The notes under the pieces: generated by a model
The model's database searches: none
Told to the model about the DNA's origin: nothing
The model's input: only the letters and a program-made list of their open reading frames with translations
Assembly (NCBI GenBank): GCA_965662915.1
Contig: CBFIJG010000001.1
Location: forward strand, 173,929 to 237,928
Origin: Planctomycetota bacterium
GTDB taxonomy: Bacteria; Planctomycetota; UBA1135; GCA-002686595
Length of the DNA: 64,000 nucleotides
Direction: 5' to 3'
Position numbers and translations under genes: made by a program
Part shown: positions 1 through 64,000 of the stretch, piece after piece
Layout of the letters: every line of letters begins with the position of its first letter
Numbering within the stretch: position 1 is the stretch's first letter

Positions 1-825
1 GCTCGCCAGCTCCATTGGTGGATCGAGGCGATGCGACGGGCGTTCGCCGATCGCGCGGTCCATCTCGGGGATCCGGATCACCATCCGGTGCCTGTCGATT
101 CCCTGCTCAGCTCCGAGTGGATCGCCGAGCGCCGTGTGTCGATCGGGGCGCGCGCCGACCTATCGGTGGCTGCGTGGGCGGATGCACCGGGCTCTGAGTC
201 GCAGGAGACGACGCACCTCTCCGTGCTGGACCGGTTCGGGAACGCGGTCTCGCTCACGACGACGCTCAACGGGAGCTTCGGCAGCGGCATCTACGTGGAT
301 CAGGGCGGCTTCTTCCTGAACAACGAGCTGGACGACTTCTCGATCCAGGCGGGGACGCCGAACATGTACGGGCTGGTGGGCGCGGCTGCGAACCAGCTCG
401 CCCCCGGCAAGCGCCCGCTGTCCTCGATGTGCCCGGTGGTGGTCCGAAACGAGCGCGGGGACGTCGCCCTCGTGCTGGGCGCTCCGGGTGGCCCGCGCAT
501 CATCACCGCCGTGACCCAGGTCGTCCTCCGCGTGCTCGCATACGACCAGACCCTCCTCGAGGCGGTCCGTGCGCCACGAATCCATCAGCAGTGGCGTCCT
601 GAGGCCACGCGGTTCGAGAGCGGTTGGGATCCGCGACTCCTGCGCGATCTCGAGGCGCTTCACGGTCAGCCCGTCGTCGAGCCGACGAGCTCGGTGTTCG
701 GATCCATCCAGGCCATCCAGGTGGACGTCGAAGGGCGCGTCGAAGCGGTGAGCGATCCCCGCCGGGGTGGCTCCGCTGGCCTCGAAGGGCAGGACCCCGC
801 CAGGCCCGCGTTGCTTCCTCGCTGA
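1..825 (+). CDS. ggt: gamma-glutamyltransferase, C-terminal portion (5' end upstream of window)
   Basis: Frame is open from nt 1 (track ORF 31..825). Motifs ETTHLSVLD (autoprocessing Thr nucleophile), TTLNGSFGSG, FFLNNELDDFS and PGKRPLSSMCP are hallmarks of GGT (Ntn hydrolase family). Confidence 0.9.
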   Translation, partial: ARQLHWWIEAMRRAFADRAVHLGDPDHHPVPVDSLLSSEWIAERRVSIGARADLSVAAWADAPGSESQETTHLSVLDRFGNAVSLTTTLNGSFGSGIYVDQGGFFLNNELDDFSIQAGTPNMYGLVGAAANQLAPGKRPLSSMCPVVVRNERGDVALVLGAPGGPRIITAVTQVVLRVLAYDQTLLEAVRAPRIHQQWRPEATRFESGWDPRLLRDLEALHGQPVVEPTSSVFGSIQAIQVDVEGRVEAVSDPRRGGSAGLEGQDPARPALLPR

Positions 826-851
826 TCGCTCGACTCACGGGGCGAGCGCGA

Positions 852-889
852 AGAAGGGGCGCCGCGATCGATGTCGCGGCGCCCCTTCT
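852..889. terminator. bidirectional terminator-like hairpin between convergent genes
   Basis: Perfect 16-bp inverted repeat AGAAGGGGCGCCGCGA / TCGCGGCGCCCCTTCT with a 6-nt loop. It lies between the ggt stop (825) and the stop of 913..2115(-). No U-tract. Confidence 0.55.
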
Positions 890-912
890 CGCGGCGGTGC
901 GGCCACTCGGGC

Positions 913-2115
913 TCAGCCGTCGATGTCGTCGAGATCGAGATCGTCGAGGTCGAGGTCATCGAGGTCGTCGAGCTTCGACTCGGCGCTCTCCTGCATGATC
1001 TCCTCGGCCTCCTTGTACATCTCGCCGATGTAGATCCGCTCCCAGTGCGCGGGGTCGGCGACGACCTTGCTCCAGCTCTTGTGGAGATTGATGACGATCA
1101 TGAGGTCCTGCCGCAGTTCCTTCTCACCGAAGGTGCCGTCTTCGCTCTCGCCTGCGGTTCGCCAGCCGATGTCGAAGCGGTCGTTCTTGCTGCCGCGGAC
1201 CGCGGTGAGGACCCGCGCCGCGGACTTGCCGCCGAGGACCTGCTCCTCGCTCTCGAAGTCCATGGCGATGTACTTGTTGATGACCAGCGGATAGATCTCC
1301 TTCTTGCCGTCGATGCTGAGCTCGCGCTCCGCGGCCGCGCTCTTGCGGCCGGCGTCGACGAAGAGGAGGTTGGCCTTCTGGCCGAGCTCGTTCCACTCAG
1401 CCTCCGAGATCTCCTGGGGGCGTGTGAACGGCTCGAGGGCCGCGAACATCGCCTTGAGTTCGTCGGTGCTGTTGTCGGTCAGCTTGCCGGTCTTCTTCCT
1501 TGGCTTGGGCTTCACAGCCGGCTCAGTGCTGGGCGCCTCGGAGGTTGCTTCGCCCTCCGGAGTCGCAGCCTCGTCCGCGGCCGCTGCTTCCGCCGATGCG
1601 TCGTCAGTCGCGGCTGATTCCGATGTGTCGCCCGCGTCCTCCTGGTCGCCGCTCGCGGTCACCGCGTCCGTGCCTTCGGAGCTGGTCTCCTCGGTGGGGT
1701 CGCCGCCGAAGAGCCCGCCGAAGTAGGCACCGGCGCCGCCCAGGATGACGACGACCCCTGCGATCAGCAGCATCGGGGAGGACTTCTTCTCGGGCTTCTC
1801 GCGGCGGCTGCGCCTCGCGCCGCCTTCCGCGCCGTCACGGCTACGCCGCGAGGCGGTCGCTCCAGAGCGGGCGGCGCCACTGCGGGTGGGACGAGCGGGG
1901 CGCTCACCTTTTGCGGCCTTGCTCGAGGCAGCCCGGGACTTGGGCGCGGACTTGGCTGCCGGCTTGGCTGCGGGTGCGGCCGCCGCGGCGGGCTCGGAAG
2001 CCGCTCCGGCAGCTTGCTCGGCGCGGCGCCGGGCAGCGATCTGCTCGCGCATCGAGGGGCCTGACCCCTTCTTGGGGCTCTTGCGCGGAATCGGTTCGGG
2101 CTTGTCGTCGGCCAT
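913..2115 (-). CDS. hypothetical single-pass membrane protein with poly-acidic C-terminal tail
   Basis: Track ORF with coding-like composition. It has a Lys/Arg/Ala-rich N-terminus, one TM helix (MLLIAGVVVILGGAGAYFGGLF), an Asp/Glu/Ala/Thr-rich linker and a globular C-domain of about 190 aa. The tail is LDDLDDLDLDDLDLDDIDG. No family recognised. Confidence 0.65.
   Translation of the reverse strand: MADDKPEPIPRKSPKKGSGPSMREQIAARRRAEQAAGAASEPAAAAAPAAKPAAKSAPKSRAASSKAAKGERPARPTRSGAARSGATASRRSRDGAEGGARRSRREKPEKKSSPMLLIAGVVVILGGAGAYFGGLFGGDPTEETSSEGTDAVTASGDQEDAGDTSESAATDDASAEAAAADEAATPEGEATSEAPSTEPAVKPKPRKKTGKLTDNSTDELKAMFAALEPFTRPQEISEAEWNELGQKANLLFVDAGRKSAAAERELSIDGKKEIYPLVINKYIAMDFESEEQVLGGKSAARVLTAVRGSKNDRFDIGWRTAGESEDGTFGEKELRQDLMIVINLHKSWSKVVADPAHWERIYIGEMYKEAEEIMQESAESKLDDLDDLDLDDLDLDDIDG
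916..975 (-). repeat. degenerate GTCGAG/GAGATC hexamer run encoding the (D/L) acidic tail
   Basis: Plus strand reads gtcgat gtcgtc gagatc gagatc gtcgag gtcgag gtcatc gaggtc gtcgag. This is a low-complexity coding repeat at the 3' end of 913..2115(-). Confidence 0.5.
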
Positions 2116-2166
2116 GGGGATCGCAGTCCTGTTGCGTGCTTGGGAGGGGTGCGGCGGCGCCGCGGA

Positions 2167-3561
2167 TCAGTTGTTCTTCCTGTCGCGCTTGGCGCGCTCG
2201 CGCTTCGCTTTCTCGTAGAGGGCGCGCTCGCGATCGTTGGCAGGTTCGAAGTCCGGGTCGTCCAGGAACACGCTGTCTGCGTCCAGGCTGTCCGGAGCGG
2301 TGGGCGCCGTGAAGCGCTTGTACTTCTTGTCGTACCAGGCGAACCACTGCTTCACGCCCGACTCGATCCGCTCGCGGGTGGCGCCGAGCGCGACGTTGGC
2401 CTCGAAGGTCGTCTCGAAGCCCGTGATGTCGCGGAGGGATTCGTGGATCAGCTGGAGTGACGCGCCGTCATCGGGCGTGAACTCCGTGAGGGAACCGCCC
2501 TGCGTGACGATGGTGGACATCTTCGTGAGGAGAGCAGGGATCGCGTTCTTGCCCTCGGAGAGCACACCGTCGCGGGCCCTGGTCAGCGCCCGCCCGGTGA
2601 GATCCGGGTCGGCGAGGTCCTCGACGAGCGCCGTGATGCGGGCCCGCGCCTCGGCGCTCACCTCGACGTCGAATGGGATGGCGCGGATGGTGCTCTCGTA
2701 GACGACCGAGCCGTCGCTGAGCGTCTTCTTCGCCGGTCGCTTGCGCGGGCCACGGCCGAGGCGGTCGCGCTCCGCGTCGGTGTACCAGCGCCCCACCCAG
2801 ATCCACTTCCAATCCGTGACGCGATCTCCCAGGACTTTGCCGCGGAGGCGCCACTCGGTCGCGCGATCGGGAAGCCCGAGGCTGGTGTCCGAGCACTGGC
2901 TGGTCATGATGACCGTCGCAGTGCCCTCGATCTCGTCGAGCGCCTCGACGCGGCCGTCGTAGGGCTGCCAGAGGGCGACGGAGTCGTCGGCGGAGCGGCC
3001 GGTGGCTCTCGCGACCATCGTGTTGGTGAACTCCACCCTCTGGATCTCGGTGAGTGCCAGCCATTCCGCGCGGGCGGCGTCGGCGTTCTCCGCCTCCGGG
3101 GCCTGCGCCGCGTCGGAAGCGGGCTTGGGCGGGGTGGGGGACTTGGGTGCGGAGGGCCAGAATTCGTAGGCGCCGCGTGCGTCGAGGCCGGCGAGGAGCC
3201 TTCCCTGGTTCCCTGCTCCCGCCGCCGTGTGGAGCTGGCGGACGAGCTTCTGGAGCGTTCCGTCCCAGGAGGTGAGGTCCTCTCTGGGGGTTTCGGGCTC
3301 GACGGCGGCCTCCTCCTGCTGCTTGGGCGCAGGGGCATCGCCGCCGGAGCGGGATGCCATGATCCCCACCACGGCGGCTGCGAGGACGGCTCCTCCGATG
3401 ATCACGTACCTGGTGGGGTCCTCTTTCTTGTCACGGCGCCCGCGCGCGCCGACCGGCCTGGCCACGTAGACATGGCCACAGCTGGGGCACTTGACTTTGG
3501 CGCCCTCCTTGCTCTGGGGGATCTTGGCCTGCGTACCGCAGGAGGTGCACTGGATCAGCAT
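2167..3561 (-). CDS. hypothetical membrane-anchored protein with N-terminal CxxC-N16-CxxC zinc ribbon
   Basis: Track ORF 2167..3702 trimmed to the ATG at 3561. MLIQCTSCGTQAKIPQSKEGAKVKCPSCGHVY is an MJ0042-type zinc ribbon, which normally sits at the extreme N-terminus. It is followed by a TM helix (YVIIGGAVLAAAVVGIMA), an extracytoplasmic region of about 390 aa and a KR-rich tail (KAKRERAKRDRKNN). Confidence 0.7.
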   Translation of the reverse strand: MLIQCTSCGTQAKIPQSKEGAKVKCPSCGHVYVARPVGARGRRDKKEDPTRYVIIGGAVLAAAVVGIMASRSGGDAPAPKQQEEAAVEPETPREDLTSWDGTLQKLVRQLHTAAGAGNQGRLLAGLDARGAYEFWPSAPKSPTPPKPASDAAQAPEAENADAARAEWLALTEIQRVEFTNTMVARATGRSADDSVALWQPYDGRVEALDEIEGTATVIMTSQCSDTSLGLPDRATEWRLRGKVLGDRVTDWKWIWVGRWYTDAERDRLGRGPRKRPAKKTLSDGSVVYESTIRAIPFDVEVSAEARARITALVEDLADPDLTGRALTRARDGVLSEGKNAIPALLTKMSTIVTQGGSLTEFTPDDGASLQLIHESLRDITGFETTFEANVALGATRERIESGVKQWFAWYDKKYKRFTAPTAPDSLDADSVFLDDPDFEPANDRERALYEKAKRERAKRDRKNN

Positions 3562-3728
3562 GCGCGTGGAGGCTCTGCGGGCGGGGAAGCTCGCCGGGGG
3601 AATCGGGGGCGTGGAGTGCAGTTGGGTGTGCATTCCGGGCAGGCGAGGGCAGGGACCGATCACCGCGGGGTGAAAGCTACAGAGGGTCTCGTGCCCTGGC
3701 AACGGCCCTACCGCGACGCAGTACCTCC

Positions 3729-3741
3729 GAAACGACGTTTC
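3729..3741. promoter_or_regulatory. 13-nt palindrome GAAACGACGTTTC upstream of uvrB (candidate operator, possibly SOS-box-like)
   Basis: Perfect 6-1-6 inverted repeat 77 nt upstream of the uvrB ATG (3818), in the divergent intergenic region. It resembles, but does not match the spacing of, GAAC-N4-GTTC LexA boxes. It is followed by a CTCACCGA direct repeat (3741..3748 and 3751..3758). Confidence 0.25.
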
Positions 3742-3817
3742 TCACCGACCCTCACCGAAGGTTGAAATGCCGAAGGTCGGGCCCCACGGCGCCCGCCAGA
3801 TGTCGAGGATCGGGGCC

Positions 3818-5839
3818 ATGAGCGAGTCGGGTTTCAAGCTGAGGTGCCCTTTCGAACCGATGGGGCATCAGCCTCAGGCGATCGACGGTCTCGTGCGGGG
3901 CATTCACGAGGGGGCGAGGCATCAGTGCCTTCTCGGCATCACGGGGAGCGGGAAGACCTTCACGATGGCCCAGGCCATCGCGCAATCCGGGCGGCCCGCG
4001 CTCGTTCTCTCGCCGAACAAGACCCTGGCCGCGCAGCTCTACTCGGAGTTCAAGGAGCTCTTCCCCGACAACGCGGTCGAGTACTTCGTCAGCTATTACG
4101 ACTACTACCAGCCGGAAGCGTACGTCCCCTCGACGGACACGTTCATCGAGAAGGACGCGAGCCGGAACGAGAACATCGAGCGGCTGCGGAACAGCGCCAC
4201 TCGATCCCTCCTGGACCGTCGTGACGTGATCCTCGTGGCCTCGGTGTCCTGCATCTACGGACTCGGAAGCCCCTCGAACTACAGCCGGATGGCCGTGCGC
4301 CTCGAGGTGGGCCAGGAGCTCGAGCGCGATGCGCTGCTGAGGCAGCTCACCCAGATGCAGTATGCGCGGAACAACCTGGACTTCCGCAGGGGGACCTTCC
4401 GGGTGCGTGGGGACGTCGTGGAGATCTTCCCGTCGTACGAGGACGACGAGGTCATTCGTATCGAGTTCTTCGGCGACGAGATCGAGGCGATCACCCGGGT
4501 CAATCCGCTCCTCGGTGAGATCCTCGGGGACGTCGAGGAGATCAACGTCTACCCGCAGAACCACTACGTCGCTCCCCAGGATCGACTCGCGAGCGCCATC
4601 CCGAAGATCGAGGCGGAACTGGAGGGTCGGCTCGCGGAGTTGAAAGACAAGAAGCGGCTGCTGGAAGCGCAGCGACTAGAGCAGCGGACCCGTCACGACC
4701 TCGAGCTTCTCCGCACGGTTGGAGTCTGCAGTGGGATCGAGAACTACAGCCGGTTCATGGATGGCCGTGAAGAGGGGCAGCCTCCGTTCACGCTGCTGCA
4801 CTACTTCCCTGACGACTTCGTCATGTACATCGACGAGAGTCATGTATCGGTCCCACAGGTCGGTGCGATGTACAAAGGGGACCGGAGCCGCAAGGAGACC
4901 CTCGTCGATCACGGTTTCCGACTTCCCAGCGCCCTCGACAACCGGCCGCTGAAGTGGGACGAGTTCGACCGCCTCCTGAAGCAGGTTGTCTACGTGTCCG
5001 CGACGCCGGGACCGTTCGAGAAGAAAGTCTCCAAGGACCACACCGTCGAGCAGATCGTGAGGCCCACGGGTCTGCTCGATCCGGAGATCGAGGTGCGGCC
5101 CGCCCGTACCCAGGTGGACGATCTGCTCGCGGAGATCCGCAAGACAGTGGCCACCAAGGCACGGGTGCTCGTCACGACTCTCACGAAGCGGATGGCGGAA
5201 GACCTGACGAACTACTACGCCGACATCGGGATCAAGGTCCGCTATCTCCACTCGGAGATCGATGCTCTGGAACGATCCGCGATCCTGCGGGATCTGCGCC
5301 TCGGCACCTTCGACGTGCTCGTCGGGATCAACCTCCTCCGCGAGGGCCTCGACCTTCCCGAGGTGGCGTTGGTGGCGATTCTCGATGCCGACAAGGAGGG
5401 GTTCCTTCGCGGCGAGACGAGCCTCATCCAGACGTGCGGCCGGGCCGCCCGGAACGCGGACGGGCGGGTGATCTTCTACGCCGAGAACGTCACTGCCTCC
5501 ATGCGGTCGGCGATGGACGAGGTGGCCCGGCGCCGCGAGGTGCAGACCGCCTACAACGCCGAGCACGGGATCGAGCCGCGGACGATCTTCAAACCTGTTC
5601 GGGACGGGATCGAGTCGCTCTACGAGATGGACTACTCCGCCGTCCCGGACATCGCGGACGCCGGTCCGGTCACGGAGTCGGAGGACGATCCGCGCACCTG
5701 GCCCACGAAGCGCCTTCGGGGCGAGATCGCGCGCGTTCGTGCCGACATGCTGCTGGCGGCGGGCGAGCTTCGGTTCGAGGAGGCCACGGCGCTCCGCGAT
5801 CGCCTCAAGGAGCTGGAGGCGCTGGAGCTCTCGCGTTGA
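3818..5839 (+). CDS. uvrB: excinuclease ABC subunit B
   Basis: Track ORF 3767..5839. Start moved to ATG 3818 (MSESGFKL...) to match UvrB N-termini. Contains Walker [25 protein letters not shown] box ([10 protein letters not shown]), helicase motifs and a C-terminal UVR domain ([18 protein letters not shown]). Confidence 0.97.
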
Positions 5840-6522
5840 AGCGGTCGCATGTCTCTCGCCGGGCGTGCTGAGTGGCCTCGGCGACGCGGTCGGCGAAGTG
5901 GCTGGTCTGCATCCAGACGCGCCCGGGTCCCCTCAGTGGCGCGAGGAACAGGCCCTCGCCCCCGAAGGTCTTCGAGGCCACTCCGCCGACGAGCTTGATC
6001 GTGTATTGGACGGTCTCGTCGATTCCGACGAGACAGTCGTTGTCGATCCCCTGGCGCTGTCCAGGCTCGCGCGTCCGCTCGAGGACGTGTCCCTTCGCGC
6101 GGATGGATGCGAGCCCATCCCCGGAGAGCTTCTGGAGGACGAACCCCTCACCACCGAAGAATCCGGCTCCGAGCCTCCTGGTGGACGCGACCCAGACCGC
6201 GACCCCGCGTCAGCAGAGGAAGGCGTCTCGCTGGCAGAGGACCGTTCCCTGGGAGAGGTCGACGGCCTTGACGTTGGCCGGCTGCTCTGGGGAGAAGCCG
6301 ACCTTCCGTCGAACCTCTCCCTCGTTCTCGAATCGCGTCACGAAGAAGCTCGCTCCGGCGAGCTTGCGCTTCAGGCCCGAGAGCAGACCGCCCCGCGTGG
6401 AAGTCCCCATTTGGATGCCCTCGGCCATGAACATGAGCGCCCCTTGCTCTGCCTGGACGGTTTCGCCGGGGGCGAGCGTGATCACGATGGCGCGGAAGTT
6501 GTCACCGAGGAATCGGTGCCAT
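5805..6522 (-). pseudogene. AIM24/TIGR00266 (DUF124) family gene, disrupted by an in-frame TGA and an out-of-frame start codon
   Basis: - Track ORF 6210..6485 (ITLAPGETVQAEQGALMFMAEGIQM...QRDAFLC) ends at TGA 6212..6210.
- The same frame continues without a shift as [45 protein letters not shown]...FGGEGLFLAPLRGPGRVWMQTSHFADRV, down to the stop at 5807..5805. This is the conserved C-terminal half of the AIM24 fold.
- Upstream, the in-frame peptide HRFLGDNFRAIV looks like the family N-terminus but has no ATG, GTG or TTG.
- The only ATG (6522..6520) is offset by one nucleotide. Confidence 0.6.
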
Positions 6523-6636
6523 GGCGCTCGGTATGGGCTCGCCCCGGATTGGTCCCGGGGATCAGATCGGTGCAGATTGATTTGACCGCGACGGCTCCTG
6601 CGGGATCTTCACGCGCTGGGAGGGCATGATGCGGCG

Positions 6637-6975
6637 GTGGCTTCGACCGATGATTTCTACTGCGACGAGGTGCTCTCCGGAAGGACGGAGGTGCAAGTGG
6701 TCACCGAGACCGATCGGGTGCTCGCCTACCACCACACCCGGCCGTTCTGGCCCGTTCACATCGTCGTGATCCCCAAGATGCACGTCCCATCCCTGACGGA
6801 CCTCAGCGGCGCTCCGGAGGGCCTCCTCGCCGACCTGCTCGCGGTGGTGCGTGAGGTGGCGGCGGACGTCGAGCGTCGTCACGGAGCAGCTCGCGTGCTC
6901 ACGAACCTCGGGGCGTACCAGGACTCGAAGCATCTCCACTTCCACGTCAACAGCGGCGAGCCCCTGCGGGGCTGA
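6637..6975 (+). CDS. HIT (histidine triad) family protein
   Basis: Track ORF with a GTG start. The histidine-triad motif HLHFHV is near the C-terminus, and VIPKMHVPSL is typical of HINT-like proteins. Confidence 0.85.
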   Translation: MASTDDFYCDEVLSGRTEVQVVTETDRVLAYHHTRPFWPVHIVVIPKMHVPSLTDLSGAPEGLLADLLAVVREVAADVERRHGAARVLTNLGAYQDSKHLHFHVNSGEPLRG

Positions 6976-6990
6976 TCGCACCTGCCGACC

Positions 6991-8076
6991 ATGGCTCCCG
7001 GTCCCCAGCTCAGCGAATCCGAAATCGAGGCCGCCGTCCGGCTCTTCGACATCCCGGGTCGTTTCAAGTCGGCCGAGGAGCTGCGCCGTGGACACATCCA
7101 CACGACCTACATCTCCACCTGGACGGGCCCCGACGGTGCCAATCGCTATTTGCACCAGCGACTCAACGCGGAGGTGTTCCGGGACATCCCGTCGCTGATG
7201 CACAACGTCGGCCTCGTCACGCGTCACCTGGCGGCGGGCGCGGAGGTGGGCGCGATGGAGGCGTTGCAGCTCGTTCCTCACGCGGTGACGGGCGCGGACT
7301 ACGCGGAGACGCCCGAGGCGCCGTGGCGGACCTATCGATTCATCGAGGGCGCCGTGTCCTACGACCACCCGAAGGACGACCGGATGGCTTACACCGCGGC
7401 CTCGGCGTTCGGGGACTTCCAGGTTCGACTCGCGGGGCTCGACGCGAAGAAGCTCAGGACCACGATCCCGGACTTCTTCAACTCCGAGGCCCGTCTCCGG
7501 CAGCTCGACGCCTCGGTCGCGGCCGACCTGGCGGGGCGCCGCGTCAGCGTGGAGGCGGAGCTCGCCTTCGTGGACGAGCGCCGTGCTTCCTGCAGCGTCA
7601 TGGAGGACGCTCTCCGATCGGGCCGTATGCCTGCGAGGGTCGTGCACGGCGACACCAAACTCAACAACGTGCTCTTCGACCGGGAATCCGGTGAGCCTCG
7701 CTGTGTCGTGGACCTGGACACTTGCATGCCCGGGTACTCGCTCTACGACTTCGGCGACCTGGTGCGCTTCACGGCGGCGACCTGCGACGAGGACGAGCAG
7801 GATCTCGAACGCGCCCGGATCGACGAGGACACCTTCCAGGCCCTTCAGTCGGGATATCTAGAGCATGCCGCAGGGTTCCTGACGGCCTTCGAGCGCGAAC
7901 ACATGGCCTTCAGCGCTCGGCTGGTGACGCTCACCATCGGCATGCGCTTCCTCGCGGACCACCTCGCGGGGGACCGATATTTCAAGATCTCTCGGCCGAA
8001 GCAGAACCTCGACCGGGCGCGCGTGCAGTTCGCGCTCGTGGCCGACATGGAACGCCGTCTGGGCGGTGGTGGGTGA
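6991..8076 (+). CDS. APH-fold phosphotransferase (N-acetylhexosamine-1-kinase-like)
   Basis: Catalytic loop VVHGDTKLNNVLFD followed by VVDLDTCMPGYSLYDFGDLVR (Mg-binding D) is the aminoglycoside/choline-kinase-like fold. The HGDTKxNN variant is, as I recall, characteristic of NahK-type sugar-1-kinases. The substrate is not established. Confidence 0.7.
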   Translation: MAPGPQLSESEIEAAVRLFDIPGRFKSAEELRRGHIHTTYISTWTGPDGANRYLHQRLNAEVFRDIPSLMHNVGLVTRHLAAGAEVGAMEALQLVPHAVTGADYAETPEAPWRTYRFIEGAVSYDHPKDDRMAYTAASAFGDFQVRLAGLDAKKLRTTIPDFFNSEARLRQLDASVAADLAGRRVSVEAELAFVDERRASCSVMEDALRSGRMPARVVHGDTKLNNVLFDRESGEPRCVVDLDTCMPGYSLYDFGDLVRFTAATCDEDEQDLERARIDEDTFQALQSGYLEHAAGFLTAFEREHMAFSARLVTLTIGMRFLADHLAGDRYFKISRPKQNLDRARVQFALVADMERRLGGGG

Positions 8077-8135
8077 GTCCCCTCGGGGCTCCGCCGATTG
8101 CGTCGCGGGTCCGCCCGGCCTATACCCCATGAGCG

Positions 8136-9980
8136 ATGGGACGCGCGCTGGAGGATCCGAAGTGGTGGCCGAAGGAGGTGCCGAAGCGGCCGGGCGTGTA
8201 CGTGTTCCGCGGGGACGACGGACGTGCCCTGTACGTCGGGAAGGCCGGCAATCTTCGGAGCCGCCTGACGAGCTATCGGCGGCCCGGCGGTGACGGGCGA
8301 ATCCTGATCCGCTTCCTTGGCGAGGAGGCGGAGTCCGTCGAGCTGCTGGTGACTCGCACCGAGCAGGAGGCGCTTCTGCTCGAGGACACCCTCATCAAGC
8401 AGTACAAGCCGCCGCACAACATCCGGCTCAAGGACGACAAGTCCTTCAGGATGCTCAGGATCGACTACGCAGATCGGTTTCCGCGGCTGAAGCACGTCCG
8501 GGCCCACTCACCCGAGGTGGGCAAGGAGGGTGGCCGAAGTCGTCTGTTCGGCCCCTTCGCCAGCGCGAGTGCGCTGCGTAAGACGGTCGCCGATCTCCAC
8601 CGCGTCGTTCCACTCCGTGACTGCCCTGACTCCGTGATGGAGAACCGGAGCCGGCCTTGCCTCAAGCACCAGATCGGACTGTGCAGCGCGCCCTGCGTGG
8701 GGCTCGTGACGCAGGGCGACTACGCGGACCTGGTGCAAAGAGCGACGCGGATCCTCTCGGGTGACGCCGAGGAGCTGCAGAATGACCTCGAACGCCGGAT
8801 GCAGGAGTCGTCGGAGCAGCTCGAGTACGAACGCGCCGCGGTCTGGCGTGATCGACTGGCGGCCCTGCGACGCACCCTCGAGGGTCAGGGCGTTCGCCCG
8901 ACGGACGGCGTGGACCGCGACGTCCTCGGTCTCGCGCGACGCGGTGATCGCGCCGCGGTCCACCGGATCTCCTGGCGGGGTGGGCGGATGGCCGAGTCCC
9001 GGACCCATCACTTCCGGAGCGAGCTACCTGACGAGGAGTTGCTCCATGACGTCCTGACGGCGCTCTACGCGCCTGGTCGCCGCCACGCTCCCGGGGAGAT
9101 CCTCCTGCCGGCGCCGCCGGCGGACCAGGACGTCCTCGGGGAACTCCTCGACGCGAAGCTGCTCGTCCCGACCACCGGGGATCGCCGCAGGATGGTCGAG
9201 TTCGGCTTCGAGAACGCGGAGAACGCGCTTCGTCGGCAATCGGACGACGAGGCTAGGGAGGAGCAGGGAGTCTCCCAGCTCGTCGATCTCCTCGACCTGG
9301 ATCCGGGGACCGAGGTGATGGACTGCTTCGACATCTCGAACATGCAGGGGGCGCACGTGGTGGCCAGCCGCGTTCGATTCCGGCGGGGTCACTCGGACCG
9401 CTCGGGATACCGGCGCTACAAGATCCGCGACGTGGACGGGCAGGACGACTTCGCCTCCATGCACGAAGTTGTGAGGCGAAGTCTTGAGCGCGGGGTGCGG
9501 GAGAACGACCTTCCCGATCTCGTGATCATCGATGGGGGGCCGCCGCAGCTCGCGCGGGCGCTCCAGGCGAGGCAGGAAGCCGGGGCCTTCCACGTGCCGA
9601 TGATCGGGCTCGCGAAGGCCCGAGCGGAGCGGAGCGTGAAGGGGCGGCGCAAGGGCGCCGTCGAGGAGCGCGTCTGGCTGCCTGGCGCGGAGGCTCCCGT
9701 CGTGCTGGGCCCGCACAGCGGTGCGAGGCACCTTCTCGAGCGGATCCGTGACGAGGCGCACAGGTTCGCCATCACCTACCATCGGAAGGAGCGTGGACGG
9801 ATCACGAGCCGGCTCGACTCGATTCCCGGGGTGGGGGCCGCGAAGCGCAAGGCACTGCTCCGTACCTTCGGTTCGGTCGCAGGCGTCGCTGCGGCCAGCG
9901 TGGAGCAGCTGCGGTCGGTCGACGGGATCTCTCCTGAGCTCGCGCGGGTCATCTCCGAGAGGCTCCGTGGAGGGGCCTGA
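8136..9980 (+). CDS. uvrC: excinuclease ABC subunit C
   Basis: GIY-YIG motif GVYVFRGDDGRALYVGKAGNLRSRLTSY, a UVR domain, an Endo V-like domain, and a C-terminal (HhH)2 (IPGVGAAKRKALLRTFGSVAGV). Confidence 0.96.
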   Translation: MGRALEDPKWWPKEVPKRPGVYVFRGDDGRALYVGKAGNLRSRLTSYRRPGGDGRILIRFLGEEAESVELLVTRTEQEALLLEDTLIKQYKPPHNIRLKDDKSFRMLRIDYADRFPRLKHVRAHSPEVGKEGGRSRLFGPFASASALRKTVADLHRVVPLRDCPDSVMENRSRPCLKHQIGLCSAPCVGLVTQGDYADLVQRATRILSGDAEELQNDLERRMQESSEQLEYERAAVWRDRLAALRRTLEGQGVRPTDGVDRDVLGLARRGDRAAVHRISWRGGRMAESRTHHFRSELPDEELLHDVLTALYAPGRRHAPGEILLPAPPADQDVLGELLDAKLLVPTTGDRRRMVEFGFENAENALRRQSDDEAREEQGVSQLVDLLDLDPGTEVMDCFDISNMQGAHVVASRVRFRRGHSDRSGYRRYKIRDVDGQDDFASMHEVVRRSLERGVRENDLPDLVIIDGGPPQLARALQARQEAGAFHVPMIGLAKARAERSVKGRRKGAVEERVWLPGAEAPVVLGPHSGARHLLERIRDEAHRFAITYHRKERGRITSRLDSIPGVGAAKRKALLRTFGSVAGVAAASVEQLRSVDGISPELARVISERLRGGA

Positions 9981-10008
9981 GCTCGCGCGTTGGGCTAGAC
10001 TTTCGGTG

Positions 10009-11286
10009 ATGAGCTTCCTGATGCCGCCCGCAGCCGCCGCGATGGTCTGCTTCCTGCCTCTCGCCAGTGGGATGCCCCAGGAAGTGACATCGCAGATCGG
10101 AGAGGAGACCGTTCACGCGGAGGGGGAGACCTTCGCCGTGCGGTCACTCTGGCGGTCCGAGCGGATGCTGGACGCGTACGCGAAGGAGGGTCTGGGGATC
10201 TGCGAAGCCGTGGCCGCGGCCGCCGGGACAGCGGGTCGCGACCCGCTTCTGGAGATCGGCATCGCTCCTTCCCCTCGCGGTCTTCGTCGGATGCTGGGCA
10301 CCGCTCCGCAGCACGCGCTCTCGGTCCCCGCCGCTCCCTTCGAGGGGCGTGAGCTGCCCGCCGTCGTCGCCTGGCCGCTCCTCCACGATCGGGTGCTCTA
10401 CTGGGTTCAGCTGCCACCGGCGACCCGCCGGCAACTGGCGCTGCAGGCCGCGTCGATGGTCCTGCCCGGCGACTCCACGGAGGTCGTCGGAAGCCGGCTG
10501 GTCGTCGCACAGCAGGGACTCGAGGCGGTGGGCGCTTCGCGTCCGTCCGAGGAGGAGCCCTGGATCTCCACGGGGCTCTTCGAGCTCAAGCGCCTGCTCG
10601 GCGAGGCCGACGATGCCGAAGCGCTCCTCGAGCGGCTCCTCGATGAGGCCGCCGTGGACGCGTCCGCTCCCACGGTTCTTCCCCCGCAGTCGCGTCATGC
10701 CGCCACGGCCGCTCAGGCAGCGGCGATGCTCTGGAGCCAGCTCCCCGAGGCCTCCCTGGCGGAGCTGCAGCGCTCGGCCGAGTCCCTGGTGCCCCGATGG
10801 GTGGTCCAGGCCGGTGCGGTCGCGACCCACGACTTCGGCTGGTGTGCCACCGGCACCGGCTGGAACGATGCCCTGATGCTGAGTTCGGAGCCCGTCGAGT
10901 CCGAGCGGTACTCGATCTCGACCGAGTTCTTCGTGCTCTCGAACAACATGCGCTTCCCGGCGCAGGCCGACATCGCGTTCGGAGGACGGGGAGAGGAGCG
11001 GTTCCTCCTCGTGTGCAACTCGCTTGAGGGGATCTACCTGTTCCGCCGTCGCGCGGACGGGAGCGGATACGACGGCCTCTCGGAGCGCAAGGACATCCGC
11101 GTACCCGTCGGTCAACGCCTCGCGGTTCGGATCGACGTGGACGAGGATCGAATCAACGTGACGGTGGGCGGCGTCGCGCTGGACCCTGTGCGCGTGGCGG
11201 ACAGGCCGTTGGCCGGCGTGTTCGGCATCGGCGCGCACGCGGGGAGCACGGCGCTCTTCAAGGACCCCGTGCTCGAGCTACGCTGA
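10009..11286 (+). CDS. hypothetical secreted protein (C-terminal beta-sandwich suspected)
   Basis: Track ORF 9721..11286 overlaps uvrC, so the start was trimmed to ATG 10009 (MSFLMPPAAAAMVCFLPLASG, signal-peptide-like). The C-terminal 150 aa or so (YSISTEFFVL...GIYLFRR...RINVTVGGVALD...GVFGIGAHAGSTALFKD) resemble a LamG/DUF1080-type jelly roll. That fold assignment is my impression only. Confidence 0.6.
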   Translation: MSFLMPPAAAAMVCFLPLASGMPQEVTSQIGEETVHAEGETFAVRSLWRSERMLDAYAKEGLGICEAVAAAAGTAGRDPLLEIGIAPSPRGLRRMLGTAPQHALSVPAAPFEGRELPAVVAWPLLHDRVLYWVQLPPATRRQLALQAASMVLPGDSTEVVGSRLVVAQQGLEAVGASRPSEEEPWISTGLFELKRLLGEADDAEALLERLLDEAAVDASAPTVLPPQSRHAATAAQAAAMLWSQLPEASLAELQRSAESLVPRWVVQAGAVATHDFGWCATGTGWNDALMLSSEPVESERYSISTEFFVLSNNMRFPAQADIAFGGRGEERFLLVCNSLEGIYLFRRRADGSGYDGLSERKDIRVPVGQRLAVRIDVDEDRINVTVGGVALDPVRVADRPLAGVFGIGAHAGSTALFKDPVLELR

Positions 11287-11293
11287 TCGGGCG

Positions 11294-12316
11294 TCAGCCG
11301 CGCGGGTGGTGCATCTTGTGGACCGTTCGCACGTGCTCCTCGTCCAGGTGGGTGTAGATCTCCGTCGTCCGGATGGAGGCGTGGCCGAGCATCTCCTGTA
11401 CGGCTCGCAAGTCCGCTCCTCCGGCGAGCATGTGGGACGCGAATGAGTGACGCAGGTCGTGCGGCGAGATCCCGGGTGGGAGTCCTGCGATCCGCGCAGC
11501 TTCCTTCACCCGCCGCCAGGCGTTCGGGCGGTCCAGGGGGCGCCCGGTCCGCGAGAGGAAGATCGCGATCCTCGAGCGGCCGCCGCCGGACGATCCCCTC
11601 AGAAGCTGCGGCCGATGGACGTCGATCCAGTGCTTGAGGGTCGTCCGCGCTCGTCTGCCGAGGGGCACGATGCGCATCTTGTCTCCCTTTCCATGGAGGC
11701 GCACGGAAGAGTAGTCGGGCGGGAGGTCCTCCGTGGTCAGGCCCAGCGCCTCGGAGATCCTGGCGCCGGCGGCGTAGAGGACCTCCAGCAGTGCCGTGTC
11801 ACGCGCTTCGCGCCAGGACGGGGGCGCATCCCCGACGGAATGGAACGCGCGAAGCAGCGTGTCCACCTGCTCGGGCGTCAGGGTCGTCGGGAGGAGGCGG
11901 GCGAGGCGTGGCGCGGAGACGCGGGCCGTCGGGTCGGAGCGGAGTTCGCCCTCCTGGACCAGGAAGCGGATGAGCATGCGCAGGGAGACCAGTCCTCGAG
12001 CGACGGTGGCCTCGGCTGCTCCCTCCCGGCGCCGGTCTGCGAGCCAGTCGTAGACGTCGTCTTCACAGAGCTCCTGCCAGTGCGTCAGCCCGGCCCCGGC
12101 CAGGCGCTTCGAGAGCGACCTCAGGTCCGTTCCGTAGGCCCGCAGGGCATTTCGGGAGAGCCCAGCCTCCACGCGCATCGCGTCGAGGAAGTCTCCGATA
12201 GGCGCGGTGAGGCCCTGCGGAATCAGAGCTGGCTGATCGTCCGGCACGGCCTCATTGGGGGACCGAAGGTCGCTGCGAGCAAGGCCGAGCCATGGGAACC
12301 GGCCACACAGCCGCAT
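11294..12316 (-). CDS. xerD: tyrosine recombinase XerD/XerC
   Basis: Contains HDLRHSFASHMLAGGADLRAVQEMLGHASIRTTEIYTHL (R-H-R-Y catalytic region), ALLEVLYAAGARISEALGL, and an N-terminal SAM-like core-binding domain (FLDAMRVEAGLSRNALRAYGTDL). Track ORF 11294..12457 trimmed to ATG 12316. The start is uncertain. Confidence 0.88.
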   Translation of the reverse strand: MRLCGRFPWLGLARSDLRSPNEAVPDDQPALIPQGLTAPIGDFLDAMRVEAGLSRNALRAYGTDLRSLSKRLAGAGLTHWQELCEDDVYDWLADRRREGAAEATVARGLVSLRMLIRFLVQEGELRSDPTARVSAPRLARLLPTTLTPEQVDTLLRAFHSVGDAPPSWREARDTALLEVLYAAGARISEALGLTTEDLPPDYSSVRLHGKGDKMRIVPLGRRARTTLKHWIDVHRPQLLRGSSGGGRSRIAIFLSRTGRPLDRPNAWRRVKEAARIAGLPPGISPHDLRHSFASHMLAGGADLRAVQEMLGHASIRTTEIYTHLDEEHVRTVHKMHHPRG

Positions 12317-12383
12317 CGACCGGTCCCGAAGGCCCGTGCGTTGGATTCCGTTCGAGTGCAACGCGTCGCTACCCTCTGGGCCC

Positions 12384-13064
12384 ATGGTCTCCTCCAGCGA
12401 GGGCCACGAGCCCACCCCCGGGGCGCCTCCTGCCGTCCCGCCCTCTTCCGATCCCATGCGCCCGGGATGGGCGCGGCACGTGTCACTGCTCGCGACCGTC
12501 GCGGCCCTGGTCGCGCTCGATCTGTGGTCGAAGGGGACGGTCTTCGCCTGGCTCGACAGCGCCGAGGGCGCCGCGGAGGTCGGCCGGAGCGAGAACGGCC
12601 AGCCGCGCTACCAGGTCCTCGGGTTCGAGTGGCTGGGGTTCATGCTCAACCTGAACTACGGGGCGGCCTTCGGGCAGGGCTCGAGCGCCCAGGGGGTGCT
12701 CGTGGCCGGGCGCTGCCTCGCTGCGCTGTTCCTGACCGTGCTCATCGTGCGGACGCCCGCGGGCCAGCGAGTCTACCTGAGCTCCCTCGTCCTGATTCTC
12801 GCGGGCGCGCTGGGCAACCTTTACGACAACCTGTTCTTCGAGCCGCACCCCGGACTGAGCGGGTACGCCGACGGCCGACGATTCGGGCCGGTGCGTGACT
12901 TCATCGACGTCTACTTCACGGGCTGGGACTGGCACTTCCCGACCTTCAACGTCGCTGACTCGTGTATCACCGTGGGGGCAGTGCTGCTTCTTCTCTCCGG
13001 TTTCTTCGGCGGCTCCGGGGGGGAGGCGCCGAAGGCCACAGTCAAGGCAGCTGAAGCGGGGTAG
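12384..13064 (+). CDS. lspA: lipoprotein signal peptidase II
   Basis: Contains FGPVRDFIDVYFTGWDWHFPTFNVADSCITVGAVLLLL and LDLWSKG, with four TM segments. Track ORF 12255..13064. The start is ATG 12384, or alternatively 12456. Confidence 0.88.
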   Translation: MVSSSEGHEPTPGAPPAVPPSSDPMRPGWARHVSLLATVAALVALDLWSKGTVFAWLDSAEGAAEVGRSENGQPRYQVLGFEWLGFMLNLNYGAAFGQGSSAQGVLVAGRCLAALFLTVLIVRTPAGQRVYLSSLVLILAGALGNLYDNLFFEPHPGLSGYADGRRFGPVRDFIDVYFTGWDWHFPTFNVADSCITVGAVLLLLSGFFGGSGGEAPKATVKAAEAG

Positions 13065-13288
13065 TTTCAGACCGGGCCTCGCTCCCCTCGGATTCCCGGG
13101 GTGCAGGCGTGACATCCAGCGAGGTTGCCCACAACCTCCTGAACGGCCTCCGCGGCCAGCCCTCGCGCGATCCTGCGCGCCCATTCACGGACCGATGATG
13201 CAACGAGCCCTGATCCTCTGGAGCGGCCTTCCGTTCCTGCGGCCGTCAAGGCTCGTCGCGCCGCCCCCGGCCGAGGCACGCGCCTGAG

Positions 13289-14143
13289 ATGAAGCTCGAG
13301 AAGCTCACTCCGGCCCACGTCAAACAGGCAGTGGCCATCTACATGGACCACGCCTGGCCTGATGGGGCGAAGGGGGCTTCGCTCACGGCGCTCGAGAAGC
13401 TTCAAGCGGAGGAGACTCTCCGGGGGCTCAGGGGGGTGTTCGAGACCGGCGCCACCCGGAAGGGGCCCCGTACTCACCGCTACAGTCTCCGGCTTGGCAA
13501 CGACCGCTACCCCTGGATGAAATTCGTGATCCAGGAGTACCTCGTGGACGGAGAGTTCTTCTTCTCGGTCGACACCCATGACGAGCTCCGGGTCGATCCT
13601 GCGACCCCGGACTACGAGTCCTGGTGCGAGCTGCAACGCTACAACCGGGGCCTCAAGAAGGCGATCGAGTTGGAGTGGGCGGCTGCGCAGCTTCCGACCC
13701 ACGGCGAGTTGAGGGCGATCTGCGAGGGACTCGAGCGGCTGGAGGCGGACAGAGCGATCACGACCGCCCACCGCGGCAAGCGCGTGCTGGTCGTGGACGA
13801 CGACGAGGACGTCGCGCGTGGCGAGGCGGCCGTCCTCCGCGCCATCGGGTACCAGGTGGAGACCGCCTACGACGGCCGCCAGGTGCTCGATCGCATGGCC
13901 CGGGATCCGCTTCCCGATCTCGTGGTCCTGGACTTCGCCATGCCTGAGTTCGACGGTGAGGAGGTGATGCGCCGTCTCCGGGCCGACAGCCGGACCGCGG
14001 GCATTCCGCTGCTCCTGGCCACAGCGAGTGAGATCGACCTGGAGACCATCCAGCGGGCGAGCGGGCTCCTCCGCAAGCCGTACCCGCGCTCGGTCCTCTG
14101 CGGGATGATCGAGCGGTTGCTCACGGACGCTGCGACCGGCTGA
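13289..14143 (+). CDS. response regulator: unknown N-terminal domain of about 155 aa plus a C-terminal receiver domain
   Basis: REC domain KRVLVVDDDEDV...DLVVLDFAMPEFDG...PLLLATAS...LRKPY carries the acidic pocket, phospho-acceptor D, T and K residues. The N-terminal domain (MKLEKLTPAHVKQAVAIYMDHAWPDG...) matches no family I recognise. Confidence 0.8.
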   Translation: MKLEKLTPAHVKQAVAIYMDHAWPDGAKGASLTALEKLQAEETLRGLRGVFETGATRKGPRTHRYSLRLGNDRYPWMKFVIQEYLVDGEFFFSVDTHDELRVDPATPDYESWCELQRYNRGLKKAIELEWAAAQLPTHGELRAICEGLERLEADRAITTAHRGKRVLVVDDDEDVARGEAAVLRAIGYQVETAYDGRQVLDRMARDPLPDLVVLDFAMPEFDGEEVMRRLRADSRTAGIPLLLATASEIDLETIQRASGLLRKPYPRSVLCGMIERLLTDAATG

Positions 14144-14390
14144 CGGCGCCACCCTGGCGGACGCCGGGCACGCCGCTCCGGCTCGGTGAGCGCCGGCTCC
14201 CTGGGCGCACGAGAGTGGGCCTGGATCTCGAGGCCCCTCGGCTCCCTCGCTCAAGGGTGTGGGATCTCCCTTGGCACCGGCCTGAGCCGGGCCGATACTC
14301 CTCGGTCCCTTCGTCCGCCCGGGAGTGCGACACGCGCCTAGGAGCCCCGCTGGAGCACCTGGAAGCCGGGCTCAGCGAAGGGGGACCGCC

Positions 14391-17300
14391 ATGAGCTGGG
14401 ACGACATCACAGACAAATTCTCCTCCGTCGGCGAGGGGATCGGGAATTTCGCGAAGCGCCTCTTCGGATCGGAGAACGAGCGGGAGGTGCGCAAGCTCAC
14501 GCCGCTGATCGCGGAGATCAACGGGCTCGAGACCTGGGCCGAGGGCCTGGACCGCGAGACGGTCCAGAGGGAGGTGCAGGCGATGCGCCGACAGGTGCAG
14601 GCGGGCGAGGAGTCGCTGGACTCTGTCCTGACCAAGATGTTCGCGCTGACGCGCGAGGCCTCCAAGCGCACCCTGGGCCTGCGGCATTACGACGTCCAGC
14701 TCGTGGGCGGCTACGTGCTCCACTCGGGCAAGATCGCCGAGATGATGACGGGCGAGGGCAAGACCCTCATGGCGACCCTCGCGCTCGCGCTCAACGCGCT
14801 CTCTGGCCGGCCCTGCTATCTCGTCACGGTGAACGACTACCTGGCTCGGCGGGATGCGGATTGGATGCGCCCGATCTACGAGTACCTGGGGCTCTCCGTC
14901 GGCGCCATCCAGTCGAGCCTCGACCCCTCGACTCGCAAGCCGATCTACACCTCGGACATCGTCTACGCGACGAACAACGAGCTGGGCTTCGACTATCTGC
15001 GGGACAACATGAAGACCACTCTGGACCAGCAGGTTCAGAAGGACCTCTATTTCGCGATCGTCGACGAGGTGGACTCGATCCTGATCGACGAGGCTCGAAC
15101 TCCGCTGATCATCTCCGGGCCCGCGGAGGATCACGTCGGTCGCTATGCCGAGGCGGACAAGGTCGCGCGTCAGCTCACGCGGGACGAGCACTTCGAGGTG
15201 AAGGAGAAGGAGCGCATCGCGTCGCTCACCGAGGACGGCATCGTGAAGGCACAGGAGATCCTCGGTGTCGAGTCGTTCTACGTGCCGGGTTTCGAGGACT
15301 GGCCGCACTACATCGAGAACTCGCTGCGCGCCCACTCGCTCTACGAGCTGGACAAGGAGTACGTGGTCGAGGAGGCCGAGGACCCCAGGACGGGCCAGTT
15401 GCGCAAGGAGGTCGTCATCGTCGACGAGTTCACCGGGCGCAAGATGGCGGGCCGTCGCTGGTCGGATGGACTCCACCAGGCCGTCGAGGTGAAGGAGGGG
15501 CTGGAGCCGAAGCAGGAGACCCAGACCCTGGCGACGATCACCTTCCAGAACTACTTCCGGATGTTCGACAAGCTCGCGGGCATGACGGGAACGGCCATGA
15601 CCGAGGCGGGAGAGTTCCACAAGATCTATGAACTTGACGTCATCTCGGTCCCCACGAACAGGCCGATCGCGCGGGAGGACCACATCGATGTCGTCTACCG
15701 GACGCTCCCGGAGAAATGGGAGGCGATCTGCGACGAGATCGAGCGTGTCCAGGAGAGCGGTCAGCCGGTCCTCGTCGGGACCGCGTCGGTCGAGAACTCC
15801 GAAACCCTCTCGAAGCTCCTCGCTGAGCGGCGCCTGACGCACGAGGTCCTGAACGCGAAGAACCACGAGCGGGAGGCGCACATCGTCGCCATGGCCGGCG
15901 CCAAAGGCGCCGTGACGGTTTCCACGAACATGGCCGGCCGCGGCACCGACATCAAGCTGGGCGGCAACTTCGAGTACCTGCTGGCTCAGGCCCTGAGCGA
16001 GGCGGGCCTGGAGGCCGGTGACCCCGAGAAGCTCGACGAGATCGACGCGATCCGAACCCGCGTCGAGGCCGAGTCCAGCGCAGCTGAAGAGGAGATCCTG
16101 GGATTGGGCGGGCTCTACGTCCTCGGGACGGAGCGCCATGAGGCGCGGCGCATCGACAACCAGCTGCGTGGGCGCACGGGCCGCCAGGGCAACGTAGGGG
16201 CCAGTCGCTTCTACCTGTCCCTGCAGGATCCGCTCATGCGAATCTTCTATCGCGACTGGGTCGTCAACGCGATGGAGCGGCTGGGCATGAGCGAGGGGCA
16301 GCCGATCGAGTCCGGGATGGTCACCCGGCAGGTCGCGCGAGCGCAGAAGAAGGTCGAGGACCGCAACTTCGAGATCCGCAAGAACCTCCTCGAGTACGAC
16401 GAGGTGATGGACCATCAGCGGACCGAGATCTACTCGGCTCGTCAGGCCGTCCTCGAGGGTGAGGATCTCAAGGATCGCGTCTCGATCATGATCGGGAACA
16501 TGGTCGACCGGACGTCCGATGCGTACGACCAGGACCCCGGTGGTTTCCGGGACTGGGTTCTCCGTACGTTCGGTGTGGAGGTCTCCGAGGGCGCGGCGGC
16601 CGCCGCGACGGACGCCGAGGAGGTGGACCTGGGGCCCGTCATCGATGAGATCGATCGGGCTTACGTCGGGCGGCGGGAGGCCTGGGGTCCCGAGCTCACC
16701 CAGCGGATCGAGTCCTATCTCGTCCTGACCGCCATCGACCAGAAGTGGAAGGACCACCTGCACGCGATGGACGCGCTGAAGGCCGGGATCGGGCTGCGTG
16801 GATACGGCCAGCAGGACCCGAAGATCGCCTACAAGAAGGAGGCGACGGAGCTCTTCGGTCAGCAACTCCTGCCAGCGATCGAGAGCGACGTGGCATCGAA
16901 GGTCCTGCGGATCGAGGTGAACCGTCCGGACGAGGAGCAGGGTGCCGGTGACAACCTCGCGCCGCGTGGGATCGCCGGGAGCGCCGGCGCGCCGCAGCCG
17001 GAGCGGAAGGTTCGCTTCGACGAGCTCAGCCTCGAGCAGCAGAAGACCGTCGTGGCGCAGCTCCCGCCCGAGCAGAAGATCATGGCCGTGATGCAGGCCG
17101 GGGAGAACGAGGGCGAGCTTCTGCTGGAGCTCGACGAGGAGCTCCAGGAGAAGTACGAGGACTTCAAGAAGCAGATCGAGACGCGTCGTCGGCAAGCGCA
17201 GGCCGAGGCGGCCGCGCGTCAGCAGATGACCAGAGGGACCGCGGCCTCCAACGCGTTCGACATGATGCGCCGCAGGCAGATCCTCGAGCAGCGACAGCGG

Positions 17301-17504
17301 CAGGCGGACACCGGGGGCGAGACCAAGGAGGAGGGCAGCGCCGCCGAATCCGAGGCGGTCCGGACGACGGCGGCTGCGCCTGAACGGGTCCATGCCCCCA
17401 AAGCCGCCGCAGCCGAGCTGGGTCCTGAGTTCCGGAACGTCGGTCGGAACGACACCTGCCCCTGCGGGAGCGGGAAGAAGTTCAAGAAGTGCCACGGCAA
17501 GTGA
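14391..17504 (+). CDS. secA: preprotein translocase ATPase SecA
   Basis: Track ORF 14325..17504. ATG 14391 is preceded by GAAGGGGGA. Motifs MMTGEGKTLMATL, DEVDSILIDEARTPLIISG and TNMAGRGTDIKLGG are present, with a C-terminal zinc motif CPCGSGKKFKKCHGK. Confidence 0.98.
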   Translation: MSWDDITDKFSSVGEGIGNFAKRLFGSENEREVRKLTPLIAEINGLETWAEGLDRETVQREVQAMRRQVQAGEESLDSVLTKMFALTREASKRTLGLRHYDVQLVGGYVLHSGKIAEMMTGEGKTLMATLALALNALSGRPCYLVTVNDYLARRDADWMRPIYEYLGLSVGAIQSSLDPSTRKPIYTSDIVYATNNELGFDYLRDNMKTTLDQQVQKDLYFAIVDEVDSILIDEARTPLIISGPAEDHVGRYAEADKVARQLTRDEHFEVKEKERIASLTEDGIVKAQEILGVESFYVPGFEDWPHYIENSLRAHSLYELDKEYVVEEAEDPRTGQLRKEVVIVDEFTGRKMAGRRWSDGLHQAVEVKEGLEPKQETQTLATITFQNYFRMFDKLAGMTGTAMTEAGEFHKIYELDVISVPTNRPIAREDHIDVVYRTLPEKWEAICDEIERVQESGQPVLVGTASVENSETLSKLLAERRLTHEVLNAKNHEREAHIVAMAGAKGAVTVSTNMAGRGTDIKLGGNFEYLLAQALSEAGLEAGDPEKLDEIDAIRTRVEAESSAAEEEILGLGGLYVLGTERHEARRIDNQLRGRTGRQGNVGASRFYLSLQDPLMRIFYRDWVVNAMERLGMSEGQPIESGMVTRQVARAQKKVEDRNFEIRKNLLEYDEVMDHQRTEIYSARQAVLEGEDLKDRVSIMIGNMVDRTSDAYDQDPGGFRDWVLRTFGVEVSEGAAAAATDAEEVDLGPVIDEIDRAYVGRREAWGPELTQRIESYLVLTAIDQKWKDHLHAMDALKAGIGLRGYGQQDPKIAYKKEATELFGQQLLPAIESDVASKVLRIEVNRPDEEQGAGDNLAPRGIAGSAGAPQPERKVRFDELSLEQQKTVVAQLPPEQKIMAVMQAGENEGELLLELDEELQEKYEDFKKQIETRRRQAQAEAAARQQMTRGTAASNAFDMMRRRQILEQRQRQADTGGETKEEGSAAESEAVRTTAAAPERVHAPKAAAAELGPEFRNVGRNDTCPCGSGKKFKKCHGK

Positions 17505-17538
17505 GCCGGTGGGGCCTTGCCTCGCGTGAGCCCTGCGG

Positions 17539-18936
17539 ATGACCGTCTCCAGTCGCCCTGAGGCCTCCGGCGCCGGGGAAGCACCTCCGCCGCCGATCAC
17601 GGCCTCCCCCTCGGTTGGCGTTGGTCAGTGGGTGCTTCAGCGCGTCTACGACATCGCGATCGGGGTCACCTGGGCCTGCATTTCCCCGCTCTTCCTGCTC
17701 GGGGGGCTGGTGCGTCCTCGCCTCGCTCGCAAAGCGCTCTCGCTCTCAACCGTGGGGCTGCCGGCGCTGGAGCCGTCCGATCCGAACCGGCCGCGGGTGC
17801 TCGTGCACGGAGTCTCGGTGGGTGAGATCAAGGCCGCGCAGTCGATCGTCGCGGCTCTGAAGGATCGCTACGAGGTGATCGTCAGCGCCTTCAGTGACAC
17901 GGGCCTGGAGGTCGCGGGGCAGCTCTTCTCGGGCGTCACCATCGTGCGGTACCCCTTCGACTTCCTGCCTCTCGTGCGCCGCTTCTGGTCGCGGATCCGG
18001 CCCGATCACGTCCTCCTGATGGAGCTCGAGGCCTGGCCCTGTTTCCTCCGCGAGGCGAATCGACGAGGCGCGCCGGTCGCGGTGGTGAGCGGAAGGATCA
18101 CGGAGGAGTCCTTCCGCCGCTATCAGATGTTCGGCTCGCTGCCCGAGTTCGGCAGGATCTCGCTCTTCGCCGCACAGGACGAGGTGTACGCAGAGCGCTT
18201 CCGTGCCCTCGCTGGCTCGGATGCAAGGGTCGTCGTGACGGGCAACGTGAAGATCGACGGGCTTCGTCCTCTCGAGGCCGGCGAGGAGGACCCGGCCCTG
18301 GAGGCGCTCCGCTGGACCGCAGGCCTGTCCGGGCTCGCTGAAGCTCCGCTGGTGATCGTCGCGGGCAGCACCCACGAGCCGGAGGAGACGCTCTTCCATG
18401 CTGCGTGCCTGGAAGCAGTCCCTCGCGCTCGCCTGGTGATCGTGCCGAGGCATCCCGAACGGGGCGCTGACGTGGCCTCGAACCTGGCCTGCTCGCTCCA
18501 GCCCGGAGCCGGTCCCGAGCTGCTGTCGCAGCTGCGTCGCGTCGGCGCGCAGGGCTCGATCGGCCGTCCGCTGATTGTCGACACGATCGGTGAGCTGGAA
18601 CGTCTCTACGGTCTGGCCGACCTCGTGTTCATCGGTGGGAGCCTGATCCCTCACGGCGGACAGAACATGATGGAGCCGGCCGCGCAGGGCCGTCCCGTGA
18701 TCTACGGTCCCCATGTCCAGAACTTCGCGGAGGAGACCGCGTTGCTGGAGCAGGCCGGCGCCGCCATCCGGGTCGAGGACAACCGCGTTCTGGCGGCCGA
18801 GCTCGCACGCCTGGCCCACGACGAGGGGGCGCGCCGCCGGATGGGACAGGCAGGGAGGGCAGCCCTCCTGGGGCAGCGGGGAGCGACGGGGGCGACTCTC
18901 GCGGCTCTCGCTGCGCGCTGTGGCCTTCACGCCTGA
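17539..18936 (+). CDS. waaA: 3-deoxy-D-manno-octulosonic acid (Kdo) transferase
   Basis: Contains VHGVSVGEIKAAQSIVAALK, GSTHEPEE and GGSLIPHGGQNMMEPAAQGRPVIYGPHVQNF, typical of WaaA/KdtA (GT30). Confidence 0.9.
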   Translation: MTVSSRPEASGAGEAPPPPITASPSVGVGQWVLQRVYDIAIGVTWACISPLFLLGGLVRPRLARKALSLSTVGLPALEPSDPNRPRVLVHGVSVGEIKAAQSIVAALKDRYEVIVSAFSDTGLEVAGQLFSGVTIVRYPFDFLPLVRRFWSRIRPDHVLLMELEAWPCFLREANRRGAPVAVVSGRITEESFRRYQMFGSLPEFGRISLFAAQDEVYAERFRALAGSDARVVVTGNVKIDGLRPLEAGEEDPALEALRWTAGLSGLAEAPLVIVAGSTHEPEETLFHAACLEAVPRARLVIVPRHPERGADVASNLACSLQPGAGPELLSQLRRVGAQGSIGRPLIVDTIGELERLYGLADLVFIGGSLIPHGGQNMMEPAAQGRPVIYGPHVQNFAEETALLEQAGAAIRVEDNRVLAAELARLAHDEGARRRMGQAGRAALLGQRGATGATLAALAARCGLHA

Positions 18937-19150
18937 GTCTCCCGGGCTCGGCGCGCCGATGAGGAGCGGATGAACGCGCCCGTTCGGCCCGGCGAGCGGC
19001 CACGTCCAATGGCGCCCCCCGTTCCTGTTCGTCGGCGGCATGCCGCCGTATCATCTTCCGCCTGCCCCGGATGGGGCGCCCCCCCCGATTCTTCGAACCG
19101 CGCGCCGCGTCCCCTTCCGGCGGCCTCCAGCGCACCAGGACCCCAGATCC

Positions 19151-20338
19151 ATGGCCCGTTCTCTCTTCACGTCCGAATCCGTCTCCATGGGCCACCCCGA
19201 CAAGGTGGCCGACCAGGTCTCCGACGCGGTCCTCGACGCCCTCCTGGCGCAGGACCCCAACAGCCGTGTCGCCTGCGAGACCATGATCACGACCGGCATC
19301 TGCATCATCGCCGGCGAGATCACGACCACGGCTCGCGTCGACTACCAGGACGTCGTTCGCGACGCGATCCGAAGGATCGGATACACGGACGATGCCTTCG
19401 GCATCAACGCGGACACCTGCGCTGTCATGGTGAGTCTGGACCGTCAGTCCCCTGACATCGCCCAGGGCGTCGACGACGACAAGGGCCTCCACGTGGAGCA
19501 GGGAGCCGGCGACCAGGGCCTCATGTTCGGCTACGCCTGCGACGAGACCGAGGAGCTGATGCCGCTCCCGATCCATCTGTCCCACCGCCTGGTCGAGTGC
19601 ATGGCGACGATGCGCGAGAACAAGACTCTTCCCTGGCTGCGGCCGGACAGCAAGAGCCAGGTCACCGTCGAGTACGAGGGCGACAAGCCCGTCCGCGTGC
19701 ACACCGTGGTCATCTCCACTCAGCACGATCCCGAAGTGAACGGGAAGTCCGAGGAGGCTGATGTCCTCGCCGAGATCAAGAAGGAGATCGTCGAGCACGT
19801 CATCAAGGCCGTTATCCCGGCCGAGATGCTCGATGGCGAGACGATCTACCACGTGAACCCGACGGGGAAATTCGTGATCGGGGGACCCCACGGCGACTGC
19901 GGGCTCACCGGTCGCAAGATCATCGTCGACACCTACGGCGGCATGGGCCGCCACGGGGGCGGCGCGTTCAGCGGCAAGGATCCGAGCAAGGTGGACCGCT
20001 CCGCGGCGTATGCGTCACGGTGGGTCGCGAAGAACGTCGTCGCGGCCGGGCTGGCCAGTCGCTGCGAGGTCCAGCTCTCCTACGCCATCGGCGTGGCGAA
20101 GCCCCTCTCGGTGCGAGTGGACACCTTCGGGACGGCCACTGCGGACGAGGCGGCCATTGCCCGTGCGGTCGAGCAGGTGTTCGACCTGACGCCCAAGGGG
20201 ATCATCGATGCGCTGGGGCTCAAGGCGCCGATCTTCAGAGCCACCGCGGCCCACGGGCACTTCGGCCGCCCGGAGTTCTCCTGGGAGCAGACCAGCAAGG
20301 TGGACGCTCTCAAGGAGGCGGTGGCGGCTGCCGTCTGA
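19151..20338 (+). CDS. metK: S-adenosylmethionine synthase
   Basis: Track ORF 19040..20338 trimmed to ATG 19151 ([30 protein letters not shown]). [12 protein letters not shown] and [19 protein letters not shown] are present. Confidence 0.98.
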
Positions 20339-20372
20339 GCCTTGATCGCGGGTGATCCCGCATCTCCATGCT

Positions 20373-20410
20373 CCGCGGGGGCGCCGGGTCGTTACTCGGC
20401 GCCCCCGCGG
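20373..20410 (+). terminator. terminator-like hairpin after metK
   Basis: Perfect 14-bp stem CCGCGGGGGCGCCG / CGGCGCCCCCGCGG with a 10-nt loop, 35 nt after the metK stop. No U-tract. Confidence 0.55.
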
Positions 20411-20462
20411 CTGTATGCTCGCTGCCCCGGCACCATCGAGTGCCCTGACCCATCACGTGCCC

Positions 20463-21140
20463 ATGAAGCGACCCTCCCGCATGCTCCGCCGCGCCGGCTT
20501 CACGCTGGTCGAGCTCATCGCCGTCTTCGTCATCATCGGTCTCCTGGCCGCCGCGGTCGTCCCGAACGTGATGAGCGCGATCCGGGCCAGCGAGGAGACC
20601 GCCTGCGCTCAAAACCTGGACAAGGTGCGGACGGGATTCCTGGAGTACCAGAACAAGTACAAGCGCTGGCCCAAGGACTCCGGCGTGGGGTTCTTCGCAG
20701 CCATCGTCTCCGACAAGGTCTGGATGCCGACGGTCGCGAACACGCGCCGACTGAACTGTCCTGCGGTGGACCTGGAGAGCCTCGATCCCGCTATCGAGGA
20801 GATCGATCGCGCTGACTGGTATGCCCCTGCGAACAAGGAGTTGTTCGGGCCTGGCTGGTCCTCGTACGCCGGCCGTGATCTGAAGCGGGCGCGACTGCGG
20901 GGTCGGCAGGGCAGCGGCAAGACCGCTCTGATGGCCGATGACAACGATGACCCGATGGGCGAGGGCGGGAATCACTTCACCACCACCAACGTCCTATGGG
21001 ACGACCTCCAGGTGCGAGCCCTCGAGCTGGTCGAGGAGCAGGAGAAGGGTCTCCTGTCCGACGATGAGACCGTGACGTACATCCCGGTGGGGGCCGACTC
21101 TCCCATTTCGGGACTGCAGTCCCTGACCAACGACCGCTAG
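20463..21140 (+). CDS. prepilin-type N-terminal cleavage/methylation domain protein (DUF1559 / H-X9-DG-like)
   Basis: Track ORF 20352..21140 trimmed to ATG 20463 (MKRPSRMLRRAGFTLVELIAVFVIIGLLAA, a class III signal peptide with the G/FTLVE site). The C-terminal GNHFTTTNVLWDDLQV fits the H-X9-D motif of the PVC-group paralogous family, with DL in place of DG. Confidence 0.8.
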   Translation: MKRPSRMLRRAGFTLVELIAVFVIIGLLAAAVVPNVMSAIRASEETACAQNLDKVRTGFLEYQNKYKRWPKDSGVGFFAAIVSDKVWMPTVANTRRLNCPAVDLESLDPAIEEIDRADWYAPANKELFGPGWSSYAGRDLKRARLRGRQGSGKTALMADDNDDPMGEGGNHFTTTNVLWDDLQVRALELVEEQEKGLLSDDETVTYIPVGADSPISGLQSLTNDR

Positions 21141-21287
21141 GGCGCGAGGGAATCGAAGTTGGCCCGCAGGCGGCGGTGGGCCTCAGCCGATCCACTCCGT
21201 TGGCGGCGCGTACCTGCGGACCCCTTGCACTTGCTCGGATCCGGCGCGTCGGGCCGCCAGTCCCTGCCCACCGCTTCTCGCGCGCCA

Positions 21288-22208
21288 ATGAACCCCGCCG
21301 CACTCCTCCGCGCCATGCGGCCCCATCAGTGGGTCAAGAACGTGTTCGTTCTGGCGGCTCTCGTCTTCGCGCTGGGGGAAGCGGGCCCGGAGACAGCGAG
21401 TACCGCTGATCGACTGATCCGCGTCCTGTTGGCCACGGGGGCCTTTTGCCTGGGCGCCAGTGCCATCTACCTGGTGAACGACGTCGTCGACGTCGAGTCG
21501 GATCGGCAGCACCCGAAGAAGCGCAGGCGACCCATCGCTGCAGGCGAGCTGTCGATCCCGGCCGCGCTGTTCGCGTCGGTTGGCTGCGTGGCTGCGTCGC
21601 TTGCTCTGGCTCACGCCGCCACCCCCCCGGTGGAGGAGGCCGGCGCGGGGAGCGTGGTGCTCGTGGTCGGGGTCTACATGGTCTCGAACCTGCTCTACTC
21701 CCTGAAGCTGAAGCAGTTCGCGATCGTGGACGCGTTCCTGATCGCGCTCGGGTTCATGCTTCGAGTGGTGGCGGGGGCCTACGCGGCGGCCGCTCCGATC
21801 TCGCACTGGCTCTTGCTCTCCACCCTCTTCCTCGCCCTGTTCCTCGCTTTCTGCAAGAGACGGGCGGAGATGGATTTGCTCGGTGACGACGCCTCGCAGC
21901 ACCGGAAGAACCTCGGGCAGTACACACCTGAGTTCCTCGAGCAGGTGACCAGCGTTCTTTCCGGGTGCGCGATCATCACCTACGCGATGTACACGGTCGA
22001 CGAGGAGACCACGGCCAAGTTCGGCGAGGAGAACCATCTCGTCTGGTCCGTCCCCTTCGTGGTCTTCGGGCTCTTTCGGTATCTCCTGATCGTTCAGCGG
22101 CAGGAGGGTGGCGGCAGCCCGACGCGGGTGCTTCTCGGCGGTGACGTGATCTTCGTGATCAACGCAGCCCTCTGGGGAGCGATGGTGCTCGGCTGCCTGT
22201 TCCTTTGA
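21288..22208 (+). CDS. UbiA-family prenyltransferase (decaprenyl-phosphate phosphoribosyltransferase-like)
   Basis: Track ORF 21159..22208 trimmed to ATG 21288 (MNPAALLRAMRPHQWVKNVFVL). The Asp-rich motif is YLVNDVVDVESDRQHPKKRRRPIAAGEL, and there are about 8 TM helices. Confidence 0.8.
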   Translation: MNPAALLRAMRPHQWVKNVFVLAALVFALGEAGPETASTADRLIRVLLATGAFCLGASAIYLVNDVVDVESDRQHPKKRRRPIAAGELSIPAALFASVGCVAASLALAHAATPPVEEAGAGSVVLVVGVYMVSNLLYSLKLKQFAIVDAFLIALGFMLRVVAGAYAAAAPISHWLLLSTLFLALFLAFCKRRAEMDLLGDDASQHRKNLGQYTPEFLEQVTSVLSGCAIITYAMYTVDEETTAKFGEENHLVWSVPFVVFGLFRYLLIVQRQEGGGSPTRVLLGGDVIFVINAALWGAMVLGCLFL

Positions 22209-22230
22209 GCGACGCGTCGTCGATCGGGGC

Positions 22231-23835
22231 TCACCGCTCGTCGCCCGGGCCCGGCTGAGCGCGGCGGACGCGAAGGCGTTCGATCGAGGCCGCGCGCGCC
22301 TTTCGCCTGGCCGCAGCCTGCACGGCGCTGTGGATGACGGCACCACTGGCGTTCTGCGCGGTCCAGGCCTCGAGTGCTGCGGCGGGGTCCAACAGGGGCT
22401 CCACGTGGTTCGCGGGCCCTGCGAGCCAGCGCCCGAGGGTGGCCTCCGCGCCGGCAGGGTCTCCGCTCGAGGATCGGAGTCGATCGAGTAGCCACTCGAG
22501 CGCTGCGTCGTCTCCAGTGCGCAGGAGCCCGCCAGCGCAGGCGAGGCGAAGATCATCGCCGGGGCCGCGCTCGAAGACCTCGCGCAGGCGTTTGCTCGGT
22601 GGGGTCGGCAGATTCGCGATCGCGCGGGCCAGCGCGACGCGATCCTCGTAGGGGACGGGTGGAGCTGCTCCGAGCCTCCCGAGCAAGCGCGGGGCGGCTT
22701 CGTCCCCCGCCACGGCCACCAGGGCCTCGGCGGCGGCGCCGCGAACGGCCCCGCTCGGATCCTCCAGGGCCGCGCCGAGAGATCCTGCAGCGGCGCGGCC
22801 GCGCCGGCCCATGCGCTCCAGGACCTGGGCGGTGTGGAGTCGGACGTGGTCGTCGTCGTCCTCGAGCGCCTCGGCGAGGACCTCGCCCGCCCAGGGGCCC
22901 AGCGCCGAGAGCACGTAACGAGCGTCGTCGACGCCGCGGAGCTGGAAATGGGCGCCTGAGAGGTCGGAGATCCAGAGCCAGGTCTCGCCAAGGAGCGCCT
23001 GGCTGGGCGTCGGCACATCGGGCGGCCCGAGACCTTCGTAGCCAGCGAGGCTTGCCAGAAGGCTGGAACGGCCAGCCGCATCGCTCAGGGACACCGCCCT
23101 CGCCCGGGCGCGCTCCAGGGCGGCGTCGCATCCGAATCCCCACAGGGCCCGGAGGATCCAACCGAGGGCCTCGCCATCGGGCTCGTACTTCAGTCGGAGA
23201 AGCAGGCGAGGCACGACGGCGTCGGCGCCCTCCGCCGACCGATGGAACTCGAGGGCCCAGACCGCATAGCGCCGGAGCCACGCATCCTCCGCGTCCGCGG
23301 CGACGTCGCACAGCGCGGAGGCCATCTCCGCGGAGGGTAGCGTCGCGCCGAGGTCGATCAGAGCCTTGCGCTCGAGGGCGGGCCGCTCGCCGTCCTGGAG
23401 CCCGCGGACGAGGACCGGGAGCATAGCCGCTCCGATGCCCTCGATGTCACCCTGCGCTCGCTTCAGAGCGTCTGGTGTCGACAGCAGGAGCTCCACCATG
23501 CCTTCGCGGAACTCCACGAGGCCTGGGTCGAGAGGGGACGGGGACTGGGCGCCGACGGGGTCTTCCTCGACCGTGGCCGAGCGCGCGTCTGCAGCGATGG
23601 CGGGCGGGCCAGGATCCACATCCACGCCGGGCGGCAGGACCCCGGTGTCGTCGCGGAGCTCGCGAGAGTTGCCCACGCCACGACGGAAGCGCAGGCCCCG
23701 TCTCTTCAGCTCGGCGTCGAGGACGTCACGCAGCGGCCGCTGCGCTGGTGCGGGAGGCCCGGCCTCGCCTGGTTCCCGTCCATCGGCGCAAGCAGTCAGC
23801 GCCAGCGTGATCAGGAGACACGCAGACGCTCTCAA
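22231..23835 (-). CDS. HEAT-repeat lipoprotein
   Basis: TTG start overlapping the upstream stop (TTGA). Lipoprotein signal MRASACLLITLALTAC. Repeated helical units of about 30 aa (VRGAAAEALVAVAGDEAAPRLL, LRRYAVWALE, and others) are typical of PBS-lyase/HEAT-like repeats. Confidence 0.75.
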   Translation of the reverse strand: MRASACLLITLALTACADGREPGEAGPPAPAQRPLRDVLDAELKRRGLRFRRGVGNSRELRDDTGVLPPGVDVDPGPPAIAADARSATVEEDPVGAQSPSPLDPGLVEFREGMVELLLSTPDALKRAQGDIEGIGAAMLPVLVRGLQDGERPALERKALIDLGATLPSAEMASALCDVAADAEDAWLRRYAVWALEFHRSAEGADAVVPRLLLRLKYEPDGEALGWILRALWGFGCDAALERARARAVSLSDAAGRSSLLASLAGYEGLGPPDVPTPSQALLGETWLWISDLSGAHFQLRGVDDARYVLSALGPWAGEVLAEALEDDDDHVRLHTAQVLERMGRRGRAAAGSLGAALEDPSGAVRGAAAEALVAVAGDEAAPRLLGRLGAAPPVPYEDRVALARAIANLPTPPSKRLREVFERGPGDDLRLACAGGLLRTGDDAALEWLLDRLRSSSGDPAGAEATLGRWLAGPANHVEPLLDPAAALEAWTAQNASGAVIHSAVQAAARRKARAASIERLRVRRAQPGPGDER

Positions 23836-24857
23836 GGCTCGATGGTGACCCGGTGCACCAGGTCGGAGTCCTTGAAAGGATCCGTCACGTCGGCGAGATG
23901 CATCGCGAGGCCGGTCTCGGGGTCCCGGTAGTAAGGCGTGCGCTTGTAGACGAGAACCACCTCGACGGGACCCTCGACCGCGTTGCCGTCGCGGTCCGCC
24001 ACGGTCAGCGTCCGCGTCGCACCCCAGTGGAGCAGGGTGCTGGCGAGGTCCTTCTCATGGCGGTAGGGGTCCCGGATGCGGTGGAGGTGATTCCAGGTCC
24101 CGGGCTGATCGCCAGGGTCCACGGCGAGGGTGCGCCACCAGACATCCGACGCCCGGCTCCGCTCGTCGGTCGGATAGGCGTGGCCGCTCGTGTTCTCGAG
24201 GGTCACCGTCGCCACCCCATCCGCTCCACGAACGCCTTTGAGCTCGACGGCCGAGCGGACCATCTCGATGTAGTGGCCGCCGGGCATGACGTGGACACGA
24301 CCGCTTTCCGGGGTCCCGTCGCGATAGGGCATGTGGCACTCCATGCAGCCCTCCCGGTGCTCCGCATGGGGCGTGGCCTTCCATTGCTGGACGGTCTTGT
24401 GCTGGTCGTGACAGCCGGCGCAGAGGCTCACTCGCTGGAGCTCACGACGCGTGGTCGGCTGGCAAGCGGCCCGTGGATTGGTGATGGTCGCCGCCATGCC
24501 GCCGTCGGGCAGCAGGTGGCAGGTGAGGCAGTCGACGCCCTCGGAGCGTCGCGCCGAGCGGGGGAGCACTCGCTTCCCCAGCCCGGTCTCGAAGACAGGA
24601 CGCGGGGCGTGGCAATCGATGCAGTCCTTGTTGGCGAAGTCGTCGGACTGCGCGCGGACGTCCTCGTTGTTCCACGCGTTGGCGTGGGGCGAGCTCTTCC
24701 ACTCGTCGTAGATCTGCTGGTGGCACTCCGCGCACTGGGAGGAGCTGATCCACTCGGTGGGCGTCTGCGCCGCCGCGGACTCCTCCGGCGTACCGAGGAG
24801 CGCTGAGAGGAACCAGCTCGCGAGGAGCAGGACGATGATTCCCAGGGCGATTCGCAT
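23832..24857 (-). CDS. membrane-anchored pentahaem c-type cytochrome
   Basis: Track ORF 23832..24917 trimmed to ATG 24857 (MRIALGIIVLLLASWFLSALLG anchor or signal). Five CxxCH motifs: CAECH, CIDCH, CLTCH, CAGCH, CMECH. The C-terminal beta-rich domain carries LENTSGHAYPT. Confidence 0.85.
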   Translation of the reverse strand: MRIALGIIVLLLASWFLSALLGTPEESAAAQTPTEWISSSQCAECHQQIYDEWKSSPHANAWNNEDVRAQSDDFANKDCIDCHAPRPVFETGLGKRVLPRSARRSEGVDCLTCHLLPDGGMAATITNPRAACQPTTRRELQRVSLCAGCHDQHKTVQQWKATPHAEHREGCMECHMPYRDGTPESGRVHVMPGGHYIEMVRSAVELKGVRGADGVATVTLENTSGHAYPTDERSRASDVWWRTLAVDPGDQPGTWNHLHRIRDPYRHEKDLASTLLHWGATRTLTVADRDGNAVEGPVEVVLVYKRTPYYRDPETGLAMHLADVTDPFKDSDLVHRVTIEP

Positions 24858-24946
24858 GGCGCCCTCATAGCTCACCTTCCCGGGCGCGGTCACGCCAGCG
24901 CGTCGGCGCGGAAGCAAATCTCCGCGGCGACGGGTCGCGGGCAGGC

Positions 24947-25639
24947 TCAGCCTGGGGTCTCGATCCGGCCACCCTCCTGGATGGAGATCGTGCGGGTGGC
25001 GATTCGACCGGCCTCGGCGGGATCGTGCGTCACGTGGACGATCGTCAGACCGAATCGCTCTCCGAGGTCCTGGAGGCGATCCAGCAGGGCCTCACGTCGA
25101 GGCGCGTCGAGGGGCCCGAGGGGCTCGTCGAGAAGCAGGATTCTCGGCTCTGCGGCGAGCGCTCTGGCGAGGCCGAGTCGCTGGGCCTCCCCGCCGGAGA
25201 GGCTCGGGGCGCGACGCTTCTCGAAGCCCTCCAGGTCGACGATCTCCAGCAGTTCGCCGATGCGCGCGCGGCGGTCGCTCGCGTCGAGCGAGGTGCGGCG
25301 CTTCAGGACGAATTCGAGGGTCCCGGCGACGGACAGATGGGGCCACAGCGCTCCCCCTTGGAAGAGCATCTGCGCGCTCCGGTCCTCGGGGGGGATGGGC
25401 GTGAAGCCCGGCGTGCTGGCCGTCCGACCGAAGAGGGCGATCTCGCCCGAAGAGGGGGTCACGAGGCCCGCGATGGCACGCAGCAGCGTGGTCTTGCCGC
25501 TCCCCGACGGGCCGACGAGCAGGACGTGCTCACGCGGCTGGACGTCGAGGGTGACGCCATCGAGCAGCCTGGCCTCGCCAATCGAGACGCTCAGGGCCGT
25601 GCAGGTGATCGCGGGGACGGTCTCGGGCTGATCGATCAC
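24947..25639 (-). CDS. ABC transporter ATP-binding protein (short, ThiQ/FbpC-like, no TOBE domain)
   Basis: GTG start overlapping the permease stop (GTGA). Walker A GPSGSGKTT, signature LSGGEAQR, Walker B LLLDEP, and H-loop VTHD. Confidence 0.92.
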   Translation of the reverse strand: MIDQPETVPAITCTALSVSIGEARLLDGVTLDVQPREHVLLVGPSGSGKTTLLRAIAGLVTPSSGEIALFGRTASTPGFTPIPPEDRSAQMLFQGGALWPHLSVAGTLEFVLKRRTSLDASDRRARIGELLEIVDLEGFEKRRAPSLSGGEAQRLGLARALAAEPRILLLDEPLGPLDAPRREALLDRLQDLGERFGLTIVHVTHDPAEAGRIATRTISIQEGGRIETPG

Positions 25640-27507
25640 GGGAGGAAGCGCAGGCGAGCCCTGGCGAACAGGGACCAGAGGGTCCCGGGGAGAAGGATGG
25701 CGAAGATCACGAGGAGGGCGAGGGCCGAGACGAAGTCGTCGCGTCCGAAATGGACGGCGTTGAAGACCCGGAACATGGCGGTGTCGTTCGCCGCCGGGAC
25801 GAGGACCGCGGCGTCGAGCTCGCGCACCGAGAGAGCGAAGATCGCGATCCAGGTACCGACGAGGGTGGGCCAGATGCCGGGTGCGACGATCCTGAAGAGC
25901 CGGGAGATCGGCCCCGCGCCGGCGAGGCGTGCGGCCTCCTCGAGCCGGGGACTGTAGGAGGCGATGGCTCCTGAGACGATGAGCACGGCGATCCCGAGGA
26001 ACCGCCCGACGAACAGGAGCACCACGAGCCCCTGGCTGTCGTAGAAGCGCGCGCTGAACTCCCTGTTCCAGAGGACGATGGTGCCGATCCCGAAGAGGGT
26101 GGCCGGGACCACGAGTGGAAGGAGGGAGGCGACCTCGAGCAGCGCGCCACGTGGCGATCGACGGGCTGAGTGGCCAAGGATCAGCGCAAGCGGCGCGCAG
26201 ATCGACGCTGTCAGGAACGCGATGAGGAGGCTGGAGGCGAGGCTCTCCCGCGAGAGCTCGAAGGCACGGGCGAAGGCTGATCGGATGTTGGCGAGGAACA
26301 CGGGGATCCCGCCACCGGCGTCCGACACGTCGTCCCCTTCGCGCGCTGCGATGGCAGCGGCGACCTCCGGCGCGGCCAGGTCGACGGCTCGATTGCGCAT
26401 CGCCCCTGGCGCGACCTGCGGGGGCGGCTGATCACGTGGCTCGAGGCCAGCGGAGAGGAGGGCCGCGTTCTGGGACTTCTCCACGGTTGCCTCGCGCGTC
26501 GCTGCGGGGAGATCCTGCTGGGCGGCACCGGCGTCTTTGGGGCGAGGTGCGTTGGCGCCTGCCCCTCCCCCCTGGAGCCATGCCACTCGACGGATCGAGA
26601 CGCCGCTGAAGACCCGGGGCCCGCCGCCTGCTTCATAGGCGAGCCGGCCGATGGGGAGGATGGCCGCGACTGCGATCACGGTGGTGCAGAAGAGCGTCGC
26701 CATCCACCGCCAGGTGCCGAGCTGGATGCGGGCGGGTGTCTCGAAGGCTCCGTCGATGGTGGTGAGCTGATCACGTCGCCGCACAAGGAGGAGCGGTGTG
26801 ATGGCCAGAATGGTCAGGGCCACCAGCGGGAGAGCCGTCGCCACGGCGCGGGCTTCCTTCCCGTCGACCTGCCAGGTGCTGAAGACCTCTCCCGCGTAGA
26901 CGTTGAACTTCCTTCCCACCGCCGAGACGTAGTCCGGGAGTGCGAAGTCGTTGATGGCGATGATGAAGCTCAGGAGGGCACCCCCCAGCGCCGCAGGGAG
27001 AACGAGCTGGAGATCGAGCGCGAGGACGGCGGGCAGCCCGCCCACGAGGCGAGCAGCCTCCTCCCGCCGGGCATCGATCCGTTCAGCGGCGCGACTCGTG
27101 AACAGGCTCACAAGCGGAAACGTGGCGAACCCGAGGATGAGGGCGCACATCACCGGCCCTCTGGTTTCGAGCACCATCGTCCACGTCATCGCCAGCATGA
27201 TCGGCGGCACGAGAATCGGGACGACGCCGAGAGTGCGCAGGGCGCCGGCGCCGAGGACGTCCGTGCGCGCGACGAGGAATCCGAAGGGGAGGCCGATCGT
27301 GAGCGCGACGAGGGCGGCCCCGCTCCCGAGCATGGTGGTCCTGCCCAGGAGGCCGAGCGTCCGCTCGTCGAGCAGGGCGCTGATCGCCGCTGGATCCTCC
27401 TGGAGGCGGAGGAACATGATGGCCAGCGGGGCCAGGCCCACGACCGCGAAGGCACAGGCGGCGGGCCAGCTCAGGATCCGGCTCGGACGTGCGGCGTGGG
27501 GCTCCAT
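25636..27507 (-). CDS. ABC transporter permease, duplicated BPD-type (FbpB/ThiP-like)
   Basis: Two tandem membrane domains of six helices each, with EAA-like loops (AAERIDARREEAARLVG and RLEEAARLAGAGP). The loop after the first helix of the second half is an unusually long low-complexity stretch of about 105 aa. Confidence 0.88.
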   Translation of the reverse strand: MEPHAARPSRILSWPAACAFAVVGLAPLAIMFLRLQEDPAAISALLDERTLGLLGRTTMLGSGAALVALTIGLPFGFLVARTDVLGAGALRTLGVVPILVPPIMLAMTWTMVLETRGPVMCALILGFATFPLVSLFTSRAAERIDARREEAARLVGGLPAVLALDLQLVLPAALGGALLSFIIAINDFALPDYVSAVGRKFNVYAGEVFSTWQVDGKEARAVATALPLVALTILAITPLLLVRRRDQLTTIDGAFETPARIQLGTWRWMATLFCTTVIAVAAILPIGRLAYEAGGGPRVFSGVSIRRVAWLQGGGAGANAPRPKDAGAAQQDLPAATREATVEKSQNAALLSAGLEPRDQPPPQVAPGAMRNRAVDLAAPEVAAAIAAREGDDVSDAGGGIPVFLANIRSAFARAFELSRESLASSLLIAFLTASICAPLALILGHSARRSPRGALLEVASLLPLVVPATLFGIGTIVLWNREFSARFYDSQGLVVLLFVGRFLGIAVLIVSGAIASYSPRLEEAARLAGAGPISRLFRIVAPGIWPTLVGTWIAIFALSVRELDAAVLVPAANDTAMFRVFNAVHFGRDDFVSALALLVIFAILLPGTLWSLFARARLRFLP

Positions 27508-27594
27508 CGGCGATCTCTAGCGAAGCCCGGCCAGAGCGTCACGGCCGGGGTGGGAGATCATGCCAGCGCGGACGTCGGGGACACCGGGCGAGCG

Positions 27595-28668
27595 TCAGCG
27601 GAGGAACGTCTTCTTGAGCGCCTCGGTGCGATCGCCGATGGTGCGGCCCAGGTCCGCGTAATCGACCGTCATGGCCCGGAAATCGCCGATCTTGCCGACG
27701 TGATCGGGCCGGGGCACGTCCGCTCGGACCGGGATCTGGGCCGACCGGGAGTACGCGAGTCGCTCCTCCAGCGGCTTCGAGAGGACCCAGTCGATGAAGC
27801 GCTTGGCGTTGTCCGGGTGGGGCGCGTCCGCGAGCAACATCACTGTGTTCGGGATCAGGAGCGTGCCGAGGGGGCCTCCGTCGCACTGGAGGCAGCCCGG
27901 CGAGTCGACCTGGTCGGGGTAGACGCGTTTGACCGGGCTCCCGTCCATCCGGGAGACGTTGAAGTCGTCGGTGTCGGTGAACGCCCACGCGAGGGTTCCG
28001 CTCTCGACGAGCTTCATAGCCTGGCCGTTCGACTCGAGGATCTGGACGTGGCCCTTGGCGTTCGCCTGGACGAGGTCGTCCATGAAGGCAGCCGTCCACT
28101 GCTCGCCCATCGTCTGGTAGAGCGCGGTGGCATGGGTCAGCGTGGTCCCCGTCAGCGGGCGCGCGATGCCGCACTTGCCGCGCCAGCGCTCGTCGAAGAG
28201 GTCCAGGGTGCCCGCGGGCTCTTCTCCCGTCGGGACGAGGTCCGCGTTGACGATGAGCACGCGGGCGCGAGCGCCGAAGCCGACCCAGAGGGAGGCCGGG
28301 TCCTTGAAGGCGGCCGGGATGTCGGCCGCCGCCGGTGAGTCGTACGGCTGGAGCAGCCCCAGCTCGGCGAGCCTGATCGTCTGGGCGATCTCGTTGTTCC
28401 AGAAGACGTCCGTGCGGGGCCGTGTGCGTGCCTCCTCGATGATGGCACGCACATGGCCGACCGTCTTCGTCTGCTCGATGTCGTACTGGGCTTTCACCTC
28501 CAGCCCGGTCTCGGCCTCGAATTCGCGGATCAGCTCCTCGGAGAAGATCTGGTCCAGTGAGACCCTCACCACGAGATCCGGCTCCTTCCCACACCCGGTC
28601 AGGGCGCCGAGGGCCACGAGGAGGGCGAAGCGGCTGCTGGGGCCGGGGAGAGGGTGCTTACGGCTCAT
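27595..28668 (-). CDS. ABC transporter periplasmic substrate-binding lipoprotein (Fe(III)/thiamine-type, SBP family 1)
   Basis: Track ORF 27595..28761 trimmed to ATG 28668 (MSRKHPLPGPSSRFALLVALGALTGC lipobox). The body (DVFWNNEIAQTIRLAELGLLQPY..., WVGFGARARVLIVN) is like FbpA/AfuA/ThiB-type binding proteins. Confidence 0.85.
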   Translation of the reverse strand: MSRKHPLPGPSSRFALLVALGALTGCGKEPDLVVRVSLDQIFSEELIREFEAETGLEVKAQYDIEQTKTVGHVRAIIEEARTRPRTDVFWNNEIAQTIRLAELGLLQPYDSPAAADIPAAFKDPASLWVGFGARARVLIVNADLVPTGEEPAGTLDLFDERWRGKCGIARPLTGTTLTHATALYQTMGEQWTAAFMDDLVQANAKGHVQILESNGQAMKLVESGTLAWAFTDTDDFNVSRMDGSPVKRVYPDQVDSPGCLQCDGGPLGTLLIPNTVMLLADAPHPDNAKRFIDWVLSKPLEERLAYSRSAQIPVRADVPRPDHVGKIGDFRAMTVDYADLGRTIGDRTEALKKTFLR

Positions 28669-28815
28669 GCGGTGGAGGATAGTCCGGCGGCGTGGCTCGG
28701 CCACAGTTGCTCGGCGCAGTATCCTCAACGCGCCGCGAATCCGGTCCGGGTTCGTGGACACCGCAGTCCGGTCGGGTCAGCCCCCGGCCCAAGTTCCACC
28801 AGAAGCGTTCGAAAG

Positions 28816-29991
28816 ATGAGCCTCAGCGCCCGTATGTCCGTCCTCGGGACCGAAACGGCCTTCGAGGTCTTCGCCAGAGCCAAGGCCCTCGAGGCCACTG
28901 GCAAGGACCTCGTTCACTTGCACATCGGCGCGCCGGACTTCGAGACGCCCGCCAACATCGTCGAGGCGGGGCAGAGGGCGCTCGCCGACGGCTGGCACAA
29001 GTACACGCCTGCGAAGGGGATCCCCGAGCTCCGGGAGGCGGTCGTGGACAACATTCGCGAATTCCGTGGAGCCGAGGTGGACCCGGACCAGGTGCTCATC
29101 GTCCCGGGCGGGAAGCCGACGATGTTCTACGCGATCATGATGTTCGGGGAGGCTGGCAAGGAGGTCCTCTATCCCAACCCCGGCTTCCCGATCTACGAGA
29201 GCGTGATCCACTGGTCCGGGGCGAAGGCGGTCCCGTACGCCCTTCCGGAGGAGAAGGGCTTCGCGTTCAGCGCCGAGGAGGTACTGGCGCAGATCACGCC
29301 GGAGACCTCGCTCCTGATCGTGAACACGCCGGCGAATCCCACCGGCGGGATCGTGCCGCGCTCCGAGTTCGACGCCCTGGTGTCCGGCCTCGAGGCGCAT
29401 CCGCACGTCACGGTGCTCTGCGACGAGATCTACAGCCGTCAGCTCTACGACGGCGAGGAGCACGTCTCGATCCTGCAGTACGACTCCATGAAGGAGCGAT
29501 CCATCGTCCTGGACGGTTGGAGCAAGACGTACGCGATGACCGGTTGGCGGCTCGGCTACGGCGTATGGCCGAAGCACCTGATCGATCACGCGGAGCGACT
29601 CCAGATCAACTCGTCCAGCTGCGCGAACGCCGTCACGCAGGTGGCGGCTATCGAGGCCCTCCGCGGTCCACAGGGCGAGGTGGATCGAATGCTCGAGGCC
29701 TTCGATGTGCGCCGCAAGATCATCCACGCGGAGCTGAACGCGATCCCCGGCTTCAGCTGCGTCATGCCCAAGGGGGCGTTCTACGCCTTCCCGAACACCT
29801 CGGGGACCGGGATCGATAGCCGTGTCCTCGAGCACGAGCTGCTGAACGATGCTGGCGTGGCGTGCCTCTCCGGAACCAGCTTCGGGGCCTTCGGAGAGGG
29901 CTACATGCGCTTCAGCTACGCGAACAGCGCCGAGAACATCCGTGAGGGCCTCCGCCGCGTGCGGGAGCACATCGAGAGCCGCCGGAGCTGA
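28816..29991 (+). CDS. pyridoxal-phosphate-dependent aminotransferase, class I (aspartate aminotransferase-like)
   Basis: Track ORF 28654..29991 trimmed to ATG 28816. Contains NPANPTGG, and the PLP-lysine motif WSKTYAMTGWRLGYG. Confidence 0.9.
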   Translation: MSLSARMSVLGTETAFEVFARAKALEATGKDLVHLHIGAPDFETPANIVEAGQRALADGWHKYTPAKGIPELREAVVDNIREFRGAEVDPDQVLIVPGGKPTMFYAIMMFGEAGKEVLYPNPGFPIYESVIHWSGAKAVPYALPEEKGFAFSAEEVLAQITPETSLLIVNTPANPTGGIVPRSEFDALVSGLEAHPHVTVLCDEIYSRQLYDGEEHVSILQYDSMKERSIVLDGWSKTYAMTGWRLGYGVWPKHLIDHAERLQINSSSCANAVTQVAAIEALRGPQGEVDRMLEAFDVRRKIIHAELNAIPGFSCVMPKGAFYAFPNTSGTGIDSRVLEHELLNDAGVACLSGTSFGAFGEGYMRFSYANSAENIREGLRRVREHIESRRS

Positions 29992-29999
29992 TCGACACG

Positions 30000-31031
30000 A
30001 TGGCCGCCGACTTCAGAAGCGACACAGTCACGCGCCCCACGGCTTCCATGCGCGCCGCGATGCTCGAGGCGCAGGTGGGGGACGACGTCCTCGACGGGGA
30101 TCCGACCGTGCGGGCGCTCGAGGCGGAGGCGGCCGAGTGGCTGGGGAAGCCTCGGGCCCTCTTCGTGCCGTCGGGGACGATGGCGAACCAGGTGGCGCTC
30201 GGCTCGTGGACGCGTCCCGGGGACGAGATCATCTCCCAGCGGTGGGCGCACGTGACCACCTTCGAGGGAGGCGCCGCGGGCTTCCTCCACGGCGTGCAGA
30301 GCATGACCCTCGGCGGACGGGACGGCCGCATGGACCCGGCGGAGGTCGCGGAGGTGGTTCGGCCTGACCTCATCCACTGCCCGCGCACGGCGCTCGTCTG
30401 CCTCGAGCAGACCCACAACGTGGCGGGCGGCGTCGTCGTCCCCATGGACGAGTTCTCAGCCATCAGCGACGCGGCCAGGGCGCGCGGGATCCCTGTGCAT
30501 CTGGACGGCGCTCGCCTCGCGAACGCGGTGGTGGCCTCCGGCCGCGCCGCGCCCGTCTGGACCGGAATGGTCGATTCCGTCTCCCTGTGCCTGTCCAAGG
30601 GGCTCGGCGCGCCCGTGGGGTCGGTCGTTGCGGGTGACGTTGATTTCATCGAGCGAGCGATGAGGGTCCGCAAGAGGCTCGGCGGATGGATGCGACAGGC
30701 CGGGCTCATCGCAGCCGCCGCGCGAGTCGCGCTGTCCGAGAACGTGCAGAGACTGGCCCTCGATCATGCGCTGGCGAGAGACCTGGCGGAGCGGCTCGAC
30801 GCGCTGGATGGACTGTCCTCCGATCCTGAAAAGGTCGAGACCAACATCGTGATGGTGGAGGTGACTCGAGCGGGTCTGACCGCGGCCGCGCTCGCGGCCG
30901 AGCTAGGGGAGCGGGGCGTGAAGGTGATGCCCATGGGCCCCCAGGTGCTGCGCTTCGTCACGCACTGCGACGTGGGGCAGGCAGATCTCGACCTCCTAGT
31001 GAGCGCTGCGGCAGAGATCCTGGAGCCCTGA
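30000..31031 (+). CDS. ltaE: low-specificity L-threonine aldolase
   Basis: Contains FRSDTVTRPTASMRAAMLEAQVGDDVLDGDPTV, HLDGARLANA and CLSKGLGAPVGS (PLP lysine). Confidence 0.9.
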   Translation: MAADFRSDTVTRPTASMRAAMLEAQVGDDVLDGDPTVRALEAEAAEWLGKPRALFVPSGTMANQVALGSWTRPGDEIISQRWAHVTTFEGGAAGFLHGVQSMTLGGRDGRMDPAEVAEVVRPDLIHCPRTALVCLEQTHNVAGGVVVPMDEFSAISDAARARGIPVHLDGARLANAVVASGRAAPVWTGMVDSVSLCLSKGLGAPVGSVVAGDVDFIERAMRVRKRLGGWMRQAGLIAAAARVALSENVQRLALDHALARDLAERLDALDGLSSDPEKVETNIVMVEVTRAGLTAAALAAELGERGVKVMPMGPQVLRFVTHCDVGQADLDLLVSAAAEILEP

Positions 31032-31034
31032 GGC

Positions 31035-31061
31035 CAGCGGCAGGGAGCTCGTCAGCCGCTG
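31035..31061 (+). terminator. short hairpin after ltaE
   Basis: CAGCGGC / GCCGCTG 7-bp stem with a 13-nt loop, immediately after the ltaE stop (31031). Confidence 0.3.
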
Positions 31062-31140
31062 CCGGTGGCTCAAGCCGTGCGCGCGGGGCCAGGGCTGATT
31101 ATCCTCCCCGACCCGGTCCGTGCCCTGACCAACCCCTGCG

Positions 31141-32097
31141 ATGAGTCCCGCGATCCCCACGAAGAAGCTGACGGTGGTCGGTGCTGGCTATGTCGGCTCC
31201 ACCTGCGCCCATCTCGCCGCCCTCAAGAACCTGGCTCCGGAGATTTGCCTGATCGACATCGCCGAGGGCCGGCCCCAGGGCATCGCGCTGGACATGAATC
31301 AGTCCGCCGCGATCGAGGGGTTCGGCAGTCGCGTCGTCGGGACGAACGACCCGGCTGGCACCGAGGACAGCGACGTCTTCATCGTGACGGCGGGGCTCCC
31401 GCGCAAACCCGGGATGAGCCGCTCGGACCTCCTCGAGGTGAACGGGCAGGTGATGCGCAGCGTCGCGGAGTACATCCGCGCCGGATCCCCAGAGGCGATC
31501 GTGATCGTGGTGACGAACCCGCTCGACTCGATGGTGACCCTCATGCGGCACCACCTGGGATTCCCGGCCTCGCGGGTCATCGGCATGGCCGGCGTCCTCG
31601 ATTCGGCCCGCTACTCCTGGTTCATCGCCGAGGGAACGGGCGCCGCCGTGCAGGACGTGGACGCGATGGTGCTCGGCGCCCACGGTGACTCGATGGTGCC
31701 CATGGCCGACCGGTGCACCGTCAGTGGGATCGGCGTCCTCGATCTCCTCGATCGTGACGCGGTGGAGGCGATGGGGGAGCGCACGAAGAAGGGCGGCGGT
31801 GAGATCGTGAAGCTCCTGAAGACCGGCAGCGCTTGGTACGCGCCAGCCTCCGCCTCCGTGGCGATGGCCGCGTCGATCCTCCGGGACGAGAAGCGGCTGC
31901 TGCCCTGCGCATGCCTGCTCAACGGTGAGTACGGCATCGAGAACCTCTACATGGGCGTGCCAGCGGTGCTCGGCGCCAGCGGAGTCGAGCGCATCGTGGA
32001 GCTGCCCCTGCGCACCGAGTCACGCGCGCTGCTCCAGAAGACCGCCGGGGCGATCCACGAGGACGTCCTCGCGATGCGCGACCTCGGGCTCTTCTGA
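31141..32097 (+). CDS. mdh: malate dehydrogenase (LDH-like type)
   Basis: Contains KKLTVVGAGYVGSTCA (Rossmann), IVTAGLPRKPGMSRSDLL (the substrate-specificity Arg of MDH), VVTNPLD and GAHGDSMVP. Confidence 0.95.
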   Translation: MSPAIPTKKLTVVGAGYVGSTCAHLAALKNLAPEICLIDIAEGRPQGIALDMNQSAAIEGFGSRVVGTNDPAGTEDSDVFIVTAGLPRKPGMSRSDLLEVNGQVMRSVAEYIRAGSPEAIVIVVTNPLDSMVTLMRHHLGFPASRVIGMAGVLDSARYSWFIAEGTGAAVQDVDAMVLGAHGDSMVPMADRCTVSGIGVLDLLDRDAVEAMGERTKKGGGEIVKLLKTGSAWYAPASASVAMAASILRDEKRLLPCACLLNGEYGIENLYMGVPAVLGASGVERIVELPLRTESRALLQKTAGAIHEDVLAMRDLGLF

Positions 32098-32110
32098 GCC
32101 GGGGCTCTCG

Positions 32111-33175
32111 CTAGAGTGGGAAGATTCGCCCTTCCTCGAGGACGGTGAAGCCGGCCCTTCGCACGAGCTCCGCTTCGATGCTGCTGGGGTCGGCAGCCGG
32201 GTTCGAGTGGTTGAGGTGAGTGAAGAAGATCTTCGCCCTCTCGGCCTCGGGGAGCCTCCGGAAGCGCTCGATCGACTCGATGATGAAGGGGTGTGGGATC
32301 TCGCTCATGCTCCGCCCGGGGAGCTCGCCTGGACCGAAGAACGTCCCGTCGAGGAGGGCGTAGTCGACGGCACGGATCCAGTCCTCGATGGCCACGTCCC
32401 AGCGATCCCATTTGTCGATGTCCGGGATGTAGAGGAGTGATCTGGACGGCCCCTCGACGACGAAGCCGACCGTGTCGCTGAACTCGCCTCGGTGGGGAAC
32501 GGGGAAAGCGCTGATCGTCAGGGTCTCTTCTCTCGTCCGGCGCGTGGGTCGCACTCGCGGCTGGGGTCCCGGAGTCGCGGCTTCCATCGGAAGCGGCGCG
32601 CCGCGCAGGTGCCCCGCATCGAAGAGCAGGCTCCAGGGACCGTTGGAGCGGAGGAACTCCATCAGGCGAGGTGTTCCATGCAGCGCCGTCTCCGCGGTCC
32701 CGTAGGCCTCCCGCCCGAGGTAGGCGAGGCCGGCATAGTGTCCCAGGTGCGCGTGGGTGACGTAGATGCCGTCGAAGAGGGCGGGCCGCCCGTCGGTCGC
32801 GGACTGGACGCCGAACTGTCGCGCGAGTTCCACCTGCTCCGGGAGGTGCGGGCTGGCGTCGATGAGGAGCCGCGCGTCAGCGGCGGGGTCGACCGCCAGC
32901 AGGCTCGTCACCAGCCGACGCAGGCGAGGGTCGCGGCGAGCAGCGGCGCAGCACTCACGACCGCAGCCGATCTGTGGCAGGCCGCCGTCCTGGGCCGTGC
33001 CGAGGACGACCACGTAGGGCTGACCGGACTCGACGCCCGCGTGGAGCAGTGGACTCGAACCGCCCGGCGCCGCCGGAACCGCGCAGGCTCCACTGATCGC
33101 GACCATGGTGAGGCAGGCGGTGCTGACCATGGCGCGCGCGCCCTTGCGGGGCCTTCCTCGGGGAGCGTCTCGCAT
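32111..33175 (-). CDS. MBL-fold metallo-hydrolase, PqqB-like, secreted
   Basis: Contains VVVLGTAQDGGLPQIGCGRECCAAARRD, and THAHLGHYAGL in place of the HxHxDH region, with a signal-like N-terminus. The start could instead be ATG 33130. Confidence 0.8.
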   Translation of the reverse strand: MRDAPRGRPRKGARAMVSTACLTMVAISGACAVPAAPGGSSPLLHAGVESGQPYVVVLGTAQDGGLPQIGCGRECCAAARRDPRLRRLVTSLLAVDPAADARLLIDASPHLPEQVELARQFGVQSATDGRPALFDGIYVTHAHLGHYAGLAYLGREAYGTAETALHGTPRLMEFLRSNGPWSLLFDAGHLRGAPLPMEAATPGPQPRVRPTRRTREETLTISAFPVPHRGEFSDTVGFVVEGPSRSLLYIPDIDKWDRWDVAIEDWIRAVDYALLDGTFFGPGELPGRSMSEIPHPFIIESIERFRRLPEAERAKIFFTHLNHSNPAADPSSIEAELVRRAGFTVLEEGRIFPL

Positions 33176-33281
33176 CGCCCGATGGTAATCTCACGCCCCG
33201 TTCGGCCCCATCTCTGGGCGCCAGAGCCTCTCCCGGGACGCCCGCGCTAGGGCCCTCAGGAGTTCACCCAGGAACGCAGCG

Positions 33282-34688
33282 ATGTCGTCCATCCCCACAC
33301 GCACCGAGACCGACTCCATGGGCCCCATCGAGGTGCCCGTCAACGCCCTCTGGGGCGCTCAGACCCAGCGCTCTCTGGGCAACTTCAAGATCGGTGGTCA
33401 GCGCTTCACGCGACCGATGATCCGGGCCCTAGGGCTCGTGAAGAAGTGCGCGGCGCGTGTCAACGCGGAGCTGGGCGAGCTGGACATGCTCGAGTCCCAT
33501 GTACGCGACGCGATGATCCAGGCGGCGGACGAGGTGATCGCAGGCGATCACGACGCCGAGTTCCCGCTCGTCGTCTGGCAAACCGGGTCCGGGACGCAGT
33601 CGAACATGAACACCAACGAGGTGATCTCGAATCGCGCGATCCAGCTGGTCGGCGGCGAGATGGGCTCGAAGGAGCCAGTCCACCCGAACGACCACTGCAA
33701 CCGCGCCCAGTCCTCCAACGACACCTTCCCGACGGCCATGCACGTGGCCGCCGCAGAGGAGGTCGTCCACACCCTGGTGCCCTCCCTGAACGAGCTGGCG
33801 AAGGCGTTTGAGGACAAGGAGGCCGCCTGGAAGGACATCGTCAAGATCGGGAGGACCCACCTCCAGGACGCAACGCCGCTGATGCTCGCTCAAGAGGTCT
33901 CCGGCTGGCGCCAGCAGGTGCTCGACGGGATTCGTGCGATCGAGTCCACGCTTCCTGCCCTCTACGAGCTCGCTCAAGGGGGGACTGCCGTGGGCACCGG
34001 GCTCAACACCCGTCCGGGCTACGCGCGGCGATTCGCGGCCGTGATGGCCGAGGAGACCGGGCTGCCGTTCGTCACGGCCCCGAACAAGTTCAGCGCCCTG
34101 GCGGGACACGACGCCCTCGTCTTCTGTCACGGCGCCCTCAAGACGATCGCGTGCGCACTGATGAAGATCGCGAACGACGTGCGCTGGCTCGGGAGCGGGC
34201 CGCGTTCCGGACTGGGCGAGCTGAAGCTTCCAGCGAACGAGCCCGGCTCGTCGATCATGCCGGGGAAGGTGAACCCCACCCAGTGCGAGGCCTTGACGAT
34301 GGTGGCGGCGCAGGTGATCGGGAACGACGCCGCGGTCGGCGTCGCCGGGAGCCAGGGCAACTTCGAGCTCAACGTCTACAAGCCGGTGATGATCCACAAC
34401 GTGCTGGAGTCGATCCGGCTCCTGGCCGACGGGGCGGACTCGTTCCGTGAGAACTGCATCCGTGGGCTCGACGTGGACGCTGGCCGGATCGATCACCTCA
34501 TGAAGCAGTCCCTGATGCTCGTGACGGCGCTGAATCGCCACATCGGCTACGACAACGCCGCGAAGGTCGCCAAGAAGGCCTACGTCGAGGGGACCACGCT
34601 CGTCGAGGCCGTGACCTCGCTCGGGCTGATGACCGCGGAGGAGTTCGAAGCGGCTGTCGTGCCCGCCGAGATGACAGGCCCAGCATGA
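33282..34688 (+). CDS. fumC: class II fumarate hydratase
   Basis: Signature [16 protein letters not shown], together with [16 protein letters not shown] and [21 protein letters not shown]. Confidence 0.98.
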
Positions 34689-34909
34689 CCGAGGTCCTCT
34701 CGCCAGATCGACGGCTCTCCGATCTCCGGAATCGATACGAGGCTCCAGCGCTGCCACTGGACGAGGCGTTGCTCCCGGAGGACGTGGCGAAGGGGCTCTC
34801 GGAACTTGTTGCTTCCATCGCCGGGCGGATGCCTCTCGAGCGCGCGAGGGGGGCGGAACGCCGCCTCGAGGGCCGAATCACCGCTCTCAGGTCGACGGAG
34901 CGAGCTTGA
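34685..34909 (+). CDS. hypothetical small protein (74 aa)
   Basis: The ATG overlaps the fumC stop (ATGA). G/C predominates at third codon positions (by eye). No family recognised. Confidence 0.35.
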
Positions 34910-35022
34910 CGCTGACACCCGGTGGCCGGTCGGGTCATTGCTTTTTTTGAGTCTTTCACTGCTCCCCCGGCTGGCTCCTGGCGCCTATCCTGTTCCCCCT
35001 GCACAGCGCTCCAGACCTCCCC

Positions 35023-35148
35023 ATGAAGCTCAAGATTCGCAACAGCAAGTCCAAGAAGGCCAAGAAGACGGGCTTCCTCACACGTCAGCGCACCTCCGGT
35101 GGCCGCAAGGTCAACAAGCGCCACCGCAGCCGGCACGGCAGCTTCTGA
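35023..35148 (+). CDS. rpmH: 50S ribosomal protein L34
   Basis: Not in the ORF track because it is only 41 codons. The translation is MKLKIRNSKSKKAKKTGFLTRQRTSGGRKVNKRHRSRHGSF. The core GF(L/R)xRxxTxxGRKVxxxRRxxG matches L34. Confidence 0.8.
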   Translation: MKLKIRNSKSKKAKKTGFLTRQRTSGGRKVNKRHRSRHGSF

Positions 35149-35296
35149 CGCAAGTCGCGCCCTGCGCGGCGCGCCACCGTCCCGGTCGGGCCCCCGCCCG
35201 ACCTCTTTACACGAGGCGATTCCTTGGTGGGTCGCCTCGCTGCGTTGACTCCTCATGACGCGCGTCCCCGGGTCGCGCACTGCTGACTGGACGCTC

Positions 35297-37243
35297 ATGG
35301 CAAAGCCCGAGAACCACGACGAGCACCTGGCGCGCTTCCTTCCCCGGACGCGAGCTCAGATGGCGCTGCGTGGCTGGGACGAGCTCGATATCGTCCTCGT
35401 GACGGGTGATGGCTACGTCGACCATCCGTCCTTCGGCGGGGCCGTGATCGGGCGTGTCCTCGAGGCCGAGGGCTACAGGGTCGGGATCCTCGACTGCCCC
35501 GAGATCGATGATGCGGACGGATCCTCCGGCTGGGAGCGTCTGCCCGCGCCACGGCTGTTCGTCGGCGTCACGGCAGGGACCATCGATTCGATGGTCACCG
35601 GCTACACGGCCGCCAAGAAGAAGCGGCGCGTGGACGTGTACCGGCCGGGCGGGGAGACGGGGCGACCGAATCGAGCCACGATCGGCTACACGGCCAAGGC
35701 GCGCCATCACTTTCGGGGCGTTCCGATCATCGTGGGAGGGCTCGAGGCCGGACCCCGTCGCCTCGCCTACTGGGATTACTGGGACGAGCGATTTCGCCGC
35801 TCGATCCTCGTCGACTCGAAGGCCGACCTGCTCGTGTGGGGTATGGGGGAGCGGCAGATCGTCGAGATCGCCGCGCGCATCCGGGACGGGGCGCCGCTGG
35901 GTGCGATCCCGGGAACGTGTGAGGTCGTCGGGGAGGCGGAGATCCCTGAAACCGCGCGCCTCGTCCCGAGTTTCGAGTCCCTCGCGGCGGACGATACGCT
36001 CCTGATAGAGCTCTTCAACGCCGTTCGTGAGGAGAACAGCCCTTCTTCCCGCGTCCTCGCGCAGGAGCACGCGGGGCGCTTCGTGTTGCAGTACCCGCCC
36101 GCGCCTCCCGCGGCCCAGGACGAGGTGGATCGCTGGTTCGATCTGCCCTATCAGCGCGAGTGGCATCCCGACCATACGGACCGCGGTGGCGTGGCGGCCC
36201 TCGAGCCGGTCCGCTGGAGCGTCAACACCCATCGCGGGTGCATGGCGGACTGCTCCTTCTGTTCGATCACGTTCCACCAGGGACGGAGCATTCAATCGCG
36301 CTCGGAGGAGTCGATCCTCCGTGAGGTGACCGCGCTGGCTGGTCACCATGATTTCCGTGGCACGATCACGGACGTCGGGGGCCCGACGGCCAACATGTAC
36401 GGCCTTGGCTGCAAGCTCCTCGAGAAGGGGGAGGCGTGCCTCGGCCGTGACTGCCTGACGCCGGATCCGTGCCCTGCGCTTCGACTGGACAAGACGACGG
36501 AGGGCTACCGGCGCCTGCTTTCACTCGTTCGCGAGCAGAAGGGCGTCAAGCACGCTTTCGTCTCGTCGGGCATCCGATACGACATGCTGCGTGGCAAGGA
36601 CGGCGCCATGCTTCCGCTGCACCACGAGCTCGTGGAGCACCACGTCCCCGGTCGGATGAAACTCGCGCCGGAGCACGCTTCGGACCGAGTGCTGGAGGCG
36701 ATGAACAAGCCGCGATTCGAGGTCTACGAGGAGTACGAGGCCGAGTACCGCTCCAAGTGCGAGGACATGGGGCGCGATCAGCATCTCGTGAACTACTTCA
36801 TCGTTGGCCACCCTGGTACGACGGTCGAGGATGCCGTCGAGCTCTTCGAGAAGCTCTTCAGCCGGAACTACTCACCGGAGCAGGTTCAGGAGTTCATCCC
36901 GCTCCCGATGACCCGGGCGAACGTCCAGTACGTGTGCGGCGTCGACCCGATCACCCTCGCCGAGACCTACGTTCCCAGGAAAGAGCGCGAGCGGAAGATC
37001 CAGAAGGCGCTGGTGCGCTGGAAGGCGCCCGAGTCCTACCGATTCGTGGTGGAGGGGCTGGAGTCAGCGGGGCGTTCTGACCTGCTCACCCGATTCAAGT
37101 CCCACCCCGCAGTCCGCGCAGGGCGGAGCGGTGCCGGGGGCCGCCGGCGCGGCGGAAGAGGCCGCGGCCGCGGGGCCGCCCGCGGAGCCCCTGTCTCCGG
37201 ATCCGGAGGCGACGCGTCCATGGACCTGGATCCCTGCGGCTGA
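35297..37243 (+). CDS. ygiQ: YgiQ-family radical SAM protein (UPF0313)
   Basis: Track ORF 35255..37243 trimmed to ATG 35297. The N-terminal DIVLVTGDGYVDHPSFGGAVIGRVLEAEGYRVGIL is diagnostic. The radical-SAM cluster is HRGCMADCSFCSI. The C-terminal tail is basic and Gly/Arg-rich. Confidence 0.92.
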   Translation: MAKPENHDEHLARFLPRTRAQMALRGWDELDIVLVTGDGYVDHPSFGGAVIGRVLEAEGYRVGILDCPEIDDADGSSGWERLPAPRLFVGVTAGTIDSMVTGYTAAKKKRRVDVYRPGGETGRPNRATIGYTAKARHHFRGVPIIVGGLEAGPRRLAYWDYWDERFRRSILVDSKADLLVWGMGERQIVEIAARIRDGAPLGAIPGTCEVVGEAEIPETARLVPSFESLAADDTLLIELFNAVREENSPSSRVLAQEHAGRFVLQYPPAPPAAQDEVDRWFDLPYQREWHPDHTDRGGVAALEPVRWSVNTHRGCMADCSFCSITFHQGRSIQSRSEESILREVTALAGHHDFRGTITDVGGPTANMYGLGCKLLEKGEACLGRDCLTPDPCPALRLDKTTEGYRRLLSLVREQKGVKHAFVSSGIRYDMLRGKDGAMLPLHHELVEHHVPGRMKLAPEHASDRVLEAMNKPRFEVYEEYEAEYRSKCEDMGRDQHLVNYFIVGHPGTTVEDAVELFEKLFSRNYSPEQVQEFIPLPMTRANVQYVCGVDPITLAETYVPRKERERKIQKALVRWKAPESYRFVVEGLESAGRSDLLTRFKSHPAVRAGRSGAGGRRRGGRGRGRGAARGAPVSGSGGDASMDLDPCG

Positions 37244-37305
37244 GGGGGCCGGGGGTCCGCCTGGCGTCGCTTCGCCCTGGGACCCACGACGTCTATCATC
37301 GCGGC

Positions 37306-37974
37306 ATGGACACCGTCTCGAGGGGTTTTGCCGCAAGGGGCTCGGGAGTGCATCTTCGCTGCTGCCCGTGCTGTGGATTGGTGTCTCGGCTGGAGCGACT
37401 CGGCCCTCACCAGCGCGCGCGCTGCCCGCGTTGTCGAGCGCTCCTCCCCGGCCCAGTTCCTCCGAGTCGGGCCGGCCGCGTGACGGCTTACGTGACCGCG
37501 GTCTCTGTTGCCGCCCTCGCTCTATTTCCTTCCGCGGTGACATTGCCGATCATGCGGATCGAGGAGATGGGGCACTCCAGCGAGGCGAGTATCTGGTCGG
37601 GAGCCCTCGCGCTGCTTCGTGGCGGTGACCTCTTCGTGGGCTCCGTGGTGTTCCTGTGCTCCATCGTCTTTCCGCTGCTCAAGCTCGGGGGGCTGCTCGC
37701 GATCACCGCCGGGCGGCGCGGGCTTCGACGGCGCGCGCGCCGTGTGAGCTGGCGCGTGGTGGAGCTCACAGGGCGCTGGGGGATGCTCGACGTGCTCCTG
37801 GTCGCGGTCGTGGTTGCCTGGGTCAAGGTCGGTGACCTCGTGGACATCCAGCCCGGGCCCGCGGCGTTCTCCTTCACCCTCGTCGTGATCCTGAGCCTTC
37901 TCGCCACGGCGCTCTTCGACCCCCACGCTCTCTGGGACGAGACTCCCATCCAGACGCAGAAGACCCATGAGTGA
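37306..37974 (+). CDS. pqiA: paraquat-inducible protein A family membrane protein (single PqiA domain)
   Basis: Contains CCPCCGLVS...ARCPRCRALL (a zinc-ribbon-like start), TM helices and MLDVLLVAVVVAWVK. There is an 8-nt overlap with pqiB. Confidence 0.85.
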   Translation: MDTVSRGFAARGSGVHLRCCPCCGLVSRLERLGPHQRARCPRCRALLPGPVPPSRAGRVTAYVTAVSVAALALFPSAVTLPIMRIEEMGHSSEASIWSGALALLRGGDLFVGSVVFLCSIVFPLLKLGGLLAITAGRRGLRRRARRVSWRVVELTGRWGMLDVLLVAVVVAWVKVGDLVDIQPGPAAFSFTLVVILSLLATALFDPHALWDETPIQTQKTHE

Positions 37975-39460
37975 AAACGCACCGCAGTCGGACGGTCGGG
38001 GCGAATTCGACGCTCCCGCCGCGATCGTCGAGGACGCACCTGTTCGGCGAGGCCTGAGTGGACTGCTCTGGCTGGTTCCGCTCGCTGCGGTCGGGCTCTC
38101 CATCGGCTTCGCCGCTCGCGCGTATCAGCAGCTGGGCCCAACCGTGCTGATTCATGCTGTCCACGGTCACGGCATCGGGCGGGGCGATGCCGTGCGATAC
38201 CTCGGGACGCAGGTGGGCGAGGTGCGTCGTGTGGGGATCGAGGACGGGGTGGACGGAGACGGCGTCGAGATCGAGGTCGTGCTGGAGAAGGACGCGGCTT
38301 CACTGGCGAGAGCCGGCACGCTCTTCTGGATCGTTCGCCCGCAGCTCTCACTCGATGCCGTCTCGGGCCTCGAGACGATCATCGGGGCACAGTACATCGC
38401 GCTGCACCCGGGGCCGGACGAGGGCCCGCCGAACCGCGAGTTCAGCGCGCTGGCCGCGCCTCCGCTGGTCGATGAGTTGCGCGAGAGCCAGGGGCTGGAG
38501 ATCGTGCTCGAGGCGCCCGCTCGCTACGGCCTCCAGGCCGGCGCGGGAGTGTCCTATCGCGGCGTCAGGATCGGCAGCGTGATCTCCGTGGGGCTCGCCA
38601 GCGACGCCGCCTCCGTCGAGATCCGGGCGCGAATTCGGCGCGCCTACGCCCAGCTGGTCCGGGAGCGATCCGTGTTCTGGGAGACCGGCGGCGTGGAGCT
38701 CGGTCTCTCGATCACCTCCGGCTTCCAGATGGATCTCGATTCGCTGCGGACCGCCTTGATCGGGGGGATCTCGATGGCGACCCCACTCGACGGTGGCGTG
38801 GCCGTCACGGCCGGAACGCGTTTCGCGCTCGCCTCGGATCCCGAGGACGAGTGGGTCACCTGGGCTCCTGCTCTCCCGGTGGGGAACGACCTGCTCCCCG
38901 CGGGCGCGACGCTCCCTCGGCTCGCGCGCGCGACGCTCTGGTGGGCCGAGGGACGCGTCCTTCGGCAGGGGGTCGAGCGCGTTGGCTGGCTCCTCGTGAC
39001 CCACGACGGGCTCGTCGGTCCCGCCGACGTGCTCACCGTTCCCGAGTCGGCCCGCGATGGGCAGGCGCGGCTCGCGGTGGCGGGGATGACCTTCGAGCTT
39101 GCCACGCTCGAGACGGAGGGGTACGTGGCCGATGCGGGCGCTGGGCTGCGGACGCTCTCCTCGGCGTCGCTCGGCGACGCATGGTCGAGCCTTCGGCCGG
39201 AAGGGGCCGGGGCCTCAGGTCGTGGATCCCGAGTGCTGCTCGAGCCAGAGGATCTGATTCTCGTTCGAGACGGCGGACGCGCCCCTCTCGCGATCGCGAA
39301 CAGCCGACTCTCCCTCGAGGCGGACGGCATGGCCGTCGACCCCTCCGTCCCCCTGACGGCGGAGTGGCACGGGGCGGCCGCTCTGGCCCGAGAGGACGGA
39401 AGCCTCGTCGGCGTTCTGCTGCTGCTGGACAGCGGCGCACGGATCGTGCCAGCGCCTTGA
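37967..39460 (+). CDS. pqiB: PqiB-like MCE/MlaD-domain intermembrane transport protein
   Basis: N-terminal TM anchor followed by repeated MCE units (GIGRGDAVRYLGTQVGEVRRVGI; QAGAGVSYRGVRIGSVISVGL). Confidence 0.85.
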   Translation: MSENAPQSDGRGEFDAPAAIVEDAPVRRGLSGLLWLVPLAAVGLSIGFAARAYQQLGPTVLIHAVHGHGIGRGDAVRYLGTQVGEVRRVGIEDGVDGDGVEIEVVLEKDAASLARAGTLFWIVRPQLSLDAVSGLETIIGAQYIALHPGPDEGPPNREFSALAAPPLVDELRESQGLEIVLEAPARYGLQAGAGVSYRGVRIGSVISVGLASDAASVEIRARIRRAYAQLVRERSVFWETGGVELGLSITSGFQMDLDSLRTALIGGISMATPLDGGVAVTAGTRFALASDPEDEWVTWAPALPVGNDLLPAGATLPRLARATLWWAEGRVLRQGVERVGWLLVTHDGLVGPADVLTVPESARDGQARLAVAGMTFELATLETEGYVADAGAGLRTLSSASLGDAWSSLRPEGAGASGRGSRVLLEPEDLILVRDGGRAPLAIANSRLSLEADGMAVDPSVPLTAEWHGAAALAREDGSLVGVLLLLDSGARIVPAP

Positions 39461-39939
39461 GATCGCCTGAGGCCCGGTCCCGGCTGTCGCACCAGCGCGA
39501 GTCGGCGGGATTCGAGCTTCGGGATGTCTCATCACCGGTGCTCAGCCGACCTGTGCTGCGCGCTGCGGATCACTCGTCGCCGAATCCCGGGTTACCGGAC
39601 AAGATTCGCCGAGGTGTGCCGATCTCCTCGACGGAAGGAAGCGAGTGTCGCTTGGTTGCGCAGCAACGAGCGGCCGCCCGTACGCCAGCCATCGCCATGA
39701 TGTGGCGCCGTCCCCCGCTCGGCCCTGCCGATCGGGGTTCTGGCCTGCCCCGTTGTGCTGGCAGCCGTTGATCGGCCAGGCGTTCGGATCGGACCCCGTG
39801 CGACGACGAGAGTCACTTCGCGCGGGGTCCCTTCTTGCCCTGGCGAAACGCGCCCCGTGAACGGGAGCCCTGAAATCGCATCATGCGGGGCTGCCGAGCG
39901 GATCGACACGCGAGGATTTCCCAGGGCCCGTGCCCGCAC

Positions 39940-42204
39940 TCACTCCCGGTACTCGGAGTCGTGGACGGAGGCCCGCGCCTGCTTCGTGCGAGAGACCGGG
40001 GATCGATGCTTCGTGGTCTCGAGGATCGTGCGGAGTCCCCGCCCCCGGGCTCCGCGACTCAGGTGCAACAAGGCGTCGATGTCGGGGGTCTCCAGGAGGA
40101 ACTCATGGATGCACTGCCTCACGGATTGCCCCGGCGCGCGTCGTTCGAGCGCGATGATGGCATCGCTGAGGAGCGCCACGTTGTCGAGGTTCACCGTTGA
40201 ATCGTCGTCCCCGGCGAATCCCACCGGATCCAGCCCGAGTTCCCGGATGCGTGCGGCGGCCCTTTCGGCTTCACGGCTGAGCTTGAAGTCAGCGGGGTCC
40301 GCGACGAGGAGCACGCGAGTCCCGGGGGTGAGTGCACGGAGCTCGTCCGCGACGGAACTGTGGAAGATCGACTGGGCGGGTGTGGTCTGCGCGCTGACTA
40401 CGGCAGCCTCAATGGAGTCCAGGCGCACCTGACGGGCACTCTCCTGGGAGCCGAGCCCGTTTCGCTCGCTACTCCGCGTGAACTCGATCATCCCGCCTGC
40501 GATCCCTCCGAAGATCGCGAGGACGAAGAGGGCCTTGATGAAGCCACGGCCGCGTTTGCGGCGCTGCGCCTTGGCGCGTTGACGCGCGTCGATTCTGGCC
40601 TGCCTGGCGTCCTCACGCGCCGCTCGAACGCGCTCACGTCGCGCCCGATGCTCGGCGCGGATCTCGCTCATCGACCGCTTCACGCGTCCCAGTCCCTTCA
40701 CCTCGGCAGAGAGACCGAAGGCGCTGAAGCGCGTGACATCCACATCCTCAGCGTCATGGGCAGTCCGCGACTCGCCCGTGCGCCTGGGTCCTGGCGCGTC
40801 TTCGTTCATGGACGGCAGGTCCACCGGCGCGACGGCGTCCGGGTCCTGTGCAGCGATGAGGACGTCGATGTCGCGCCCGAGCTCCTCGGCGGAGGCGTAT
40901 CGCTTGTCGATGTCCGCCATGGCGCGACGCACGATCCAGCGGAGCGCGCCTGGCGCCGGCTTGCTGATGGAGGACAGCGATCCGTGGGCCGGGAAACTGT
41001 TCTCGACCATCGCGTAGATGACCGCGCCGGCGCTGTACAGGTCGAACTTCACGCCATCGACGTCCTTCACACGACGTCCGGCGAGCGCGAGGCGTACGAG
41101 CTCGGGGTCGCGGAAGAACTCGGTCCCGTGGGTCGTGAGGGTCAGAGCGGACTCCAGAGGGGTGACGAGCCCGAAGTCCACGACCTGCAGGCGCTTGCCC
41201 GCGACCATGAGGTTGGACGGCTTGATGTCCTTGTGCCAGAGGCCCTCGTCGTGGAAGCGCTGCAGGTGGTCGCAGAGATCGCGGGCGTACCCGAGGACCG
41301 TCCGCAGCTGCTCGGCGTCCAGTCCGTCTCCGCGGCTCTGCGCGTGGAGTCCCCGCGTCGCGGTGTCGAGATCGTCACCCGGGACGAACGGCATCACGTA
41401 GTGGAACGCGTCCTCCTGGAGGGCGTGGTCGAGGACGAGGCCGAGGCGCTTCGCGGCGTCGAGGGAGCGGCTTTCCCGGACGATCTGGGGAATCGTGGAG
41501 CCGTAGCCCAGGTCGAACGCTTTGATCACGACCTTGGCGGGAGCCTGGATTCCCTTCTTCATCCACTCGGACGCCTTTTGGGGTGTGGGAGTGGCCGAGA
41601 AGAGGCGGGCGCCCGAGCCGCCGGCTCGCAGCTCATCGAGGAGGTCGTAACCCTCGAACCCGGGCATGTCGCCGCGACGAAGAGCGTCCCCGTTGGACGA
41701 GGAGATCGAACCGGAGCGGCGGCTGGAGAAGAGCCCGGTCCCCCGTCGACGCCGAGCGTCTCCGGTCATGGGCTCCTCTTCCAGGAGCTCCGGGAGTCTC
41801 CGCTCGAGCCCGTCGGTGAGTGCCCCGAGGCCCAGGAAGCGCACTGGATGCCCGATCCCTACGCGGTAGACGCAGGCGAGGGCGTTCATGAGCTCGTCCT
41901 CGACCGCCGCACCGTAATGGCTCGCCGCGGAGAATCTGAAGAGGGCGAGGTTCGCGATTGCGAGGGGAAGCACGAAGCTCGCCGTGAGCACGCTTCCGGC
42001 GAACTGGAGCGAGTCGACCACGACTCCCATCAAGAATCGGGCGACGTGACGAAGGATGCCACCGAACACCTGCAAGGTCCCGCCGATCGCGAAGCCCAGC
42101 ACCTTCAGGACCTGCAGGATCAGCCAGACCGCGACGACCGGGGCCATCGCGATGATGACGATCCCGATGCCGAAGGCGAGGAACCCGATCAGGGGCTGTA
42201 TCAT
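39940..42204 (-). CDS. membrane-embedded Ser/Thr protein kinase
   Basis: N-terminal polytopic region (about 4 TM helices). The Hanks kinase core has VVIKAF (Lys), HKDIKPSNLMV and VVDFGL. A basic linker, another TM helix (FIKALFVLAIFGGIAGGMIEF) and an unknown C-terminal domain of about 190 aa follow. Confidence 0.88.
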   Translation of the reverse strand: MIQPLIGFLAFGIGIVIIAMAPVVAVWLILQVLKVLGFAIGGTLQVFGGILRHVARFLMGVVVDSLQFAGSVLTASFVLPLAIANLALFRFSAASHYGAAVEDELMNALACVYRVGIGHPVRFLGLGALTDGLERRLPELLEEEPMTGDARRRRGTGLFSSRRSGSISSSNGDALRRGDMPGFEGYDLLDELRAGGSGARLFSATPTPQKASEWMKKGIQAPAKVVIKAFDLGYGSTIPQIVRESRSLDAAKRLGLVLDHALQEDAFHYVMPFVPGDDLDTATRGLHAQSRGDGLDAEQLRTVLGYARDLCDHLQRFHDEGLWHKDIKPSNLMVAGKRLQVVDFGLVTPLESALTLTTHGTEFFRDPELVRLALAGRRVKDVDGVKFDLYSAGAVIYAMVENSFPAHGSLSSISKPAPGALRWIVRRAMADIDKRYASAEELGRDIDVLIAAQDPDAVAPVDLPSMNEDAPGPRRTGESRTAHDAEDVDVTRFSAFGLSAEVKGLGRVKRSMSEIRAEHRARRERVRAAREDARQARIDARQRAKAQRRKRGRGFIKALFVLAIFGGIAGGMIEFTRSSERNGLGSQESARQVRLDSIEAAVVSAQTTPAQSIFHSSVADELRALTPGTRVLLVADPADFKLSREAERAAARIRELGLDPVGFAGDDDSTVNLDNVALLSDAIIALERRAPGQSVRQCIHEFLLETPDIDALLHLSRGARGRGLRTILETTKHRSPVSRTKQARASVHDSEYRE

Positions 42205-42261
42205 TGCAGGCGGCTGGGTGCGTGGCTGAAGGGGCGTGGTCGGGTCGATCCGGGCGGAATC

Positions 42262-43020
42262 TCAGGCGCCACCGGGGGACCTGACATCCTCCGCCCGACG
42301 CTGCGCGAGTCGGGCGTAGATCTCGGCGATGGCGTCGTCGAAGGTGGCGTCCGCGGTCTTGGTGGGATTCCTCCCGAGCCCATTTCGCTCGAGCTCCGCC
42401 CATTCGTCCTCCGCGAAGGAGAACCGGGCGAAGATCTCGAACAGGAGCTCCTGAAGTCGCGCGCGGGCTCGGCCCAGTCGGCGACTCACTGTGGGCTCGG
42501 AGGTCCCGAGCGCCTGGGCGACCACGCGTCCACTCTCACCCTCCAGGACTCGCATGCGGAAGGTCTCGAAGTCGATCAGGTCCACCTCCCGCTCCAGCGC
42601 GCGGAGCGCAGCCTCGACCTTGGCGTCGAAGACCTCCAGCTCGTAATGCGCATCAGGACCGTCGGCCCCGGAATCAGGATCGATCTCCATGGGTCCGTCG
42701 AGCCGGAGCGGCTTGACGCCGCCACCGCGCTTCTGGGCGGTTCGTCGGTCGATCTCGTCTCCGAGGGTGTATTTCGCGATTGCGAGGAGCCATGTCGAGA
42801 AGCGGGCCCCTCGGGAGGGGTCGTGCCGATCGATGGCGCCGGCGAGTGCGATCATCGTGTCCTGACTCAGGTCCTGGACCGTCTCGAAGCCGATGCGGCC
42901 GCGGCCCCAGCGAGCGAGCTGAGAGCGCAGGACGGGCCCGAAGGTCTCCCAGAGTTCGAACCACGCCTGGCCATCGCGGGCGCGCAGGCGGCCGATGAAG
43001 CCTGTGGTGAGGTCGTGCAC
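42262..43020 (-). CDS. ECF-type sigma-70 family factor with C-terminal extension of about 80 aa
   Basis: Region 2 is VQDLSQDTMIALAGAIDRHDPSRGARFSTWLLAIAKYTLGDEI. Region 4 HTH is GRVVAQALGTSEPTVSRRLGRARARL. An additional helical tail follows (FSFAEDEWAELERNG...IAEIYARLAQRR). The gene lies 57 nt upstream of the kinase gene. Confidence 0.85.
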   Translation of the reverse strand: MHDLTTGFIGRLRARDGQAWFELWETFGPVLRSQLARWGRGRIGFETVQDLSQDTMIALAGAIDRHDPSRGARFSTWLLAIAKYTLGDEIDRRTAQKRGGGVKPLRLDGPMEIDPDSGADGPDAHYELEVFDAKVEAALRALEREVDLIDFETFRMRVLEGESGRVVAQALGTSEPTVSRRLGRARARLQELLFEIFARFSFAEDEWAELERNGLGRNPTKTADATFDDAIAEIYARLAQRRAEDVRSPGGA

Positions 43021-43156
43021 TGGTTGGGCGTCGAGCTGTGGGGCGGAGCGATCGCGCGGGAGAGAAGAGGTTTACGGGTCTTCCCTACACTACGGGGCGG
43101 CGGCCCCACCATTCACCAGACACCCTGAAGATCCGGATCCCGGGACCACTCATGGA

Positions 43157-43190
43157 TCCCGGCGAGGGCACGGTGCGTCCGGCGAGGGCA
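43157..43190. promoter_or_regulatory. tandem direct repeat TCC(C)GGCGAGGGCA x2 in a divergent promoter region
   Basis: The copies are tcccggcgagggca (43157..43170) and tccggcgagggca (43178..43190), with starts 21 nt apart. GGATCCCGG also occurs twice (43135 and 43154). The repeats lie between the sigma start (43020) and the start of 43336(+). Confidence 0.3.
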
Positions 43191-43335
43191 TGAGCGAACA
43201 ACGACGCTCTGGCGGCAGAAATCGCCGTGACGCTGAAAGTCGCCGGATCTGCTTCCCAGGAAGGGTGTGAGCCCCGCTCGGCCCGCTCGAAGGACGGCTG
43301 CAAGCGCGGGGTGATCTCCAACCCCCTCGAGACCC

Positions 43336-44187
43336 ATGCGCTTCATCTTCAAGACCCTCTTCCGCACCGCGGTGATCGGCACCGCGCTCTCCGCTGCCGT
43401 CCTCGGCGGCACCGCAATGATCGTCGGCCCCGAGCGGGTGGGCGCGATGGCCGAGCAGGTGACGAACCAGATCGAGACGCACTTCGACGACAGCCTGGAC
43501 GACCCGGTCGTCCTCCGGCGTCAGCTGGAGAAGGTTCGCCGACAGTACCCCGAGCGAATCAAGACTGTGCGGCGGGACCTCGCGAGCCTCCAGGACGAGG
43601 TGCGCCGGCTCGAGCACGAGCGGGCGGTCTCCGCGCGTGTCGTGGAGATGGTGGACAAGGACCTCGCGCTGATCGGGCCCGCTCTCGAGGACGCGAAGGC
43701 GCAGCTCGCGAGCAACGGGCCGCGACAGGCAGTCGTCGAATTCGACGGGGAGATCATGAGTCTCCGTCGGGCTCGCACGAAGGCGCGGGAGATCGAGCGA
43801 ACGCGGACGGCCCACGCGGCTCGCGCGGCGGACGCGGGGCACAACCTCAAGTACCTCCAGACCCAGGAGTCACGCTTCCTCGGGCTGCTCGAGCAGCTGG
43901 AAGAGGAGCAGGCGACGCTCTCGGCCCAGGTGATCCAGCTGGAGAACGAGGTCGAGTCGATCGCGCGGAACGAGCGCCTGATCGCCATGCTCGAGGCACG
44001 CCAGCGGACTCTGGAGAGCGCCGAGCGCTTCAAGGTCGGCAGCCTCGACCAGCTCACCGGCGTCCTCGAGCGGAAGCGCACCGAGCAGGAAGCGGAGCTC
44101 GATCGCCTCGCCGCAGGCGTGGAGGCCGCGAGCTACGAGGATCTCGCAGAGCGCGAACTGAGTGCGGTGTCCGCCCTGCGCGATTGA
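43336..44187 (+). CDS. membrane-anchored coiled-coil protein, PspA/IM30-like (tentative)
   Basis: N-terminal TM helix (AVIGTALSAAVLGGTAMIV) followed by about 240 aa of heptad-rich helix. The segment DDPVVLRRQLEKVRRQYPERIKTVRRDLASLQDEVRRLEHE has a layout reminiscent of the PspA N-terminal helix. The family assignment is unverified. Confidence 0.7.
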   Translation: MRFIFKTLFRTAVIGTALSAAVLGGTAMIVGPERVGAMAEQVTNQIETHFDDSLDDPVVLRRQLEKVRRQYPERIKTVRRDLASLQDEVRRLEHERAVSARVVEMVDKDLALIGPALEDAKAQLASNGPRQAVVEFDGEIMSLRRARTKAREIERTRTAHAARAADAGHNLKYLQTQESRFLGLLEQLEEEQATLSAQVIQLENEVESIARNERLIAMLEARQRTLESAERFKVGSLDQLTGVLERKRTEQEAELDRLAAGVEAASYEDLAERELSAVSALRD

Positions 44188-44230
44188 CGAAGTCCGCCCA
44201 CGGCCACGGGGCCAGAGCGCCGCGTTCGAG

Positions 44231-44257
44231 ACCGTGCGGGCTTCCAGCCCGCACGGT
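44231..44257 (+). terminator. terminator-like hairpin after 43336..44187
   Basis: Perfect 11-bp stem ACCGTGCGGGC / GCCCGCACGGT with a TTCCA loop, 44 nt after the stop. Confidence 0.55.
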
Positions 44258-44989
44258 CCCTCGCTTTGGCGTCGATCGGCATGCGCTGGCGGAGGGGCAG
44301 GCGGCTCCGTGAGTTCTCCCGTCCAGCCGCAACGTTCACCGCCCTTGGATGGGCTCGGGCTTCAGCCATCCGCTGCAGGCTGGGGGACCCGGCCAGGGGT
44401 TGACCGGCTCGGCAGTACAGCCCGCTGCATGCCTTCCGAGGCATCCCTGAAGGTTCCGGGCTTTCTCAGGTCGCCGGTGGCGCGAGGCGCTGTGCCTTCG
44501 GCCGTTTGTAGGCGAGCGAAGCGGAAGCGCCGTCGGGACTCCTGGACTGCTGAGGCGGTCGGACTTCGGCCGCCTCATGCTCTCGGGGAGAGCGCTTGCG
44601 TCGCCGTTCGGTGGCAACGGCGGAAACTCCCGGCGATCGAGATCCGGAGGTTGCGAATTGGACGGGCCTCAATGGGTGAGGGCCCACCAGGCCGAAGCGC
44701 GGCGGACCCTCTTGAGTGTGGGGATGCGTCCCGCAAGGGGCGCACCCGTCGGGCGCTCGTCTATCGACGCATCCCCCGGTTACCGTCACTCATCATCTGA
44801 CCACCTCCTTAGCTCAAGATTGTCCCGCCCCTGCTGTGACGTGGTGCAGGGGTAGGGCTCCGGAGAACGGCCCCGGCGTCCCAGGGCCACTCCTCAAATG
44901 GTGAGGAAGCGGTCGGCGAGTTGCAAGTCTCACCGAGAGCGGGAGTCCATGGCGCTCGAATCGGGCCAGGCGCTGGCTCGCTGTGAGCA
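44258..44989. other. hairpin-dense non-coding region (candidate structured RNA locus, strand unknown)
   Basis: No convincing ORF in any frame. Multiple perfect or near-perfect stems lie at 44551..44577 (11 bp), 44602..44622 (7 bp), 44664..44685 (8 bp), 44720..44776 (11-bp closing stem) and 44828..44852 (7 bp). On the minus strand, TAAGGAGGTGG (44811..44801) sits 4 nt upstream of ATGATG. Confidence 0.3.
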
Positions 44990-45030
44990 GCGAGGGCCGC
45001 GCTGGCAGGCGTCGCCAGCGCGGCCCTCGC
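44990..45030 (-). terminator. terminator-like hairpin after the 45078..48620 lipoprotein gene
   Basis: Perfect 17-bp stem GCGAGGGCCGCGCTGGC / GCCAGCGCGGCCCTCGC with a 7-nt loop, 48 nt downstream of the stop at 45078. Confidence 0.6.
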
Positions 45031-45077
45031 CGCACGCGCAAGGGCCCCGGGGCTCTGCGCTCGATCGCCCCAGGGGA

Positions 45078-48000
45078 TCAGTTCTGCGCCCAGCTGAGCC
45101 CCAGAGCCGAGAGCTCCGGGAACTGCCCGGTGGCGATGTTGTTGATGAACGACACCCGAACCTGGATCCAGTCGCCCTCGACACCGGAGATCTCGCTCAG
45201 GAAGGGAGTCCACGCATCGGAGCCGTTGATGAAGCCGCCGGAGACGCTGGGGTTCTCGTTGTCGACGATGTAGTCGAAGGACCCATCGAAGCAGGATGCG
45301 CCGCCGATCACGGACACGCCGGGCTCCTCCTCCTGCGGTGTGAAGTTGATGGGCGTGGAGTCGTAGAAATCTCCGTAGGGGTCCTGACGGGACGCCCAGG
45401 TGGTTTCGCTGGCCTCGTTGGGGAAAGCGACCGCGCGCGAAACGCGGTACTCGAACTGCAGTTCGGTGCCTTGCGGCTGCACGGACGGGACCGTCAGCGG
45501 GGCGAGGTAGTTCGGGTTGCTGTAGGTGGCATCACCGGCCAGATCTTCCGGCGTCGTGTCCGGACCGAGGGAGCTGTTGAGGGCCGGGTAGAAGATCGAG
45601 TGCATCCGGCTCACCCGCGTGACGAGATCGAGCGCGCCGTAGTAGACGATGTTGTCCACGGGCGGAAGCGGCGCTCCAGGAGGCGTCGAGGTCGGATCGA
45701 AGCCGCCGCTGGCCACCGTCTCGGCGTCCGGGTTGACGATGAACTGCGTGCCGCCCTGGTTGGTTCCGCCGGAGGAGTAGGCGCGGAAACCGGGGAGGTT
45801 CGTGGTCACGGCCGGGTTGGAGCCCGGCTGGATGTGTGCCCAGGCGTGGCCGAACTGGTTCTGCGAGGACGTGCCGTTGGTGGGGTAGCACTTCACGTCC
45901 ACCATCAGCGGCAGCGCTGCGGTCCGCACCTCGCCGGTGTCGTACATCGGGTTCGGCGTGGACGGGACGTTGCAGTCGGGCGGGCCGCCCATGGGGTCCG
46001 GCGTGGGATCGAATCCCTGAAGCCCGGTGAGCTGCCCGTACCGTCCGACGGGAGCGCCAACGGCGGATGAGCCCGCGCGTGCGTCGACGCCCGTGCTGCG
46101 CCATGTGAAGGTGAGCCATTGCTCGACCGGGAGGCCGAGGTTCATCGCGAGCGGGAGGAGCACGGTGCCGTCCGCCGCGACGGTGCGGTCGCCCGGGTTG
46201 ATCGTGAAGCCCCGCTGTCGCGGGCTGACGAGCTTGGGCACGTCCTCCACGAGCGAGAGCTGGTTGCCGTCGTAGTTCGAGGTGAGCCCCGAGCCCGGAT
46301 CCGTCAGAGCCTGCTGGGGGTTGACCGCCTCGTTCGGCGTCCTGCTCGAGTGGGACATCGACACGGAGAACTCGGGGAACGACTCGAAGACCGGCGTCGA
46401 GCCCAGCGGATTGAGAAGGATCCGCTCGACGTCGAGGTCCAGGGTCGTCATGTCGACGCGGCTCCGGATGTCCCGGTTGGTGTACAGGGGAAGGTTCACG
46501 TCCAGATAGCGCCAGACGAACTGCACGCGCGCGCCGAGAGGGTTCAGCGGGAGGGAGGTCCCCGTGCCGTTGAACATCTGCGAGACCAGCGTGTTCTCAG
46601 TGTCCTGACTGACAACGACCTGGCTCCTCACGACCGAGCGCGGCCGAATGCGACCGCGGACGATGTCGTAGTCGACGTTGCCGAACCACTCGTTCCTCGG
46701 AAGGCCATCGAGGAACGTGCCGGCCGGATCGCCGAAGGGCCACTCCTCGTCCGGCGAGGAGAACCTGATCACTCGCCCGCCGGTGAGGCGGTCGGGCCTG
46801 TTCATGTCCAGCGTGAACTCGACCACGTCGGGAACCGCGACGACCGGGTTGCCGGCGAGGTCGCGGGGACCAAGATCTCCGCCCTGGAGCTGGAAGAAGT
46901 AGCTCTCCTCGTTCCCGAAGAGGTGTGCCAGGTCCTGGAACGGACGGAAGGTGAAGGTCTCCAGGCTGGCGTCGTTGGTGACCGTGCCGGGGACGTAGTC
47001 GGTCGGAAGGATCGTCGCTGAGCCCCCTGCTCCGCTGAGCCTGGGGTCCTTCCGGAGCAGGGTGATGCCCTCGTAAGCCTCGAGCAGGCCCGGGTCCACC
47101 GCCTCGTTGAAGCGCACGGAGAACTCCACGTCCGTCGAGAGGTTGACCGTGGGGTTGTCGGAGTCCGGGGCCCGGGGGGTGGTCTCCACGAAGCAGAACG
47201 CGAGCGCCGCGTCCTCCACCTCGTCGTAGGCGGTCCGGTACGCGATGGGGCCCTGTCCGGAGGCCTGGTACTGAGCGGGCCCGGTGAAGCCCTCGGGGGT
47301 CACGATGAGCTGGACTCGCAGGTTGTTGGCGATGCCGAGGCCGCTGAGGGCCGAGTCATCGAGGACTCGCGCGAAGAACGGCGCCTGCGCGATGAGGTCG
47401 CCCGCGCGGGGATCGATGTCGCAGATCGCGGTGGCGAACAGCACCTCGGGCAGGGTGAAGATCAGGTTCGCAGCGTCTTCGATCACCGGCGCTGCGGTGA
47501 TGACCGCGGCCCGGGAGCCGACCACGCGCGGCTCGGTGTCGTCGAAGAGGAATCCGTTCCCAGGGTCCCCGGTCACGTCGGTTCGTCCACCCGCGCGAAA
47601 CGCGCGCACGATCTCGCGAGTGGGCGAGCTGAAGTCGAAGCTTCCGTTCTGGGAGGTCGTCAGCGGGCTTTCGCTGAGGTTCTGGAGGACCGGCTGGATC
47701 TGACCGGTGATCCGCCGGGTCGGGAAGCGAACCTCGACGTTCGCCTCGTTCGAGTCCACGCTCCCGGGAAAGCCGAGCAGATTGACGCTGATGGGGGTGG
47801 AGGAGTTGAACGAGTCGAGCTCCGAGATCGCGGGGTCGATCACGAGGCGCGTCGAGTAGAACTGCGCGCCGGACCCTCCCGCGAAGGTGACTGCGTCCCC
47901 GTGGTTGGGGTCCAAGAACACCCGGGCCTCGAACGGCGTCACGGCGGGATCCCCGACCTGCACGCGAACGGAGGCAGCGTTGAGGGTGTCGGGGTCGATG

Positions 48001-48620
48001 AGGTCGTCGAGGATGACGACGAACGCGGCGTTGCGCGGGACCATCGTGTAGGTGCCGGCCTGACCGAACCCGTTGTCGGACACGACGCGAGTGCCGGCAT
48101 CGGCGGCGCGCAGGAGACGGATGTAGCGCTGACGACCCGTCTCGGGCTCGCCGAGATCGAGGGTCGTGTCGCTGTAATCCGCCTTGATGAAGAGGACCTG
48201 CTCGCCGGTGACCGGGTTGGTCTCGAGGGCGTAGCTGTTCTCGTCCCAGGCATCCTCCGGGCGAGGGTCGACGACGAAGTCCGTGTGGAGGGTCACGCGC
48301 CCGTCCGTCGCGTTGGGGCCAGCCTGCGCCTGGATGCGGACCAGCCGTCCGTAGTACTGCTGCGCGATGCGCATCGAGGACGCGAGCCCGCCGAAGTTCT
48401 CGTCGACGAAGAACGACGATCCGGAGCCCTCGACGTACGAGCCCACCGTGTTCGCCACCTTGTCGGCCGACTCGGTCGAATTGCACCCGGTGGCGGCCAG
48501 GATGGGCAGCGCTGCGGCGGCGACCAGCGCCGCGGCGGGTCGCTTGCACGCGATCCGGGCCGGGGAGTCGACGCGGCCGCTCTCGAGGAGAGGCCGGGGA
48601 CGGGAGTTCTTGACGCTCAT
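45078..48620 (-). CDS. very large lipoprotein (1180 aa), function unknown, Ig-like/beta-rich
   Basis: Track ORF 45078..48917 trimmed to ATG 48620 (MSVKNSRPRP...AAALVAAAALPILAATGC lipobox). The body is Gly/Asn/Thr/Pro-rich beta-type sequence. One segment (VNLSTDVEFSVRFNEAVDPGLLEAYEGITLL) resembles SbsA/Big_5-type Ig-like domains. No catalytic motif recognised. Confidence 0.8.
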   Translation of the reverse strand: MSVKNSRPRPLLESGRVDSPARIACKRPAAALVAAAALPILAATGCNSTESADKVANTVGSYVEGSGSSFFVDENFGGLASSMRIAQQYYGRLVRIQAQAGPNATDGRVTLHTDFVVDPRPEDAWDENSYALETNPVTGEQVLFIKADYSDTTLDLGEPETGRQRYIRLLRAADAGTRVVSDNGFGQAGTYTMVPRNAAFVVILDDLIDPDTLNAASVRVQVGDPAVTPFEARVFLDPNHGDAVTFAGGSGAQFYSTRLVIDPAISELDSFNSSTPISVNLLGFPGSVDSNEANVEVRFPTRRITGQIQPVLQNLSESPLTTSQNGSFDFSSPTREIVRAFRAGGRTDVTGDPGNGFLFDDTEPRVVGSRAAVITAAPVIEDAANLIFTLPEVLFATAICDIDPRAGDLIAQAPFFARVLDDSALSGLGIANNLRVQLIVTPEGFTGPAQYQASGQGPIAYRTAYDEVEDAALAFCFVETTPRAPDSDNPTVNLSTDVEFSVRFNEAVDPGLLEAYEGITLLRKDPRLSGAGGSATILPTDYVPGTVTNDASLETFTFRPFQDLAHLFGNEESYFFQLQGGDLGPRDLAGNPVVAVPDVVEFTLDMNRPDRLTGGRVIRFSSPDEEWPFGDPAGTFLDGLPRNEWFGNVDYDIVRGRIRPRSVVRSQVVVSQDTENTLVSQMFNGTGTSLPLNPLGARVQFVWRYLDVNLPLYTNRDIRSRVDMTTLDLDVERILLNPLGSTPVFESFPEFSVSMSHSSRTPNEAVNPQQALTDPGSGLTSNYDGNQLSLVEDVPKLVSPRQRGFTINPGDRTVAADGTVLLPLAMNLGLPVEQWLTFTWRSTGVDARAGSSAVGAPVGRYGQLTGLQGFDPTPDPMGGPPDCNVPSTPNPMYDTGEVRTAALPLMVDVKCYPTNGTSSQNQFGHAWAHIQPGSNPAVTTNLPGFRAYSSGGTNQGGTQFIVNPDAETVASGGFDPTSTPPGAPLPPVDNIVYYGALDLVTRVSRMHSIFYPALNSSLGPDTTPEDLAGDATYSNPNYLAPLTVPSVQPQGTELQFEYRVSRAVAFPNEASETTWASRQDPYGDFYDSTPINFTPQEEEPGVSVIGGASCFDGSFDYIVDNENPSVSGGFINGSDAWTPFLSEISGVEGDWIQVRVSFINNIATGQFPELSALGLSWAQN

Positions 48621-49000
48621 GAGTGTCGAAAGACTTTGGAGAGGGACCGGGCGGCCGACGGTGGCGGCGGGCCAGAGGCGATCCCGGGATGCCGCGGATG
48701 GTGCAAACGGTGTTCCACCGTGCCGCAGCTGGGGGGGCTGGAACTCGGCGATGTTAGGGGTCCGACGAGTCCAAGGCCGCGGGAGCGCTCCCGAGGCCTG
48801 TGCTGGGACCGCAAGGGTAGAAGGGCGCATGTTGTGAGGCAACGAATTGAGTCGCTCCCATGTCCCTCCTCGGGCGCGGTGAAGGGTGGCAAGGTTCGAT
48901 CGTGCGGTAGCGCACATTCAAGGACCGGCGGGCGGGCGATCTGTCCGAATGAACGGAGCCGCGGCGCGGCGGGACGGGCCCCTGCCATGACCCGGTGAGG

Positions 49001-49030
49001 TCCGGGAATCCGAGCGATCGGAATCCCGGA
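49001..49030. promoter_or_regulatory. 30-nt near-perfect palindrome in a divergent intergenic region
   Basis: TCCGGGAATCCGA-GCGA-TCGGAATCCCGGA forms 13-nt arms with one central mismatch. It lies between the lipoprotein start (48620) and the membrane-protein start (49215). Confidence 0.3.
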
Positions 49031-49214
49031 TCGATTGCCCGCAGCGCCGCGCACTGCGGGTTTCTGCGGATGGTCCGTCCATTGGGCATTCAATCCATCG
49101 GCCCATCCGCGCTCCTTGGGGGCCCACGCCAGTGAGAGACGAGCTCCGACGTGCCCACTGCACGAATCGGCAGACTCCCTGCGAGTGGGACGCAACTCCA
49201 GTCAGACTCCGAAG

Positions 49215-50861
49215 ATGCCCGCTCCAGTCAATCGGCCGCTCGCGATCCTCGCCGCCTGGCTCCTCGCCCTCAGCGTGCTCGCCGTGGCGGTGACCCGGGA
49301 AGGCTTGATGGCTGGCAGCTTGGATGACGTCTTCGTGGTGCTCCACGAGGCGCGGGGCTGGGCAGCGCACATCGGCCTCCTTCCGGACACCATGGCTGAT
49401 GAGGGGCTTGGAAGGCCGACCGTGGAGGGGGCGACGAGTCCGGCGGACGTCGTGGTCAAGATGATCTCGATGGTCCTCGCGCCCTCGGCGGATCCGCTCG
49501 TGGTGGCTGGTTGGGTCTGTCTGGGATGGCTCGCGATGGGCGCGCTCGTGATCGCCCATGGTGCCGTGGCCCTCGGGGCAGGTCGCCTTCAGGCGGCTGC
49601 CGTCGCCGCGGGCTGGGCGTGTTCGCTCGGTCTCGTCGAGGCGGCGAGCTATCGCCTCGAGGGCGCTCTCTTCGCCGCGGTCTGGGGGGCTCTTCTCGTC
49701 GCGGCTGCGAGGGAGCGGCGGAACACCGCTCTGGTCCTTTCCGTCCTGCTCTGCGCGGTGAGGCCAGAAGGGTTCGTTCTTGGGCCGGCCGCGGCTCTGT
49801 GCGCTCATCGGAGCTCCCCCTCCGCGATCGTCGTTGCCCGGTGCGTCTCATCGGCCGCTCCCGTCCTTGGAGCGAGGCTCATCGCCTTCGGGAGCTGGGC
49901 TCCACAGTCCTATCGCGCCAAGTCCTCCGACGATCGATGGCTCGAGTTCCAGGACGGACTCGGCTATCTCGACGCGTCGCTTCGGACCCCCGCCGGAGCA
50001 GCTCTGCTCGTGCTGGCCGCAGGTGTTCTCTGGAGTCTCTGGGTCGGGAGAGCGGCCCAGGGGGGTCCGCGGTCGAGCGATCGACTGCGCTGCAGTCTCC
50101 TCTCGATCACGAGCCTCGCCGCCGTGATCCTCGTCCTGTCGGGTGGCGACGGGTACGCGGGGTCGCGACTCGCGTTGCCGCTCGCGGCCCCCGTGTGGAT
50201 CGCAGCGTCCGTTCCAGCCTTCTCAGGCGTGACCGTGCAGCGTGTCTGCCTCGGGCTCGCGTTGTGTTTGCAAATCGTCGGGCTGCAGCCCTCGGTGGGG
50301 GAGCCGCGCCGAGAGGGGCTTGAATCCTTGAATCTCGCACGGAGCACCGTGAATCGGCTGCGAGCCGGACCGAGCGGGCTCGAGGCTTTCGAGGGCGATC
50401 AGGAAGTGCTGCGTGCAGCGGCGGAAGCGCTTGGTCGAGAGACGCTCGCGCACAGGCATGCGCAGAGATTCCGCTGGTTCTCTCCGGGCCTCCATATCCT
50501 CGATCTGACCGGGCTGACCTCGAAGGAGGTCGGAGATCTCCCCGCGCCACACCGGGTGACGTTCGGCCGCGATGCCATCGCATACGCGATCGACGAGCGA
50601 GTCGGCGCCCTTCACCTCGACGTCCTTCGCGCGCGGCCGAGCCCGCTCGCAGGCGAATCACCGAAGGTCCTCGCCGACGAAATGCATGCCCTGCGATTCG
50701 TCGGGCCTCCTCCGCTCGGGGGGGACGTGGCGGCGCGGCTTGCCGAGCAGTACGTCTGCGCCTCCTATCTACACCCGGGGGCAGCGGGCTGGTTCAATCT
50801 CCTGGTGCGCAAGGATCTCGTTGGGCGATTCGAAGCTGCGGGCTTCCGTCTGCGCCCCTGA
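49215..50861 (+). CDS. polytopic integral membrane protein (about 11-12 TM helices plus a soluble C-domain of about 150 aa), possibly a GT-C-fold glycosyltransferase
   Basis: Track ORF 49035..50861 (TTG) trimmed to ATG 49215 (MPAPVNRPLAILAAWLLALSVLAVA). It has many Ala/Leu/Gly-rich helices. The architecture resembles ArnT/PMT-like enzymes, but I saw no diagnostic motif. Confidence 0.7.
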   Translation: MPAPVNRPLAILAAWLLALSVLAVAVTREGLMAGSLDDVFVVLHEARGWAAHIGLLPDTMADEGLGRPTVEGATSPADVVVKMISMVLAPSADPLVVAGWVCLGWLAMGALVIAHGAVALGAGRLQAAAVAAGWACSLGLVEAASYRLEGALFAAVWGALLVAAARERRNTALVLSVLLCAVRPEGFVLGPAAALCAHRSSPSAIVVARCVSSAAPVLGARLIAFGSWAPQSYRAKSSDDRWLEFQDGLGYLDASLRTPAGAALLVLAAGVLWSLWVGRAAQGGPRSSDRLRCSLLSITSLAAVILVLSGGDGYAGSRLALPLAAPVWIAASVPAFSGVTVQRVCLGLALCLQIVGLQPSVGEPRREGLESLNLARSTVNRLRAGPSGLEAFEGDQEVLRAAAEALGRETLAHRHAQRFRWFSPGLHILDLTGLTSKEVGDLPAPHRVTFGRDAIAYAIDERVGALHLDVLRARPSPLAGESPKVLADEMHALRFVGPPPLGGDVAARLAEQYVCASYLHPGAAGWFNLLVRKDLVGRFEAAGFRLRP

Positions 50862-50892
50862 TGGCGGAAAGCATCGCTCGCCCCGTGACCGG

Positions 50893-53661
50893 TCAGTCGT
50901 CCAGGACGATGCTCCGAGCCCAGCTGAGCGTCTTCTGGAGGCCTGGTACCGCCATGAACTCCGGCTGCAAAGAGCGAGTCAGCGCCTCCTCCAGATAGGT
51001 GTTCGCCTTCCGGCCATGGACGGGGGAGGAGGTGTAGGCCACGGCCTTCACCGCCAGGAAGACGGGATGACGCTCATCGAACGACGGCCTCCTGCCCATC
51101 TCCTCGACGAGTGCGAAGACCTTCAGGCGGTCGCCCGCGCGCGCGAGCAGCTCGATCTGCGCGAGCTCGAGCGCCGGGTCGTTCGGGTCCACCGTGAGGG
51201 CGACGGCGACCGCGTCGCAACCCACGCGATAGTCGTCCTCACCGAGCCCATCCGCGATCCGAAGGGCCACGGCCCGCTCTCCGAGCTGCCGGGCGAGCTG
51301 GCGGCGGGCGCTCTCGGCGCCTCTGACGCTCGCCATCGAGGCGTGCAGATCGAGCAGGCGGGAAAGCTCCAGCGCCGCCTCTCCGCGCTCCTTGTGGCGC
51401 TCGGCGAGAGAGCGGAGGGCGTCGTGATACGGCCCGGTTTCCCGTTCGAAGATCTGACTCACGAGCTCGAACTCGCGGCTCATCGCATCGTCGAGGACGG
51501 CGCGCGGGACGCGCGCGCTGGAGGCGACCTCGTTGAAGGCTCGGACCGCGGCGTACTCCAGTTCTCGAGGCGCTCTGTCGATCATCGCCAGCCCGTCCAT
51601 CGCCCTCCGGAGCTCCAGCGCCGCCTCGCCGGTCTTGCCGATGCTCGCCAGCCAGCGTCCGCAGCGGATGTGCTCTCGCGGGAGGGCAGTGCTCTGCGGC
51701 GTCGAGAGGCGCTCGAGGACGCGGAACAGCTCGTTCCACGCTTCTCGAGCGAGTTCGTCCGCGCCCGCTCGGACGCGCACGTCGATCAGCATCTCGAGGA
51801 CGTCTGCACGCATGCGCCGATCGGTGGGCGCCAAAGCTCGGGCGATCTCATCGGCGGATGTGGCGAGCGCCTCCGCTCGCTGAAGGTCGCCTTCGTCCAA
51901 GGACAGAGCGGCTACCTCCAGGCGGGCCGGGTTGAGGAACGGGGTCCCCGGGGGAGAGAGTGCGCTGTCCAGATCGATGGCGGCGGTCAGCTGTTCCTCC
52001 GCAGCCGCGGGATCGCCGATGCGCGCGAGCTGCATGCCCAGGGCGCTACGAACGAACTTCACCTCAACCGAACGGGGCCCATGGACGCGCTCTGCGACCT
52101 CAAGCGCCCGCCGGCGTGCCTCGAGCGCGCCGTCGAGATCGCCCGACCGCGCGAGACGGGCCGCATGCGTCGAAAGGGCATCCACCACGAAGGGATGGTC
52201 CGCACCGAACGCATCCTCGGCCTGGCGCTGCACCTCATCGGCTGTCCGCCGGCCGGAGTCGACCCCCATGGCCTCGGTGAAGACCGCGGTGATCACGTCC
52301 GCCTGATCCTGCTTCGCTCGCTGCGCGTCGAATGCGACAACCAGACCGATCAGGAGCGCTGTCAGTGCCGCGCCGGCGGCGGCCGCCGCCACCCGGTGCC
52401 GGCGGAGGAACTTCCGGAAGCGATAAGTGGTGCTGGGGGGCCGCGCCTGAATGGGACGATCGGCGAGCGCGTGCTGGATGTCCCGCGCGAAGCTGGCCGC
52501 CGACTCGTACCTGCGATCACGTTCGTGCGCTAGGGCCTGAAGGGCGATGAAGTCGAGGTCGCCGCTGATCATGGCGCGCAGTTCGGATGCGGACCCTCCG
52601 CGACTCAGGGCGAGGCTCGAGAGGTCCGCTCGGGCCAAGAGTGCGGATGACGGGAGCGGCGGCTCGTGATGTGCGAGGAAGGACGCGAGGTCCCCGGCGA
52701 CGGCATGCTCCCGGAGCTCGTGGGCCTCGAGCGGCGGCCCGCCCGTGAGCAGTTCGTAGAAGATCACGCCGAGCGAGTAGACGTCCGACCTCGTGTCGAT
52801 GTCCCCTTGCCCGAGGGCCTGCTCCGGACTCATGTACACCGGGGTCCCGATGACCTGGCCCAGCTCCGTGCGTAGCGGCTCCCCGGGATCGCGGTCGTCG
52901 GCGGTGGCCTTCGCGATGCCGAAGTCGATGACCTTCGGCAGCGCGCGGCTCTCGCCCTCCGCGACGAGGACGTTCGATGGTTTCAGGTCGCGGTGGATGA
53001 TCCCGCGCTGATGGGCGTGCTGCACGGCACCGCAGAGCTCCAGGAAGAGCTCGCATCGGCCTCGAATGCTCAGAGCCTTGCCGTCGCAATAGCTGGTGAG
53101 GTCGATGCCCGGGACGAGATCCATCACGAAGTAGGGCCGCCCCCCCTCGGTCTGTCCGGCGTCGAGCACGCGCGCGATGGATGGATGATCCAGACGCGCG
53201 AGCGCCTGGCGCTCCGCCTCGAACCGCGCGATCACCTGCCGGGTGTCCATTCCGAGCTTGATCACCTTGAAGGCGACCTCTCGACGAACGGGCTCGCTCT
53301 GCTTTGCGCGGTAGACCACGCCGAAGCCTCCCTCGCCGAGGCGCTCCACGAGGCGGTAGGGACCGACGCTGGAGCCGACATCCACGTCCAGTGGTGCCGT
53401 GTCGTGTGCCTCCGCCCGGAACTCGATGGGGAGCAGCGGGCCACGCTCGAGGAAGTCGCTGGAGGACGCATGCGCCTCGAGAAGATCACGCACCTGCTGG
53501 AGGAGCAGATCGTCGTTACCGGTCGCTGCGCGAAGCCATGCATCTCGCCTGGAGCCTTCGGGCCGCGCAAGAGCGCCGTGGAAGAGCGCCTCCACGGCGC
53601 GCAGCGGCGGCGCCCCGTCTTCGTGACGTGACGCGGGTCTCGTCCCCGAGTCGGAGCTCAT
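50893..53661 (-). CDS. Ser/Thr protein kinase with a TM helix and C-terminal TPR-like repeats
   Basis: Contains GEGGFGVVYRA, AFKVIK, HRDLKPSNVLV, DFGIAKA and SPEQ. A TM helix (VAAAAAGAALTALLIGLVVAF) follows, then about 480 aa of TPR/helical repeats. The ATG overlaps the sigma stop (ATGA). Confidence 0.93.
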   Translation of the reverse strand: MSSDSGTRPASRHEDGAPPLRAVEALFHGALARPEGSRRDAWLRAATGNDDLLLQQVRDLLEAHASSSDFLERGPLLPIEFRAEAHDTAPLDVDVGSSVGPYRLVERLGEGGFGVVYRAKQSEPVRREVAFKVIKLGMDTRQVIARFEAERQALARLDHPSIARVLDAGQTEGGRPYFVMDLVPGIDLTSYCDGKALSIRGRCELFLELCGAVQHAHQRGIIHRDLKPSNVLVAEGESRALPKVIDFGIAKATADDRDPGEPLRTELGQVIGTPVYMSPEQALGQGDIDTRSDVYSLGVIFYELLTGGPPLEAHELREHAVAGDLASFLAHHEPPLPSSALLARADLSSLALSRGGSASELRAMISGDLDFIALQALAHERDRRYESAASFARDIQHALADRPIQARPPSTTYRFRKFLRRHRVAAAAAGAALTALLIGLVVAFDAQRAKQDQADVITAVFTEAMGVDSGRRTADEVQRQAEDAFGADHPFVVDALSTHAARLARSGDLDGALEARRRALEVAERVHGPRSVEVKFVRSALGMQLARIGDPAAAEEQLTAAIDLDSALSPPGTPFLNPARLEVAALSLDEGDLQRAEALATSADEIARALAPTDRRMRADVLEMLIDVRVRAGADELAREAWNELFRVLERLSTPQSTALPREHIRCGRWLASIGKTGEAALELRRAMDGLAMIDRAPRELEYAAVRAFNEVASSARVPRAVLDDAMSREFELVSQIFERETGPYHDALRSLAERHKERGEAALELSRLLDLHASMASVRGAESARRQLARQLGERAVALRIADGLGEDDYRVGCDAVAVALTVDPNDPALELAQIELLARAGDRLKVFALVEEMGRRPSFDERHPVFLAVKAVAYTSSPVHGRKANTYLEEALTRSLQPEFMAVPGLQKTLSWARSIVLDD

Positions 53662-54257
53662 CGTTCGTCTCCGACCCCGTTGGCGTGGCTCTCGTCATGG
53701 AGCACCCTGAAGAGCCACGCTCGTGCGAGCGCCCAATTTCGATCCGCAGTGGCGCGGGAGACTCCCAGGATTTCAGCAGCCTCGACGATCGAAAGCCCGG
53801 CGAAGAAGCGCAGCTCGACGAGCTTCGCCTTCTCAGGAGCCTCGGCAGCCAGCCGATTCAGCGCGTCGTCGAGCGCAAGGAGGTCTACAGACGGCGGCAG
53901 GGCCACGAGGGCATCGGGTTCGACAGTGGACCTCGCGTGGCTACCCCCGTGTTTCAGGCTGCTGCGTCGCCGCGCCCGTTCGATCAGGATGCGGCGCATG
54001 GCCTCTGCCGCAGAACCCAGGAAGTGCGCCCGGTTGCGGAAGCCCGGGATGGCGCCTCCGGACACTTCCTCGGAGCCAGCGAGGCGCATCCACGCCTCGT
54101 GGACCAGAGCCGTCGCATCCATGGTCTGGCCGCGCTCACGACGAAGCTGTCTGGCAGCGATTCGACGCAACTCCGCGTAAAGCGCGCTGATCAGCTGATC
54201 GTTCGCTTCGGCGTCGCCAGCTCGAAGCGCGTCGAGAAGTCTTGTCACATCGGACAC
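53658..54257 (-). CDS. ECF sigma factor of the kinase-associated type (Pfam Sigma70_ECF-like / ECF43-like)
   Basis: The N-terminus MSDVTRLLDALRAGDAEANDQLISALYAELRRIAARQLRRERGQTMDATALVHEAWMRL is the signature of this family. The region 4 HTH is LSIVEAAEILGVSRATADRNWALARAWL. Confidence 0.9.
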   Translation of the reverse strand: MSDVTRLLDALRAGDAEANDQLISALYAELRRIAARQLRRERGQTMDATALVHEAWMRLAGSEEVSGGAIPGFRNRAHFLGSAAEAMRRILIERARRRSSLKHGGSHARSTVEPDALVALPPSVDLLALDDALNRLAAEAPEKAKLVELRFFAGLSIVEAAEILGVSRATADRNWALARAWLFRVLHDESHANGVGDER

Positions 54258-54382
54258 GCCCTACAGACTATCCCGTAGGCGGCGCTCTGAGGCCCGTCCA
54301 GACGCCCTGGAAATCGCAGACGGCGTCCCACCTCCGGGAGGTGAACCGCCGTCCGAGAGTCAACGGAGTGGGTCCGTTCAGC

Positions 54383-55390
54383 TCACTGGATCGTGAACCG
54401 CATGCCCCTGCTCATGTTGGCGGCACCACCGTTGTCCCGGTGCCAAAACTGCCAGTGCCATTCGGTTCCGACCTGCGCGGAGACGAAGCCCCCCGGAAGC
54501 GGCAAGCGCGTGAGATCGACGGCGAGGGAGGCCTCCCCGGGCCCGGTGTTGGCGACCGACAGGTACCGACCCGGGCCGCTGAGGCAGAGGTTCGCCGACG
54601 TGCCGCCGATGTTCGGCATGAACCCGGCCTGGTCGGAGGCGATCCAGATACCGAACTGGTTCGGAGGGAGATTGCGGCAGGTGAGCGTCAGCGAGTTGTC
54701 GTCCAGCTCAGGGCTCCCGAACGCCCTGATCGTCGAGCGCTGGCCAATGCTGTTCGCGTTCGCGGAGCAGTAGCTCTCCCCGAAGCGACGCGGCGATTCA
54801 GGGGTGTTGGTATCCAGGGCGCCCGGTGCTCCCGGCAGGTACAGGTGGAGCTGGTCCATCTTGAATCCGAAGGAGCGCCCGGAGAACTCGATCCGGTGAA
54901 CGCCGGGCGTCAGGTTGAAGTTGGCGTTCGGCTGGTTGTTGTGATCGAGGTCGAAGCGGGATTCCCAGGTCCAGGCGCCGACGCTGCCCGCCATGTTGGA
55001 GAAGGTCTTGATCCACTGACCTCCATCCATCCGGACCCAGACGTCGTTCTCCTCGGTCGGGTCGGGGTTCTCGTGGCGATTCCTCAGGCGCAGCTGGTAA
55101 TTGCCGTTCTGCTGGACCTCGAAGTCGAACCCGAAGATGCCCGACGCGCCCGGGGAGTTGAACAGGTTCGGCCCGTTCCAGCGGAGGTATCCGTCCTCGG
55201 TGAAGCCGGGGGTCGATGTGGACAGGGTCCAGTCATCGACGATAGGGGCTGACTCGAATTGAATCGCGACCAGGTTGTTCTGAGCGATGTAGGTGAACTG
55301 TGCTGTCGCAGTTCCCTGCGTGAGCGCGAGCGCGGGGAGCGCTGCCGTGACGAGAGCGATGATGCGGCGCGAAGCGAGGCGTCGGGACAT
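54383..55390 (-). CDS. secreted two-domain protein: lectin/CBM-like beta-sandwich plus Cys-containing C-terminal domain ending ...WQFWHRD...
   Basis: Track ORF 54383..55951 trimmed to ATG 55390 (MSRRLASRRIIALVTAALPALALTQGTATA signal). The N-domain reads GYLRWNGPN...NDVWVRMDGGQWIK...GVHRIEFSGRSFGFKMDQLHLY. The C-domain reads YCSANANSIGQRSTI...LCLSGPGRYL...GTEWHWQFWHRDNGG. Confidence 0.78.
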   Translation of the reverse strand: MSRRLASRRIIALVTAALPALALTQGTATAQFTYIAQNNLVAIQFESAPIVDDWTLSTSTPGFTEDGYLRWNGPNLFNSPGASGIFGFDFEVQQNGNYQLRLRNRHENPDPTEENDVWVRMDGGQWIKTFSNMAGSVGAWTWESRFDLDHNNQPNANFNLTPGVHRIEFSGRSFGFKMDQLHLYLPGAPGALDTNTPESPRRFGESYCSANANSIGQRSTIRAFGSPELDDNSLTLTCRNLPPNQFGIWIASDQAGFMPNIGGTSANLCLSGPGRYLSVANTGPGEASLAVDLTRLPLPGGFVSAQVGTEWHWQFWHRDNGGAANMSRGMRFTIQ

Positions 55391-55670
55391 GATCAGTTGT
55401 GCTGGTTCCAGAAAGTGGTCGCGAACGAGCCACGGACGAGGGCGAGGTGGCTTTGACCAGGGACAGGCGAGTGCGCGAGAGAGGCGCACCCCAATTAGCG
55501 GCCGTCTCGATGCGACGACACACGGGTTCGAGCGTCCACTGATTGGGACGAATTGTCCACAGCTCATCCCGCTCCGAGGCACTCGATTCGAGGGAGGCGA
55601 GCCTTTCACGCCGGCTTCATGGTTTCGCAGGCGACGGGTAGCCGGGCACAATCCGCGCCAGGGCAATGCC

Positions 55671-56075
55671 ATGGGACGTAAGAGCGACAGAAAGGGCCGT
55701 ATCGACCTCGGCGGGCCCTCGGGCGGCCTGAGCAGCAATCCCTTCGCCTTGCTGGGGCAGTCGAAGCAGCATTCACCGAAGCCCGATGGCGCCTCCGATT
55801 GCCCCGCGACGGTCGAGGCCATCGGACCGGGGACGGTGGAGGTTCGCTTCGAACGGAAGGGCCGGGGAGGTAAGGAGGTGACAGTGGCCCGCTGGCTCTC
55901 GGCGCGGCCTGACGAGGAAACCCTCGAGCGTCTTGCTCGCGGCTGCGCCAAGGCCCTCGGAGCGGGTGCTCGGGTGGAGGATGACTCGCTGGTGATCCAG
56001 GGCCGCCAGGTGGACCGCGTGGCACTTCACCTGGAGACGGTGTGTGGGCTCGGCGTGACCCGCGGAGCTTCATGA
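55671..56075 (+). CDS. translation initiation factor SUI1/YciH family protein
   Basis: Track ORF 55293..56075 trimmed to ATG 55671 (MGRKSDRKGRIDLGG...). The SUI1 core is VEVRFERKGRGGKEVTVA...LARGCAKALGAGARVEDDSLVIQGRQVDRV. Confidence 0.8.
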   Translation: MGRKSDRKGRIDLGGPSGGLSSNPFALLGQSKQHSPKPDGASDCPATVEAIGPGTVEVRFERKGRGGKEVTVARWLSARPDEETLERLARGCAKALGAGARVEDDSLVIQGRQVDRVALHLETVCGLGVTRGAS

Positions 56076-56926
56076 TCCACTCGGCGGAGGACTGGTGCGT
56101 GGCGCTCATCGGCGCCGTGACCATCGAAGGCAAGCTCGGGCCGGGCCCGCGGCCCGACCGCGAGGATCCCGGAAACGCGCCCCCGCGCGATCGGGTCCTC
56201 GGAATGGTGCCCGGCCGGCCACTCGGCATCAAACTCGGCGAGAAGGCCGAACGGATTCCGAGGGCTGGTGCGCTCCGGTGCGCCGAGGGTCGCGCGCGTC
56301 TGCTTCACCTGTTCATCCATCATGAGGTCCAGGCCGCCGAGCTCTTCGCATGGGCGTACCTGCTGTTCACGGACGCCCCGTCCGAGTTCCGGCGTGGGCT
56401 GCTCCGCCTCGTCGATGATGAACTGCGGCACGCGCGGCTCTACAGGGCCCGCGCACTTGCGCACGGCGCGGAGTACGGGTCCTTTCCAGTGCGTGACTGG
56501 TTCTGGGCGAAGGCGCGAGGCTGCACGGACCCCAGGATGTTCGTCGCGCTGATGGGGCTGGGGTTCGAGGGGGCGAACATCGAGCACGCGGAGCGCTTCG
56601 CCGACCAGCTCGAGGCCGCCGGGGACCTGGAATCCGCGAGGGTCGTGGAGCGCGTGGGTCGTGAGGAGATTGCACACGTTCGCTTCGCTGCGCGCTGGTT
56701 CACGCACTTCGACGGCGGAGATCCCTCCGTCGGACCGGAATTCGATCGATGGGCCGCGGCCCTCCCGGCGCCACTGACCCCCTCGCTGATGAAGGGCAAG
56801 CCCCTTCAGCGCTCTGAGCGGCGACGGGCCGGACTCTCGGAGTCCTTCCTGGACGCGCTGGCTGCTGCTGACGGGACGACGACTGCTCCGTCGCCCCGGA
56901 GTCCCCGCCCCGGCGGCGAGGGATGA
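56072..56926 (+). CDS. DUF455 family ferritin-like (putative di-iron) protein
   Basis: The ATG overlaps the SUI1 stop (ATGA). HHEVQAAELFAWAYLLFTDAPSEFRRGLLRLVDDELRHARLY and EGANIEHAERF...GREEIAHVRFAARWF supply the E/ExxH ligand pattern of DUF455. Confidence 0.7.
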   Translation: MIHSAEDWCVALIGAVTIEGKLGPGPRPDREDPGNAPPRDRVLGMVPGRPLGIKLGEKAERIPRAGALRCAEGRARLLHLFIHHEVQAAELFAWAYLLFTDAPSEFRRGLLRLVDDELRHARLYRARALAHGAEYGSFPVRDWFWAKARGCTDPRMFVALMGLGFEGANIEHAERFADQLEAAGDLESARVVERVGREEIAHVRFAARWFTHFDGGDPSVGPEFDRWAAALPAPLTPSLMKGKPLQRSERRRAGLSESFLDALAAADGTTTAPSPRSPRPGGEG

Positions 56927-57837
56927 TCTGGCGGTCTACTCGTCCGCGCTGGAGAGGTGGCTGGTGCCTATGGCTCGAGGCAGAGGAGGAGCTGGCCGCG
57001 CTGAGAGCCGGACGGGATTGGAGGGCGGCGGCCAGGGTCCCCGACGCTGTGCGCCACGGGGCCGCGCGCACGCTCCTGGGCGCGGACGCGTCGTTCGACG
57101 AAGGTGGGGCGCGCGCGGGCAGCCCGGAGAGTGGCCGTGGCTTCGCGTGGGCCCCGACGCCTCGCGCACTCGATCTTCTTCGCGCCCGAGGATGGACGCC
57201 GCCCCCCGCACCCACGTGGCAATCACTGAGCACGGCGAACGCGCGGGAGTCCTTCCTCCATCTCAGCCCTCTGCCCGGCTGCGTGTCGTGCCGCTCCACG
57301 GAGGAGGTGCTCGCTGCCATCGGATCGCGCGCGCCGGCGCGCCCGTCGGGCAAGGTACCTGCCTGGATCCTCCGCGCATCACTCTGCGCAGCTGGCCAGG
57401 ATCGACTCGTCGTGGAGGGACCCTGCGAACGCGCTGCCTCGTTCGCGCGGGAGCGCCTGCCGGGTGGCCCGATCGATGTTGCACCTATGGTGGAGATCGT
57501 CGAGGAGTTCGCGATCCACGGGCGCGTCGGCGCCGATGGAGAGCTCCAGGCGGGGCGACCCGTTCGCTACGCGGACACAGCCCGTCCCGCGGCCCGCGCT
57601 CCGTCCTTCGGGCCCGCGGCGCCTGATGTCACCACCGCGCTCGGACGAGCGTTCGAGCGAGTGGGCGAGGAGCTGATGGCCATGGGCTACTTCGGGCCCG
57701 TCGGGATCGACGCGTTCACGTGGCGCGACCACGAGGGCACCGTCCGCCTGCGCGCCGTCTCCGAGGTGAACGCGCGCTACACGCAGAGCTTCGGCCTCTG
57801 CGCGCCGGCGCTGGTGGGTCTCGAACACCCCGCATGA
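56923..57837 (+). CDS. hypothetical protein, possibly ATP-grasp fold
   Basis: The ATG overlaps the DUF455 stop (ATGA). The C-terminal MGYFGPVGIDAFTWRDHEGTVRLRAVSEVNARYT resembles the ATP-grasp C-domain (GxxGxDxx...EINxR). The N-terminal part is unassigned. Confidence 0.55.
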   Translation: MIWRSTRPRWRGGWCLWLEAEEELAALRAGRDWRAAARVPDAVRHGAARTLLGADASFDEGGARAGSPESGRGFAWAPTPRALDLLRARGWTPPPAPTWQSLSTANARESFLHLSPLPGCVSCRSTEEVLAAIGSRAPARPSGKVPAWILRASLCAAGQDRLVVEGPCERAASFARERLPGGPIDVAPMVEIVEEFAIHGRVGADGELQAGRPVRYADTARPAARAPSFGPAAPDVTTALGRAFERVGEELMAMGYFGPVGIDAFTWRDHEGTVRLRAVSEVNARYTQSFGLCAPALVGLEHPA

Positions 57838-57846
57838 CCGGCGGGT

Positions 57847-59133
57847 TCAGCTCTTCAGACTCTCCACCAGAGCTGCGAGCATGTAACCGGGGTCGTCCCG
57901 GCTGCACAGCTCCCGCGCGCTGTGCATCGAGAGCTGCGCGCATCCGACGTCCACGGTGCGAATCCCGTGCTGAGCCGCGGTGAGGGGCCCGATGGTTGAG
58001 CCACACGCCATGTCGGTGCGCATGACCCACTTCTGGTGGGGCACGCCGGCGCGCTCACAGGCCGCCTGGAAGAAGGCCTCGGTTTCCGCCTCCGTGGCGT
58101 AGCGCTGGTTGGCGTTGATCTTGATCACCGGTCCCGCGCCAAGATGCACGTGATGGTCGGGTTCATGGCGTTCCCGGTAGTTCGGGTGGACCGCGTGGGC
58201 CATGTCGGCCGAGATGCAGATCGAGGCCGCGAGGCACCTCAGGAAGTCCTCCCGCGCGCCGCCGCGCGCGAGCACGAGGCGCTCGAGCACGTCGCCGAGG
58301 ATGGGCCCGTCCGCGCCGCCGCGGCTTCCGCTGCCCACCTCCTCGTGGTCGAAGAGTGTCACGGCCACTCCGCGGGGAGCGCCGGCGTCCGCCGCCGCGA
58401 TCACGGCTTCGAGGCCGAGGTAGGCGCTGCAGAGATTGTCGAGGCGAGGCGCCGCGAGCATGTCCTCGTCGACTCCGATCAGCCGGGACGGTGTCAGGTC
58501 GTGGAGCATCGCGTCCCAGGACTTGATCGCCGTCGCCGCGCAGCCGATCTCCGCTGCCAGGAGGTCCCGGAAGGCGCCCTCGTGCCGTTCACCCACCGCG
58601 CTGATCGGGGCCATGTGCTGCTGTCGATCCAACTTCAGGCCCTCCTGGCCGATCGCACGGTCGAGGTGGATCGCCAGCTGGGGCACCCGCATCACTGGAC
58701 GCTGGACGAGAAAGAGACGCTCTTCGAGGCCCGCGCCCTCGTCGATCCAGGCTCGACCGGAGAGGCCGAGGTCACGATCGAGCCATGAGTTGAGGAGAAC
58801 CCCGCCGTAGACCTCGACGCCTACCTGGCGGAAGCCGGCGCCGCCGGTGTCGGGGCGCGGCTTGACGCGCAGGTTCGGGCTGTCCGTGTGAGCTCCGACC
58901 AGCCGGAAACCGTCCGCGGGCTCAGCCGCGGTCGGCAGCGCCCAGGCCATGAGGGACCCACCGCGCTGCAGGTAGGCCCGCTCGGGGATCGAGGCCCATA
59001 CTGTCCGCTCGTCCAGGCGCTGGAACCCGGCCGCCTCGAGGCGCGCCGCAGCGCTGGCGCAGGCGTGATACGGAGACGGGGATGCGTCGATGAAGTCGGC
59101 GAGACCCAGAGCGACGGCGCGAAGATCGGACAT
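57847..59133 (-). CDS. M18 family aminopeptidase (aspartyl aminopeptidase-like)
   Basis: Contains FIDASPSPYHACASAAARLEAAGF, VGAHTDSPNLRVKP, FDHEEVGS and VDVGCAQLSMHSARE. Confidence 0.92.
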   Translation of the reverse strand: MSDLRAVALGLADFIDASPSPYHACASAAARLEAAGFQRLDERTVWASIPERAYLQRGGSLMAWALPTAAEPADGFRLVGAHTDSPNLRVKPRPDTGGAGFRQVGVEVYGGVLLNSWLDRDLGLSGRAWIDEGAGLEERLFLVQRPVMRVPQLAIHLDRAIGQEGLKLDRQQHMAPISAVGERHEGAFRDLLAAEIGCAATAIKSWDAMLHDLTPSRLIGVDEDMLAAPRLDNLCSAYLGLEAVIAAADAGAPRGVAVTLFDHEEVGSGSRGGADGPILGDVLERLVLARGGAREDFLRCLAASICISADMAHAVHPNYRERHEPDHHVHLGAGPVIKINANQRYATEAETEAFFQAACERAGVPHQKWVMRTDMACGSTIGPLTAAQHGIRTVDVGCAQLSMHSARELCSRDDPGYMLAALVESLKS

Positions 59134-59160
59134 TGTCGGTTGGTGGTGGGGGTGGGCCGC

Positions 59161-59934
59161 TCAGGTCTGCTGGACGCGGGTGACGCCCAGCAGGCGCTCG
59201 ATCGATTTCATGCGTTTGCCGAGGAAGGGTACGTGTTCGATCCGTGCCACGACCTGGTTCTCCCGCTTGATGACGATCGTGCCTCCGCCGAACGTGAGGA
59301 TCAGCTCGAGGACGTCGGGCACTTCACGGCTCACCGTGCTCCCCAGGCGGGGGATGCTCTGGTCTCGGCCCCAGGGCTGGATGTAGTGAACGAACTCGTT
59401 CGGCTCCAATCTCCAGTAGTTGAACCTGGGAGTCGCCATACCCAGCGCGAAGAAGAGCGCGAGGAAGAAGCCGACGAGGAAGTAAGTGTGCGTGCTGTAG
59501 TAGAGCTCGAGCCCGGAGATCCAGTGCCCGACGCTTCCGATCACGCCCCAGCCCTGGAGCTTGCCCACGTACAGCCCGAGTCCGCCGAGGAGCAGGAGGA
59601 GGATGAAGATCGCGAACTTCTTCTGGTCGAGGTCCGTGACGATGATCATCAGGTTGAACGCGAGTGAGCCAGTCGCCCACCAGCCTAGGGTGGAGCCGAG
59701 GAAGTTCCCGTCGTCACCGAAGGGTCCACCGCTGATGAGCTGGACCACGCCGCACACGAGGAAGGCGATCAGCGAGGGCCAGAAGTAGATGATCATCGGG
59801 AACGAGGCCACCGGCACGGCGTCCTTGTCCTGATCAGCATTGAAGGGGTAGTAGACCTCCCAGACGGACTCCTTCCTGGGGGGCTTGGAGGCGCTGGGCT
59901 GGCTCGTGTCCGGGCCGGTCGGGGTTTCGGTCAT
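59161..59934 (-). CDS. hypothetical polytopic membrane protein with a C-terminal PH-like soluble domain
   Basis: About 5 hydrophobic helices (FPMIIYFWPSLIAFLVCGVV, LGWWATGSLAFNLMIIV, FAIFILLLLLGGLGLYV, and others). The C-terminal stretch of about 70 aa (RLEPNEFVHYIQPWGRDQ...GGGTIVIKRENQVVARIEHV) is reminiscent of bacterial PH (YdbS/T-like) domains. The stop lies 27 nt upstream of the M18 gene start, on the same strand. Confidence 0.7.
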   Translation of the reverse strand: MTETPTGPDTSQPSASKPPRKESVWEVYYPFNADQDKDAVPVASFPMIIYFWPSLIAFLVCGVVQLISGGPFGDDGNFLGSTLGWWATGSLAFNLMIIVTDLDQKKFAIFILLLLLGGLGLYVGKLQGWGVIGSVGHWISGLELYYSTHTYFLVGFFLALFFALGMATPRFNYWRLEPNEFVHYIQPWGRDQSIPRLGSTVSREVPDVLELILTFGGGTIVIKRENQVVARIEHVPFLGKRMKSIERLLGVTRVQQT

Positions 59935-60072
59935 GGCGTCTGCGTGGTGCGAGCGGATGTGAGCGGTGCGGGCGTCTGGGGGGCCCTCACCTTGGCACGT
60001 GGTGGGATCCTAGCAGCGCCCTACGCTGGAGCGAGGGACCCATTCGATGCCGATCGGGCGCCTCATGACGGC

Positions 60073-63000
60073 GTGCCGCCGTGGCCATCGTCGAAGGAAA
60101 CCGTTGAATGGGAAGCTCACCGGGCCTCGGAGACGGAAGATCTGCTGGCCGTGGTCCAGCCCCATCCCGAAGACCCAGCCCTGCAGCAGGCGCGCGCGTC
60201 CCTCGAGGCGGCCACCTCGGAGCTGCATGACGACCTGGCCCAGCTGGAGAGGACGCGCCAGGATCTCGGCGGAAGGGAGGCCGCAGCGCGTCTCTGCGAG
60301 CTCGACCGGCGCCTTCTCGCGGCCGAGTGTGAGGCGGCGAAGTTCTTGAGGCGGCCGAGGGAGCACCCGGTGCTTCCCGTCGCGCGCGGGTGGATGGAGC
60401 GCCTCCGGGCCACCGGACTGCCCGAGGACGCGCGACGAGCAGAGGCACTGACCTCGGACCTCGAGTGCCGTTCCTTGCGTCAGCGTCTTCGGCGCTGCGA
60501 GGAGGCGCGTGACCGGAGCGCCCTGGAGGCATCGGACGTGCAAACTGATCAGCTCCGGGACCGGCTCTTCGATGCCCTCCTCGCGACCGAGGAGCTGCGC
60601 CTCGGGGTCAAGGGGAGGGCCGAGCGGATCGGGCCGGCAGGCGGCGTGGACACCCGCAGTGTCCTGGAGGAAGCTCGGCGAGTGAGGGCACAACTCCGAA
60701 AGGAGCTCGCTCAGGCCCTCACAATCGCCCCGGCCGATGCCCCCCGGCGAGACGAATGGGCCGGTCGTCTCGTCGATCATGGGGACGAAGCGCTGGTCGC
60801 GGCTCTCGAGGTCGAAGAACGAGTCGGCGCACGAATCCTCGGTGAAGCGCGTGACGCCCTCGAATGGCATTTGAAACACGTGGAGTCCGCTCGCGACGGT
60901 GGCTCACGTGGTCCGGGGCGGCGATTGCGGCGCCGGGTCAGGCGCCTCGAGGCCGAGCGGTTGGAGCTCGAGCTTCAGGTCCGCCTGGAGAGGACCTTCA
61001 GTCGACGGCTGGTGATCCTCTGGGAGCGCGCGGTCCTTCTGGCGATCGTGTTCGTGATCGGGCTTCTCGTCGCATCGATCTGGTACGGCGGGTCGCGCTG
61101 GCTGCTCTGGGCCGACACGGCCGTCTGCGCCTTCCTCGTCGTCGACTTCCTCGTGAAGGCGTTCCGCATCGACTTCGATCGGCATTGGATGAGGCGCCAT
61201 GTGCTGACGGACCTCCTGCCTGCGATTCCCTTCGGCCTGATCGTCATCAACGCCGGCTCCGCGGAGCTCTCTCCGCTGCTCAAGGCGCTACGGATCCAGA
61301 AGGTCGCCCGGTCCCTGCGGGTTCTTCTTCCGATCATCCGTCTCTACCGGGCGTCCACCTTCGTCCTCCGTGGACTCGATCGGATCGTCCGACAGAACGC
61401 TCGTTTCCTGATGAAGGAGACTCTGGTCTTCCCGACGCCTGCCGAGCGGAGGCAGGCGCGCGCGGGGACCAGGATCTTGGAAACCCGGATCTGGTCGGCT
61501 CGGAACGCGCTGGAAACGCTCTTCGCGCGATCCCTGGAAGCCAGGGGCGCCAGCGAACGAGCCGCGCTCGCCTCGGCGCGGCTTGCTTGCTTCCAATGCG
61601 CGGTCACCGCGAAGGTTCCCACCACCGATTCGGGTCAGGACCTCGACGCGGTCAGGCGAGCCGGGCTCCCCATCGCAGAGGACCTGCTCGATCGGCTCTC
61701 CAGGATAAGTAGCGATGAGGTCGAGGGTCGACTGGGCCCGGACGCCCTCGCGCGACTCGCGCGGGGAGCACGTGTCGTCGCCCGATCACCGCTCAGACGG
61801 CTTCCGTTCCTGCGCCGCTGGGTGCCCGTGGATGCTGGCGACCTGTCGGACCGGCGAGTCGCCGCTCGGGTCATCAGGAGCGTGGCTCGATCCGCAGCGA
61901 CCTTGGAGAACAGGGTCCTCTGGTGGGCCGATCTGAAGGGGACGCTGACGCCGGGCGAGCTGGTCGGCAGAGTGGGATCCACGCTCGTTGCGAGATCGGC
62001 CCGGCCGGCTGTGAGGCTGCTCGCGATCGGCGGCGCCTATCTCCTGCTGCGGCTCATGCTGCATGGCCTGGGCTACGATCCGGACGACGCCGTGATGCTC
62101 GCCGAGGGCTACCCGTCTTCAGAGCTGGAGGGTGCCCAGGAGTTGGGCGGCCCGGCGAGCGAGAGAGCCTCGAGGGATCTCGGCGGCTTGCGAGGATTCG
62201 TGCTCGAGGTCTTCGCCATCGTCAATCGGCTGACCGGTGTGGTCCTGGTCGTTCTCGGCTCCGTGTGCCTGGCCTTTCTCGGGGTCGGTGCATGGCTCCA
62301 GCGGCTTGCGAGGGACACCACCGTCTTTCACGAGCAGGTCGCGCGCGCTCAGTTCCTGCACCTGACCGAGAGCATCAAGGCGCGGGAGAAGAAGAGGGAC
62401 GCTGAGCTGCTCGAAGAGCGGGTCTTCCGCCCGGAGCGGGCTCTGCGCGGGGCGTCATGGGCCAACACGGTATCGGACCGCGACGAGGCGCGCTTCCTGA
62501 GCGGACTGGAGAGGTTCATGACTGCAGGTGTCTCCCCGCCGTCGCAGGGCGTCGGGTTCGACGCGGTGGCGCGATCGGTGATGCTCTACCGCGATCTTCT
62601 CGATGGTGCGCTTCTCGTGCATTCGGACACTCGCGCGACCAGTCAGCTCCTGGGGAACCTCGCGCTCCAGCGAATGATGAGTCACGCAGGGCGCGTGGAC
62701 GCCGGGATGCGACAGGCGCTTCGGGGCCTCGACCTCGAACGCAGGCGCACCTTCCTGAGCGGGCCGTACCTGTGGTTCCACTCGATCACCCGCGCTCTCG
62801 CGAGCCGTTCGGCCCGCCTGATCGTGGACTACAACGCGCACGCTATTCCGCGGTCCGAGCTGAAACGCGCCGCGCCGGAGGAGTGCCGTCGATACGAGGC
62901 CTGGCTGGCAAGGGAGTCGTACGGGGTCGACCGCGACGGCCAGGAGGAGTCCGTGCGCGAGAGCGCCCGTGGCCGAGCGGCTCAGCTCACGACGGCCTTC

Positions 63001-64000
63001 ACCGCGCTCCACTTCCTCGACAGATCCGAGGCCAGGGACGAGGAGGTGGCGACGCGGTTCGGTCCTGAGGTCCTCTCCAGGCTCCGAGCAGACCGAAAGG
63101 CTCTGGTGAGAAGCGTCTTCGGGACGTCCCCACTCCACGAACAGCCTCTGGAGTCCCGGATCCTCAATCTTCGGCTGCTGTACGCGGACTGGATCGAGGG
63201 GGGCAAGGTCTGGCTGGCGCCGCTCCGCCTCACCGCGGTCGGCGTCCGGGCCAGCGCGCTCGCGGCTCGAGCCCTCGCGCGAGCCGTGGCCACGATTCGT
63301 CGCCCTGAGGCCGCACTGTCGACCGGGGCTGAGGCCGAGGCCGATTTCCACGCGGCGGCGCGGAAAATCGATCGCATGCGCGGGCCCGGGGCCCTCGTGG
63401 CCTTGGAGCTTCGCGCCATCCTCGACCCCGAGTACTTCGGCCTCCCCCTTCCCGGTGTCGAGCTGGAGAGGGATGCCGGGAGCGCGGCGCCGAAGGCATG
63501 GGCCGACGCCGACTTCCTCCGGGCGACCCCTGCCGTGCGTGACCGCCTCGCGACTCACCGTGCACGGTCGGCGCGCTGCCTCGCGCAACTCGAGCGTGAA
63601 TGCGCAGCCGGGCTACTCGACAGGCTCTCCTCGGCGCTCGGCGTCTCGATCCACAGGGACCAGGAGACCCTCCGCGCGCTCGCGCTGATCATGGTTGCAG
63701 ACGACGACGGGGTCCGATCGGGGCTCTTCGGGCCAGAGGTACTCGCCGGAGTGACCTGCGATGCGCTGACCTTCGGCCTGCCTCATCGGCGACCCCTCTT
63801 GGCGCTCCGACTGCGGGTGCGCTTCGAACGGTGGTGGCGTCGCGGTGGGGGGCGGGAGCACCTGACAAGCGCCGCGGTGCTGGCCGGAGCGCTGCCCGCG
63901 TCCACGAACGGCGGGGATGAGGGGAGCGTCAGGAAGGACGGCTCTCTCGAGCGGGCACGCTGGCGCCGGGTGAAGCGCGCCGCGTGGTGCGCGCTGCTCG
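60073..64000 (+). CDS. giant protein (>1,300 aa, 3' end beyond window) with coiled-coil N-terminus and voltage-sensor-like S1-S4 domain
   Basis: - Plus-strand frame 3n+1 has no stop from about 59.9 kb to nt 64000. It has no stop inside the window, which probably explains its absence from the track.
- G/C predominates strongly at third codon positions (by eye).
- The start is provisional: GTG 60073, with in-frame alternatives at GTG 59944/59947/59959 and TTG 59992.
- Four helices at about nt 61000-61400 read LVILWERAVLLAIVFVIGLLVASIW, WADTAVCAFLVVDFLVKAF, LTDLLPAIPFGLIVI and LLKALRIQKVARSLRVLLPIIRLYR. The last is S4-like, with K/R at every third residue. Confidence 0.8.
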   Translation, partial: MPPWPSSKETVEWEAHRASETEDLLAVVQPHPEDPALQQARASLEAATSELHDDLAQLERTRQDLGGREAAARLCELDRRLLAAECEAAKFLRRPREHPVLPVARGWMERLRATGLPEDARRAEALTSDLECRSLRQRLRRCEEARDRSALEASDVQTDQLRDRLFDALLATEELRLGVKGRAERIGPAGGVDTRSVLEEARRVRAQLRKELAQALTIAPADAPRRDEWAGRLVDHGDEALVAALEVEERVGARILGEARDALEWHLKHVESARDGGSRGPGRRLRRRVRRLEAERLELELQVRLERTFSRRLVILWERAVLLAIVFVIGLLVASIWYGGSRWLLWADTAVCAFLVVDFLVKAFRIDFDRHWMRRHVLTDLLPAIPFGLIVINAGSAELSPLLKALRIQKVARSLRVLLPIIRLYRASTFVLRGLDRIVRQNARFLMKETLVFPTPAERRQARAGTRILETRIWSARNALETLFARSLEARGASERAALASARLACFQCAVTAKVPTTDSGQDLDAVRRAGLPIAEDLLDRLSRISSDEVEGRLGPDALARLARGARVVARSPLRRLPFLRRWVPVDAGDLSDRRVAARVIRSVARSAATLENRVLWWADLKGTLTPGELVGRVGSTLVARSARPAVRLLAIGGAYLLLRLMLHGLGYDPDDAVMLAEGYPSSELEGAQELGGPASERASRDLGGLRGFVLEVFAIVNRLTGVVLVVLGSVCLAFLGVGAWLQRLARDTTVFHEQVARAQFLHLTESIKAREKKRDAELLEERVFRPERALRGASWANTVSDRDEARFLSGLERFMTAGVSPPSQGVGFDAVARSVMLYRDLLDGALLVHSDTRATSQLLGNLALQRMMSHAGRVDAGMRQALRGLDLERRRTFLSGPYLWFHSITRALASRSARLIVDYNAHAIPRSELKRAAPEECRRYEAWLARESYGVDRDGQEESVRESARGRAAQLTTAFTALHFLDRSEARDEEVATRFGPEVLSRLRADRKALVRSVFGTSPLHEQPLESRILNLRLLYADWIEGGKVWLAPLRLTAVGVRASALAARALARAVATIRRPEAALSTGAEAEADFHAAARKIDRMRGPGALVALELRAILDPEYFGLPLPGVELERDAGSAAPKAWADADFLRATPAVRDRLATHRARSARCLAQLERECAAGLLDRLSSALGVSIHRDQETLRALALIMVADDDGVRSGLFGPEVLAGVTCDALTFGLPHRRPLLALRLRVRFERWWRRGGGREHLTSAAVLAGALPASTNGGDEGSVRKDGSLERARWRRVKRAAWCALL

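Follow-up and report, generated by a model that had tools for sequence, protein, structure and literature searches.

A plus-strand gene at the end of the window encodes a large membrane protein

The window, a 64,000-nt stretch of planctomycete DNA, ends inside a large plus-strand gene that diverges from the pair at 57847..59934, one gene of which encodes an M18 aminopeptidase (E 1.5e-126) and the other a membrane protein of 257 aa. Read with codon starts at 3n+1, the frame is open from its preceding stop at 59,686 through nt 64,000; it is absent from the ORF list because it runs beyond the window end. A metagenomic protein from a TARA Oceans contig (P0001, 1438 aa) is 100% identical to the window product and supplies the C-terminus, which lies 91 aa beyond the window. 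The full length of 1438 aa is that of the gene call on this identical contig, from GTG 59959. The position of the start codon is uncertain between 59,959 and ~60,150: the first 80–100 codons from GTG 59959 lack conservation, and GTG 60073 or GTG 60151 may be the true start instead. A preliminary description of the locus had reported the divergent pair, a frame free of stops from about 59.9 kb to nt 64000, its omission from an ORF track that leaves out frames lacking a stop within the window, and a product of more than 1,300 aa with its C-terminus outside, all of which hold.

Two minus-strand ORFs (60010–60879 and 62455–63588) overlap this frame; the first had been described as showing the shadow-ORF pattern. 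The accompanying claim of mostly GC-rich third positions holds for 60.9–63.9 kb, where GC3 in the plus frame is 0.82–0.87; in 60.0–60.9 kb composition by codon position does not separate the strands, since GC1 is ~0.8. Compared with two orthologous loci, substitutions are enriched throughout the gene at the third codon position of the plus frame (aa 201–340: 45, 34 and 76 at positions 1, 2 and 3), and because of this pattern 60.0–60.9 kb is assigned to the plus strand. The minus-strand ORFs gave no significant family match, and they fall within a plus-strand protein conserved down to 25–30% identity. In a profile search, 1,429 representative proteins match the plus-strand product, ~130 of the 150 best from end to end. 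Minus-strand genes were rejected on the strength of the third-position excess and these end-to-end homologues, which together confirm a real gene coding on the plus strand, with the minus-strand ORFs as its shadows. The compositional ambiguity at 60.0–60.9 kb would fit an open frame that arose by chance or as a shadow in GC-rich DNA, with the minus-strand ORFs as the true genes, but the homologues and the substitution pattern refute such an artefact.

The product, a stand-alone protein of the inner membrane, has six transmembrane helices (Table 1). A cytoplasmic location of the N-terminus, the S4–TM5 linker and the C-terminus is consistent with the positive-inside rule. Helical cytoplasmic sequence accounts for ~1,000 of the 1,438 residues, and the AlphaFold model of the whole protein (pTM 0.79) suggests a single packed assembly. 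Its best conserved parts, by column conservation, are S4, the cytoplasmic continuation of S4 and the segments adjoining the membrane. The N-terminal region is rich in Arg, Ala, Leu and Glu, with low column conservation (0.06–0.34); all relatives carry such an extension (family median 325 aa), and aa 260–345 are modelled as long helices. It probably forms a coiled coil or serves in oligomerisation.

Table 1. Features of the voltage-sensor protein gene and its product (window coordinates)
Feature	Residues	Position (nt)	Strand	Basis
Gene of the giant voltage-sensor protein	1–1438	59959..64000, ~275 nt more past the window	+	open frame, P0001, substitutions
N-terminal cytoplasmic region	1–345	59959..60993	+	composition, model, low conservation
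S1	349–376	61003..61086	+	hydropathy peak 2.65; helix in models
S2	380–403	61096..61167	+	D386, plug position 393, D396, K400
S3	408–431	61180..61251	+	R413, D418, P421, P424
S4	438–465	61270..61353	+	basic ladder, then P458, R461, R464
Helix continuing S4	466–480	61354..61398	+	motif F468-x2-R471-G472-x-D474-R475
Cytoplasmic helical linker domain	481–650	61399..61908	+	all-helical in model
Pre-TM5 membrane-adjacent segment	651–682	61909..62004	+	highly conserved
TM5	683–705	62005..62073	+	hydropathy; within modelled helix aa 665–703
Acidic periplasmic loop, ~45–50 aa	706–756	62074..62226	+	composition; clade-specific insertion
TM6	757–782	62227..62304	+	hydropathy peak 2.56; G767, C770, G777, W779 conserved
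C-terminal domain	783–1438 (783–1347 in window)	62305..64000	+	all-helical, cytoplasmic

The S1–S4 region is a voltage-sensor domain

The S1–S4 region is a genuine voltage-sensor domain and shares ancestry with the sensors of voltage-gated cation channels. This agrees with the earlier assignment to the Ion_trans family, for which a Pfam check gave a mixed outcome: the window protein by itself scores 12 bits against Ion_trans (PF00520), below the cut-off of 25, whereas 10 of 14 relatives match (best E 1.6e-4). The alignment of the window protein spans profile positions 4–107 of 241, that is S1–S4 only, and ends at S4. The annotation of some family members reads 'ion transporter' or includes a precomputed PF00520 match. 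A 19-sequence profile of the S1–S4 region matches 109 PDB sequences at E ≤ 1 (best E 1.3e-4); the 60 of these that were listed are all voltage-sensor domains of Kv, KvAP, HCN, Nav and EAG channels, and in the profile alignment the S2/S3 acidic residues and S4 arginines are in register with those of the channel sensors. Foldseek comparison of the AlphaFold S1–S4 model with the PDB likewise places the KvAP sensor first (probability 0.99, TM 0.59/0.68); the top matches, which include the KvAP sensor entries 1ors and 2kyh and the channel HCN1, have probabilities of 0.91–0.99 and TM-scores up to 0.68. The E-values are weak (0.13–0.66) despite these good scores, and the whole-protein model is of low confidence (pLDDT 52–67) in the S3–S4 loop and the outer half of S4.

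Residue conservation was counted over 142 diverse relatives. The sole conserved acidic residue of S1, E356, lies at its cytoplasmic end (Asp/Glu in 136). Both the outer and the inner acidic position of S2 (D386 and D396) are Asp or Glu in every relative; between them, the plug position 393 holds Phe in 96 relatives and Leu in 45, the window protein having Leu with F392 adjacent, and position 400 is Lys or Arg in 140 (K400 here). In the family profile the register of these residues matches that of the Asp, Asp and Arg in KvAP S2. Their spacing of +7, +3 and +4 is identical in Shaker and NavAb. Within S3, P424 is invariant; position 418, the counterpart of the KvAP S3 Glu in the alignment, is acidic (Asp or Glu) in 131. 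Along S4, basic residues recur at every third position (K442, R445, K448, R451 and R454) and align with KvAP R1–R4; across the family, positions 439–457 (step 3) are Lys or Arg in 94–124 of the 142 sequences, at least four of the seven periodic charges are present in 125 and all seven in 46, and P458 is nearly invariant.

The four hydrophobic helices at about nt 61000–61400 of the preliminary description, with five Lys/Arg at every third position of the fourth and acidic charge-transfer residues in the second and third, are thus recovered at nt 61,003–61,353, with D396 and D418 as the acidic residues. The sensor has a full charge-transfer centre and 5–7 gating charges, and in a family diverged to 25–30% identity the sensing residues are under strong purifying selection.

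The TM5–TM6 hairpin argues against a P-loop pore

A linker of ~217 residues (about 230 had been reported) separates S4 from two further helices, which with their acidic loop had been placed at about nt 62010–62320 and occupy nt 62,005–62,304. TM5 has a conserved G691 and a membrane core without a conserved charged residue, and TM6 belongs to a long modelled helix (aa 744–799). Both cores consist of Leu, Val and Phe with glycine-type packing motifs and contain no conserved polar or charged residue; their only polar position, 698, is variable. The loop carries 10 Asp/Glu against 3 Lys/Arg and is modelled at pLDDT <50. In most relatives it is absent, TM5 and TM6 being joined by few residues only (family median of the loop segment 14 aa, versus 56 aa in the window protein), and the acidic stretch of ~45 residues is an insertion peculiar to the clade of the window protein. 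With so short a loop, a re-entrant selectivity filter is impossible in most relatives. A pore domain was found neither by sequence in a PDB profile search nor by fold with Foldseek. These results show that the protein has no P-loop pore, in line with the first description, and weaken the alternative then considered, a split and highly divergent P-loop channel.

One alternative is an oligomeric pore of another kind. The TM5–TM6 hairpins of assembled subunits, held together perhaps by the N-terminal coiled coil, might line a P-loop-free central pathway as in CorA, MCU, Orai or TMEM175, gated by the sensor and regulated by the cytoplasmic domains. Such a voltage-gated channel or transporter would fit the six-helix N-in/C-in topology, which is that of voltage-gated channels, the conserved residues of TM5 and TM6, whose long helices reach into the cytoplasm, and the automatic name 'ion transporter' of some members. 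Against it stand the hydrophobic cores with their single, variable polar position, the short loop, the ~215 residues in place of a short S4–S5 linker, the Pfam alignment that stops at the end of S4 and the lack of a pore-domain match by sequence or fold; we consider it unlikely, at perhaps one chance in five.

Conserved cytoplasmic segments and an all-helical C-terminal domain

In both models, S4 and the motif that follows it form one continuous helix (aa 446/447–479), in which F468, R471 and D474 each show 85% identity or more in the family. The S4-to-TM5 interval (aa 466–682) measures 204–252 aa in all 142 relatives. Its linker domain (aa 481–650) has no PDB sequence match in the profile search. 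The pre-TM5 segment has the family consensus W-x-A-D658-L-x-G661-T-x-T ... D-R671-x-G673 ... R682, where D658 is invariant and conservation reaches 85% or more at G661, R671, G673 and R682; position 670 is Gly in the window protein and Asp in most relatives.

The C-terminal domain (~630–650 aa), for which more than 550 helical residues lacking a known motif had been noted, is rich in Ala, Arg and Leu and has a high-confidence helical AlphaFold model. It has no match in Pfam, NCBIfam, PADLOC or the PDB. For this domain the best PDB profile match has E 0.07, and the best Foldseek match to the whole model has E 0.27; given the absence of a recognisable fold or motif, 'effector' is used below as a placeholder name. 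Invariant polar positions include D882-G883, N900, G935-P936, Y958-N959, R1135-K1136, R1139, R1152, D1156 and Y1159, and these Arg, Lys, Asp, Asn and Tyr residues suggest a putative anionic-ligand binding or catalytic site.

The family comprises 368 clusters at E ≤ 1e-30 and occurs in 164 species genomes, nearly all of Planctomycetota. Those of the 150 best representatives that do not match end to end are shorter, truncated or matched in several stretches, and the family searches never returned the C-terminal domain apart from the sensor; the architecture is fixed. Comparison of the relatives' neighbourhoods revealed no family-wide conserved gene neighbour; therefore, the effector must lie within the protein.

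Comparison with known systems and proposed function

The protein shares with voltage-gated cation channels (PF00520; KvAP, Kv4.2, HCN1, bacterial Nav) the S1–S4 module with the N-terminus inside, the S2 spacing of outer acidic, plug, inner acidic and basic residues, the S3 Asp and the S4 ladder. In contrast to them it lacks the S4–S5 linker, S5, P-loop and S6, continues after S4 with ~215 residues in the cytoplasm, then a hydrophobic hairpin and a ~630-aa cytoplasmic domain, and has the nearly invariant S4 proline. The voltage-sensing phosphatases Ci-VSP and TPTE likewise join the S4 of a pore-less sensor to a cytoplasmic domain; they are eukaryotic, however, with four rather than six transmembrane helices, and their effector is a PTEN-like phosphatase with a C2 domain, neither of which was detected here. 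The sperm Na+/H+ exchanger SLC9C1, whose sensor (8otw) is among the weak Foldseek matches to the S1–S4 model, also couples a sensor to a non-P-loop element within a single large polypeptide of several domains. There the sensor has a 13-helix transporter domain on its N-terminal side and a cyclic-nucleotide-binding domain on its C-terminal side (PMC13095418), both of which are absent from the planctomycete protein.

Planctomycetota have an elaborate membrane architecture. This background, together with the predominance of helical cytoplasmic sequence bearing no enzymatic signature, would suit a structural protein, such as a membrane-associated scaffold made of the long helical domains, with S1–S4 as a static anchor or a TRP-like lipid- or ligand-binding module. 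We regard this as improbable, since non-sensing S1–S4 domains have lost the periodic arginines, of which 5–7 are retained here, while the S2 acidic pair, the plug residue and the S3 Asp are strongly selected and conservation peaks at S4, its cytoplasmic continuation and the membrane-adjacent segments.

Hv1 and TMEM266 resemble the protein in combining a sensor without a pore domain with coiled-coil-type cytoplasmic helices, but they are small four-helix proteins, and the planctomycete protein has two more helices and ~1,000 further residues. By this likeness the sensor itself might conduct protons or ions through S1–S4, the rest being regulatory. Hv1, however, has a mid-membrane S1 Asp as selectivity residue and a shortened arginine ladder, whereas here E356 lies at the cytoplasmic end and S4 is fully charged; a gapless ladder with a conserved plug is the pattern of non-conducting sensors (gating-pore currents, PMC10651576), which leaves conduction by the sensor very unlikely.

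We therefore favour, with a probability of slightly above one half, a sensor of membrane potential that is coupled to an effector in the cytoplasm, its function being deduced from the features above. A change in membrane potential would move S4, and the motion would enter the unbroken conserved helix that continues it (F468/R471/G472/D474). This helix, the conserved pre-TM5 and post-TM6 segments and the TM5–TM6 hairpin, whose contacts with S4 and the cytoplasmic domains we infer from conservation, would relay it to the ~215-aa linker and the ~630-aa C-terminal domain, altering their conformation, activity or partner binding, while the N-terminal coiled-coil-like region would probably mediate oligomerisation. 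In the literature we found no description of a pore-less sensor joined to a large cytoplasmic domain in bacteria. In its overall logic, the control of a cytoplasmic activity by voltage, this planctomycete family would correspond in bacteria to the voltage-sensing phosphatases, with another effector.

The giant gene and its reading frame

The plus-strand frame with codon starts at 3n+1 is free of stops over 1,400 codons (translation of window positions 59800-64000) and open from the nearest upstream stop at 59,686. As the preliminary description had reported, it is missing from the ORF listing, for the sole reason that it runs off the window. A protein of 1,438 aa, 100% identical to the window translation, is encoded on a TARA Oceans contig of 36.9 kb, and thus 91 residues of the window protein lie beyond the window. 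The preponderance of G/C at third codon positions that had been described for this frame holds across 60.9-63.9 kb (GC3 0.82-0.87), whereas between 60.0 and 60.9 kb base composition cannot separate it from the minus-strand ORF 60010-60879. This stretch is settled, among other evidence, by aligning its codons with those of two orthologous loci that share 65% and 43% identity: position 3 of the plus frame is richest in substitutions in every segment from about residue 100 on (positions 1/2/3: 45/34/76 for aa 201-340 and 59/49/161 for aa 801-1100). In family scans, the minus-strand ORFs opposite the gene gave no significant family match; together with the position-3 excess, this identifies them as the shadows they had been taken for. 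The further sequence details listed in the preliminary description were all found present.

The start codon is uncertain. The called start is GTG 59959, 24 nt from the divergent gene and the origin of our residue numbering, but GTG 60073 or 60151 is at least as likely, since the first 80-100 residues are unconserved.

Elsewhere in the window, a minus-strand ORF of 1,159 aa (14121-17600) lies wholly opposite secA (14325-17504, plus strand). The plus-strand product matches all five SecA Pfam domains (E down to 7e-121), and in the minus-strand ORF first codon positions have a GC content of 0.88. This textbook case of a shadow ORF illustrates how long shadow frames become in this 70% GC genome.

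S1-S4 form a voltage-sensor domain

Homology, conservation of the sensing residues and, on a predicted model, the fold identify S1-S4 (aa 349-465) as a voltage-sensor domain (VSD), as first proposed from the sequence. Hydropathy peaks and loop charges fit, by the positive-inside rule, four transmembrane helices with a cytoplasmic N-terminus, and four helices appear in both AlphaFold models. In the window protein, S4 carries K442, R445, K448, R451 and R454 at every third position, plus R461 and R464. Among 142 diverse relatives, most of which share 25-45% identity with the window protein, lysine or arginine occupies positions 439, 442, 445, 448, 451, 454 and 457 in 94-124 sequences each; at least four of these seven periodic charges are present in 125 relatives and all seven in 46. 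The four charged S2/S3 positions occur together in 129 of the 142 (see table), and the S2 spacing, with an outer acid, a plug seven residues on, an inner acid after three more and a base after a further four, is that of Shaker and NavAb.

Conserved S2 and S3 positions of the sensor, numbered from GTG 59959
Position (aa)	Feature	State among 142 relatives
386	S2 outer acidic residue (D386)	D/E in 142/142
393	Plug, three residues before inner acid	Phe 96, Leu 45 of 142; Leu in window protein, with F392 adjacent
396	S2 inner acidic residue (D396)	D/E in 142/142
400	S2 basic residue (K400)	K/R in 140/142
418	S3 acidic residue (D418)	D/E in 131/142

The relation to the Ion_trans family (PF00520) depends on the level at which it is sought. 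Taken alone, the window protein scores 12 bits, below the cut-off of 25, and its alignment covers only profile positions 4-107 of 241, corresponding to S1-S4; at the family level, however, 10 of 14 relatives match (best E 1.6e-4), and three further members have a precomputed PF00520 match. Consistently, a sensor profile built from 19 sequences (aa 345-500) and searched against PDB sequences retrieved 109 at E≤1 (best E 1.3e-4). The 60 listed are all VSD-containing channels or isolated sensors, and among the matches listed are Kv4.2, KvAP, Kv3.1, HCN1, bacterial and insect Nav, EAG, hERG and Kv1.2. In the HMMER alignment with KvAP, D386, D396 and K400 are in register with Asp, Asp and Arg of its S2, D418 pairs with the Glu of its S3, and the S4 arginines match R1-R4.

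The AlphaFold model of aa 345-500 (pLDDT 78, pTM 0.65) agrees with this assignment. In Foldseek searches of the PDB, its best match is the isolated KvAP sensor 1ors_C (probability 0.99, TM 0.59/0.68, rmsd 4.0 Å), with the isolated KvAP sensor 2kyh also at 0.99, followed by HCN1 (0.91) and the KCNQ1, KCNQ2 and SLC9C1 sensors, although the E-values are weak (0.13-0.66).

S4 is not followed by a P-loop pore

In both models S4 runs on unbroken as one helix (aa 446/447-479), and its post-S4 portion carries one of the protein's best-conserved motifs (F468, R471, G472, D474, R475). This helix is followed by a helical cytoplasmic domain, a highly conserved pre-TM5 segment (D658 invariant; G661, R671, G673, R682, P683 and R686 conserved) and the two later hairpin helices, TM5 and TM6. 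By the positive-inside rule, the N-terminus, the linker between S4 and TM5, and the C-terminus are all cytoplasmic. The linker comprises 204-252 residues in 142/142 relatives; a short S4-S5 linker with S5, P-loop and S6 straight after S4 is absent, and the Ion_trans alignment stops at position 107 of 241.

The TM5-TM6 loop of the window protein is acidic, about 50 aa long and modelled with low confidence. The segment between the helices measures 56 aa here against a family median of 14 aa, so that the acidic loop is a clade-specific insertion, and it has no conserved motif across the family. As TM5 and TM6 lie only a few residues apart in most relatives, a re-entrant pore helix bearing a selectivity filter cannot be general to the family. 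The long linker, the short TM5-TM6 segment and the lack of a filter motif exclude the full six-helix P-loop architecture of Ion_trans channels, in agreement with the original remark that no pore is recognisable. The membrane cores of TM5 and TM6 consist of Leu, Val and Phe, with G691, G767, C770, G777 and W779 conserved and no conserved polar or charged residue in the family alignment, a pattern that looks more like helix packing than pore lining.

The cytoplasmic domains have no known relatives

The AlphaFold model of aa 260-1438 is entirely helical (pLDDT 79.8, pTM 0.79). Neither the linker nor the C-terminal domain (aa 783-1438) matches Pfam, NCBIfam or PADLOC, and searches of PDB sequences with two profiles, one covering the linker plus TM5-6 and the other the C-terminal domain, found no credible match; a calcium uniporter match (E 0.07 over 24 residues) was judged spurious. 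Foldseek with the whole 1,179-residue model against the PDB returned only ABC-transporter-like helix noise (best E 0.27, TM ~0.07), which swamps the search and makes it weak negative evidence that is silent on individual domains. In all, about 850 residues lie in cytoplasmic domains without known relatives.

The C-terminal domain contains many invariant or near-invariant polar residues in short motifs such as LYRD-x-LDGA, QLLGN, GPYLWF, (D/E)YN, RFG, DRR, RKI-x-RMR-x-P and LRA-x-x-D-x-EY-x-G. Such a pattern is more usual in a domain that binds a ligand or has catalytic activity than in a mere scaffold. A search for the C-terminal domain in other architectures gave only family members and fragments, and it never turned up apart from the sensor.

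Family size, distribution and genomic context

Word-indexed searches yielded about 30 relatives, which were unnamed or labelled 'hypothetical' or 'ion transporter, partial'. When 1.84 billion cluster representatives were searched exhaustively with a profile, 1,429 proteins matched at E≤1e-3; of these, 631 pass E≤1e-10 and 368 pass E≤1e-30. Each of the best 150 of the 1,429 has a score of more than 730 bits. About 130 of this set, with lengths of 1,140-1,540 aa, align in a single stretch over profile positions 1 to ~1,040; the others are shorter or truncated, or align in several pieces. Domains vary little in length across the family: the N-terminal region has a median of 325 aa and the C-terminal region one of 628 aa, and the linker spans 204-252 aa. 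The family architecture is fixed. In proteins P0026 and P0027 (locus L008, 7001-11602), about 90 residues rich in charged amino acids and alanine are inserted between S1 and S2; the external loop joining these two helices therefore varies within the family.

A scan of one genome per species found the family in 164 genomes, nearly all of them Planctomycetota. Hosts with complete genome sequences include Saltatorellus ferox Poly30 (NZ_CP036434; 52% identity), Planctomycetales bacterium 10988 and Candidatus Uabimicrobium amorphum; others include MAGs of Pirellulales, Gemmatales and Phycisphaeraceae, and the nearest genome is the MAG 'Plancto10' (72% identity). A few members reside on MAG contigs labelled Paracoccaceae, Ectothiorhodospiraceae or Myxococcales (L012, L059, L064, L073), which may reflect binning contamination or rare horizontal transfer.

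The giant gene is monocistronic, divergent from a 257-aa membrane protein and M18 aminopeptidase pair, as had been noted, and convergent with a DUF748-like gene. Whether this neighbourhood is conserved has a divided answer: relatives down to 43% identity retain the arrangement and distant loci lack it, synteny of the three genes being limited to a Saltatorellus-like clade. Their absence from distant loci rules them out as operon partners. Clustering of flanking ORFs from 80 loci revealed any one neighbour at no more than 12 loci, all of one clade, and with no neighbour shared family-wide, the sensor's target most likely lies within the same polypeptide. The adjoining 257-aa polytopic membrane protein (59161-59934, minus strand) matches no Pfam, NCBIfam or PADLOC family, with DUF454 as a weak match only (E 0.047). 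At locus L006, which belongs to a distant relative (P0029), the next same-strand gene downstream (9209-9991, plus strand) has a 260-aa product containing a cyclic-nucleotide-binding domain, probably a coincidence, as it was seen only once.

Other features of the window include two Ser/Thr protein kinase genes on the minus strand (39940-42204 and 50893-53661); one encodes a Pkinase plus TPR protein, as seen on an identical contig, with an ECF sigma factor gene adjoining. Kinase genes also occur near distant family members (L004, L008), which may be chance. A second large minus-strand ORF (45078-48917; 1,279 aa) is probably coding, given its GC3 of 0.88; it has no Pfam match at E≤1e-5, and its N-terminal region has a hydrophobic stretch followed by Cys (AAALPILAATGC), resembling a lipoprotein signal. 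tRNA and Rfam scans of the window found no RNA genes.

A candidate membrane-potential sensor

The best-supported reading, to which we give a probability of about one half, is that the window protein senses membrane potential and transmits S4 movement to its cytoplasmic domains. The movement would pass through the continuous post-S4 helix, the conserved membrane-adjacent segments and the TM5-TM6 hairpin. Homology, fold, conservation of the sensing residues, the missing P-loop and the fixed architecture are demonstrated here; voltage sensing itself, this coupling path and any effector activity are inferences. Selection on exactly the residues that carry and stabilise gating charge is hard to explain unless the domain senses voltage. 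The protein would then act in bacteria much as the voltage-sensing phosphatases do, through an as yet unnamed effector. Slightly more tentative is the broader proposal that, throughout a Planctomycetota-wide family with the window protein as founding member, a true voltage sensor controls a cytoplasmic effector of previously unseen fold rather than a pore.

An oligomeric channel in which TM5 and TM6 form a pore without a P-loop is unlikely in view of the hydrophobic, featureless helices and the 215-residue linker. That the protein is a static anchor or scaffold whose sensor fold is a relic is more doubtful still, because selection on the charges contradicts it. Conduction by the sensor itself, as in Hv1, is very improbable, being contradicted by the full arginine ladder and the conserved plug. 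Hv1 has a mid-membrane S1 Asp, a shortened ladder and four helices, whereas the only conserved S1 acid of this family, E356, sits at the cytoplasmic end and the window protein has a full ladder and six helices; on these grounds the protein does not fit the Hv1 type of proton channel. A shadow-frame artefact is refuted by the position-3 substitution excess in the plus frame and by the 1,429 profile matches to its product.

Voltage-sensing phosphatases carry a PTEN-like phosphatase domain after S4, which the window protein lacks; Pfam and NCBIfam scans of it and 14 relatives found no phosphatase or C2 family. To our knowledge, VSDs joined to non-P-loop partners are confined to eukaryotes, in voltage-sensing phosphatases, SLC9C1, Hv1 and TMEM266. 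These four are also the only non-channel voltage-sensor proteins in two reviews, all eukaryotic (PMC13095418; PMC10651576), and the 2024 review lists no bacterial example (PMC13095418). Nothing on this family, or otherwise relevant, came up when we searched the literature for bacterial voltage-sensor proteins that are not channels; the incomplete coverage makes this weak evidence of absence. The sensor belongs to a known superfamily, and the protein's bacterial non-P-loop architecture appears to be new.

The family merits its own model in domain databases, where its members are currently unnamed or mislabelled 'ion transporter'. It is large, has an unusually long and well-conserved arginine ladder, includes members in completely sequenced organisms, and is directly testable by electrophysiology. 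Bacterial membrane-potential signalling is an active field in which we know of no identified dedicated sensor; with at least 368 sequence clusters, 164 species genomes and a fixed architecture, this family offers a concrete, testable candidate. Either outcome would widen the known roles of voltage sensors, whether an effector of a new type or a novel pore were to emerge. If the sensor reading is correct, these proteins would be the first prokaryotic voltage-sensor-coupled non-channel signalling proteins and would give bacteria a direct molecular route to read their own membrane potential.
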